NCBI GenBank assembly: GCA_002269645.1
Contig: NIVC01001215.1
Coordinates: 1 to 64,000, forward strand
DNA from: Macrostomum lignano
Lineage: Eukaryota
Direction of reading: 5' to 3'
Length of the DNA stretch: 64,000 bases
Part shown: positions 1 to 64,000 of the stretch, one piece after another
Numbering within the stretch: the first letter of the stretch is position 1
Layout: each line of letters begins with the position of its first letter
Program-made: the position numbers and the translations under genes
The notes under the pieces: generated by a model
Databases searched by the model: none
Seen by the model: only the letters and a program-made list of their open reading frames with translations
What the model was told of the DNA's origin: nothing

Positions 1-313
1 GGCTGCCGGGACTTCTTTAGTCAGAGAAAACTTGATTTATTTGCGTTCCAGCTTGCTTGATTAAATAGACTGACCGAGATGGGGGAGGGCAGGGTGAAAA
101 ACGCAGCTTAGAAAATCCTAAACCAATCGGATTTCGTCGATAGGGTAGGCACTAAGCACTCTATTGGTTGGGGCTCGTTATTCACGCGTTTTCAGCCAAT
201 CAGAAACAAAAAGAAATTTCTAGAAAAGGCTATACGCAGGGTGTGGGTGACGCAGAAAGAAATACGGAGAAAACACTAGAAGTGCACGCGCACGCAAATT
301 GAGCACTATTACA
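1..313 (-). repeat. 3' LTR of the Gypsy element (24 bp lie outside the window)
   Basis: Matches 5900-6211 apart from one A indel and about two substitutions; ends ...ATTACA on the + strand. Confidence 0.95.
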
Positions 314-316
314 AAA

Positions 317-329
317 GCTCCCCTTTCAA
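317..329 (-). promoter_or_regulatory. Polypurine tract (PPT)
   Basis: Minus strand reads GAAAGGGGAG just before the 3' LTR TGTAAT. Confidence 0.8.
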
Positions 330-578
330 CAGTTTAATGTCCTCATTAAACCCAAGGGGTGGAACGACAGATGAAAGCTACTGCTAATAGGGAAGAACAG
401 AACCAGCTGATAGCTAATAGAACAAATCGAGATAACCGGGTTTCGAACAATTAAACCTAAATCAGGATTGCCAAGCTAATAGATTAACGCTATTAAAAAG
501 TCCTAGACGTACGACCTACGAGTATATAAAGCAAAATTGTTGGCTAATACCAGTCAGTCAGCCCTCAATCTGTGTCAG

Positions 579-3500
579 TCAGTCCTCAGCGTCAACAAGT
601 TGCCCTTCATCGTCACTGGCGTCCTGATCAGAGCGTTGAGCAGACTGGGTCCGTTGCAGACACGCTCGCTTCAACTTGTTGACATGCACGACGCGCCCTT
701 TGATCTCCCCGTCCGTGTAATTGATCGGCCGCACCAAGTAGTTGACAGGTGATGTCTTGCGCATGACTTTAAATGGGCCTGTCCACGGTGATTGATGCTT
801 CGGAGGCAGACAGTTGGTCCTGGACAGCACGCAGGCGGAACGAACAGCCACACGAGGTCGCCGGTGCGAAACTTGCGCTTCTGGGCTTTCAGATTGTAGT
901 ACCGCTTCTGCCGTCGTTGAGCCGCGCCAGTTGACCTCCGCACAGTGTCAAAGGCGTCCTGCAGTCGTTGAATGGTCTCTACTGCGTACTGGCCGACGAC
1001 GGATGGAGGCTCTGGGGACCGATAGACAACGTCCAATGGCAGAACCACCTCCCGGCCCGTCATCAGGAAATGTGGGGAAAATCCGGTCGTCGCGCTGATG
1101 CTGCTTCGATAGGCTAGGAGACAGTACGGCAGGGCGTCCTCCCAGTCCAGCGGATCGACAGTTTGAAGGTGGCAGCGCAACATCTGATGGAGTGTCCGAT
1201 GAAATCTCTCCACGAGGCCGTCACATTGAGGATGATAACCCGACGTCCGAGTCTTGTCGACCCCCAATAGTGTACAGAGACTGCGAATAATGCGGCCATC
1301 GATGCTCTTGCCGCGGTCGGAGTGGAGAATATGCGGAGCACCCCACCTGGAGATCCAGTTGTTGAAGAGGGCCTTGGCAATTGTCGTCGCCTTCTCGTCC
1401 GGAATCGGCACCAGCTCCGTCCACTTGCTGAAGTAGTCGACGATGCTCAGGATCCGATCGTTGCCGTTTCTGGAAGCGCCGACCTTGACAATGTCGAACC
1501 CGACACGCTGCATTGGAAACCCTGCAGTGATGGACTGTAGCGGCGCCCGCTTGATAACCGGAGTCTTTGCCCGCTGGCAAACCTGGCATGACCGAACGGC
1601 CAACCGGACGCTCTCCGACATTTTTGGCCAGTAGCAACGCGTCTTCAGGCTGGCCAGCGTCTTGACTTCGCCCAGGTGGCCGACGTTGTGAATCTCGTCG
1701 ACAAATTCGCGTTGTCGGCAGCGGGGAATGACGGGTACTGGCTTTGTGTTGACCAGCCTGTGCAGTGCACCGTTCACGAAACACAAGTCATGCACCTTCT
1801 GCGCCAGCACCAGGCTCTCCGGCGGTACTCGGTCGCGTTGTCGGTCGGTAAACCTAGTCTTGCCGTCGGCCAGCAGTCGGAACACCGGACTGATAACCGG
1901 ATCCTGCAGCTGAAGCACACGTAGCGTCGGTGGCCTGTTGTCTGCCGCTGGCGCTGCGGATTCATCTTCGTTGGTGTCGTCCTCGCTGCTGCTGTTTTCT
2001 TCGCTGTCGTCCGACCGGGGCTGATGGATTTGCTTGCGCCTTGATGGCACAGTGCTGACGCAGACATGCACATTGTCGGTCTGAACAGCTTCGTCGGTAG
2101 CCGTCGACACTAGCTTGATGGTCGCTGCGTTGATCTGGGCGGCAGCGGCGGCATCACTGTTTGCGTCGGTCTGGCAGGCAACCGAGGATGTCGTCCTGCT
2201 GGTGGTCTCATTTGTTGGTCGACACACCCGACACTGGTTGGTACAGCGCTGCTGCTGACGGGACAGCGCATCGGCGTTGTTGTGTTGACGGCCCGGCCGA
2301 TAGAGTACTCTGAAGTCGAACTCGTCTAGCGTCTGCAGCCACCGCGCGAGTTGGCCTTCGGGCTCCTTGAATGTCAGCAGGTGCGTTAGAGACTGATGAT
2401 CGACCCGCACGGTGAACTTCCGAGGCAGCAGGTAATTCCGGAACTTCCTGACATGCTCAACGACGGACAGCAGCTCCCGCCTCGTTACACAATAGTTGCG
2501 CTCGGCTTTCGTTAGTGCTCTGCTGGAGTACGCGATGACTCGTTCTTCGCCCGCCTGCAGTTGAGAGAGTACCGCACCAATGGCGCAGTCGCTGGCGTCA
2601 GTGTCCAGAATGAACTCCGAGCTGGTCGCACTAGTATCCGGGAAGGCGAGAATCGGAGCAGAGGTCAGTGCTGCCTTCAGTTGGTCGAATGCTTCTTGGG
2701 CCTTGGGCGTCCACTGAAACCTTTCTGTCGGAACCGTCAGGCGTCGTAGCGGCTCGGCGATCTTTGAATAATCCCGAATGAACCGTCTATAGTAGGCTGC
2801 GAGACCTAGGAAGCTCTTGACCTCCTTGGAAGTTCGGGGTGTAGGCCAGTCTCGGATCGCAGCAGTCTTTGACTCGTCGACGGTGATACCCGACTTGGAA
2901 ACTCGATGGCCCAAGACGATCATCGTGGTGTTGGCGAAATGGCATTTAGATGGCTTCAAACGTAGGTTCGCGTCCCGCAGCCGCTCGAACACCGCCCGCA
3001 GCCGATAGTTGTGCTCCTCGATAGTCCGGCCCATGACAATAACGTCGTCGATGAAGACCAGGCACGCTTGCCAGGTCAGGCCTTGGAGCACCAGCTGCAT
3101 GAGGCGTTGAAAGGTTGCCGGGGCATTGCGCAGACCAAACGGCATGACGTTGAACTCGAAGAGGCCTTGATGGCAGATGAAGGCAGTTTTTTCTTTGTCG
3201 CGCTCCTCGACCTCAACCTGCCAGTAGCCACTTTCCAGATCGAGTGCCGAAAAGTAGGCGTTGCCTTGCAGCGCATCGAGTGTGTCGTCGATCCTCGGAA
3301 TTGGAAAAGCGTCCGGCTTGGTGACCTCATTGAGCAGTCGATAGTCTAAGCAAAAGCGCGCTGTCCCGTCCTTCTTACGAACAAGCACGATTGGCGAAGC
3401 CCAAGGCGATGAAGACGGCCGGATTACTCCCTTGGTCAGCATGTCGTCGATCAATTCGGCCTGCTTGTCGATGACTGGACGCGCTGCACGCCGCAAACCC

Positions 3501-4785
3501 TGCCGGATCGGCCTTGCCCCGCCGGTGTCGATGCGATGCTGCAGGACTGCAGTTCGACCAGCGTTGCCAGGGGATGCAAAAACGGTGCTGAACTCTAACA
3601 GCAGATCCTTGACCGACTGTTGCTCTTCGACGGAGATGGAGCTTTCGATGTGCACGTCGTTCAACCAGTCGGTGCGAGGTAACTCTGTCGCTAAAGCTGT
3701 TGTTGATGTAGCCGTGCTGCCCGCGACCGTCGCCATCGTGCTGCCAATGGCCGTCGCCGCCGTGCTGCCAGCGGCCGTCGCCGCCGTGCTGCCAGCGGCC
3801 GTCGCCGCCGTGCTGCCAGCGGCCGTCGCCGCCGTGCTGCCAGCGGCCGTCGCCGCCGTGCTGCCAGCGGCTGTCGCCGCCGTGCTGCCAGCGGCCGTCG
3901 CCGCCGTGCTGCCAGTGGCCGTCGCCGCCGTGCTGCCAGCGGCCGTCGCCGCCGTGCTGCCAGCGGCCGTCGCCGCCGTGCTGCCAGCGGCCGTCGCCGC
4001 CGTGCTGCCAGCGGCACCCGATTGCTGAACGAATGGCTGACTTCCTAACGGGGAAAAGATGCCAACAATGTCGCCGTCGCTGATGTTGACCGTGTGGTCG
4101 TCGACGTTGATGACTGCTAGGCCCATGCCTCTCTCGACCAGCTTGGCAACACAACGACCCACAAGGAGCCCCTGTGATCTTGTGCCGGTGACGACTCCTG
4201 GACACTCCGATCGCGTCCACGAGGCCGACTTTGCTGGTTTAACGGGGATTATCCAGCGCTCCCCTGGCTGCAGCTGCACGGAGGCCGCTGATACGAGCTT
4301 GCAGGTCTGTGCTGCCTCTTTACTTTTTCGAGCTGGAATCGACACGCCTAGGCTGTTGAAAGTGATGCAACCGGCTTGGAGATGGACCGAGACGTCGTGT
4401 TCACTGAGGAAGTCACAGCCCAGGATGACGGACGTCGGGTGAAGCTTCTCGAGTACGACGAAACGATGATGGACTTGTACGGTTCCCAGAGTCACTGCCA
4501 AAGTAGTCTCGCCCAGCACAGACTGTAGGTTGCCATCCACGCCTCTTACGATGATGCTGCTGGGCTGCAGCCGCCGCCTAGCTTTCTTACATATGTCATC
4601 GCTGATGCAGGACACCTCTGCCCGGTGTCGATCAGACAGTGGCGCCGTCGTCTAAGGATGCGCGCTGTGACGAAGCGCACCTGGCCAGGCTGGCAGCTGC
4701 TGAGGCGTGGTGTTGAGGCCGAATGCGTTAGTGCTGAGAGGGCCGGTGCTGGCCTCGTGAACCAGCCCCCTCGGCGTTTGGGCAA
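579..4785 (-). CDS. Gypsy Pol (aspartic protease, RT, RNase H, integrase with GPF tail), split by two single-base frameshifts (~4622, ~805)
   Basis: LIDTG (ORF 4546-4785) continues into VSCISDD (ORF 671-4615); RT FCLDYR...FIDD; RNase H DTDAS..IGAVL; integrase H-H-C-C and D-D-E; tail PWTGPFKV...VVHVNKLK in ORF 579-851. Confidence 0.93.
3705..4013 (-). repeat. 24-bp in-frame tandem repeat inside pol (AGSTAATA x11 plus 2 degenerate units)
   Basis: gccgccgtgctgccagcggccgtc units read directly. Confidence 0.97.
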
Positions 4786-5851
4786 TTGCGTCGGATGTGG
4801 CCCGGCTGACCGCAGCCGAAACAGTTGGAACTAGCCGGTGATTGCTGTCGTTGCTGTCCTCGACCGCCAGATGAGGCAGGCTGCTGAGGCATTAGTGGTT
4901 TCGGTGGCGCTGAAATTTGGCTCTGTGGTGGTCTCGGTTGCTGGGGCTGGATTTCGCCACGGCCAGCATCCATGTAGGCCCGGGTTTCTCGAAGCTGCTG
5001 GGCTATTCGTAGAACCTGCTCCACCGTGCTTGGTGGTGTTGGTTGATTCAGTAGTCGCTCGGTGACGTAGCCGTCATTGAGACCATGCATGAACTGCTCG
5101 CTAACTGTCTGTTGGACGTAAGCCTGAGCTCTTGGGTCCGGGTATGCCCTTGCAGCTAGCCGTTGAAGCTCCGTCAGGTACGTTTCGAAGCTCTCCTCTG
5201 GTCGACGCTGCCGAGCACGGAACTCGCGGCGAAGTAGCGCTGCACTCTTGGCCCCGCCGTGACGAGACCGGAGGTGTTCAACGAGGCCCTCATAGCGGAC
5301 ACCAGGTAGCTGGTCCAGGGTTGTCCCCGGTGGCAGTCCGACGTAGGCACACTGGATCGCCAGCCAGGTGGTGTACGTTGCAAAGGCCGGTCCGAGGAAC
5401 GCAGTCAGGGTGTTGATCTTGTCGGCGTCTCGAATGCCTGGGAACCGGCTAATATAGGCGCTGATCCTGATGAGAAAGTCGTCGAAATCCTCCCGACCGT
5501 TGTACGGTGCAGGCTTAGGTACTGGCGGAAGAGCCGGTCCGGGATTGTAGTCTGGCAGCGCTGCGTATCCATGAGCTGGAGGATAGGCGTACTGCTGAAT
5601 TGCTGAGGCCTGCCCTGACGCTTGGTCGATGTCTTCAAGGAACGGGTTGGTTGAGACTTCCGCCGGGTGTGCCCTCTGAAGGTCGTTGGCAACGAGGAAG
5701 GGATTTGTGGCTTCGCTGACTGTGGACATCGACACGAAGGGTTGGACGCGTTCGTAGACTCTGTAGAAACGGAAGCTGCCTCGTCGCCTGCGTTGCGCCG
5801 TCGCTCGACGAGACGTCCACGTAGTTCCAGGTAGTCGTCGTTATTCCACAT
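4728..5851 (-). CDS. Gypsy Gag with CCHC zinc knuckle; N-terminus probably starts at MWNNDDY, with a frameshift at ~5740
   Basis: PAPYNGREDFDDF capsid start and CFGCGQPGHIRRNC; one extra C at 5739-5741 joins ORF 5405-5875 to ORF 4728-5735. Confidence 0.88.
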
Positions 5852-5859
5852 GTGGAAAA

Positions 5860-5874
5860 CTGGCGTGGTCGCCA
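5860..5874 (-). promoter_or_regulatory. Primer-binding site TGGCGACCACG (tRNA-Arg-like by inference)
   Basis: Lies 1 nt inside the 5' LTR end; TGG complements tRNA CCA. Confidence 0.8.
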
Positions 5875-5875
5875 A

Positions 5876-6211
5876 TGTAGCCGCGTATTCTTGAGTTTGG
5901 GCTGCCGGGACTTCTTTAGTCAGAGAAAACTTGATTTATTTGCGTTCCAGCTTGCTTGATTAAATAGACTGACCGAGATGGGGGAGGGCAGGGTGAAAAA
6001 CGCAGCTTAGAAAATCCTAACCAATCGGATTTCGTCGATAGGGTAGGCACTAAGCACTCTATTGGTTGGGGCTCGTTATTCACGCGTTTTCAGCCAATCA
6101 GAAACAAAAAGAAATTTCTAGAAAAGGCTATACGCAGGGGTGGGGTGACGCAGAAAGAAATACGGAGAAAACACTAGAAGTGCACGCGCACGCAAATTGA
6201 GCACTATTACA
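5876..6211 (-). repeat. 5' LTR (336 bp, TG...CA)
   Basis: TGTAG...ATTACA; direct repeat of 1-313. Confidence 0.95.
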
Positions 6212-7016
6212 TAAGTGTTAGTAGACGAGTTTTTTTCACGAAATTCGAATCAGCCATTAATTCATAAGATTTGAATATCCTATAAAGGCGCTCGAGTTGT
6301 TACTGGGAAAGCTAATTTAAAAATCTATTTGCTGTAAATTTTGCTTTGCATTACCAAAAATCCAACTGTAATAATTTAGAATCTGTGGAAGCCTTAACTA
6401 ATTATTTAGACTAGCCTAGGTAGGGTAGGGGCTTCAGCCTTCAATGAACGCTTTAACTATTTGCTATCTATTCCTATGAGTATGAGCACGATTTCAGTCA
6501 TTTTGTAGTAGTTTTATTGGCATTAGAAAAAAGCCTGGTAGGTCTATTCCTGACCATATTTAAAGTGGCATAGTATGCATTAGAAAACAAATTTAGGAGG
6601 ACAATCTGTACTGTATGCCAATGCCATCTGTGTGTTGTTTCTGTGCCCTAACACATTCACATACTGCCATGACTTCAAAATAGCTCAGTTGCCTGGTTTT
6701 TATTTACTTATTTACTTATCTACTTTCTAATTCTGTTAGAAATTACAGAATTATTATGCCTATGCATAGGCATAAGGTAGGGCAGGCCTAGCCTTTGCCA
6801 TAGAAAATTCTAGCATATAAGGGTCCCTATTGATAATGTAATAATTGACTAGGCATATAATCATATAGTACACTAAGGTCCCAGGTATGGGATTTGGATG
6901 TCATCACTGTCTATTTCCTTCATCTATTAATAATGGATAAACATTTTTTATTATTATTAAAGTAGGCAATAACTACTGGCTACTGCCTGCAGACTTAAAA
7001 TTGTATTTGCAGAGAG

Positions 7017-7215
7017 CAGTGGCACAATCAGGGGGGTGGGAGGTGGTTGCCCCCCTTAGAATGTTAGATGGAGATTGGAGACCCAAATAAAAAATCAAAG
7101 GGGGGACCAAGTGAATTTTTGCCATAAACAGAGCCACCCCTCTGCCTCCCATCTAGGGACTTTACCCTCCAAAATCTGCCCTTCCCCCCTAAAAAAAATT
7201 CTGGTTGCACAACTG
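7017..7215. mobile_element. Degenerate hAT-type MITE
   Basis: Imperfect TIRs CAGTGGCACAATCAG / CTGGTTGCACAACTG; flanks gcagagag and gcaaaaag match at 6 of 8 positions (old TSD). Confidence 0.55.
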
Positions 7216-8313
7216 GCAAAAAGCAAAAAGTTATTACAAGTGTGTCCACACAATCAGGTTAAATAGGCCAACCTATTAGTTAATCAACCTAACTCCTATG
7301 TAGATCAAGGTAGGTGGATAAACTCCTCTCTAGGGTTAGTGGTACATAGATGTGGCGTGATGAGAGGTGGGTGCAGGGGCACCTATCCTAAATGGCTATT
7401 TTTAGGTGCACTTGCACTTGTTTGCTACAGTATATTAATTAGACTAAGGCCTAAATCAAAAACTAAATAAACTAAATTAATTTGCCTTAATTGCAATTAA
7501 AAATTGCTTTAGTTTGTTAATGCAATGTAGTATAATTTAAAAAGCTAATTTTATCAATTTTGTCTCTTTCATTTTTATTAACTTTATTTTAAAATATAGA
7601 CATAGCTTGCAATAAAATTTTTGTTAATATTCTATTGTTCAATTTAAAATTTATGGTATATATATTATATAGCAATATAGGCCCTAAGCAAGTCTAAATA
7701 TTATTAGAAGTGTCACAAGATCTTGACTAAATAAGATTCAAGATAATATTTTGACATTTTTTAACACAAGAAATCTCAAATTCCTTCATTAAAAATTTAA
7801 GGAAGGGTTTAAAAACTTTTTAATGGCACATAGATTGTTCAAAAATTATTCTGGTATATGCCATCTTCCTAACCATGGCCCTAATCTATATAGTGACACT
7901 TATATATGTACTTGTAGAAATTTAATATATAAGTATTGATTTTGTTTTAAAATACTCTTTATATATGCATATACTAGTTTCCTTGGCAAAGGCTACCTTC
8001 TTGACTATAGGGTCCCTATGCACATTTTAAATCTTTTTAAGCAAAATCAAGTTTTTTAGCATTTTTCTTAAGATATCATTTGATAAATAATTTTAGGTCC
8101 ATATTTTCTTTAGAGAAATGAAAGTATAATTTTTTTATTAAATATTTTTTTCTTCTAGGTTATAGAAGAAAAAAATCTTGATAGTATACCTATTTGATAA
8201 AAAGTATTATTAAATTTTTAATGTTATGTTGTTTATTTCTATCAATATTTTAAATTGATAAAATAATTTTTTGGTTTAAAAGTAAATAACATTTACCTAA
8301 ATATCATTATAAT

Positions 8314-8579
8314 CATACATGCGCAACTGCTGGCCGACCTGGCCGATCTGGCCACCGTAAATTGTGGTGGACCAGGGGTAAGTCGCAAAAATGCCCAGCC
8401 TATAGAATACAGACGTAGTACTAATTAGATGACGAGGCATTTAGCCCTTATAAGACAGTCATAGTTACTCCTGCCGTTTACCCAAAATTGCGTTAGGGTT
8501 TCTTTCACAGGTAAGTCGCATTTTTGGTCAAAAAGTAAGTCGCATGGCCAGTGTAAATCAGGGGGGTTGCGCATGTATG
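8314..8579. mobile_element. hAT-type MITE (266 bp) carrying a 28S rRNA-like fragment
   Basis: Perfect 14-bp TIRs CATACATGCGCAAC / GTTGCGCATGTATG; 8-bp TSD ATTATAAT on both sides; three internal GTAAGTCGCA repeats. Confidence 0.85.
8420..8483 (-). other. 64-bp degenerate fragment of eukaryotic 28S rRNA (helix 69-71 region); not an rRNA gene
   Basis: 56 of 64 positions match the conserved GGGTAAACGGCGGGAGTAACTATGACTCTCTTAAGGTAGCCAAATGCCTCGTCATCTAATTAGT as recalled. Confidence 0.85.
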
Positions 8580-9187
8580 ATTATAATGGTCTATTTTGTC
8601 TTACTATCGTCTCAAGGGTTGAATAGGATCAACTTATTAAGAACAATAAAAACCTAAAAAAGTGTAGTTATAAATTCTTGAACATACAATTAATCTAAAT
8701 AAATATAGATTTTTTATTAAAGTATTTAGTTTGTTAGACCTACCCATAAAAGTTCATTTGAGATCTTATACTATCTTAGTATTTATTAGATTAATAACTT
8801 TTTATTTAAGATCTAAAAATTTCTATTTTTACCCAGCAAAAGTTATTAAACCAAAGGCAAAGTGCAATAACCTTCTAGACAACCTGGTAGAATACTTTTA
8901 TAGAACTATTCATTTATTATAAATTTATATTTAATAAAGAATTCAATTTTTATCCATAAAGTGTCAGATCATTTTGGCATTTTAATGTAAAAAAATACTG
9001 GATACATAATCAGAACCCATGTATATGATCAATCGATAGTAATCTGTAGATCAGTGAATTTTTATGCCTTCAATTAAATTGAATGTGTGCTCGAGTAGGA
9101 CTGTGTTGCTTTCTGACTTAACCTGACCTAAACACAAGTAATGCATTTCGAACTGCACCGCAGCTACCTGCCGCTCCCAGCCCGCCA

Positions 9188-11849
9188 ATGTCCTTGCCAA
9201 CGCTCGCCCAGGCTGCGGCCGGGCATCCCCCAGACGGCGACGATGAAGAAGAGCAGCTGGACTTTGTCGATGACGTGCCCCGGGAGGCTCCGCAAGCGGC
9301 GCCAGCGGCTGTCCAAGTCGCGGAAGACGACGGCGAGGCGTCCGACTCGAGCGTCAGCGATGGCGAAGTTCGCACCAGCGACGAGGAAGGCGAAGTCCGC
9401 GGTGACGGCTCCAAGGACTTCGAGGAGGGCGAGGTGCTGTCTGAGGACGAGGCGGCCGCCGCCGCTGCTGCTGCTGCCTCGGCTGCCGCCGCGGTGGAGG
9501 AGGAGGAGGTGGCGCCGGTGGCCGCAGACGCTGCTGCGACGGCCGAGTCGGCAGAGGCCTCGAAGCCGGAGACACCATGGGAGAAGGCGCTGCGCATTGC
9601 TCGCGAGCGCCGCGCCAAGGCGCAGGAGCGGCGTGCCATGGAGGCGGAGGCCTTCAAGGAGAAGAAGCTGAACCTGCCGGCAGCCAGAGATGAAGCCCTG
9701 GCCAAGCAGCTGTCGGCCGCCACCACCTTGACACCGAAGCCGAAGCCGGCACCACCGCCGCCGGCTCCTCCGCAGCCTCCGCAGCAGAAGGCGCCGCCAG
9801 CCTCAAAAAAGAAGCCCGCGCCGCGCCTGCCGACCGCACTGGTGGCCCGGCCGGAGCCGGAGCCCATGTTCTGTGAGTACTACCAGGCCGCTGCCGAGGA
9901 CCTCAAGCGGAAACGCTTCCTACCCAGAGACATCGACGATGTCGGTGAGGACAACGGGGACTCTGCCGCAGCCGAGGCCGCTGCCGGTGCTGCCGCTGCA
10001 CTGGCAGCTGCTGAGGAGAAGGTGAGGCCCCATTTCGCTGGATCTGTGTCAAAAACAGCCGCACCTATAGGCAAACTGTAGAAGTGCAAGGAGCTGAATT
10101 AATACTGCTGGCCAGAGTTGCTGACCTTCATTTTTATAAGATCGATCTTATTGCCCGCTTTCACGACCCGCTTCCGCAGGAGGAGGACATCGAGTACTAT
10201 AGAGACGTGTTCCGCGAAGTCCAGGAGACCCGGCGGTGGCGCCGTGAAATGGAGAAGCGGCAGCGAGAAGCCGCCGCTGCTGCCGCCAGCGCCCGCGCTG
10301 AAGCATCTGGCGGCCCGGATGCCGCTGCTTCAGGAGCGCCGACCGGTGGCCGCCACCACCGCCAGCCGCAGCAGCCACCGCACAGGCGACACCGCCGCGG
10401 TGAGAACGGTGACGGTCACGACGGCACCGGCCCACCGCCGGAGTCTGGCTGGCAACGGCGTGGTCGTCCGCGGCCTCCAGGAGACTCTGGCGGAGGACCA
10501 GCGGCCTGGGTGGACCCCTGGGACCGCAACCGCGCCGCTCAGCAGCGCCGGCGTCGCCAGGGCGCCTCCTCGGACTCCAGCAGCGGCTCCTCCTCGTCCT
10601 CGCGCTCCCGCCGCTCCTCGTCCTCCTCTTCCTCCTCCTCCGGCTCCTCCTCTTCCTCCTCGTCGGCGGCCTCCTCCGAGCGGGGCCGCGGCCCGCAACG
10701 CTGGAAAGAACGGCCGCCGCCGCCCGCGTCGGCTCAACCAGAGCGTCGCCCGCTGCCGGCTGCCTACAGAGACGGCGCCGTCGGCAATGCCGCTGAGACG
10801 GCTGCAGCAACTGACGGCGCAGAACGGCCGATGCCACCGTCACGCCGCCGCACGGACTCGGCCAGCTCTGCGTCTTCTAGCTCATCCTCGTCCTCGTCAT
10901 CGTCGTCTTCATCTGGCGGCTCCTCGTCCAGCTCCGCTGATTCCTCGTCGTCCTCTGCAGAGAACAGCGACGGCGAGCAGCGGCGTCAGAAGCAGAAGCC
11001 GGCAACGCCGCATGCCGACGGCCAACCGCCCGCCATTGCTGGCCACGTGGGCGGGAAGCTCCGCTCGCACGCTGTCCTTCCGCCGCCGCCTCCGTCATCG
11101 ACCGCTGTGCCACCGCCAGATCAAAGGAGGCCACCGCCAGATCAAAGGAGGCCGCCGCTAGAGCAGCAACGGAAGCGCCGGCCGAGCTCCTCTGAGGTGG
11201 CTGAGGCGGGGAAGCGCCAGCGGCCTGCGGAGCCAAGCGAGTCTAGAAAATGTGAGACCCCCGCCTTGTCCGGGCTTTGCTAAACTCTAAATTGGCCTGT
11301 TTTCTTTAGCTTAGTAGTGATGCAGAATCTTAGTAGTGAGCCTGACTCGTACAACTTTGATCTCGTGCACAAATATTTGGCGTGCAACTCTCACCCATAG
11401 GGCGAACCTCACAGAGTATGTACAGGCCTAACGGAAAGAAAGTCTGTGCCGTACACCCTGTGTGCCTGCTCTGGGAATAGATAATGACTACTTGCGTCTC
11501 TGCAAGCTAACAATCATGTGATAATAATGGCCTGGGTGATGAGAATAATGTATAATAAATCATGTAATTGAAGCAGTTCAGCCAGGCATTAGACACGATT
11601 TTTTAACTTACTCAAACCCGTTCGTTTTTGCCTCTGCCACCCGCAGCCCGGACACACGACTCTCGGGAGCCGCGGCCGTCGCGTCCAACGCCCAGCAAAG
11701 ATTCCGGCACGGAGGCCTCTGGCAAGAAGCGGTCCTCCACGGCGCTGTCTCGCAAGGAGCAGCTGTTGGAGCAGCTGAAGGCCGTTGAAGACGCCATCAA
11801 CAAGAAGCGGGCCAAAATGGATGCCAGCGGGCAGAAGTCCGTGACCTGA
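9188..11849 (+). CDS. ZC3H18: ZC3H18/NHN1-like protein; exons 9188-10021, 10180-11251, 11647-11849 (an upstream exon is possible via the acceptor near 9162)
   Basis: EEGEV acidic motifs, PWEKALR motif, Ser/Arg-rich middle, C-terminus EQLLEQLKAVEDAINKKRAK like the ZC3H18 C-terminus; GT-AG introns with consistent phases. Confidence 0.8.
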
Positions 11850-13996
11850 GTTGACCTGAGCTGCGTAACCTATTTTATTTGTACTTTTAGCTCGTATAGC
11901 TGCAGACACGTAATAATAACGAGTATCGCTAGAACTGGCCTTGTGTTTGTTGCTAAGCGTATCGCGGCCCTCAATCCTATCTGTTCCGATTTTTCCCCCG
12001 CTCCCTAGTTTGTTGTTTGTTGCTCTGGCGTGTCATCCATGCTGAGACTCGGAAGAATAAGTTAGCCACAATTGTAGCCAATTGTACAAGTTCCTCGGAT
12101 CCAATTTTATTAAGGAGTGTTACAAGGCAATTGTTGCTGTTGTGCTGTCTGCATTTTTATGACTATAATTAAATAAACGAGGCATCAGTGAGCCATTAAT
12201 GTATTTGTAACACCTGTTCCACTATTCCAAAAGCTAATTTGCTTTGTCATTTTCACGGTTTTATTATAAAAAATTCTTTTTAACTTTACAGCCGATTTTC
12301 TTTGTCGGCTTTAAGTTCTAGTTTTATTCGTAATACTTCAAGTACAAATTGTGTCTGTACGAGTAAAACCTCCGGGGATCGTAACATTTGAGCATTAAAA
12401 ATATGAACATCTGACTAGTCTGTATGAAATTTGAACATACATATAGTATAGCTTGATATTCTCACTGGAGCTCTTGCATGTAGAAAATAAAAATAATACA
12501 ACATAACATTACGAGTATTCAGAGTTTTAGAAACAACTCTATCAATTTTTGCGTAAACCTCGAACTACATGTATGTATTCCTTGCACACATAGTGTACAT
12601 TGTGAACTGTTCATGGTTAAAACTGTCTGGTAGTGCTAAATGTGGTACTATATAGTATAGTATACTATACTATTTCTAGTATCTGGTAAGCCCAGAAGTC
12701 TTTTCCGTTTATAATTCTGCTGGGTACACGATCGGACCGAGAACAGCTTGTCCTGAAGGTAATTAAGCTGTAACTCATTGGATCGGAATCAAGTGGAAAT
12801 ACATTCTTGGTCATCAAGATGCAGAGAGTATTTTTGACAGCTTTTTTCTTGCTAATGTGATCGATACTGATTAAAAACTCTTAAAGTGTCTAAAATTTGT
12901 GTCTAAAAGACTATTGGTAAAACTAAGGTAAAGTCTTTACGGCTTTTAGCACAGTTTAACAAAATAGTTTTTTAACTTTATTACCAATTTTTGCTAAGGC
13001 GCAATCCTGCAGTTAATTGACCGTTATATATATAAATAACTGTTGTTGGCTTACTTTCTAAAACAAATTTTTTGATCCAAATTTTAAATTGGCTGGTACG
13101 GATCAGAAATACAGGAATTATACTAGAAACATGATCTCTTCCTAAGTTTCGGAGAAAATGCCAGAAGATTACCAAGCTTCCTCCTTTTTGGTTGATATGG
13201 AACCTTATTAAGTCGGTTTTTGGTTTCTTCTGGTGACTCCTTTAAGTTACAATAATTTTCTCAAATTCTTAATATGTCACTTTCAGCATCTTCGAGGTCA
13301 AAATTTTATGTGGATCTTGTAAGCTATTGTTATTTTCTGTCTGATTCTTTCCAAAAAACAGACAGGGTTTTCGTTTCGAAAGAAGTCTAAGCTTTTTAAA
13401 AGATTGAAATTCTATGCTTAAAAATGCATTCTGCTACTAGTATTATTTCACTTCAGCTATTGCAACAATTAATTTATTTTTTTCAAATATAATGCAGCAG
13501 GTTCTGAGAATATAGTTCGAGCAGTCGAATTCCAACAAGGCAGCTTTTACTTGTTTTTTACTTTTGATTTCAGTATTCCTACTTTTTAAAGCTAATATTA
13601 AATACTTTTACTGCATTTATTTGACACAATTTGATATTTCTAATACATATAAGCAGGGATAATAAAATTTTAAAGAAACTTATTTAAAAATATTTTCTAA
13701 TTTGTACTCATAATTCATATTATTCTTTAGAGCAACAATATACAATTTCATGCTCTGTGGTTAAGAAAGCAATTTTATTTGTTACTTTTGATTAATTAAA
13801 CAATGCTTTTTCTAGGAAGACTCTCCACCAACAGAAATTGTGGAAGAGGGCTATGCTGTCTACACTATGAAGATGAAAAAGCAGTTTGTTTCTGCAACTG
13901 GTTCTCTGGTAAGCAGTACATAGTATCTGTAGCCCAACTATATCATTATGCCCTATACATTACCCAAATATTAAGCTACCCAAATAAACACCACAG

Positions 13997-16900
13997 CATC
14001 GACAGCTGGAACAGCCTCCAGAAGATCGAGCCTGCATTTTCATGGCCGGCTCTCTTGAGGCCATCGTGGAAGGCCTGGCGCCACCGGACCACCTGGAGGA
14101 CAAGGTGGACTGCCTGCACATGAACATTCTGCTCACCACCTATCCGGCTTTTGCTAGCACCGAGGAGCTGCTGCAGATCGTATTTGACAAGTGAGTTTGC
14201 TCATGTGCTGCAAGTGGTCAAGACTCAATACGTTATATGCTGAATACTTATTATTCAAATCAGTAGTAGTACATCGGTGGATTTTTCTCCCAGGCTCCGC
14301 AACGGCAGCAGCCGGGTGAACTCGGAGCGGCTGCGCGCGGCGCTGCTGGTGACGCTGAATGCTTGGCTTGCCGAGCCGTTCCAGGAGCTGCTTCGCCTGC
14401 CGCCGGAGTTTCGCGAGCTCCGCCTGCTGGCCGAAGGCTGCGAAGCGGCAGCCGCGGCTGCGGAGACCAGCGAGACCGCTGGCCGGCTCGACCTCCTGGC
14501 GAGGCTGGCACGCCGGCGGCTTGAAACTTTTGGCGCCGCCGCTGCTGCGGAGGCTTCGACTGCCGAGGCGGAGGCCGCAGGTTGCGGCGGTCAGGGCGGG
14601 AGGCGGCACTGGCGGAGGGTGGAGTGGGACGAGATCGACGACCTGCAGGTGGGTTTGGCCGGGTGGATTTTTAGAGTTTAGGGCCCACATCGGGATCTGC
14701 AGCTAAGCCCAGCATCCCTATGAGCTGATGGGGATCTGCAGCTAAGCCCAGCATCCCTATGAGCTGATGGGGATCTGCAGCTAAGCCCAGCATCCCTATG
14801 AGCTAATGGGGATCTGCAGTCGCACCCAACGCCTATGTTAGTGGCTTCGTATGCCACGAAAACTTGTCTATGGCTAAGAGAGCCTAGACTACAAAGTGCT
14901 GTATAATAAAGGGCAGTTAGCAAATAAAAGGAAGGAAAAGGAAGACGCGAGTTGTATCGAGAATGTACCGAGTGTCGGTAAAAATCAAAGTTTTAATCTT
15001 CCAAGTCTTTTGTGAGTTATGTTGTCGTAAAAGCCCACGACGATAACAATGGCGACGAGGACGCCAACTATGGAACTACTAGACGAAGGCGAGGATCCCC
15101 AAAGATGGAATCAGCGCTTCGAAATATGTGCCTCTCTAAACGACTGGAAAGATGACAAAAAGCGCAATGCCTTCCTGGCCTTGATTGGTAAGAAGACATT
15201 CAATATGCTCGCTGACGCTATTGTTCCGTACAAACTTGAGAAGAAGACGTATGATTATCTAAGCCAACTTCTCAAGAATCAAGTCAGAATGGAAAAGCCA
15301 ACGATTGCATGCAGATACGAATTTCATAAAGCAAAACAAGAGGCCAATGAAGACATTGTTACATACGGCAGAAGGTTAAGGCAGCTTTCTGAAGACTGCA
15401 GATTCGGAGAGGACGAGGGCAAGAACCGACTCCGCGATCAGTTCATATTTGGACTGTATAATAAAGAAATCCTCCGCAAGCTACTTGAGGAGGATATTGA
15501 GAAACAGACATGGGAAAGAGTTACGGCAGTGGCGACAGCCTGCGAAGCGGTGCAAAAGAGTGAAAAGCATATATCTGGCTCCAACGTACTACAAACACGG
15601 CATATCACAAGTCGGCAGCAGCCACAGAGAAGTGGTGAGTACCGGAAGAGCCAACCTACAAGGAATGCAGAGGGAAGAAGTAGCAAGGAGATTACTTGTC
15701 TTTGCTGTGGAAAAGTTGGCCATATGAAAACTAAGTGTCGCTTCAAAACACGAAAGTGTGATAAATGCGGTAAAGAAGGCCATTTAAAAAATATGTGCAA
15801 AGCTTCGAAATTCCGAAGTGACCAACGAGGACCATCAAGAGTGAGATTGATGCAAGAGCAACGGCAGCGTGAACAGTTGTCGGACGAATAAAAGTGCAGC
15901 AAAATCTTCTCATTGTCAGCCAGTAAGAGTAGGATTTCTAAGCGTGTGCAGATCAACGGTCAGTCAAGAGTGTGGGACGATCGTGGATATGGTATTTGAT
16001 ACTGGCGCGGATGCTTCACTGATGTCTATGGACACCTTCACCTTCAGACGGTTGGCCAAGCCTACAGAAGTAGTATCTACTGGTAGGAGTTTTAAAGACT
16101 TTCAAGGAAACTGCGGCCTTTGACTTAACTTAGCTGCAGGGTGGTCCGTAGACACAGCGGGGAGGCGAGGGTCGCCCATTCCGCTAGCCCCTGAAGGCCC
16201 GCAGACAGGCAGAGGCGTGGGGCCGGTCAGGGTGGTCCGCCGGTCCGTCCTGCAGCGTGATCTTCCGTTGGGAAGAAACTGGCTCGTCTAGTCGCCCGAA
16301 GGAACTGGATGAGCCGTGGGATGCTGTCGGGCTGGCAAACCTCGTCAATGGACGGGTTCGGCCCGAGGTAGCGTAGCCGGTCTCTGTTAAAGAAAGGGCA
16401 GTGACAGACAAAGTGCTGAGCATCTTCATTGTCGCACTCGCAAAAGGGGCAAATTTCGCTCTCGAGGTCGCCTCGGAGGAAGCAGTGCCTGGCGAGGTAG
16501 CCATGGCCGGTAAGGGTCATGACAAGGGCTCGAATATCCTTCCGATTCTGGTTCAGAAGGATGTTTCTGAGCCTGTGAGACGGGCAAGGAACCGCGGCAC
16601 GAGATTGCCGGCAGTTTTGGGTGCCCGCCCATCTGTCCCTGTGGAGGGAGTCAGCCCAGTCGTCGATCTGACGATTGATGACTGTCAAGGGCATAGGGAC
16701 CAGGGGGGCAGGGCCGAAAAAAGAGCCAGAGCCGCCCCTCTTGGCGAGGGTGTCTGCCAGCTCGTTCCCCGGAAACCCTGCGTGCCCTGGGATCCACTTC
16801 AGCCTGACAGTATTGCTTCTGGCCAGGAGGTTGAGCTGCCGGGCGCAGTCGGCGACTGTCCGGGAGTTCGTTGTGGTGTGGCAAAGGGCCTGTAAGGCCG

Positions 16901-19900
16901 CTTGGCTGTCGGAGTGGATGACAATAGTCTTTCCTCTCGTAACCTTGGCGTTTAGCTCTGCAGCGCAAGAGCTGATGGCAAGGACTTCGTTCTGGAAGAC
17001 TGTGGAGAGTCTACCAGTGTGCTGGGCATGCGTGGCAATTACGCGGCCGTTGATGATGATGCAGACCCCAAAGCCGGCGCGACCGTCTTTGATGGATCCG
17101 TCCGTGTAGCAATGGACCTCCTGGAAATTCCAGTGGTCATTGGCAGCATCCCTAGAGGGGATGGTGACCTTGTAGCGCTGAAAGAGGTTGAGAGTGCGGG
17201 GTTCGCCGTCAGATAGGACGTGGAGCCCGCCGCTGTCTCTCAAGTCCTTGAGGCAGAGGTCAGCGTGGGGCAGAAGCTTGCGCTTAGCCATGGCCCTATG
17301 GGGCTGGATTCGAATGCCAGCGTCAGCTAGACGGCGGGCAGTCTTAGCCGCTTCCCTGCGGACAAAGATGTCCAGCGGAGGAATGTTGAGGAAGGCGTTG
17401 AGGCCATCGTAAGGAGCAGACGGAGGGGCGCTCATGATCGTGCGACAAGCGCGCCCTTGCGCTCTCCTGAGAGCCTCTAGACAGGTCTTTATCTGCAGGG
17501 CGCTAGCCCAGATCAGGCCGCCATACGAGATAGCGGGCCTAACCATTGCAGTGTAGATCCACCAGAGGCGCTTGGGGGTGAGCCCCCAGGTGGTGCCGAC
17601 GGCCCTGCGCAATTGCGCGAGGACTGCGAAGGCCTTTTTGGCTTTTGTTTGAACGTGGGGAGACCAGTTCAGCCTGTGGTCCAGGGTAATACCCAGACAT
17701 TTAGTCTGCTTGCAGAAGGGGATTTCCCTTCCGTAAAGCGTGAGCGGCCGAATCTGCCACTTGGTCCTGCTGGTGAACATGATCGCTGCGGTCTTAGTCT
17801 CAGAGAGCCTTAAACCACAGCGGTCCGCCCATTGCTCAGCAGCGTAGATGAAGTTCTGAAGAAGGTCCCTGAGGGTATCAGGGGACGGACCAGATGCCAC
17901 CGCGGTGACATCGTCCGCATATCCAACTTTCAGAATGGGGTCAGGCCGAACATCCCGGAGGAGCTCATCGATGACCATATTCCAGAGAACTGGAGACAGC
18001 ACCCCACCTTGCGGGCTACCTTTGCAGACGGGGACCGTCCTCTGGTAGCCCAGCAGACTGGCGGTGGCCGTGCGATGGCTGATCATGTACATGATCCATC
18101 TGGTGAGATGTGAGTGCGTTAGCCTCTCACAAAGAGCTCTTCGGAACGCCTCAAAGAGGACGTTATCGAAGGCGCCAATGATGTCCAGGAAGATCCCCAG
18201 AGCAAAGCCACTACCAAGCACGGCCTTCTCGAGTTTATCGACCAGGACGTGCAGCGCGCTTTCAGTGGAGCGACCCGCCCGAAAAGCGTGCTGGTTCTCG
18301 CTGAGAGGTTTGTTCTTCAGCTCAACAGAGAGAAGGCGCCAAAGCACCAGTCTCTCCATCAGCTTGACCAGGGAGGAGGTCAAGCTGATCGGTCTGAAGG
18401 ATTTGATAGAATGGTAGTCCGGGCGGCCTGGCTTAGGGATAAAGATCACCTTTGCCTCGGTCCATGCCTGCGGGACATAACCAAGCGTGATGCATGCCCG
18501 AAGAAGGCTGCAAAGTTTGCGCAGGAAGCCTGGGCATTTAACCGCCTCTCTTAGAAGGGCCGGTACAATGCCGTCGGGTCCTGGGGCTTTGAAAGGCTTG
18601 AAGGAATTTGCCGCTCTCACAATGCGGTCCTCCGTGATGATAGATGCAGCCAGCGCGTGACCTCCCTCCGAGTGATCCGGAGTGGTCTGGTTAGCTGGCT
18701 CGTTAGGGAAAAACGCAGTGAGCATTACATCAAGCGTTTCCCCTGGGTTGTCCGTGGACGTACCGTCGGTGCGTTTGACCGAGGAGAGCTTAGACATTTT
18801 GTCCAGCGTGAGCGCTTTCACAACTCTGGAGGTGGGGCGTGAGCCCTCTAGCTCCTCACAGTATTGTCGCCATTTTTGAGCCTTTTTGAGCCAAACTGCG
18901 GCCAGTCAATGGTTGCTGTGAAGTTCAATGGGATCACAGCTGAGCTTTCCATCTTCATTGTGGACAATTCAAGTGCTGCAAGCATCTACGGCCTCGAGTG
19001 GATGCGTAAGTTGGAACCGGAGCTCAATATTTATCAGGTCAAAAACTTTAAAGCACACCTAACGCTGAAGGAAGGTTCAACGCCTGTGTTCTTCAAGCCA
19101 AGGCCGCTGCCATATGGTCTGAGGCACAGTGTGAAGAAGAGTTGGATAGAATGGAAAAAGATATGATTTTAAAGAAGGTAGACCAGAGCAAGTGGGCCAC
19201 GCCAATTGTCTGCGTTAGGAAACAAAATGGAAGGATAAGACTCTGCGGCGACTATAAGGTGACTAAATAAATTTCTCTGTGACATGGTTTCCACGACTCC
19301 TAGCATCGAGGACGTGCTTCACCGTATGGAATAGGTGCAGTACTAGAGCTATCCAAGGGACCTGTCTTGTTCATCTCCAAGACTCTCAGCCAGGCCGAGC
19401 GAAATTATGCACAGATAGGGCGTGAAGCTCTAGCGATTGTGTGGACCGTGAAGCGACTACGCAAATATCTGTTCGCTCGAAAGTTTACTTTGGTGACTGA
19501 CCACCGTCCACTTAAGTATATATTCGATCCAGCCAAGAGCATCAATAGTCTCGCAACGGCTAGAATTCAGCGTTGGGCAGTTGCTCTTATGTCTTATGAC
19601 TACGAAGTAGAGTGCCGTCGGTCAGAAGAGATTCCAGTAGCCGACGCACTGTCCAGATTAAGATCAACGAAGGCCGATTTGCAACAATTTGACGTAAGCT
19701 CAGTTCAGGACACCCTACTTGTGGAAAAGTTGTACTTGTGGAAATTTCTTTTTTGATCGAAAAAAAGAAATTCGTCAACAGTCGCTGAAGGACGCTATAA
19801 TGCGAAGGCTTTTCGCCCAAGTCAAGCATGGTTGGACCGAGACTGGAAGACGTCAGCTTCAGGAATATGCCAGGTTCGAAAATGAAATGTCCATTAAAAG

Positions 19901-22900
19901 CGGGATAGTGTAACGCGGAAGCAGGATCGTTGTTCCAACAGCGTTGCGCAAAACTGTGCTTAGCGCATTACACGAGGGACATCTGGGTGCCGAGCGGATG
20001 AAGTCTATAGCACGACCGTGTGTGTGGTGTCCGTCAGTTGACAGGGACATTGAACACCTGTCCAAGACATATACCAATTGTCAGTCGCAAAAAGATCACG
20101 CTAAGTGCGCGTGGACACCATGGCCTCAAGAAACGGAAAAGTGGAGCCGAGTTCACATCGACTTCGTTGGACCTTTAAAGACTTTGTAAAGACCCACGAC
20201 GATAACAGCCTATATGGGATTTGAAAACCCGTCTTTAGAGGTCGAGTGGGATCCCTTTTTAACCGGGAGTTTAGGATCTCATTCTATCTCTACCCAGCAT
20301 CCTTATAAGTCGATGAGGACCCGGCTGACGCCGCCCCCATTCCGCAGGTGGCGGAGCAGCTAACCCGCCTGGACGCCCGCCTTTTCGAGTCGGTGCGGCT
20401 GCACGAGTGCCTGGGCTCGCAGTGGGGCCGCCACCGCCGCAGCGGCTGCTCGCCCAGCGTCGACGCTACGGTGCAGCAGTTCAACCGGGTGTGCAGCCTG
20501 GTGGCCAGCCAGGCGCTGCAGCCGGGCCTGCAGCCTGAGGACCGGGCGCAGCTGCTGAACAGGTGGATCCACATCGCCCAGTACCTGCGGAGAGGCGCAG
20601 CTTCTCCTCCCTGTGCGCCATCGTCTGCACGCTGAACCTGCAGTGCCTGCGGCGTCTCAGCCGCGTCTGGCGCCGCGTGCCGTCGGCCAGCCGCGACCTG
20701 CTGGCCGAGCTGTCGCAATTCGCCAACGCCGGCGAGAATTTCCAGGCGCCGCGGCGCGCCATGCACTGGGAGGGCACCGGCAAGGCGCTCAGCCGCCAGC
20801 TGTCCGTGCCGGGCGGCGTCGGCGGCATCGGCAGTCACCGCACCGCCTCCAGCGTGAGCCGCTTGGGTTGACTGGCGGGATGGAGTGACTGGCGGGACGG
20901 AATGACTGGCGGGGTAGAGTGACTGCTAGGATTGAGTGACTAGCAATTGAGATACATCCGGAGTGACTGGCTGTAGAGGCAGAATCCGGAGTGACTGGCT
21001 GTAGAGACAAAATCCGGAGTGACTGGCAGTAGACGCAAAATCCGGAGTTACTGGCTATAAAAATCGGCAGAGAAGCGAAATCACTGTGGCTTCGCCTCCC
21101 CCCCCGCCGCAGCTGTCTCTGAGCGAGTCCTCCGGCACGGTGCCCTATCTCGGCACCTTCCTGACGGACCTGGAGGGGCTGCACTCCGCATTCCCGGAGC
21201 GAGTCCACGGTGGCCTCATCAACTTCGACAAGCGGCGCCGCGAGTACGACATCCTGGCCCGCCTGCGGCTGTACCAGGTCACCTGCCGGCAGTACCAGTA
21301 CTGCGAGGATGCCAGGTTTGAGCACTGGCTCAGCACCATCGAGCTGCTCAGCGATGAGCAACAGCAGCTGCTCAGTCTGGAGATTCAGCCGGAGCGGAGG
21401 TTTGTGTCCACTGTGTGACCTGCGTGACTGCGGTGTAACCTGCGTGTCTGCTGTGTGACCTGCGTGTCTTCTGGGTGATCTGTGTCTGTCTGCTGTGTGA
21501 CCTGCCTGTCTGCTGTGTGACATGCGTGTCTGTGGTGTGACCTGCGTGTCTGCTGGGTGATCTGTCTGTTCGCTGTTCGCCTGTTCGTCTGTTCGCTGCA
21601 TCTTCTAGGCTACATGTCGGCGAGGGCCTTCTGTATAGAATGAAGTCATGTATTATTTTTTTGGTTTAGAATCAAGTTCTCAAGTATCAAGTTTAGATAC
21701 AACTATACATGCACCATCATTCAACTAAATATCAATAAAATCAGCATGAATTAGAAAATTTTGTGTCGCCTTACCTGTTCTCACTAAGCCGCGGAATCTT
21801 CTTTGAAGGTGGTAGCTGCCGATCTTCGTCCTCGAAGTCCAGCTGCTCTGCTTCAAAGTCACATGGCCGCTTCATTATATTTCTTTTCTGGTGCTTTTAA
21901 AACTATTTTGTTTGGAGAAGTACTCTCGTAGCTCTTCGATGAAAGCTGAAAGTGAACAGAATTAGAAAAAAATGTTTGTTAAAAACTACAGTACAGCATT
22001 GTTTGGCAGTAAAAGTCGCACAGCTTAGCCTATCTTTCCTAAAGAGTTTGAAGATCCTTTTTGAACCAAAGAGAAATAGAAGAGAAGTAAGATCTTAGGC
22101 CTAAAACATAAAAACATAAAAACAACTATAAGAGCACACTCTAGAAGGCAGATTGTAGGAGAGATTGTAGGAGTATAGCTATAAATTGAATAGAAATGAA
22201 ATGAAGCAGAAAAGTACTAATTAATCGTATATAGATGCAATTATTAAACATGCAAAAAGCAAAATGCAACAACATTCTTAAAAAAATTAGTAATGAATGG
22301 ACGTACGGTGCTAAAAATTTAATTATATACAATAACACTTGGTTTACAGCTTACAGAGTAGTGGACGAGTAAATAATTGGCACCTAATAAATTACAACTA
22401 TAAAAAGTGGAATACAAATATGAAATCGAAATTAGTCGAAAAGTACAAAGTCGTTACAACACAACATCACACAAGTAAATAAATGAAAGTTAACAAGATA
22501 AGATAGTTAATTAAGCACAAGGTTGATACAATTTTTTGGCGCACTTTTCCACGATGAAAATTTGTTCATCGAAGTCCCCTCAGTCGAGTGACAACTTGCG
22601 AGTAATAAGCCGCTTGCTCGGCTTAATTGGGTTCTTGCTCTTCGGCCCGTTGTTCGCCAAGAGCTCTTTAATGATGGACTTGATTTTTCTCCCAACGTGT
22701 TCATCCTCTCAATCGACGCCTCCGCCTTTGTAGAATTTCCTCGCTTCGGGAATTTCCGCTTCTCCTCTGAAAAACAACGCTGTTCGCTGGCTATTTTCGT
22801 TAGCCAAATCGTCGTCTGAGCCGCCGCAGTCGTTCGCTAGGTCGTCGGAACAGACCTGGCTCTCGTTGGGATCAGCAGGTGGTCTAAGGGCGGATTTGCC

Positions 22901-25900
22901 CTTAAAAACGAATCACGCGGCTGTCCTGTACAGTTATTGGGCGACATGCGTCCGTCCCTGCGACATGTCCGCCCTGGAAAACGAATAATGAAGTACAAAG
23001 AAAAAGATAAAAGAATCAGAAGACAGAAGAGGCACAAGTCATTTGCGCAAGAAATTCATATGAGAATATCTGGCAATACGGAGAGAGAATGGGGTCGGCA
23101 TAATTTGTTAACAGAGATAAATCCCCACAAAATTACCCGAACAACAACAGTAAAAAATTCTTCATGTTGAGTAAGTAGTAGGAATCTAATATGTACTACC
23201 CGAGATCACTACCCAATGTCTGAAGTTCCGCTAGAAGTGTTTTAAAATGCTTTAAAAAGTCTATTTAACTCTGTAATTTCTGTTAAAAGTGCCTTTATCT
23301 ACGTAACTGGACATACATACATGCATGACTCAAATATGGCAGTGGGTGAGCCCAGACTCAGTTGATGAAAGCCGAAATGTGTCTACAGAAATGACCACAA
23401 AATTATCTGAACAACAGTCAGCGGTGTCTGAACATTTTTCAAGTGGGGGGAAGGCTATTGGTGGGAAGGCACATCGCACATTAATTTTTTTAATCCAGGG
23501 ACACCCCAACTCCTGCTGTTATGTCAGTTTGTGACATTTTTACAGCCACCCCCTCCGGTTCCGACACCCCTGACAACAGTAAACATTCTTCATGTTGACT
23601 GAGTGGTAAAAATCCAATCTATATGGCTCAAAATCCCTCAGGAATTACCTTCAATCATTTACATCTCTGAGCAGATATCGAGGATAGACTCAATGAATAA
23701 TCTCTTACTATAAGTATATAGCACAAAAAGCAAAAATAAAATGTCAAGAGCATCTCTACGACAAAGCAAATTGTAAGCAAATTGAAAAGGAAATTGTGGT
23801 ACTGCGTTTGCACCTGGCAGAGGTGCCAGAAAAGGTACTGAGATAACGTCACTCGGGTCTCATTTTGGACATAAACCAGAAAACACATAGATTCCAAAGA
23901 AGGGCCAAAACACAAACTCACCATGTACACAATGTATAGACTTCGTCGTTTCCCGACCGAATACTGATGTCGAAGCTTCTTTCCGAAGCAGACGGGATAG
24001 TCGGCACCATTGAAGTCGAAGCCGACAACGCTGCATCTTCTTCCTCACATGTCGGCGAGGGACTTCTGTATAGAATGAAGTCATGTATTATTTTTTTTGG
24101 TTTAGAATCAAGTTCTCAAGTATCAAGTTTAGATACAACTATACATGCACCATCATTCAACTAAATATCAATGAAATCAGCATGAATTAGAAAATTTTGT
24201 GTCGCCTTACCTGTTCTCACTAAGCCGCGGAATCTTCTTTGAAGGTGGTAGCTGCCGATCCTCGTCCTCGAAGTCCAGCTGCTCTGCTTCAAAGTCACAT
24301 GGCCGCTTCATTATATTTCTTCTCTGGTGCTTTTAAAACTATTTTGTTTGGAGAAGTACTCTCGTAGCTCTTCGATGAAAGCTGAAAGTGAACAGAATTT
24401 AAAAAAATGTTAGTTAAAAATTACAGTACAGCACTGTTTGGCAGTAAAAGTCGCACAGCTTAGCCTATCTTTCCTAAAGAGTTTGAAGAGCCTTTTTGAA
24501 CCAAAGAGAAATAGAAGAGAAGTAAGATCTTAGGCCTAAAACATAAAAACATAAAAACAACTATAAGAGCACACTCTAGAAGGCAGATTGTAGGAGAGAT
24601 TGTAGGAGTATAGCTATAAATTGAATAGAAATGAAGTGAAGCAGAAAAGTACTAATTAATCGTATATAGATGCAATTATAAACATGCAAAAAGCAAAATG
24701 CAACAACACTCTTAAAAAAATTAGTAATGAATGGACGTACGGTGTTAAAAATTCAATTATATACAATAACACTTGGTTTACAGCTTACTGAGTAGTGGAC
24801 GAGTAAATAATTGGCACCTAATAAATTACAACTATAAATAATGGAATACAAATATGAAATCGAAATTAGTCGAAAAGTACAAAGTGGTTACAACACAACA
24901 TCACAACAAGTAAATAAATGAAAGTTAAGCACACGATGAAAGAAACAAGATAAAAGTTAATTAAGCACAAGGTTGATACATTATTTTTTGGCGCGTTGCA
25001 AATGGTTACAAAGTGTATAATAGAATTCGCAAACAGGAAAAAACACCACAACATTTATAAAAAATTAAGTAATGAATTGACTTAAGTAATGAATGGTAAT
25101 AAAAATGCATTAATATACAACGAGTAGTGGACGAGTAAATTGGCACCTAATAAATTACTTTAAACTATAAATGGAATACAAATAGAATTAGTAAACATGC
25201 AAAAAAGATGAAGTAATAAAATGAAAATTAAAAACATTGTCTTTAGACGTATAATGTCAGATATTGTCATTCAATCATTTCTTTTGCGAAGTCGCGACCA
25301 TTGGGACTTCCATCTATTAATTTGCATTGTCATGCTGTCAGCAACTTCGGCCTTGTCCACAAACCGCAAGGACTGATGTGTCGCGACGTACTGATTGTAC
25401 GCGGTCTTGCTTGGTGGGATCGGGCAGTTGCTACTCGGACCATTAAGACGCAGCAGCTCATCAACAACTGCACTGATTTTCAAGCCGTTGGCTGTCTGCA
25501 TGCGTCGCTTTGACTCAGTGCGCTTCTCTGCTGCTGTTAACACTCTAGGAGTGTTGACTTCATGGTGAACGGCCGCATTGGCTCGATAGGCCTCCTGGCT
25601 AATGATTTGGTTCATCTCATTGTAACCATTGTAGGCCTGGGTAACCATTCCGCCAGGTTCGTCCATTGTCGTAGGGGAATTTATTGTACTGATACTCGGC
25701 TGTTTTGCTGACTGCTGAGTGTTCACTGGTGTCGAGAACAGCGCGTTTGCAGTTTCCACAGACGCCTCCACGATGGGTGTGAGATTCCTCCTTGAATAAG
25801 AGGAATTTTAGTGGCGAGAGGTAAAGAACAAGTGCAAAAAATGTAAAATGCGTATACCTCTTTTAAAATGACGGGATTATGTGCAGCGAATGACGGAGAT

Positions 25901-28900
25901 GAGAGGCAGATGAACCGAGAGGTAGACAAACAGTGCTACTTTTGTAAAATCTACGCTCGAAATACGTGTATCTATGTTGGCATACCGTAAAAAGAGGAAA
26001 CCTGCACTCACCTCTTTTTAAACTTGACCAACTCATCAGTATTGTCAGAATCATCAGAATCATCAGTATTGTTGCCCACGTCGATAGCATCTTCCGCTTT
26101 CCGTTGGCTGCCGTCTTCATAGCTCTGGATGCCGTACTGGTCGTCCTCAGCTGCCGACTCATCATGACTCGTCCAGTCTGGGGCCATGCTTTCTAGGACG
26201 AATGCTGTCATCGTCATCATCCTCCTCATGGTCGTCCTGGTCGTCATCAGCTGCCGACTCATCATGATCGTCGTCCAGTCTGGGGCCATGCCTTCTAGGA
26301 CGAATGCTGTCATCTTCTTCTTCTGACTTTTTATCGCCTTTCGGCATAGTCAACCAGGCGGGTCCCCGTCTCACTCGCCAAGGCACACTTTCCTATGTCG
26401 AGCCAGGTTCGTTGCAGCCTGCTGTCGGCCACAGTGCGGGCACGGTACCCGTCTACTGCGGTAGATTCTGCCGATGTTGGCCATCGGTGTGGTCCTGATC
26501 GGAGTGTCGGCTTGGTCCGTTCTCGTGTTCTGTTTCTTGCACGTCCTCCAGTGTCTCGCGAAATTGCTGCTACTGAGCCATTTCCCGCAGCTTGTGCAGT
26601 TCGTGCGGCCGTCGGACTGGGTGGTTCCGCGGCACCACTTATGGTGGTTTTTTCTAGTCGCTTCGGTCTTGAAAGGTTTCCCGCACTTAGGGCAGGGGAG
26701 GGATACCTCTGCGACGGTGTGGTGCATGCGTTTGTGGTGAATGGCCAGGCCGCCTCTTGATGCGCATACCTTTTCGCAGTGCTCATATTTGCACCGGTAG
26801 CCCGTTAATTCGGTCTCTTGGGTGGGCTGTGTCCCTGCTAGGGGTGCTTCGGTTTGCTGATCGACTCCTTCTGGTGGTAAGTTCCCGCGCCTGCTTAACA
26901 TCTTTTCTAGGATGTCCAGTTGATGCCTTCTTTCCTTAGTCACTGCTCTCCAAGTCTCCCGATCCAGTGCCAGTCTTTCGATGTCTAGTTCGTCAACCTT
27001 TGCTGTTTTTAACATTTTTTTCCAGTAGGACATAATAGTTTGTTTCCGTTTACGGGCTTTTCGAACACTCTCGAATGCTGTCATCGTCATCATCCTCCTC
27101 ATGGTCGTCCTGGTCGTCCTCAGCTGCCGACTTAGCATGATCATCGTCCAGTCGGCCACGCTTTCTAGGACGAATGCTGTTCCCGGCATCATCGTCCTGC
27201 ATGTCGTTCTTCTCGCCAACAGCTACTGACGAATCCTTGTCGCCGCCTTACTTGACTTAGCTGCAGGGGGCTCCGCGCGTCCGGAAACAGCGAGGAGGCG
27301 TTGCCGCCCATTTCGCTAACCCCTGGCCTTGTCGCCGTCAAGTCGGTCGAGCTCGCTTGGATGACCGCTGCCATAATCTTCATCGTCCTGGCTGTGTTCC
27401 TTTTCACCATCCTCATCCTCTGTCAGCGTCGGAAGCTCTACTGGGCGCGCGGGGTCAGGCAAAGCTGCTGATGCATGTTGAGTAGAGCGGCCATGGTGAC
27501 ATTGTGGTTCCTGGCTTGATAAAACTGCTTCGCAATGGCACTGGAATGGCGTCGGGACTTAACAACAACGATTTCCTCCGATGGAGAAAGCAGCTCCTTT
27601 GACGCAGTAGAATGTGCTTGGCGGATATGCGTTGCTGTTAGCTGAAAATTATGGAGAAAGATGTTCAGAAAGTTTCGAGCTCCGGTTGTTGTCAGGCAGC
27701 GGTAGTTAGGATGTGGTAGTGCGAATATCTATCTCCCTCAAAAATATCTTGGGGAATTGGGGAGTGTCCACTTGGGGAATTCCTTTTTTAACCGTCTCTA
27801 ACTATAAAAATGAAAACTCTGTCTGTGTGTGTCTGTCTGTGGACAATTTCATTCGCTCCCAAATCTCAAACTCCCAAATCGCTCAACCAAATTACACCAA
27901 ATTTTTCACCCACCCTAAACTGCGGAGAATGTCTTAGGTTATCTTTTGATTTCCTAACTCGAGTCTTTTTCCTACCTAAAAGTATCAAAAGGATGATGTG
28001 ATTAACCTGATTAAAATGCAATCCAGCAAAATTAGTTACATATGAAAATTTTAGCTCTAAGTTTCACATAAAGGTACTTTACATATCTGCGGTGTGACCT
28101 GCGTGTCTGCTGGGTGACCTGCATATCTGCGGTGTGACCTGCGTGTCTGCTGTGTGACCTGCATGTCTGTGGTGTGACCTGCGTGTCTGCTGAGTGACCT
28201 GCATATCTGCGGTGTGACCTGCGTGTCTGCTGTGTGACCTGCATGTCTGTGGTGTGACCTGCGTGTCTGCTGAGTGATCTGTCTGTTCGCTGTGACCTGC
28301 GTGTCTGCTGTGTGACCTGCATATCTGCAGTGCGACCTGCGTGTCTGCTGGGTGATCTGTCTGTTCGCTGTGACCTGCGTGTCTGCTGTGTGACCTGCAT
28401 ATCTGCGGTGTGACCTGCGTGTCTGCTGTGTGACCTGCATGTCTGCGGTTTGACCTGCGTGTCTGCTTTGTGACCTGCATATCTGCGGTGTGACCTGCGT
28501 GTCTGCTGTGTGACCTGCATGTCTGCGGTGTGACCTGCGTGTCTGCTGTGTGACCTGCATGTCTGCGGTTTGACCTGCGTGTCTGCTGGGTGATCTGTCT
28601 GCTGTGTGACCTGCGTGTCTGATGTGTGACCTGCGTGTCTTCTGGGTGATCTGTGTCTGTCTGCTGTGTGACCTGCGTGTCTTCTGGGTGATCTGTGTCT
28701 ATCTGCTGTGTGACCTGCGTGTCTTCTGGGTGATCTGTGTCTGTCTGCTGTGTGACCTGCGTTTCTACCTGCTGTGTGACCTGCGTTTCTGCTCTGAAAG
28801 CATATATGTTAAATAACTCAGACATGCTTAGAATGCACAGCCTTTTAAAGTTTCTCATCTTGCCTCCACTCTGCAGGAATGAGAGCAGCACCGAGATCTC

Positions 28901-31191
28901 CAGTTTGGCGGTAAGATCAAAGGAATCGGCTAGATAAGCCAGTTAAGCCAGTGTGCTATTCAGCCCACTGTAGTTGGTTTCCTGAGAGCGGGTTGGTTTG
29001 AGCAGTCAGTTTAGCAGCGTCCCCTCCCCTTGCTCAACTCGGAACTTCCGACAGAGCGACGCGTCTCTGGAGGTCGTTTCGGAGCAAAAGGAGCCGCAAG
29101 AGCTGACGGACGTCTGCATTTTGCTGTTCCGCCTGGACCTGCCGGAAGGCCATCCGGCCTTCAACCGGCTGCATGTGACCGGCGGCTCCGGGTGACTGTG
29201 TCTGTCTGCTGGTGAGCTGCTCGTGACTGTGCTGGGTGTGACCTGCTGCGGGGATCTGTCTGTGCTGTGTGACCTGGTGTGCTGCATGTCTGCTGTGTGA
29301 CCTGCGTGTCTGCTGTGTGACCTGCGTGTCTGCTGGGTGATCTGTGTCTGTCTGCTGTGTGACCTGCGTGTCTTCTGGGTGATCTGTGTCTGTCTGCTGT
29401 GTGACCTGTGTGTCTTCTGGGTGATCTGTATCTGTCTGCTGTGTGACCTGCGTTTCTACCTGCTGTGTGACCTGCGTTTCTGCTGTGAAAGCATATATGT
29501 TAAATAACTCAGACATGCTTAGAATGCACAGCTTTTTAAAGTTTCTCATCTTGCCTCCACTCTGCAGGAATGAGAGCAGCACCGAGATCTCCAGTTTGGC
29601 GGTAAGATCAAAGGAATCGGCTAGATAAGCCAGTTAAGCCAGTGTGCTATTCAGCCCACTGTAGTTGGTTTCCTGAGAGCGGGTTGGTTTGAGCAGTCAG
29701 TTTAGCAGCGTCCCCTCCCTTTGCTCAACTCGGAACTTCCGACAGAGCGACGCGTCTCTGGAGGTCGTTGCGGAGCAAAAGGAGCCGCAAGAGCTGACGG
29801 ACGTCTGCATTGTGCTGTTCCGCCTGGACCTGCCGGAAGGCCATCCGGCCTTCAACCGGCTGCATGCGACCGGCGGTGGGAAGAGGTGTGGTGATCGAGA
29901 TGAGCAGGGGGGCTGCTGTGCAGGTGTGAGATAGATCAGGTGTGGGATAGATCAGGTGTGGGATAGATCAGGTGTGGGATAGATCAGGTGTGGGATAGAT
30001 CAGGTGTGGGATAGATCAGGTGTGGGATAGATCAGGTGTGGGATAGATCAGGTGTGGGATAGATCAGGTGTGGGATAGATCAGGTGTGGGATAGATCAGG
30101 TGTGGGATAGATCAGGTGTGGGATAGATCAGGTGTGGATAGATCAGGTGTGGATAGATCAGTGTGGGATAGATCAGGTGTGGATAGATCAGGTGTGGGAT
30201 AGATCAGGTGTGAGATAGATCAGGTGTGGGATAGATCAGGTGTGGGATAGATCAGGTGTGGGATAGATCAGGTGTGAGATAGATCAGGTGTGGGATAGAT
30301 CAGGTGTGGGATAGAATGTGTCAGGTGTAGATGTGTCAGATATGAGATGTGTCAGTGTGAGATGTGTCAGGTGTAGAATGTGTCAGGTGTAGAATGTGTC
30401 AGGTGTAGAATGTGTCAGGTGTAGAATGTGTCAGGTGTAGAATGTGTCAGGTGTAGAATGTGTCAGGTGTAGAATGTGTCAGGTGTAGAATGTGTCAGGT
30501 GTAGAATGTGTCAGGTGGAAGTGTGCTGTGTCAGGTGGCAGCCTCCTCTCCATCCGCAGGTGCACCCGGAGGACAAGACCGGCTCGGTGATCCGGGCTGC
30601 CCTGGAGCGGCACGGCCTGGCCGAGTCGCCCGAGCTGTTCGTCATCGTGCAGCTGCTGGCTGGCGGCGCCGGTGAGCAGGTGGAGCGGGATGGAGCATTG
30701 GAGATTTTATATTGATTGTTTAGGATGAGGTTTGATATTTCTCAGGGTGAGATTTGATATTGCTGTCAGGGTGAGTTTGATATTGCTCGGGTGAGATTTG
30801 ATGTTATTGCTGGGGCTGAGATTTGATATTGCTGGGGGTGAGATTTGATATTGCGGGGGTGAGATTTGATATTGCGGGGGGTGACATTTGATATTGCGGG
30901 GGTGAGATTTGATATTCCTCAGGGTGGGATTTTGCACTGTGTGAATGCAGCAAGCAATGGTCGCCACTTCCCGCAGAGTTGGTGGTCCCTGACCGGTCCA
31001 ACGTGTTTTACGCCCTGGACACTCGGTCAGCAGCCCCGGTGTTCGCTGCGGCCGCCGGGGAGGCCGCGGCCGACGGCCCGAAGCGAGTTCTGTGCGCCCT
31101 GCGGCACCAGCAGGTGCAGGGCGACCGCCTCATCAGCAGCAACCGGACGGCCGGGCTCAGGCGGCTGCTACCACACTGGCTGAAGCTGTGA
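13997..31191 (+). CDS. RALGDS: RalGDS/RGL-family Ral GEF (REM + CDC25 + RA); exons 13997-14190, 14294-14648, 20348-20853, 21113-21399, 28877-28910, ~28989-29174, 30560-30671, 30977-31191; single-base frameshifts at ~14040 and ~20590; 5' end not identified
   Basis: AGSLEAIVEGL..LLTTYPAF (REM); VAEQLTRLD..HECLGSQW, FSSL..I, GTVPYLGTFLTDL, LINFDKRRREY (CDC25); DVCILLFRLD..EDKTGSVIRAALERHGL..VPDRSNVFYAL (RA). Confidence 0.9.
14692..14819. repeat. 39-bp tandem repeat, about 3 copies
   Basis: gggatctgcagctaagcccagcatccctatgagctgatg. Confidence 0.9.
15049..15891 (+). CDS. Gag of the Mag-type element (two zinc knuckles); ATG overlaps the PBS
   Basis: CLCCGKVGHMKTKC and CDKCGKEGHLKNMC; LRDQFIFGL. 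Confidence 0.9.
   Translation: MATRTPTMELLDEGEDPQRWNQRFEICASLNDWKDDKKRNAFLALIGKKTFNMLADAIVPYKLEKKTYDYLSQLLKNQVRMEKPTIACRYEFHKAKQEANEDIVTYGRRLRQLSEDCRFGEDEGKNRLRDQFIFGLYNKEILRKLLEEDIEKQTWERVTAVATACEAVQKSEKHISGSNVLQTRHITSRQQPQRSGEYRKSQPTRNAEGRSSKEITCLCCGKVGHMKTKCRFKTRKCDKCGKEGHLKNMCKASKFRSDQRGPSRVRLMQEQRQREQLSDE
16119..18892 (-). mobile_element. 5'-truncated non-LTR retrotransposon with RNase H (LOA/R1/I-group type), nested in the Mag element
   Basis: 11-bp TSD AAACTGCGGCC at 16108-16118 and 18893-18903; short CTAAGTTAAG-type 3' tail. Confidence 0.92.
16227..18821 (-). CDS. LINE ORF2 remnant: RT + RNase H + C-terminal zinc knuckle; APE domain missing
   Basis: FRPISLTS, QHAFRAGRS, GSPQGGVLSP, GYADD; YTDGS..SDSQAAL..WIPGH..GNELADTLAK; CPFC..EDAQHFVCHC. 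Confidence 0.95.
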   Translation of the reverse strand: MKALTLDKMSKLSSVKRTDGTSTDNPGETLDVMLTAFFPNEPANQTTPDHSEGGHALAASIITEDRIVRAANSFKPFKAPGPDGIVPALLREAVKCPGFLRKLCSLLRACITLGYVPQAWTEAKVIFIPKPGRPDYHSIKSFRPISLTSSLVKLMERLVLWRLLSVELKNKPLSENQHAFRAGRSTESALHVLVDKLEKAVLGSGFALGIFLDIIGAFDNVLFEAFRRALCERLTHSHLTRWIMYMISHRTATASLLGYQRTVPVCKGSPQGGVLSPVLWNMVIDELLRDVRPDPILKVGYADDVTAVASGPSPDTLRDLLQNFIYAAEQWADRCGLRLSETKTAAIMFTSRTKWQIRPLTLYGREIPFCKQTKCLGITLDHRLNWSPHVQTKAKKAFAVLAQLRRAVGTTWGLTPKRLWWIYTAMVRPAISYGGLIWASALQIKTCLEALRRAQGRACRTIMSAPPSAPYDGLNAFLNIPPLDIFVRREAAKTARRLADAGIRIQPHRAMAKRKLLPHADLCLKDLRDSGGLHVLSDGEPRTLNLFQRYKVTIPSRDAANDHWNFQEVHCYTDGSIKDGRAGFGVCIIINGRVIATHAQHTGRLSTVFQNEVLAISSCAAELNAKVTRGKTIVIHSDSQAALQALCHTTTNSRTVADCARQLNLLARSNTVRLKWIPGHAGFPGNELADTLAKRGGSGSFFGPAPLVPMPLTVINRQIDDWADSLHRDRWAGTQNCRQSRAAVPCPSHRLRNILLNQNRKDIRALVMTLTGHGYLARHCFLRGDLESEICPFCECDNEDAQHFVCHCPFFNRDRLRYLGPNPSIDEVCQPDSIPRLIQFLRATRRASFFPTEDHAAGRTGGPP
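21410..21593. repeat. 20-bp minisatellite (ctgtgtgacctgcgtgtctg), left part
   Basis: The same unit resumes at 28080. Confidence 0.9.
21594..22542. repeat. ~950-bp direct repeat, copy A
   Basis: Near-identical to 24029-24994; contains minus-strand exons (MKRPCDFEAEQLDF...) and an AT-rich spacer. Confidence 0.95.
22560..24305 (-). pseudogene. Spliced gene of unknown function with frameshifts; its C-terminal domain is paralogous to 25271-25500
   Basis: Exons MKRPCD...SENR and RSPSPTCEEED...TLCTW with GT donors; last exon GRKIKSIIKELLANNGPKSKNPIKPSK. Confidence 0.55.
24029..24994. repeat. ~950-bp direct repeat, copy B
   Basis: Near-identical to 21594-22542. Confidence 0.95.
26315..27071 (-). 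mobile_element. 5'-truncated RTE-like non-LTR retrotransposon with a C-terminal zinc-finger array
   Basis: 14-bp TSD CGAATGCTGTCATC (26301-26314, 27072-27085); (GAA)n tail; LALDRETWR motif followed by four C2H2/C2HC fingers (ORF 26371-27219). Confidence 0.88.
27246..27326 (-). mobile_element. 81-bp LINE 3'-UTR stub related to the element at 16119-18892
   Basis: 11-bp TSD CCTTGTCGCCG (27235-27245, 27327-27337); resembles 16122-16195 (ttagctgcaggg...cagcg.ggaggcg...cgccca...cgcta.cccctg). Confidence 0.85.
28080..28790. repeat. 20-bp minisatellite, right part (also 29200-29480)
   Basis: ctgtgtgacctgcgtgtctg variants. Confidence 0.93.
28745..29878 (+). repeat. Tandem duplication (offset 691 bp) containing two RalGDS exons
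   Basis: 28745-29185 is nearly identical to 29436-29876; exon 28877-28910 recurs at 29568-29601. Confidence 0.95.
29930..30525. repeat. Two adjacent 16-bp minisatellites (tgtgggatagatcagg; gtgtagaatgtgtcag)
   Basis: Direct reading. Confidence 0.95.
30720..30925. repeat. ~20-bp degenerate intronic repeat (gagatttgatattgcggggggt)
   Basis: Direct reading. Confidence 0.85.
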
Positions 31192-31517
31192 TCTGAGCCG
31201 ATATGTATCGAAAACACCCGTTGCTAAGGTTCTATTATTAAGTACATGGACCACTAGAACTGCCCCTGGACTGGAGACGAACCTGAAAATGTAAAAAATT
31301 GCAATGGGTGGTCAGAAAAATTAAATTATTTCCCTAAGGACTTTGCACTTTTAGCTTTGAAATTGTTCAACAGATCTGAAGAAGTACATGCAGTACTTTT
31401 TATATTAGAAGTCCTTCTACTCAGTACCGACTTCTTGCTTCCCCGAGCTGTTGGCACTGCGCCGTAAATCAAGGTGACAGCCGACCAGCAGCCAGCGAGG
31501 AGGCCAGCAGTCAGGCT

Positions 31518-31750
31518 GCACCTGTGTGCACCTGTGTGCACCTGTGTGCACCTGTGTGCACCTGTGTGCACCTGTGTGCACCTGTGTGCATATCCCTGTG
31601 TGCACCTGTGTGCACCTGTGTGCCTATCCCTGTGTGCACCTGTGTGCACCTGTGTGCACCTGTGTGTCTATCCCTGTGTGCACCTGTGTGTCTATCCCTG
31701 TGTGCACCTGTGTGCACCTGTGTGCCTATCCCTGTGTGCACCTGTGTGCT
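31518..31750. repeat. 10-bp minisatellite (tgtgcacctg)
   Basis: Direct reading. Confidence 0.95.
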
Positions 31751-32579
31751 TAGAGTCAGTGGAATGGAAACCCTACACCCTTATCGTGAAATTTTACATT
31801 TTCAGCCGTCCAGGTGTACTTTTCCAGAGGTGTCTGGTCACAGACATTATTTTAAAAATTCCTGCAGTTAGAGGAGAAATCTGCAAGTCGCTACTCACAA
31901 GTAGCGCATTCCGTGCGATATTTGTATAGAATTGTCTTGTGTAGAAACTCGAATGTGTGCCGAGATGAAGGCAAATTTTTTCCACTCCCGCATAAGTCGT
32001 GTTTGCTGATTTCCTTCCGAAATTGCCGCAGATTATGAGTTATTCCTCTATTGCTTGATTTACAATGACAGAAACTGATTTGATTGCTTTGATTGAAATA
32101 ATTATGCTACTTTTCTATGCATTCCACTGATTGTAGGTCAGAATGAGAATCGTTTTTATCATTTTTAACAGATGGTCTATGGAATTCTTTGATTCCGCTC
32201 AGTGCAATGTCTTCCTGTATGTGTGCTCTGTGCAATGTCCTTTTGGATAATCAGCTTTTTTATATAATTATATAATTTACTATTTATTGACCTCGGTTTC
32301 TCCTCTACCTGCGCTGTACACTCGTATGTACAAGATATATAGAAAATCGTTGAAAATAAATGAAATTTTTATGAGCCGCACCTACGGTCAGGAAGTTTTA
32401 ATTAAACCACAGCAACCAGCTTGCTTGCAAGCGGCAACTGCTGGGTGCATGCTCTTGAATCAGAGTTCGATAAATATGACTCGAATTCTTACTGTTTTTA
32501 AGCACTGAGCTCAGAAGACTTTGGTTTGAATCGGCGAAATGCTCCAGTAAAATTCGGAAGCAGAAGGAACAGAAGTAGG

Positions 32580-34365
32580 AGACAACAGCAAGAGTGCTAG
32601 GAAGGACAACAGTAAGAGTGCTAGGAAGGACAACAGCAAGAGTGCTAGGAAGGACAACAGCAAGAGTGCTAGGAAGGACAACAGCAAGAGTGCTAGGAAG
32701 GACAACAGCAAGAGTGCTAGGAAGGACAACAGCAAGAGTGCTAGGAAGGACAACAGCAAGAGTGCTAGGCAGACAACAGCAAGAGTGCTAGGAAGGACAG
32801 CAGCAAGAGTGCTAGGAAGGACAACAGCAAGAGTGCTAGGAAGGACAACAGCAAGAGTGCTAGGAAGGACAACAGCAAGAGTGCTAGGAAGGACAACAGC
32901 AAGAGTGCTAGGAAGGACAACAGCAAGAGTGCTAGGAAGGACAACAGCAAGAGTGCTAGGAAGACAACAGCAAGAGTGCCAGGAAGGACAACAGCAAGAG
33001 TGCTAGGAAGACAACAGCAAGAGGGTTAGGCAGACAACAGCAAGAGGGTTAGGCAGACAACAGCAAGAGTGCTAGGCAGACAACAGCAAGAGTGCTAGGC
33101 AGACAACAGCAAGAGTGTTACGGCGGCAACAGCAAGAGTGCTGGGAAGACAACAGCAAGAGTGTTACGGCGGCAACAGCAAGAGTGCTAGGAAGACAACA
33201 GCAAGAGTGTTACAGCGGCAACAGCAAGAGTGCTAGGAAGACAACAGCAAGAGTGCTAGGAAGACAACAGCAAGAGGGTTAGGCAGACAACAGCAAGAGT
33301 GCTAGGAAGGACAACAGCAAGAGTGCTAGGAAGGACAACAGCAAGAGTGCTAGGAAGGACAACAGCAAGAGTGCTAGGCAGACAACAGCAAGAGTGTTAC
33401 GGCGGCAACAGCAAGAGTGCTAGGAAGACAACAGCAAGAGTGTTACGGCGGCAACAGCAAAAGTGCTAGGAAGACAACAGCAAGAGTGCTAGTAAGACAA
33501 CAGCAAGAGGGTTAGGCAGACAACAGCAAGAGTGCTAGGCAGACAACAGCAAGAGTGCTAGGCAGACAACAGCAAGAGTGCTAGGCAGACAACAGCAAGA
33601 GTGTTACGGCAGCAACAGCAAGAGTGCTAGGAAGACAACAGCAAGAGTGTTACGGCGGCAACAGCAAGAGTGCTAGGAAGACAACAGCAAGAGTGCTAGG
33701 AAGACAACAGCAAGAGTGTTACGGCGGCAACAGCAAGAATGCTAGGCAGACAACAGCAAGAGTGCTAGGCGGACAACAGCAAGAGTGTTACGGCGGCAAC
33801 AGCAAGAATGCTAGGCAGACAACAGCAAGAGTGCTAGGCAGACAACAGCAAGAGTGCTAGGCAGACAACAGCAAGAGTGCTAGGCGGACAACAGCAAGAG
33901 TGCTAGGAAGGACAACAGCAAGAGTGCTATGAAGACAACAGCAAGAGTGCTAGGAAGAGAACAGCAAGAGTGCTAGGCGGACAACAGCAAGAGTGCTAGG
34001 AAGACAACAGCAAGAGTGCTAGGAAGACAACAGCAAGAGTGCTAGGAAGACAACAGCAAGAGTGCTAGAAAGAGAACAGCAAGAGTGCTAGGCGGACAAC
34101 AGCAAGAGTGCTAGGAAGACAACAGCAAGAGTGCTAGGAAGACAACAGCAAGAGTGCTAGGAAGACAACAGCAAGAGTGCTAGGAAGAGAACAGCAAGAG
34201 TGCTAGGCGGACAACAGCAAGAGTGCTAGGAAGACAACAGCAAGAGTGCTAGGAAGACAACAGCAAGAGTGCTAGGAAGACAACAGCAAGAGTGTTACGG
34301 CGGCAACAGCAAGAGTGCTAGGCGGACAACAGCAAGAGTGTTACGGCGGCAACAGCAAGAATGCT
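32580..34365. repeat. 20/21-bp minisatellite (acaacagcaagagtgctaggaagg and variants)
   Basis: Direct reading. Confidence 0.96.
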
Positions 34366-36916
34366 ATGAAGGCAAACAAGAATTAAGAAAATTTATTTTT
34401 CATATTTTACTTTCTTTAAAAGAACACATCAATTGAAAATCCAAACTGCTTATTATAAAATCAACGAATTCTAGTTTTTTAAAAATATTTTCCTCATAAA
34501 ATCCAACCTTCATCAAGAACACAATCCCCGGCCCACCGCCATTGCTGTCTCAGTCCATTGCGTCAGCCTCAGTCCGTGAGCCCCACAATACACAGCAAGA
34601 ATTCTTCAGTCCAGGGCCCCAAAAGCCCAGCCCCCTATGCGTCACCGTCCCTCTTCGGTGACACAAGACAATGGGCTCCGAGGGTCCCCTTCTACTTTGT
34701 TCTGTTCTGTATGTGGTGAGGGGGCCTTGGGGTCTAAAGTTCTCCCACACTGTGTGGGCCAGAGCCAATAGTTCGGCAAGAACGGGGGTGTACACTGAGT
34801 CACACCCTCTGGATGACTGGTCCAAGCGAGCCGGCCTCCCCCTGTCATAGCTTGCAATATTCGATTACGTAATCAGCCGTGTGGTGGAGCGGGGCGGCCT
34901 TGATGGGCCTCTCTCTCTCTGTTTCTCTCCACTCTCTCGTGACTGCCGAGGGTTTGGAGAGAGAGGCACAGCAGGGGGAGGGGTGCCTCTGACTGGCCGG
35001 GGGCGTTGCGTAACCCTCCCCAGCCCGGCACCCCTCCCGGGCCGCGGAGCAGGGCGCACAGTCATCGCATGGGGGGGGGGTGGGGGGTTTCGATTGTCAG
35101 AGCCGCCACCCCCTCCCCCGCCGCCGGGCCATAAAACAGCCGGCCCGGCCGCGGCTGCCATTTTCTTTCGCTGCGCCCCCCTCTCTCGCTTTGTCTCTCC
35201 GTCTCCAGCCGGCTCCCGAGTGCCGGACTCCCCAGGTAAGTCTGCCATGTCCGCGGACTGTCCCTCGCCATCTCAGGCGCTTCAAATGTCCACGTGAGAA
35301 TTGTTTGAGTTGCTTGAAGATCCACGTGGCCAGTTGAAGCTCTTCGCTGTGGCGAGATTTTGCATCTGATCCCCCTGTGTCATAACTCCCTGGTCTGCTC
35401 ATAAGTCATAACCCTGCTTGTCTGCTTGTGTATTCGATGCCGCAGTGTACTCGTGCTTGTTTGCTCTGCTCATCAATACATTGTTCAACCGGAGAATTGC
35501 TAGAGTCACTATTTGTCCGTGCAATGCATTGCGATACTCGTTAAATAATAAATTAGAGCTGCGAGTAGTACGAACACGTAAAGAATGCCTTGCTTTCTTG
35601 TTATTTTAAACTTGCAACAGATGTCAACTTTGTCAGAATTGACGAAATTGTTTCGGAACTTGGCATGTAGTTTAAATTGAACTTAACCTACGATAGATTT
35701 CCTCTTTACTGATATGCAAAGTAGCCATACCATATTTTCAGTTTATTAACTTAACTATTCCAAGTATTTGGACTATTTTTCACACACTAGCAGGGTACAT
35801 AAACTACATACTGAATGCATGCATCATTTACTTCTCGTCTGCTCTTGGCTTTCTTCTTTACACAGTGTTGCAGCTGTGACTGACTGACTACTGACCGCAT
35901 AAAATTTTCCTTCCAGTTTTTTCGATCTAAGGAAGGAAATTAGGCACAAAATATCGCTTCAGTCTACTTGTAGTAGCATCAGTTGTAAAATATGTGGTTA
36001 AATCCTAAATATACGGTGATATTTTAGGAAATCTGTCGTTTTTATTTAATAGCGTCACTTTATCGAGCAGATGTCACAGTGCGTTCGTTTTATCACCACA
36101 ATCGCACTGGTCAGGGACTGCAGGCTAATTGAATAGCCATGAAATACATCCTGACCATTAAGCCTTTGGTTTTAATCGCTGCCCAATATAAGCATGATCA
36201 AATAGGCTTTGGACATGAGCTTTTGGTATATTGAAGTAAATAGGCTACAGTCAATTCCAGGTTGGTCAAATGATGCTTTTCTCAGTCAAAGCCACTCATT
36301 AGTCTCTGATTTTAAATTTGAAAATATCATTCAAAGTTGAATGTACTGTAGATAAAATGGAGAAAAACGGCATGGATGGATGGATCTGATGAAAGCACGT
36401 GACGAATTCGACTGAACTCGGCAAGTTCAGCTGAGCTGCGCCAAGTTCCGCCAAGTCGCTCATCCAACAGAGATTGACATCTTTCATAAAGTGAAAAGCA
36501 TCCACAGCTGAAGTCCTGTCTTACAGTCACTTATAGATTGCTAGCTCTTGGACACATGCAGCTCATACAGCCCATGAGACCTTTGTGCACCTGACCCAGG
36601 CATTGAGCCAGGCATTTCTATTCCAATTGCCAATTTAGGGAATGCAAGTCAGTCAGGCCGATATAAGAAAAATAAAAACAGAAAAATGCCTGACAGGAAG
36701 CCTGCCGTGCGCAGAACCGCACGGGTGGCCTCGGCTGCGTCTGCTGAGCTGCCTCGCATTCTGAGTCTCAGCTGGGCTCGGTTCCTTTCCGAACTCGACA
36801 GCCCCGCATTTGCGCAGCTGGCTGCTTAAATGAGCGCAAAAGCTGCCCGACTGAGTAGGGACTGCGAGCCTCTTCTGGATTTCTTAGAGAGCTCAGCTCA
36901 ACAAAGATCCGTTGCC

Positions 36917-37617
36917 ATGGTTACGGTGTCGTTTCATTTGGCTTGCGTCGTCACGCTTAGTCTGAGTCTCGTCTGCGGCATCGGCGCCTGCAGCACCAAG
37001 GGCTGGCGTGGGGGCGGCCTCTTTGATCTGGGCAGCGCAGGTGAGAGAGGCATGGTTAATTGGGGCTTGCGTTGGCTGGGAGCTGGCTGTTAAGCTGTGC
37101 TCTCGGCCTCTTTGATCAGGGCAGCGCAGGTGAGAGAGGCAGGTTAATTGGGGCTTGTGCTGGCTGGGAGCTGGCTAAAATCAGTTTCAAAATTTTGCAA
37201 GTTAAACCGGCAATCACTAAAATCTCCACTCAGCATCCGAAACGGTAGTCAAGGCGGCCTCAGTGCTTGGTGCCACCTTCACGGGACTCGCCCTGCTGCT
37301 GGAGGTGCTGCTGATGGCCTCCAACACCTTCAGGCAGAGTCGGCCGGTCAAAATTCTCTGCTTCGCCGGCTGCACTGCGGCAGGTGAGAATTTTGGCTTT
37401 CACATTCGCTTCTTGCCTACTTGAAGTAGAAATGTATGAAAATCATTGCTGAATTACCGAAAACCGGCTGATTGCAGCAGCCTCCTTGCTGATCGCCATC
37501 ATCCTCTTCGGCGTCAATCATTCGGCGGGCGGCTTCAGCGTCTGGCTGCTGGCTGGCAGCGCCGCCTTCGCCATCGAGGCGCTCGGCTTCTACGTGGTGC
37601 AGTGGCGCTGCGCCTGA
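36917..37617 (+). CDS. Small four-TM claudin/PMP22-like protein (137 aa); exons 36917-37040, 37234-37383, 37478-37617
   Basis: Manual splice gives 414 nt in frame; four hydrophobic helices; W..GGLF after TM1 and GFSVWL before TM4. Confidence 0.7.
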
Positions 37618-38268
37618 GACTGCGGAACCCGCTGCAATCTGCTGCCTGAAAATACTGCAATCACTTGTGTCTTTGGACATTAGAGAGATTTGCCAACTCC
37701 TACAGCCATCCCAGATCAACAACCCACACCACCAACCCACAACAACAACCCAGATCAACAACCCACACCATCAACCCACACCGCAAATTCACACCAACAA
37801 CCTACACTTAAAACTTACACAGCCAACCCAACACTAACTCACTAAACCAGCTCAAGCTCACAACCTTTCTATTTTTCCAGCTTTCTTTGCATGCTTTGTC
37901 TCCACAGCAGCCGGGAACTTTACACTGCCGCCAGCAAACATACGCTAGTATTAATGTAGCTACCGTGCTTCTGCAGACCTTGAGGCAAATTTGGCTCTTT
38001 GCCAAATTCTCCTGTAGCTGCATTACAATTCAGAACTGAAAATAAACTGAAAAACAAAAAATCGCGGTTAATTTTAATTACTAATTTTACCTACCAGAGT
38101 TTTAATAGTTTTGCAGTGACTACTGTGACTACTGTACTGCCAGTGGCTTCAGGTTAAAAATGTTACTTAAAAAAACAATAATCTTCTGGATAAATTCATG
38201 CGAAAATAAAAGAAAGAAAAGAAATCCAGGTTTCAAAAATCCAAAATGTCTCTCAGCGATCTTTGGCT

Positions 38269-41200
38269 TCACATGATTGACTCAGAATCATTTGCGCCAG
38301 CCATAGCCTTCTTGTTAGCCTCAGCCTCAGCCTTAGCCTCAGACTTAGCCTTAGCCTCAGCCTTAGCCTTGGCGCTGTCCACAGCCCTGGCAACCGCGGC
38401 ATCGTCCAGCAGCAGGCGGGTCTCCTCGGCGAACTCCGCGGCCCGGTGCGCCAGCTCGTAGACGCTCCTCGGAGCTCCATCGGCGGTGCGCAGCCGCTGC
38501 ACCTTCTCCTCCAGCGCGTCGATCTCCAGCTGCATGGCGTGCTTCTCCTCGTTGACCGACCAGACCCACAGGATGATCCAGGCGCCCTCGCTGCTCAGAA
38601 TCCTGTGCTCACGCTCAACCAGGCACCTGGCCTCCTCATTCTTGTTGTCCATCGCCGCTGGGAAGAAGCTCAACTTTTTGTTTCTGTCGAAATGCTTCCT
38701 GAGGTCTTCGCTTAGCGACTCCACAGTGCATTTGCTCGACCCGGCTTGATACAAAGCGACCTGCTTCTCCATTTCGGCTTCTGAGTGGTCTTTGTAGGCG
38801 CTGCTCTTCTTGTACGCGAATGGAAAGTACATCACAGGGCGAAAGTGCACACTTGACTGAACTTCCAAATTGAAATTCTTCCAGGCGTGGTCCACGGCCT
38901 TGTGCGAGTTCTCCAGCGTGACCTTGAGCACCTTTGTCTCTTTCTCGCGCTCTGCTTTGATGTGATGCCGCGTCACTTTAAGCAGATCTTTTCGCGGGTA
39001 CTTGTCCAGCCCCAGAGCCTTCTTGACCTCCTTGCAGAGCGTCTTGAACTTGCGCTCGGCATCTTGTTGGGCCTTTCTGTACTCATCGTGCATCTGGCTG
39101 CTGGATTCCCCGTCCGAGCCCTTGGCCGGTTTGTACTGCATTCGCTTCTTGATGAAGAACGAACTGCTGCTGGTTTTTAAGTTCAGCAGCCGAGCTGCCA
39201 GCTCGTACTGCGCCTGCTGGTGCAGTAGTGGCTCAGTCTGAGGAGCATCTGGCACAGCCTGGGGAACATCTGACACAGCCTGAGTAGCAATATCTGACAC
39301 AGCCTGAGGAGGAGCATCTGACACAGCTTGAGGAGGAGCATCTGACACAGCGTGCAGCACAGCTAGTAAGCTTTCGGCAACACTATCTCTTGTTGTTCGT
39401 TCCTTCACATCTTGAAGAAATTTCTTGACTAAGTCAGCAGCATTCTTGCACTCCAGCAAAAGACATTTTACCAGCCCATCTTGCTTCTCCTTGAAGCTCA
39501 GCCGCTGCCATCGGCTCTCCAGCATGAACAAAACTGAGTCCGCAATGAGCGCACTCCTGTGATTCAGTTTTTCGTCGAGTGTCTCAAACAGTTTTATTGC
39601 TTCGTCGAATTGCTCTGCTTCTAGAAGAAGAATTCCGAGCTGCTCAGTAGACAGCTGGTGATTCGGTTCTGCCTGAAGGCACTCTGTGTAAGCTCGTATC
39701 GCCGATTCAGTGAGCTGTCGGGCCCCTTCAAAGTTGCCCACTTTTCTTTCGCACTTCGCCCGGACAGACTGGCGCAGAGCGTGGAAACATTTCGCCTCGA
39801 AGTCTGTCTTGTGCCCAAGCAGAGTCTCCAAATTCCGCCATTTGAACGGACTGAGGCAGCCTCTGACGTTCGGCACCTCATCCTGAGCATACTCATTCAG
39901 AGCCCATGCGATGCACTCCACACCCTGAGCCACCCGACCCACCGTGGCCAGAAAGTAGCCCTTCTCCGCCAGTATTTGGGCTGAGTGGGACGGCCTCAAA
40001 TTTCTCAGCCGCAGCGAGTCGTAGCGCTGGCAGATCCAGGCGACGTGCTCCTCCTTGGTCCGAGCTGTGCCAGCGGTGGCTCCGATCCCAGCTGCAGTCA
40101 GCACGCCATAAAATGCGAAAACACTATGGCGGCCAGGATTCCTGCGGCTTGAATTGAGTCGGTGGCAACAATGGCTACAGCAACGGCCAGGACCGCCATA
40201 GCAGAAATGATTCCTGGGTGGAAGACGGCCAAGCTGACTCCAGACTCTGTGTCCGCGCTTGACACGGCTGGGTCCTGGATCAAGTCAATCAGATATTTCG
40301 CCGCCCAGATGTTCCTCTCAGGAGCTGCTTTCCTGAAGTTCTTGATAGCCAAGCCAAAGTTTTTGTTGCTAAGGTGCCAGCGCGCCACTTGGTCATAAAA
40401 ATCCGGGCTGTCGTGAGATTCGCCAGGCTGAAACTTTAAAACAGTTGCAACCACCTGCTCCACAGAGCGGATGATCTCGTTTTCTTCTGCAGTTCTCTCT
40501 GACTTCGCGTTCTTGCCGCCTCTCAAGTCCCATAAAATTCTGCAGACCTTGAGGCAAAGCCTGAATGTCTCTACCAGTCCCGGATCTGTCTTGGAGCGGC
40601 AGGAATTGCTGGCGCTCTCCACCAGCTCCAAGCACTTGCTGTGCATTTGGTCCTTGCTGATGATTGCTTCGGCGTACCGTGCCTGGAAAAGAGGTCGCAC
40701 CTGGTCGTAGGCCGGCTTGCTCGCGCTGGCTTCCGCTTTTTCCCATAGCTTCAGCTCCGGACCGTCAGCCGAGCTGATGAAGTCTCGGTTCCTGCGAATC
40801 CTGGATCTGACAATCGCGAGACCGAAGAGCCAGAGAAAGTTCTCCGGCTCTTTCGCATTTGCTTCTTTTAGAAAGTCTTCGACTTCGAAGAGCTTTGAGT
40901 AGCCCAGGCGCAGCTTGATCCAGCCGATGGATCCGTGGAACATAGCGGATGTGTCGGGTCGGCCCCACTCAGCCTCCAACTCAGCGACATCATCTTTCCA
41001 ACCTACTGGGAAGCCGTTGCAACTTTGCAGTAATTTTATTCTCAGCCGAGCTGTCTTGATCAGGTATGTAGCGTCTACGAAATTGAAATAATTTGGAGAA
41101 TTTTGCAGCTTCTCGGCTTCAGTCAGGATCTCCAGACTCTTCGGCAGGTCCACAACAGCCTGGTGAGTGTGCAGCAGCGCAAGAGCCACCAGGTGCACCG

Positions 41201-41306
41201 TCTCCAGCCACGGCTCGCTCTGCCTCTTCCACTTGAACTTCTCAATCAAGTCTGTGACGTCACTGAGCTGGCTGATGTCGGGGAGCCGCTGGAAGTGGCT
41301 GTCCAT
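38269..41306 (-). CDS. IFIT-like TPR protein with central two-TM segment and HEPN-like C-terminal domain (~1012 aa if one T is restored at 40118-40121)
   Basis: DSHF, LVALALLH..SLEILTEAE and GWIKLRLG..FLKEANAKEPEN..FGLAI parallel IFIT N-terminal TPRs; ORFs 40098-41306 and 38269-40104 join by a one-base change. Confidence 0.7.
39240..39355 (-). repeat. In-frame 24-bp repeat (AVSDAPPQ-like x4) within the IFIT-like gene
   Basis: gagcatctgacacagcctga variants. Confidence 0.85.
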
Positions 41307-41715
41307 GACGTTCGAAGCGGTCTCGGCTCCTCCAGTGCGTTGGTTGCGGAGTCGGCCGAAAGCATTGCAGATAGAGAGCTGCTCACAGCAGATATGTACT
41401 GCTGCCCTGTACTCAGGACTCTGCTCAAGACAGGAACAATAGAGACCTCTGCCGCCAGTCTCAGACTGCAGTGCAGTGCAATTGGGCAGCTGGGGGTTGG
41501 CATACGGTTTCTATTGCTAGCGGCAGTGCAGTACAGTACAGCACAGTACAGTACAGTACAGTACACCGCTGCGGAGTGAAAACACAGACGGGAACTTCAT
41601 TCCAGCCAGCGACTGCAGCTAGGGGTGTGAGATTGTAGCACACTTTTGCTCTCCAAATTTGATTTCACTGGTTTAGGTGCATAACTATTTTCTTCTATTA
41701 TCTTTGAAACTAAAT

Positions 41716-42430
41716 GCTCGGAGATTACAGTGCGTGAATGTCTTATCACAGCTTGTGAATGCTCGGAGATTACCGTGCGTGAATATTCTATCACAGCTTG
41801 TGAATGCTCGGAGATTACAGTGTGTGAATATCCTATCACAGCTTGTGAATGCTCGGAGATTACAGTGTGTGAATATTCTATCGCAGCTTGTGAATGCTCG
41901 GAGATTACCGTGCGTGAATATTCTATCACAGCTTGTGAATGCTCGGAGATTACAGTGTGTGAATATTCTATCACAGCTTGTGAATGCTCGGAGATTACCG
42001 TGCGTGAATATTCTATCACAGCTTGTGAATGCTCGGAGATTACAGTGTGTGAATATCCTATCACAGCTTGTGAATGCTCGGAGATTACCGTGCGTGAATA
42101 TTCTATCACAGCTTGTGAATGCTCGGAGATTACAGTGTGTGAATATTCTATCGCAGCTTGTGAATGCTCGGAGATTACCGTGCGTGAATATTCTATCACA
42201 GCTTGTGAATGCTCGGAGATTACAGTGTGTGAATATCCTATCACAGCTTGTGAATGCTCGGAGATTACCGTGCGTGAATATTCTATCGCAGCTTGTGAAT
42301 GCTCGGAAATTACAGTGTGTGAATATCCTATCACAGCTTGTGAATGCCCGGAGATTACAGTGCGTGAATGTCTTATCACAGCTTGTGAATGCTCGGAGAT
42401 TACAGTGTGTGAATATCTTATCACAGCTTG
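41716..42430. repeat. 45-bp minisatellite, about 16 copies
   Basis: atgctcggagattacagtgtgtgaatatcctatcacagcttgtga. Confidence 0.96.
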
Positions 42431-43794
42431 ATTTCAATAGGTACTCTGCAGTGAGCCATTATTGCGCATCAAAGCCTGCCATGTACATCAGGCAGGAAGA
42501 TAAATTTCAACACGATTGGCGCTGTCTCAAACACCGATCACAGAGCGTCAAGCCTGACGACCTGACGTAGCTCAGACGCCACTGCAAAAGGTGATGCAGC
42601 CGGGCCTGCTCGAGATGAGGCACTGCATCAAATGACCAGGATCTTAATGCTGGAGCTTAAATTGCTGCTGACCCAACCAAGGACAACTTAAGTCCTATAT
42701 ATATATATGTTACTTGACTAGTCCTTGGACGAACCAGGTAAATGCTAGCTCAAACAGCAGCCGCATCTACTTATAAAAGCTGTTGCAATGTCAGGCAATG
42801 TTACAGAGACAATGGCTATTGCAGGCAATTTGCGGGCCATTTGCAGGATTCAGTATTCGGCTATGAAGTTTTAGTTATCGGTTTAGGTTTAGTTTATAGG
42901 CTTTCCGCACTCATGACCAAGACAATTAGGCAACGCCGTCACCGTCACAACGTGTCAAAAGTGACATGCAGCTGAAACGCTTCATATACTACTGTTTAAC
43001 CAGTCAAGAACGCCGGGGACATTGTATACAGCGGTACAAATAGGCTTCAAAAACAACTAAAGAGACTTAAATAGCCACTCCGATGTTTCATGAACTCGAC
43101 TCAAATGTCAATTACACCACTCTAGGGAACTTGAGTTTTATCAAAACTTCCTAGAGCCATTTCTGAGTCACAAACTGACATTCACCGTGGCATCTTCTCG
43201 ATATGGCGTCTTGCCAAAGCTATCTGCAGCGACTAATAAAAATGCGAGTCCCCTGCTCCAGGGTTGACGGTGCAAATTCTCTAGACTAAAAGCAACATTC
43301 GTTTCTCGCTACTCGTTAGTAGCCGACCACCAATAACTGCCTCATTCAGTCGACCAACAGTCTGTTTGGCACTCAGTCATTCATTACAAGTAAACCGGCC
43401 CTAAGGTGGCTCATTTACTCATTCGCGAGTTCACTCTGGGATTTCGTCACTTCATGACCCGGAAAGTGCGGATGATCAGCCAATTTTGCATCATGTTGAA
43501 GGCCCGAAAGGTCCTTCAGGCTGATACGAGCGTATCGAACAAGACGTACAAACACTAAACGATTGGATTTACAGGTGATGAGATTCAATTTCAACTATAT
43601 ATTCTATGTAATGTGAGTGAACCTTAAGCTGAAGAAGTCCATTCACTGCTTATTGAGCCTTGTCTATGGCCTAACTCCCAGACAGTTCTAATGGTTCTCA
43701 GTCTCCATCATTCTTGCTGCTCTCACCATTCTCAAGCCCCCAGCCCACTGACTCATCAGTCACAAAATCGAATCGAAAACTAAGTCAGTCAGCC

Positions 43795-46420
43795 ATGGCC
43801 GAAATTGAGAAGCTGCTCATCTGCGCTGCTGTCTTCTGTAAGCTCGAACTCCAGTGCTTATTCTATGCGGATTTTACCTACTAGATTTACAGACTCAATT
43901 TGAATAATTCTTTCCTCTTTCAGTGCTCCAGGCAAACCTGGCAAGCACCGACTGCTACAACGGCACTCACTTTAACGTCAGGCCGGGTTTTCCGACAAAA
44001 ATGCCCAAGTGCACCCCGACCACGGCCGGAAATTGCTACGAGATTTTGCACAAATTCACTGAGTCTTTGGTGAGTGTTTGGTCGTATTTGCAGTGACCAA
44101 CCTGCCGCTGGCTCCCCTGCACTGCTGCTGACTCCCTGCACTGCTGCTGGCTCCCCTTCACTGCTTCTGGCTCCCTGCACTGCTGCTGGCTCCCCTTCAC
44201 TGCTTCTGGCTCCCTGCACTGCTGCTGGCTCCCTGCACTGCTGCTGGCTCCCTGCACTGCTGCTGGCTCCCTGCACTGCTGCTGGCTCCCTGCACTGCTG
44301 ATGACTCCCCTGCACTGCTGCTTGCTCCCTGCACTGCTGCTGGCTCCCTGCACTGCTGCTTGCTCCCTGCACTGCTGCTGGCTCCCTGCACTGCTGCTGG
44401 CTCCTCTCAAGCTCAGCTTCAACACCTGTTGATTTCAGAGACTGTTTATGGGCTGCGACAAATGCCCTGACGCAATAAAGAGCGTGAAGTACGACTTTGG
44501 AGCAAAAAAGTTAACCATTTCCGACTGCTCGGAGACCTCCGGCTCCGGCCTGTCCAACACCAAGTGGGGGAACAAGATTAAGAGCTATGTTCTCCAATCT
44601 GAGGTCTGCTCATTTGAGGACGCAACCGGCTCGAAAGGCACCATTCTCTGCAAGCCCAAGGAGAATTGCATGGCGGCCGTCATGTCGACCACCCCGAAGG
44701 TAAGAGGGCTCAGTGAGCAGTAGGATGAGACCTGCAATAGACCTTGCAAGCCACCCTACAAGCCACTCTACAAGCCACTCTACAAGCCACCCTAAAAGGT
44801 ACCCTACAAGCCACGCTACAAGGTACCTTATAAGCCACCCTACAAGCCACTCTACAAGCCACCCTACAAGCCACTCTACAAGCCACTCTACAAGCCACCC
44901 TACAAGGTACCCTACAAGCCAACCTACAAGGTACCCTACAAGCCACCCTACAAGCCACCCTACAAGCCACCCTACAAGCCACCCTACAAGCCACTCTACA
45001 AGCCACCCTACAAGCCACTCTACAAGCCACTCTACAAGCCACCCTAAAAGGTACCCTACAAGGTATCCTACAAGCCACCCTACAAGGTACCCTACAAGCC
45101 ACCCTACAAGCCACCCTACAAGGTACCCTACAAGCCACCCTACAAGCCACCCTACAAGCCACCCTACAAGGTACCCTACAAGCCACCCTACAAGCCACCC
45201 TACAAGCCACTCTACAAGCCACCCTACAAGCCACTCTACAAGCCACTCTACAAGCCACCCTAAAAGGTACCCTACAAGGTACCCTACAAGCCACCCTACA
45301 AGGTACCCTACAAGCCACCCTACAAGCCACCCTACAAGGTACCCTACAAGCCACCCTACAAGCCACCCTACAAGGTACCCTACAAGCCACCCTACAAGCC
45401 ACCCTACAAGGTACCCTACAAGCCACCCTACAAGCCAACCTACAAGGTACCCTACAAGCCACCCTACAAGCCAACCTACAAGGTACCCTACAAGCCACCC
45501 TACAAGCCACTCTACAAGCCACCCTACAAGCCACTCTACAAGCCACTCTACAAGCCACCCTAAAAGGTACCCTACAAGGTATCCTACAAGCCACCCTACA
45601 AGGTACCCTACAAGCCACTCTACAAGCCACCCTACAAGCCACTCTACAAGCCACTCTACAAGCCACCCTAAAAGGTACCCTACAAGGTATCCTACAAGCC
45701 ACCCTACAAGGTACCCTACAAGCCACCCTACAAGCCACCCTACAAGGTACCCTACAAGCCACCCTACAAGCCACCCTACAAGGTACCCTACAAGCCACCC
45801 TACAAGCCACCCTACAAGCCACTCTACAAGCCACCCTACAAGCCACCCTACAAGGTACCCTACAAGCCACCCTACAAGCCACCCTACAAGCCACCCTACA
45901 AGCCACCCTACAAGGTACCCTACAAGCCACCCTACAAGCCACCCTACAAGCCACCCTACAAGCCACTCTACAAGCCACTCTACAAGCCACCCTACAAGCC
46001 ACCCTACAAGGTACCCTACAAGCCACCCTACAAGCCACCCTACAAGCCACCCTACAAGCCACCCTACAAGCCACCCTACAAGCCACCCTACAAGCCACCC
46101 TAGAATCCACCCTACAAGCCACCCTACAAGCCACCCTACAAGGTACCCTACAAGCCACCCTACAAGCCACCCTACAATCCACCGTACCGCCCTGCCTGCC
46201 TGTTCGGCAGAAGCGGTTCCGCGGCTGCGCCAGCAACTGCAAGGAATTCAAGCTGTCGGACTGTCGGGAGTGCAAAGAGAAAAGCTGCGACCACCCAGCG
46301 TTCGACTCGGCTGGCAATTACATAAAAAAATCCGGCGCCATGCAGCGCGCCGCCAAGACTCAAATGGCGCTCGGCGTGCTGTTCGCCGCTGCGGTTCGCT
46401 GCGTCGTGGCGCGAATTTGA
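43795..46420 (+). CDS. Secreted, probably GPI-anchored Cys-rich Ly6/uPAR-like protein with two domains (219 aa); exons 43795-43837, 43924-44069, 44439-44699, 46211-46420
   Basis: Manual splice gives 660 nt in frame; signal peptide; ...RGCASNC..DCRECKEKSCD; hydrophobic C-terminal tail. Confidence 0.75.
44100..44400. repeat. 19-bp intronic minisatellite (gctgctggctccctgcact)
   Basis: Direct reading. Confidence 0.93.
44740..46180. repeat. 12-bp intronic minisatellite (ccctacaagcca / ccctacaaggta)
   Basis: Direct reading. Confidence 0.97.
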
Positions 46421-46659
46421 GCGCGCCGCTGAGATGCGCACTGAAACGGACTCTAAAAACTTGGAATAATTTGAAAGAACTTTGAAACCCCAACTTTTTT
46501 CTCAGTTTTTTGTTTAAATAAGCCTGACTAATTTTTCAGACTACTGCAGCGAAAATCTGAAAGCATTTTAAACGAATTTCTAACTATTTCCTTTACAGTT
46601 AAAGTCGACCTCTTGCTGTTGAATTCGACTCATACGTAACAGCCTCTCTGTAGTTAATA

Positions 46660-47420
46660 AACAGGTCTCTGGCCTCTATAAACAGATCTCTCTGGCCTCT
46701 ATAAACAGGTCTCTCTGGCCTCTATAAACAGATCTCTCTGTCCTCTATAAACAGGTCTCTGGCCTCTATAAACAGATCTCTCTGGCCTCTATAAACTTGT
46801 CTCTCTGGCCTCTATAAACAGGTCTCTGGCCTCTATAAACAGATCTCTCTGGCCTCTATCAACTGGTCTCTCTGGACTCTATAAACAGGCCTATGGTTTT
46901 TATACACAGGCCTCTGGCCTCTGTAAACTGGTTTCTGTGGCCTCTATAAACTGGTTTCTGTGGCCTCTATAAACAGGTCTCTGGCCTCTATAAACAGATC
47001 TCTCTGGCCTCTATCAACTGGTCTCTCTGGCCTCTATAAACAGATCTCTCTGGCCTCTATAAACGGGTCTCTCTGGCCTCTATAAACAGGCCTATGGTTT
47101 CTATACACAGGCCTCTGGCCTCTGTAAACTGGTTTCTGTGGCCTCTTTAAACTGGTCTCTGTGGCCTCTATAAACTGGTCTCTGTGGCCTCTATAAACGG
47201 GTCTTTGTGGCCTCTATAAACTGGTCTCTGTGGTCTCTATAAACAGGCCTCTGGCCTCTGCAAACTGGTCTCTGTGGCCTCTGTAAACTGGTCTTTGTGG
47301 CCTCTATAAACTGGTCTCTGTGGCCTCTATAAACGGGTCTTTGTGGCCTCTATAAACTGGTCTTTGTGGTCTCTATAAACAGGCCTCTGGCCTCTGTAAA
47401 CTGGTTTCTGTGGCCTTTAA
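46660..47420. repeat. 20-22-bp minisatellite (ctctggcctctataaacagg)
   Basis: Direct reading. Confidence 0.93.
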
Positions 47421-47959
47421 GAACATGTCTCTTTGGCCTCCATAAAAGACCAATCTGCAGTAAAACACCTTATTCAAAACCCTCTCTTATCGCCCATCCT
47501 CTCCCAAATCTTCCTTAATGTGCGGCCAATCCTCCTTAAATCCTCGGTCGAATGAAAGTTCAGACAGAATGGCTGGACAGGGCGGGCGGCCGCTCAGCAG
47601 GGGCCACGCCGGTGCACTCTGGCGTTAGTCAGTTTGAGCGGGGCCGGGCCGCTGACCCCTGTGCACCGGCCCGCAGGAGCAGCGACCCCAGGATATTCTG
47701 ATTCCATTTTGATACGGCTGAGGAGGGCTGACAGCGGGCTTCGCCAGACAGAGGAGTGGAGATGAGGCGGGGGGCACAACAATGAGGCAGTGAGATCCAG
47801 ACAGTCGCTGCTGAGTGGCCATTCACGGCCAGAGCGGTCAGCTCTGATCCAAAAACCCTGGGGCTCACAAAGCCGAACGGGGACTGCCACTGCTCCAGTT
47901 GAGCTGCTCGGGATGCAGCAGAGGGATGCTGCCACCAACACCGAATGGACAGGTGAGAA

Positions 47960-48250
47960 TCTGATCTAGTCTATGTGCCTACCAGCCTGTCTCTGATCTA
48001 GTCTATGTGCCTACCAGCCAGTCTCTGATCTAGTCTATGTGCCTACCAGCCTGTCTCTGATCTAGTCTATCTGCCTACCACCCTGTCTCTGATCTAGTCT
48101 ATCTGCCTAGAAGGTAGACATGGTAGATAAAGTAGACAAGGTAGACAAGGTAGATAAGGTAGATAAGGTAGACAAGGTAGGTAAGGTAGATAAGGTAGAC
48201 AAGGTAGATAAGGTAGACAAGGTAGATAAGGTAGACAAGGTAGATAAGGC
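47960..48250. repeat. Intronic 32-bp and 9-bp (aggtagaca/aggtagata) repeats
   Basis: Direct reading. Confidence 0.88.
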
Positions 48251-48279
48251 CACTCAGTTCCAATCAAATTTGCCGCAGA

Positions 48280-48826
48280 GCTGCGGGAGCCGCTGATGGT
48301 CAGCCCAACTTGCGGCGGTGCGCTGCACCACCCAGCCTCCTGGCAGCTGCCGACTCCACCGAATTTTCTGCCTCCGCCGTCTCCGTCAGATCCTTCATCG
48401 CCTCCTTTAACACCGCTGCCGCAGCTGCCGCCCCCGTCGCTGCCATCGCCGCCGTCACTGCCGAGGCCGCCAACCCCGCCGAAGCCGGCGCCCCGCCGCC
48501 GCTCGAACCGGTGCGAGTTCTGCGGCAAGCTGTTCAACAACTGCTCCAACCTCACCGTGCACCGCCGCAGCCACACGGGCGAGCAGCCCTACCGTTGCCA
48601 GCTGTGCGGCTACGCCTGCGCCCAGAGCAGCAAGCTCACCCGCCACATGCGAACCCACGGCGGAACCGCCAGCTCCAGCAACACCGCCAGCGCCGGCTTC
48701 TCCTGCCGCTACTGCGGCGCTCCGCTCATCGTGTCCAGCACGCTGGAGAAGCATGTCCGGCGGTGCCCGCGGGCTGGCCGGCCGCGTTGCCTGGCGACAG
48801 AGGCGCACGTGCAAGATGACGATTGA
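48280..48826 (+). CDS. BCL11: BCL11/Chronophage-like C2H2 zinc-finger protein, terminal exon (upstream exon probably ends at the donor near 47952)
   Basis: [50 protein letters not shown] and STLEKH match the BCL11 C-terminal finger triplet. Confidence 0.85.
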
Positions 48827-48994
48827 TCGACTAACTGATTGACTGATTGATTGACTAGTTGATCGATTGATCTATTTATTAATCGATTGATACGTTGATA
48901 GATAGATAGATGGATATCTAGCAACTTCGTTAATTTGAGTGTTAGAAATGCTTAGTCAAGGCTAAAGTATTGGCATGAAAACTACATTTTTCTT

Positions 48995-49490
48995 GAACTG
49001 TCACTGTTATCCCACCGGTGCCACTATTAATTGTCACTGTTATCCCACCGGTGCCACTATTAAATGTCACTGTTATCCCACCGGTGCCAATATTAATTGT
49101 CACTGTTATCCCACCGGTGCCACTATTAATTGTCACTGTTATCCCACCGGTGCCGCTATTAATTGTCACTGTTATCTCACCGGTGCCACTATTAATTGTC
49201 ACTGTTATCCCACCGGTGCCACTATTAATTGTCACTGTTGTCCCATCAGTGCCACTATTAATTGTCACTGTTATCCCACCGGTGCCACTATTAATTGTCA
49301 CTGTTATCCCACCGGTGCCACTATTAATTGTCACTGTTATCCCACCAGTGCCACTATTAATTGTCACTGTTATCCCACCGGTGCCACTATTAATTGTCAC
49401 TGTTGTCCCACCGGTGCCACTAATTGCCACTGTTATCCCACCGGTGCCACTATTAATTGTCACTGTTATCCCACCAGTGCCACTATCGGT
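48995..49490. repeat. 33-bp minisatellite (ttaattgtcactgttatcccaccggtgccacta)
   Basis: Direct reading. Confidence 0.95.
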
Positions 49491-50414
49491 GTGCAGCAAA
49501 ATTGTTCACCAAATTTCAGCTTTGCATCAAAATCTTCTGGAGCTGCAGACAATGGCTGCAGATCTTAATTAAAAAAGGTAAAATATAAAAAGCAGTCTGA
49601 AGTTGCACTGTAATAAATTTTGCCAATTGCTCTCAGGCTATTCTAAAGCTAACCTTTCGCTGCAAGCACTGTCTTTACCTCTCTCTTTTTCCCTAGCAAA
49701 ATCCTGAGACCATGCAGATATGCAGCAAAGGAATTGTCAGCCGGCAAAAACCAAGCAACCCTCAGGCAGGCAGGCAGTGACGCCAGCCTCCACGCGCCCT
49801 GCTACCAGCGGCTTCAAAAAGCAGATTAAGGGTGAAGACACTCGGCAGGCGCGCAGAGGAGGCTGGGGGCGCGGGCCCACCTGCCCGACTCTCAAAGCTC
49901 CCAGCCACCCCACACCTGCAGTCAACTGAGGAGGAGAGCAGCCGAGGACAAGCCGGGTTGCCATCCCGTGGCTCTGCCCCCGGGGAAAGAAAAAGTTCTG
50001 CTCAAGTCTCCGTGAAGAGAGAGGGATGAAGCGGATATTGTTCCAGCATCTCCCGGCAAAAATTGCCCTCTCCACAGTTTCCTGCAGCATCTCCAGCTCC
50101 CCGGCTCCGTGTCGCGCCGCTTACCCACTTTCTTCATCCGGCTGAGCCCAGAGTACGGATCCCAGCTCCCTGAGCTCGCGACTTCTCACAGACCGCCTCC
50201 CCAGCCTCCGCTGTTGCCAAGGCCACATCGGACACAGAAGCTGCAAGACAAAGCCGAGGGTAAGAGAAGGAGGCCGGGGGAAGGAGGGTTGCAGCGGCTT
50301 CTCGGGATGAAGAGGCGGGCAGGTGGCCGATCTCGCAGCAAACTCTGAGTGAGCAGCTGCCGTAACTGCCCGCCAAACTGGGCCGAGACGTCAAGACGAC
50401 TGCAGCAGCCCGCC

Positions 50415-56230
<5,816 letters not shown>

Positions 56231-56269
56231 CCGGCTGAAGCTGCTCCGATTGGACGAACATGCTCCGAT

Positions 56270-56990
56270 TGTCTGTGTGTCTCAGTCCGTCTGCCTGTCT
56301 GTGTGTCTCAGTCCGTCTGCCTGTCTGTGTGTCTCAGTCCGTCTGCCTGTCTGTGTGCCTCAGTCCGTCTGCCGGTCTGTGTGTCTCAGTCCGTCTGCCT
56401 GTCTGTGTGTCTCAGTCCGTCTGCCTGTCTGTGTGTCTCAGTCCGTCTGCCTGTCTGTGTGCCTCAGTCCGTCTGCCTGTCTGTGTGCCTCAGTCCGTCT
56501 GCCTGTCTGTGTGTCTCAGTCCGTCTGCCTGTCTGTGTGTCTCAGTCTGTCTGCCTGTCTGTGTGTCTCAGTCCGTCCGCCTGTCTGTGTGTCTTAGTCC
56601 GTCCGCCTGTCTGTGTGTCTCAGTCCGTCTGCCTGTCTGTGTGTCTCAGTCCGTCTGCCTGTCTGTGTGCCTCAGTCCGTCTGCCTGTCTGTGTGTCTCA
56701 GTCCGTCTGCCTGTCTGTGTGTCTCAGTCCGTCTGCCTGTCTGTGTGTCTTAGTCCGTCTGCCTGTCTGTGTGTCTCAGTCCGTCTGCCTGTCTGTGTGT
56801 CTTAGTCCGTCCGCCTGTCTGTGTGTCTCAGTCCGTCTGCCTGTCTGTGTGTCTCAGTCCGTCTGCCTGTCTGTGTGCCTCAGTCCGTCTGCCTGTCTGT
56901 GTGTCTCAGTCCGTCTGCCTGTCTGTGTGTCTCAGTCCGTCTGCCTGTCTGTGTGTCTCCGTCTGTCTGCCTGTCTGTCAGCCCATCTAT
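56270..56990. repeat. 26-bp minisatellite (gtctgcctgtctgtgtgtctcagtcc)
   Basis: Direct reading. Confidence 0.96.
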
Positions 56991-57594
56991 CTGTCTCCTC
57001 CTTATATAGCTTATAACGTTTTATAAAAATGTAACTGTGTCAAACGGGAACTTATTATTGTTGCTTGTCCAAAGTTTCCCAGCCTATAATTATTCTTTTG
57101 CTTCATCAATTCTTCAATCTGCTGAACTTTCCTGCCGTCAAACATTTTGATAATTCAATTTTAAAACGGATTTTCAAGGCTTTTTCTAGACTTGCGGCCC
57201 GTCCTGGAGAGTTTCTATCCGAATTGCGGAGCGCAAATTTTTGCAGATGTCCCAGAAAAGTCGATCTGTCCAAAATGCACCGCGGTTTCCATCGAAGTAA
57301 ACCAGTAAAATATTTTAATCCCCACCGCGTCACTGCTACGCCGTGTGCAGATTTCAAAATCGAGTCAGTTGTAAAGGCGAACCAATCCAAATCCATTTAA
57401 GGCATCTGAAGTGCAGGTGCCGCGGTAGCCAGCGCAGTTAAATTTCAAATTCATTGGAAATTTTACCATATGCAGCTGCACTTTCACTGCCGGGAGATTA
57501 CGTCCGAATTTTCCCAGGGTACCCCTCGGACTTCGGCTGGGAGTTTCTAAACGAAGAGTTTGAATCAGAGCAGCAGGATGATGAGATACAGATA

Positions 57595-59210
57595 TTCAGA
57601 CTCAGACACCAACTGGGCGAGACTCGGACACCAACTGGGCGAGACTCAGACACCAACTGGCTGAGACTCAGACACCAACTGGGTGAGACAGACACCAACT
57701 GGCTGAGACTCAGACACCAACTGGGCGAGACAGACACCAACTGGGCGAGGCTCAGACACCAACTGGATGAGACTCAGACACCAACTGGGCGAGACTCAGG
57801 CACCAACTGGATGAGACTCAGACACCAACTGGGCGAGATTCAGACACCAACTGGGTGAGACTCAGACACCAAATGAGTGAGACTCAGACACCAAGTGAGA
57901 GAGACTCAGACACCAACTGGCTGAGACTCAAACACCAACTGACTGAGACTCAGACACCAACTGGGTAAGACTCAGACACCAAGTGAGTGAGACTCAGACA
58001 CCAACTGGGTGAGACAGACACCAACTGGGTGAGACAGACACCAACTATGTGAGACTCAGACACCAACTGGGTGAGACAGACACCAACTGGGTGAGACAGA
58101 CACCAACTGGGTGAGACAGACACCAACTATGTGAGACTCAGACACCAACTGAGTGAGACTCAGACACCAAGTGAGTGAGACTCAGACACCAAGTGAGTGA
58201 GACTCAGACACCAAGTGAGTGAGACTCAGACACCAAGTGAGTGAGACTCAGACACCAAGTGAGTGAGACTCAGACACCAACTGAGTGAGACTCAGACACC
58301 AAGTGAGTGAGACTCAGACACCAAGTGAGTGAGACTCAGACACCAAGTGAGTGAGACTCAGACACCAAGTGAGTGAGACTCAGACACCAAGTGAGTGAGA
58401 CTCAGACACCAAGTGAGTGAGACTCAGACACCAACTGAGTGAGACTCAGACACCAACTGAGTGAGACTCAGACACCAAGTGAGTGAGACTCAGACACCAA
58501 GTGAGTGAGACTCAGACACCAAGTGAGTGAGACTCAGACACCAACTGAGTGAGACTCAGACACCAAGTGAGTGAGACTCAGACACCAAGTGAGTGAGACT
58601 CAGACACCAAGTGAGTGAGACTCAGACACCAAGTGAGTGAGACTCAGACACCAACTGAGTGAGACTCAGACACCAACTGAGTGAGACTCAGACACCAAGT
58701 GAGTGAGACTCAGACACCAAGTGAGTGAGACTCAGACACCAAGTGAGTGAGACTCAGACACCAACTGAGTGAGACTCAGACACCAACTGAGTGAGACTCA
58801 GACACCAAGTGAGTGAGACTCAGACACCAAGTGAGTGAGACTCAGACACCAAGTGAGTGAGACTCAGACACCAAGTGAGTGAGACTCAGACACCAACTGA
58901 GTGAGACTCAGACACCAAGTGAGTGAGACTCAGACACCAAGTGAGTGAGACTCAGACACCAAGTGAGTGAGACTCAGACACCAAGTGAGTGAGACTCAGA
59001 CACCAACTGAGTAAGACTCAGACACCAACTGAGTGAGACTCAGACACCAAGTGAGTGAGACTCAGACACCAAGTGAGTGAGACTCAGACACCAAGTGAGT
59101 GAGACTCAGACACCAACTGAGTGAGACTCAGACACCAACTGAGTGAAACTCAGACACCAACTGAGTGAGACTCAGACACCAAGTGACTGAGACTCAGACA
59201 CCAACATGGC
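57595..59210. repeat. 22-bp minisatellite (gagactcagacaccaagtgagt and variants)
   Basis: Direct reading. Confidence 0.97.
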
Positions 59211-61025
59211 CAGACTCTGATACAACCCGGGCGTCATCAGCAGTGAGACCTTGTTACAGCTACTTCAAGAGCTCAGCCAGTGCTCAAATTCGCGAACTCA
59301 GTCCGACTCAGGCCAGAGGCACCCGGCCTGTCACTGAGCGAGCACTCAGGCAGTCCCAGCAAATTGGTCAGTCCATTCCGATCTTTTCGAGCGAACCGGG
59401 GGGGGGGGGGAGGCGGCGGCGGCAGCCCAGTGCGCAGCGCCTCGGTCGGGTGAGCTCTTGATGTGCCGCGAGACCAGCAACTGTGTGTGGCACTCCGCTG
59501 ACAGCCCCAAGCCTAGCAACATCCCCGCTGGGACTCTCACGGTGCAGCAATAATTGCGGGTAGCCGAGGCTCAAAACAAACGCAAAGTAGGAATTATTCA
59601 TCACTCGGCCGTGCCACAGACCCGCAACCCGCTTTAAAATATTGATTCCAATGAGCAGCATTGAAGGTAAAACTGGATCAACTTTTCCTGCAAATTTGGT
59701 GAAGCTTTGAGAACTGCGCTTTAAAGAACATTCTGAACTTACCCAGTGGGCTACTGCGTATGTTGTGAAATTGATTTGCACTGTAGTCTGTGCAGCTGAG
59801 GCAGAACATTTCCTACGACATCAGTGTAAACAAATATTCTGTTTTAATTCTTACAGTAAGGTTCAGAGACACTGGTCTCTCTGGATGCTAACTTAAATCC
59901 TTGTTTAATCTGAAGCTGAAATGCAATAAGAATTCTGTGCTCTCCATGGCCAACTTCATCAGGTTCAAGCCACACTGCACAAAAGACTTGCATTTGGTGC
60001 AGTTATGGCCATAGACAGTAGTGTTTAGTCAGCCTACGGGTCAGCCTACAGCAGCCCGCCCGCTGAGATGTCTATGGCCAAAGACTAACCAAACGCGTTT
60101 CACAAGCCTTCAGGTTAGTAGCCTATCGAACACGAGCCAGCGGACCAGGGCTCGACTGTGGAGGCGACGAGCGCACCCCAGCTACACAATATCAAGCCAT
60201 GGCGGCTGTGCACCCTGCAATAAGGGCATCTGCGTACAGCGGAACGGCCGCACATATCTTTGCCTTTAGCCTTTAAAGCAGCAAAGAAGTAAAACATATT
60301 AGAAGCATAAAACGAACGCCATGATTTTGGTAGAACAGCGAAAATCAATTCCATGACAGCGGCTAATTAAATGTGCATTTATATCGCGAATCAGAGCGAG
60401 CGAAATATATTTTGTCCTCAGTGTCTGCCTGATAGAAAGGGCTTCAATAATTAGCAAGTTGGGATGGGGACTGACAATACAATTTGAATAGAATAAGTGA
60501 AGCATTTGCTACAATCAGCACAGCTAATGAACAGATGCATGCAGTTATTGGAGAGGGGCTGCATACGCATGCAGATGCTCGCGCGCATTAGCAAACCTGC
60601 GCTCGTGGCAGCCAAAAAAGCGCGACGCCAAACAAAACGCAGCTCGCTACAGAAATTCGCGCCATCCAAAGTCAGCACGGGAGAGTCGCCTAACAAAACT
60701 GGATTTGTTTTAATTTAACAGCGACTGGGGTGTACTTTTATGCGATCTAACAGCAACAGAGAGGTGAGCGGCAGAACGGGCATGAACAGCCTTCAAACCC
60801 CATTCATTGGAATGGGCGCCATTTCGAATACAGTTAAACTCAAATTCTGGAGCGGGACTCGGGGAGCATTCAAACAGATCAGTGAGAAGCCATTCAAGTC
60901 AGCCAGCCACATTGATTTCCGCACTACTCCGAGAAGTAGAAGGCTGTTAAACGGCTGTTAAACGGCTGTCATCCCTGCAAAGACGGAGAGGTCATCTGAA
61001 GTCACCTGGCAGACGGCGGCAGCGG

Positions 61026-63993
61026 CTACTTGGCCTCGGCCTTTGGCGGGTTGATCTTGACCACCAGCACCAGGTAGTACAGCCAGTAGAAGCAGTTGTA
61101 CAGCAGGAAGCAGGCGGGAAACAGGAAGCGGCTGTACGCGTCGATGTCCGAGTCCGGCGCGGGCACTGGCGAGGCTGGCGGCGCGCCGCCTTTGCCGCCG
61201 CCACTGACGCCGCCGCCGACGCCGCCCTCTTCAACGCTGACAGCCAGGAGATCCTCGAGCTCCTCCGGGAAGCCGGGATAGCCGTGGCCGCCGCCGATGT
61301 GGCCGCACGGCAGGCCGGGCGGCGGGCCGCGGATGACGGCGAGGCGCTGCAGCTCGGAGCGGACGACGTTGCGGATCTCCTGCTGCCAGCTCTCCATCTT
61401 GGTGCGCCGCGCCCGGAAGGAGGCCACGGCGAACTCGATGAGGGCGCCGATGACGAACATGATGCTGGCGATGATCCAGATGTCGATGGCCTTGATGTAG
61501 GCAACCCTGCGAAGGCGGCGGGGCAGAGGGTTAGTCAGGTAGACTGAATAAAAAAGGCACTGCAGAGCCCTGTTTGATATTTTCTGCTTTTTTCAACACA
61601 ACCTCAGTGTTGTGCCCTTTTAGCAGTGTTGCATTCTCAAGTTTATCAGTTTAGAAGTTTGCAAAAATCAGCAAATTCTCGGAGTTGAAAATCCCGATCT
61701 CTCCTCTGCAAATTGGCCTGCCGCGACGCGGTCCTTGTAGAAAAATTTCTGGGGCACAGGGCGAATTGAGAAGGCAAACTGAGCAAACTGAGTGACTCCT
61801 GAGGCTGCTTAGGCCCTGCCCTGCTCCATAAATCAGGAGCCACCACAGCAAGCAGGCTTGAAAGCTGACGAAGCCACAGGAAGAAGCAGCTTAGACACTT
61901 AATCTGAGATCAGCGGAGGGGATTTATGACGCCCTCATTCTGCACTTTCTGCCGAACTCAGCGATAGGACCAGGATTAAGCCAGACTGAGCAGCTCAGCC
62001 CAGAGTGCTGGCAGCCCCATCAACCCCGCAGCAGCCCCAGAGACTCCCCGGACTCGTGCCGTGGGCGATAAAATTGAGTTTTTAGCAGTCTTTAATCAGC
62101 CAGCGAGATCTGGCAGCCAGTGCTAATGAGAACTGCTCAGCCCGGACTCGCCGGCGCCAAGGGCTCCGTGAGGACTTTGATCTCACCGGCCTCACCCTCG
62201 ATCCTTGCCCAGATTCTTTATTACTCATTGAGGCGAACAGTCAAGACCTCTTTAATCGGGCACCCTTTGTGTGAAGTTAGCGGTCGCTTAAAACAGTCGG
62301 AAAAGGAGATTCATTTGATTAATCACTTTGTAGCAGACCTGTGTGAGACCTGCAGAACTGTGTGAGACCTGCAGAACTGTGTGAGACCTGCAGACCTGTG
62401 TGAGACCCGCAGACCTGTGTGAGACCTGCAGAACTGTGTGAGACCTGCAGAACTGTGTGAGACCTGCAGAACTGTGTGAGACCTGCAGAACTGTGTGAGA
62501 CCTGCAGAACTGTGTGAGACCTGCAGAACTGTGTGAGACCTGCAGAACTGTGTGAGACCTGCAGAACTGTGTGAGACCTGCAGACCTGTGTGAGACCTGC
62601 AGAACTGTGTGAGACCTGCAGAACTGTGTGAGACCTGCAGAACTGTGTGAGACCTGCAGAACTGTGTGAGACCTGCAGAACTGTGTGAGACCTGCAGAAC
62701 TGTGTGAGACCTGCAGAACTGTGTGAGACCTGCAGAACTGTGTGAGACCTGCAGAACTGTGTGAGACCTGCAGAACTGTGTGAGACCTGCAGAACTGTGT
62801 GAGACCTGCAGAACTGTGTGAGACCTGCAGAACTGTGTGAGACCTGCAGAACTGTGTGAGACCTGCAGTCCCTCCTACCTGTGTGAGAGCTGCAGACCTG
62901 TGTGAGACCTGCAGCCCCCTCCTCCTGTTGTATCAGCACCTGCTACTTGGGCAGATTGGCCATCAAGGTAGATGCCTAGGAGAGTCTGCAGTCCCTACCT
63001 GGGCAGGTTGGCCATCACGGTGGATGCCTGGGTGAGGATACCCAACAGGGTGAGCAGGCCCAGCGTAACCCGAGCGGGCACGGCTTCTATATTGACCCAG
63101 AAGCTGAGCCAGCTGACGGCAATGATGAGGATGGCGGGGATGTAGGTGCCGGCCAGGTAGCTGCTCAGCTGCCGCTCCAGCTTGAAGATCGCCTTCAGGC
63201 ACGCGTAGCTCCCTGTGCTGGTCGCGCTGCCCTGCGTGCAGTCCTCCACAATGGCGAAGTCGGGTGTGTTGAACTCGGAAATCTGCATGGAGCCGTCCAG
63301 CTCCACCGGGTCTTTCAACCCGTCCCGCTTCCACTTGAACAGCAGGTTCCTCGTGGTGTATCCGTAGCTGCCGATGTTCACGAAGCACGTCTGTGTGTCC
63401 ATGGGAAATGTCTGCAACTGCATCTGGCACGAGAACTTCATGGTAACCTTCTGCGAATACAGGATCTGCCCGTCGGGCTCAACTCTGATCAGATAGTTAG
63501 GCTGAGTCATGGTGTGCAGGTAACCCTCCTTTCCATTACGGAAGAACAGGTCTGGAAGCCACAGGTGCTCCTTCTTGGCGGGGATGGCGATGGACTCGTT
63601 GTAGAAACTGAAGTCTTTGCGATGATCCCAGCGCAGCCGCGTGTCCTTCCAGAACTGACGCAGGTACATGTCCAGCGTAAACTCCATGTTGATGACGTCC
63701 ACCTTGTTGATGCTGAGAATCTTCATGTTGACGTCCACGGCCGTGGATGGCTGCACCGGCTTGCTGGAGCCGGACACGTCTGGGGCGGGCTCAGCCGGCT
63801 GGCCGTCCGGCTTCGGCGGCATCTCCACCGGCCGCTGGTGCTTATTGTAGCCGCGGAAGATCGCCTCCACGATGCGGTCCACGATGTTGGTGTAGTTCGG
63901 CCGAACTGACCCGCTGGTCGGCTGAATCTCCTCGGTGGCGAACACAGCAGCGACCGCCAGCAGGGCTGGCAGCAGGCGGCACCAAAAGTGCAT
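61026..63993 (-). CDS. Cys-loop ligand-gated chloride channel subunit (flatworm GluCl / GlyR-like); exons 63993-62999 and 61506-61026
   Basis: Signal peptide; WLPDLFFRNG; Cys-loop CQMQLQTFPMDTQTC; loop C cysteine pair; anion-selective PAR before M2; joined LPR-VAYIKAIDIW; M4 IDAYSRFLFPACF. Confidence 0.93.
62335..62930. repeat. 19-bp intronic minisatellite (gacctgcagaactgtgtga)
   Basis: Direct reading. Confidence 0.96.
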
Positions 63994-64000
63994 CGCGATC

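What the first reader, a model, noticed from the sequence alone, without database searches (positions are those of the whole stretch)
40350..41306. IFIT-like N-terminal TPR region in a probable flatworm
Seen versus recalled IFIT5: DSHF (LECHF), LVALALLH..SLEILTEAE (LLAYVKH..ALECLEQAE), GWIKLRLG (GWALLKFG), KEANAKEPENFLWLFGLAI (EKALEVEPDNPEFNIGYAI). Established: IFITs are best known as interferon-induced vertebrate genes with a largely single-exon CDS, as seen here.
Basis: partly seen in the sequence, partly recalled or inferred. Interest (0 to 1): 0.7.

Follow-up and report, generated by a model that had tools for sequence, protein, structure and literature searches.

The report
Flatworm gene with IFIT-like N-terminal domain
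The start of a roughly 1,000-residue protein of the flatworm Macrostomum lignano resembles, in sequence profile and predicted fold, the RNA-sensing antiviral IFIT proteins so far described only from jawed vertebrates, so IFIT-type domains may be older than the interferon system.

Summary
Alignment programs pair those strings with the same blocks of human IFIT5.

The window is the first 64 kb of Macrostomum lignano contig NIVC01001215.1. The ORF is the front part of a roughly 1,012-codon gene. In this copy a one-base difference in a T-run (40118-40121) breaks the frame. An intact, intron-free copy, 98.9% identical, lies about 95 kb away.

The window protein alone has no significant IFIT match. 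An exhaustive search found only three distant paralogues, all from M. lignano. One of them carries the exact IFIT hallmark CHFTW at the equivalent N-terminal position. Two others have an RRM in front of the domain.

- **Sequence profile:** the four-sequence profile has IFIT5 as its best PDB hit (E 1.8e-4). It matches a vertebrate IFIT profile end to end (hhalign 97%, P 1e-10). It does not resemble consensus TPR over residues 1-200.
- **Predicted fold:** the AlphaFold model's best Foldseek hits are IFIT5 and IFIT1 (TM 0.5-0.6). Other TPR proteins reach at most 0.43.
- **RNA pocket:** it is only partly kept. The R186 equivalent is invariant, the K150 equivalent is probably basic, and E33, T37 and Q41 are lost.

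Verdict: a divergent IFIT-like domain in a new multidomain flatworm family. Function is inferred, not shown.

The parts
40098..41306 (-). ORF1 (402 aa, ATG at 41306, TGA at 40100-40098). It is the front part of the gene as it reads in this copy. It holds the IFIT-like domain and the first half of a hydrophobic insert.
   Evidence: It is identical to database protein P0001 and 97.6% identical to the annotated sister copy PAA70671.1.
40725..41306 (-). Residues 1-194, the confidently IFIT-like core. It aligns colinearly with IFIT5 residues 12-210 (subdomain I plus the first half of subdomain II).
   Evidence: HMMER profile against IFIT5, E 1.8e-4. hhalign against an IFIT profile, 97%, P 9.8e-11. 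Controls.
41292..41303 (-). DSHF (residues 2-5), the degenerate counterpart of the IFIT hallmark CHFTW. F5 is invariant in the flatworm family, and paralogue P0002 has the exact CHFTW.
   Evidence: CHFTW is described as invariant in IFITs in PMC11462223.
40791..40910 (-). Segment holding the basic residues conserved across the family: R133 (40908-40910), K138 (40893-40895), R169 (40800-40802) and R172 (40791-40793). R169 aligns with IFIT5 R186 in every alignment. R133 aligns with IFIT5 K150 in two of three alignments.
   Evidence: The roles of K150 and R186 are taken from PMC9677429.
40269..40724 (-). Residues 195-346, further helical repeats of the N-terminal domain. They include one generic TPR-like unit near residues 300-345. 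Alignment to IFIT here is of low confidence.
   Evidence: AlphaFold model, all helical, pLDDT 78.8..
40063..40244 (-). Hydrophobic insert of about 60 residues, a predicted two-helix membrane hairpin. It is found only in this paralogue pair and spans the frameshift.
   Evidence: Kyte-Doolittle windows above 1.6 at residues 355-412 of the intact copy, and none in P0002, P0003 or P0004. Sequence.
40118..40121 (-). Run of four T (sense strand) where the intact sister copy has five. This one-base difference splits the gene into ORF1 and ORF2.
38269..40104 (-). ORF2 (611 codons in another frame, TGA at 38271-38269), the rest of the same gene. It holds middle TPRs, a coding minisatellite, a K/E-rich helical region and a conserved C-terminal domain.
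39562..39708 (-). Canonical-looking TPR pair in the middle region.
   Evidence: Pfam TPR_19 at 23.2 bits, below the 25-bit cut-off. Paralogue P0002 passes TPR_2, TPR_8, TPR_14 and TPR_19 in the equivalent region.
39240..39351 (-). 24-bp tandem repeat inside the coding sequence, encoding (AVSDAPPQ)n. It is 276 nt longer in the sister copy.
38404..38736 (-). Conserved C-terminal domain of unknown fold (EREHRILS..W..W..N.EKH...AHxAAEFAEET). It is shared with P0002 and P0004.
   Evidence: No hit in Pfam, PADLOC, NCBIfam or the PDB. The AlphaFold model is unusable, pLDDT 44.8.

Best explanation
**What it is.** The finding is the N-terminal domain of a gene family so far seen only in Macrostomum lignano. 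The members are intron-free ORFs of about 930-1,120 codons. The first 200 or so residues, and probably the first 345, form a divergent IFIT-type TPR domain. It has the short N-terminal element carrying the CHFTW-type motif, followed by TPR hairpins in the same order as IFIT subdomain I and the start of subdomain II.

**What follows the domain.** Behind it come more ordinary TPRs, a coding minisatellite, a charged helical region and a conserved C-terminal domain of unknown fold. This paralogue pair also carries a hydrophobic insert of about 60 residues that would tether the protein to a membrane, with both flanks on the same side.

**How it probably works (inferred, not shown).** The domain acts as a TPR clamp or scaffold that binds RNA or an RNA-protein partner. 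It would use the conserved basic residues R133, K138, R169 and R172, as IFITs use K150 and R186. The C-terminal domain would supply a second, unknown activity. RRM fusions in two paralogues point to RNA. An antiviral or RNA-surveillance role is a reasonable guess and nothing more.

**State of the window copy.** It has a one-base frameshift in a T-run. It is therefore either a mis-assembled or a recently disabled copy of an otherwise constrained gene.
For: **Shown**
- The gene and family are real. An exhaustive phmmer search finds P0002, P0003 and P0004 at E 2e-7 to 1e-5 in 1.8 billion proteins, all from M. lignano.
- N- and C-terminal domains are conserved across paralogues of about 25% identity.
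- The sister copy is an uninterrupted ORF of 1,122 codons. pN/pS between the two copies is 0.24-0.29.
- P0002 has the exact CHFTW at residues 12-16. This motif is described as invariant in IFITs (PMC11462223).
- The family profile has IFIT5 as its best PDB hit, E 1.8e-4, profile 7-187 against IFIT5 13-188.
- With filters off, the same HMM scores IFITs of human, frogs, paddlefish and catshark at E 1e-4 to 1e-2.
- hhalign against 22 vertebrate IFITs gives 97%, P 9.8e-11. The same register appears without P0002 (P 1.5e-4) and for the window sequence alone (P 9e-4).
- Residues 1-118 and 119-200 match IFIT (P 5e-7 and 2e-5) but not consensus TPR (P 0.12 and 0.07). Reversed controls give P about 0.4-0.5.
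- The real helix order beats all 60 block permutations.
- The AlphaFold model (pLDDT 78.8, pTM 0.78) has IFIT5 as Foldseek rank 1. IFIT chains give TMq 0.42-0.60, against 0.21-0.43 for other TPR proteins.
- R169 aligns with IFIT5 R186 in all alignments.
- RRM_1 scores above Pfam's cut-off in P0003 and P0004.

**Inferred**
- RNA binding, membrane tethering and any immune role.
Against: - The window protein alone has no significant IFIT match.
- The HMMER link vanishes without P0002.
- The alignments have only 3-4 sequences (Neff about 2).
- TPR proteins are prone to spurious profile matches. Block-permuted controls still reach P about 5e-7.
- Foldseek E-values for IFITs (3e-4) are barely better than for designed TPRs or OGT (7-9e-4).
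- AlphaFold, run with a shallow alignment, could have been drawn towards a remembered IFIT fold.
- IFIT5 pocket residues E33, T37 and Q41 are not kept (D16, L20, F24). Y250, R253 and Y254 are not kept in a low-confidence extension. The K150 equivalence depends on how a 6-residue indel is placed.
- The window protein lacks the helix in front of the motif unless an upstream exon exists.
- The architecture, about 1,000 residues with extra domains, is unlike IFITs of about 480 residues.
Confidence: 0.6

Rival explanations
1. It is a generic TPR scaffold protein, and the IFIT resemblance is convergent or an artefact of repeat-protein statistics. The domain would mediate protein-protein contacts unrelated to RNA or defence, and the CHFTW in one paralogue would be coincidence.
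For: - No Pfam family passes threshold in the window ORFs.
- The window sequence alone gives no IFIT hit.
- Leaving out P0002 removes the HMMER hit.
- Permuted-block controls still score P 5e-7 to 1e-3 against IFIT.
- The middle region matches bacterial LapB and consensus TPR as well as anything else.
- Many non-IFIT TPR proteins have Foldseek E-values within about tenfold of IFIT5.
- Most RNA-pocket residues are absent.
Against: - Residues 1-200 do not resemble consensus TPR (P 0.07-0.12) but do resemble IFIT in two separate blocks, each in the colinear register.
- The true order scores 80.5, against a maximum of 55.6 in 60 permutations.
- IFITs have the highest TM-scores and 14 of the top 25 structural hits.
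- An exact CHFTW at the matching N-terminal position, in a protein chosen only for its similarity to the window ORF, has a chance expectation of roughly 1e-7. This is my estimate from amino-acid frequencies, not a computed result.
Confidence: 0.25
2. The window copy itself is a dead gene. The one-base deletion in the T-run is real, so this locus makes only a truncated 402-residue product or nothing, and function resides in the sister copy about 95 kb away.
For: - The frame break is in the assembled sequence.
- A TT indel near the stop and a 276-nt repeat contraction also distinguish this copy.
- M. lignano carries many duplicated genes, so the loss of one copy would be tolerated. This is general knowledge, not tested here.
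Against: - The difference is a T4/T5 homopolymer length, a typical residual error of long-read assemblies.
- There are no other stops or frameshifts in 3 kb.
- pN/pS between the copies is 0.24-0.29, so the copy was constrained until very recently.
Confidence: 0.35
3. The family is not an old animal gene. It would be a gene carried by, or captured from, a mobile element or a foreign source, which would explain the intron-free long ORFs, the multiple copies and the absence from other animals.
For: - Both genes examined are single uninterrupted ORFs.
- The window is full of retroelement ORFs and satellites.
- No homologue outside M. lignano was found among 1.8 billion representatives.
Against: - There is no reverse transcriptase, integrase or terminal repeat next to the gene.
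- The paralogues are only about 25% identical and have different architectures (RRM fusions, hairpin insert), which implies long residence and diversification in the lineage.
- No bacterial, viral or defence-system family matches.
- The gene duplicated together with its neighbours as a segment.
Confidence: 0.05

Closest known systems
[quoted passage not shown]
   Same: - Best sequence-profile and best structural match.
- The alignment is colinear from the N-terminus through subdomain I and the first half of subdomain II.
- The hallmark motif position is kept: F is invariant, and the full CHFTW is present in paralogue P0002.
- The EPxN..G.A TPR block is kept.
- The R186 equivalent is invariant, and there is a basic residue at or next to the K150 position.
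- The coding sequence is essentially single-exon.
   Different: - Only 13-16% identity.
- The protein is 1,000-1,120 residues rather than about 480, with extra TPRs, a coding minisatellite, a novel C-terminal domain and, in this pair, a hydrophobic hairpin.
- E33, T37 and Q41 are not conserved, and Y250, R253 and Y254 apparently are not either.
- About 50-60 residues are inserted relative to IFIT5 around residues 240-292.
- Flatworms have no interferon system (established knowledge), so regulation must differ.
- IFITs are reported only from jawed vertebrates (PMC3688568).
Generic TPR superhelices (designed CTPR proteins, OGT TPR domain, Tom70, APC/C subunits, LapB)
   Same: - All-helical hairpin repeats.
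- Residues 300-345 and the middle region (ORF2 residues 115-200) match consensus TPR, LapB and PEX5 weakly.
- P0002 passes Pfam TPR_2, TPR_8, TPR_14 and TPR_19.
   Different: - Residues 1-200 give P 0.07-0.12 against consensus TPR.
- TM-scores to these proteins are 0.21-0.43, against 0.42-0.60 for IFITs.
RRM-containing RNA-binding proteins (relevant to paralogues P0003 and P0004 only)
   Same: P0003 and P0004 carry an N-terminal RRM_1 above Pfam's threshold, and probably a second RRM, directly in front of the IFIT-like domain.
   Different: The window gene and P0002 have no RRM. The fusion is circumstantial evidence for an RNA-related role and says nothing about family membership.

Membership tests
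IFIT family | N-terminal pentapeptide CHFTW in the loop between the two non-TPR helices, described as invariant in IFITs (PMC11462223). | tested here: inconclusive
   The window protein has DSHFQR at residues 2-7: H and F are kept, while C, T and W are not. F is invariant in the flatworm family. Paralogue P0002 has the exact LECHFTW, and P0003 and P0004 have (N/S)PFKW.
IFIT family | Sequence similarity to IFITs that is significant and stronger than to other TPR families. | tested here: met
   It is met at family-profile level: IFIT5 is the best PDB hit at E 1.8e-4, hhalign gives P 9.8e-11 against 3e-3 for consensus TPR, and the real order beats all permutation controls. It is not met by the window sequence alone.
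IFIT family | IFIT fold: subdomains I, II, pivot and III forming a clamp, rather than a regular TPR superhelix. | tested here: inconclusive
   The model of residues 1-347 is closest to IFIT5 and IFIT1 (rank 1; TMq up to 0.60; TMt 0.67 to the IFIT1 N-terminal fragment 4HOU). The E-value margin over other TPR proteins is small. The pivot and subdomain III could not be mapped, and no coordinates were available to inspect.
IFIT family | RNA 5'-end pocket residues (IFIT5 E33, T37, Q41, K150, Y156, R186, Y250, R253, Y254, R260; PMC9677429). | tested here: not met
   - R186 aligns with the invariant R169.
- K150 aligns with the R133/K column in two of three alignments.
- Y156 aligns with Y in three paralogues but L139 in the window protein.
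- E33, T37 and Q41 align with D16, L20 and F24.
- Y250, R253 and Y254 are not conserved in a low-confidence alignment.
IFIT family | Size and architecture: about 450-500 residues made almost entirely of TPRs. | tested here: not met
   The proteins are 1,012-1,122 residues, with a hydrophobic insert, a minisatellite-encoded repeat, a charged region and a distinct C-terminal domain.
IFIT family | Induction by interferon or virus (ISRE promoter) and antiviral activity. | not testable with these tools
   No expression data are available here. Flatworms lack interferon (established knowledge).
IFIT family | Phylogenetic placement with IFITs relative to other TPR families. | not tested
TPR superfamily (Pfam clan) | At least one repeat passing a Pfam TPR model's gathering threshold. 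| tested here: inconclusive
   In the window gene the best hit is TPR_19 at 23.2 bits against a cut-off of 25. Paralogue P0002 passes TPR_2 (38.6 against 27), TPR_8, TPR_14 and TPR_19.

The most novel reading that the evidence does not exclude
The Macrostomum family is a true deep-branching relative of vertebrate IFITs. On this reading, an IFIT-type clamp that binds RNA 5' ends existed in the bilaterian ancestor, before interferon. In this flatworm it was built into larger sensor-effector proteins: RRM fusions, membrane-anchored forms, and a C-terminal domain acting as an unknown effector. These proteins would work in RNA surveillance or antiviral defence.
Probability: 0.25. Interest if true: 0.8.

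Novelty: new variant of a known kind. Interest (0 to 1): 0.62.

Why it matters
IFITs are among the best-studied interferon effectors, and the systematic survey I could find places their origin in jawed vertebrates. It rejected the invertebrate TPR candidates it examined (PMC3688568). My searches of the held literature found no paper that links IFITs to flatworms.

Several other interferon-stimulated effectors, Mx for example (PMC11789081), have recently turned out to be much older than interferon. A flatworm family with an IFIT-like N-terminal domain would extend that pattern to IFITs. The case rests on the hallmark motif being exact in one paralogue and on RRM fusions in two others.

Macrostomum lignano can be cultured, supports RNAi and is transgenic-capable, so the hypothesis could be tested directly. 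The family also offers a new C-terminal domain with no recognisable relatives.

Tried and rejected
1. **A GT..AG intron joining ORF1 and ORF2.** I listed 54 frame-restoring candidates. For a while I favoured a 212-nt intron that removes the hydrophobic stretch, because P0002 and P0004 lack that stretch. I rejected it. The sister copy reads straight through the region as one ORF and differs only by T5 against T4.
2. **The word-indexed homology search.** With the ORF and with the family alignment it returned only the protein itself. Only the exhaustive phmmer search found the paralogues.
3. **HEPN idea for the C-terminal domain.** P0004 has RNKAEH, an Rx4-6H-like motif, but the Arg is V in the window protein and in P0002. 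No Pfam, PADLOC, NCBIfam or PDB hit supports the idea. The AlphaFold model was unusable (pLDDT 44.8), so no fold search was run on it. The idea is left as unsupported.
4. **A longer profile (A6) against the PDB.** It did not list IFIT5. This turned out to be a filter effect, because with filters off the same HMM scores IFIT5 at 24.2 bits, E 1.3e-4.
5. **Mapping the second half of the IFIT pocket.** I tried permissive and global hhalign settings. The alignment is of too low confidence to rely on.
6. **Literature searches for invertebrate or flatworm IFITs.** They found nothing relevant.
Full report
**1. What is in the sequence**

On the minus strand an ATG-initiated ORF runs from 41306 to 40098 (402 aa).

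A second ORF of 611 codons follows immediately, from 40104 to 38269, in another frame on the same strand. The window is the first 64 kb of contig NIVC01001215.1 of assembly GCA_002269645.1. Proteins annotated on that contig are named Macrostomum lignano, a free-living macrostomorph flatworm. The guess 'probable flatworm' is therefore right.

**2. Gene structure**

The two ORFs are one gene. Homologue P0002 (1,062 aa) matches ORF1 with its N-terminus and ORF2 with its C-terminus.

A second copy lies about 95 kb away on the same contig, at record positions 135634-139002. It has the same two neighbouring gene calls and is one uninterrupted ORF of 1,122 codons. It is annotated as PAA70671.1, 'hypothetical protein, partial'.

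The two copies are 98.86% identical in DNA and differ by three indels:
- T4 against T5 at window 40118-40121.
- A 276-nt length difference in a coding 24-bp minisatellite that encodes (AVSDAPPQ)n.
- A TT indel near the stop.

The T-run difference is what separates ORF1 from ORF2. I first considered an intron, listing 54 GT..AG candidates, but the intact copy reads straight through, so I dropped that idea. Whether the frameshift is an assembly error or a real lesion cannot be decided without reads. pN/pS between the copies is 0.29 for ORF1 and 0.24 for ORF2, so the sequence has evolved as a coding gene. P0002's gene is also a single ORF of 1,125 codons.

**3. The family**

The window ORF has no significant Pfam domain and no PDB sequence match apart from noise. 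The word-indexed search found only the protein itself.

The exhaustive phmmer run over 1.84 billion cluster representatives found just three further proteins. All are from M. lignano:

| Protein | E-value | Length |
|---|---|---|
| P0002 | 1.9e-7 | 1,062 aa |
| P0003 | 3.5e-6 | 509 aa |
| P0004 | 9.8e-6 | 928 aa |

They are about 22-26% identical to the window protein. They share an N-terminal domain of roughly 270-350 residues. The full-length ones also share a C-terminal domain with the motifs REHRILS..W..W..N.EKH and AHxAAEFAEET.

P0003 and P0004 carry RRM_1 above Pfam's threshold in front of the shared domain. P0002 passes several TPR models in its middle region.

The window gene and its sister copy alone have a strongly hydrophobic insert of about 60 residues. 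It shows two Kyte-Doolittle peaks, at residues 355-412 of the intact copy, and looks like a membrane hairpin.

**4. Test of the IFIT resemblance by sequence**

P0002 begins MSNLEKLEELECHFTWLPEDG. CHFTW is the pentapeptide described as invariant in all IFITs. It sits in the loop between the two N-terminal non-TPR helices (PMC11462223). The window protein has DSHF at that place, and P0003 and P0004 have (N/S)PFKW. The Phe is invariant.

A profile of the four N-terminal domains (A2), searched against all PDB sequences, has human IFIT5 as its best hit at E 1.8e-4. All other hits are generic TPRs that match only positions of about 300-345.

I then gathered 39 vertebrate IFIT N-terminal sequences, using the IFIT5 segment printed as the query, and aligned 22 of them as A4. 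The hhalign comparisons against A4 were as follows.

| Query against the IFIT profile A4 | Result |
|---|---|
| A2, four flatworm sequences | 97.0%, P 9.8e-11, 193 columns, Q14-218 against T11-209 |
| A3, without P0002 | same register, P 1.5e-4 |
| Window sequence alone | P 9e-4, GWIKLRLG on GWALLKFG |

The controls were as follows.

| Control | Result |
|---|---|
| Reversed profiles | P 0.38-0.48 |
| A2 against an 8-repeat consensus TPR | P 3e-3, positions 312-351 only |
| Residues 1-118 against IFIT / consensus TPR | P 5e-7 / 0.12 |
| Residues 119-200 against IFIT / consensus TPR | P 2e-5 / 0.07 |
| 60 permutations of the 17 helix blocks | maximum score 55.6, median 36.8, real order 80.5 |

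The IFIT profile itself matches consensus TPR at P 2e-15, so it is the flatworm side that departs from the TPR consensus. With HMMER's filters off, the A2 and A6 models score IFITs from human, frogs, paddlefish and catshark at E 1e-4 to 1e-2 for a database the size of the PDB.

There are weak points. Without P0002, HMMER finds no IFIT at all. P0002 alone hits only consensus TPR at residues 391-424. The alignments are very shallow.

**5. Test by structure**

AlphaFold2, run with the four-sequence alignment, gave an all-helical model of residues 1-347 with mean pLDDT 78.8 and pTM 0.78. I searched it with Foldseek against the PDB:
- Rank 1 is IFIT5 (4HOT_A), E 3.1e-4, TMq 0.51.
- 14 of the top 25 hits are IFIT1 or IFIT5 chains.
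- The best TM-scores are IFIT1 5W5H_C (TMq 0.60, rmsd 5.9) and the IFIT1 N-terminal fragment 4HOU_A (TMt 0.67).
- Designed TPRs, OGT, BBS4, Tom70, APC/C subunits and TTC5 have similar E-values but TMq of 0.21-0.43.

The margin in E-value is small, however, and a shallow-alignment model may lean on folds the network has already seen.

**6. Functional residues**

The IFIT5 RNA-binding residues are listed in PMC9677429. There, K150 is the strongest contributor, followed by R253 and R186. The mapping is below.

| IFIT5 residue | Flatworm counterpart |
|---|---|
| R186 | R169, invariant, in all three alignments; it opens a very basic stretch (window VRSRIRRNR) |
| K150 | conserved basic column (window R133, K in the paralogues) in the HMMER and single-sequence alignments; shifted by a 6-residue indel in the profile-profile alignment |
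| Y156 | Tyr in three paralogues, L139 in the window protein |
| E33, T37, Q41 | D16, L20, F24, not conserved |
| Y250, R253, Y254 | not conserved, in a low-confidence extension |

The IFIT pocket is therefore at best half preserved. Binding of RNA 5' ends cannot be assumed.

**7. Interpretation**

The most likely reading (about 0.6) is that the N-terminal domain is a remote relative of the IFIT N-terminal region, embedded in a larger protein family of its lineage.

RNA involvement is suggested by three things: the IFIT link, the conserved basic residues and the RRM fusions. None of them is direct evidence.

The main rival (about 0.25) is a generic TPR scaffold with a coincidental or convergent resemblance. 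A mobile-element or foreign origin is unlikely (about 0.05). A separate question is whether this particular copy is broken; I put about 0.35 on the frameshift being real.

The C-terminal domain remains uncharacterised:
- No family or PDB hit.
- An unusable model, pLDDT 44.8.
- A HEPN-like RNKAEH motif in P0004 that is not conserved in the window protein or in P0002.

**8. Comparison with what is known, and novelty**

Liu et al. 2013 (PMC3688568) found IFITs from elephant shark upwards. They rejected the lancelet, acorn-worm, lamprey and hagfish TPR candidates. They also describe the typical gene structure, in which almost the whole coding sequence lies in one exon. I found no paper that connects IFITs with flatworms or other invertebrates.

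The proteins here are annotated only as 'hypothetical' or 'RRM domain-containing'. I therefore rate the finding as a new variant of a known kind. It has an IFIT-like domain in a new architecture and an unexpected phylum. It fails several IFIT membership criteria (size, pocket residues), and others remain untested (induction, phylogeny).

Noticed in passing
window 671-5735 (minus strand): There are ORFs of a Ty3/gypsy-type LTR retrotransposon. One is a 1,314-aa pol with RVT_1, RNase H, an integrase zinc-binding domain and rve. Beside it is a gag-like ORF with a CCHC zinc knuckle.
   Followed up: partly
window 16227-18821 (minus strand); 15049-15891 (plus strand): A second retroelement ORF (864 aa, RVT_1 plus RNase_H) lies here, with a nearby ORF that carries a zinc knuckle.
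   Followed up: partly
window 62995-63993 (minus strand): This ORF encodes a Cys-loop ligand-gated ion channel: Neur_chan_LBD at E 2e-44, plus the start of the transmembrane region. It is probably one exon of a neurotransmitter receptor gene.
   Followed up: partly
whole window, e.g. 32576-34375, 44747-46187, 50503-51463, 52454-53590, 57598-59205: The density of tandem repeats is extraordinary: 44 TRF rows. Examples are 23 bp x 77, 12 bp x 120, (ATAG)240, 27 bp x 42 and 22 bp x 74. Many of the long 'ORFs' in the mechanical ORF list are just these arrays read in several frames.
   Followed up: no
window 41713-42430: A 45-bp x 16 tandem array lies about 400 bp upstream of the gene's ATG. It is open in four frames, which gives spurious ORFs of 233-297 aa. 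I did not examine whether it has any regulatory role.
   Followed up: no
L001 against L002 (NIVC01001215.1 about 30-51 kb and about 130-145 kb): The gene and both neighbouring gene calls (258 aa, and 165 or 166 aa) occur twice on the same contig in opposite orientation. This is either an inverted segmental duplication or collapsed or expanded homeologous sequence in this hidden-polyploid genome.
   Followed up: partly
window 39240-39351, and L002: A coding minisatellite encoding (AVSDAPPQ)n differs by 276 nt (92 codons) between the two copies. The annotated protein PAA70671.1 differs again from its own locus in repeat number.
   Followed up: partly
protein P0007 (UniRef A0A1I8JIK7, 4,203 aa, named 'AMP deaminase'): This protein is in the same 90% cluster as P0002. 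It is probably a chimeric gene model from an older assembly that fuses a P0002-like gene to neighbouring genes.
   Followed up: no
window 41307-41366 (minus strand, upstream of the ATG): The reading frame stays open for 20 or more codons upstream of the ATG, with no other ATG. The GenBank protein of the sister copy is flagged as partial at its 5' end. The window protein also lacks the short helix that precedes the CHFTW-type motif in P0002 and in IFITs, so an upstream exon cannot be excluded.
   Followed up: no
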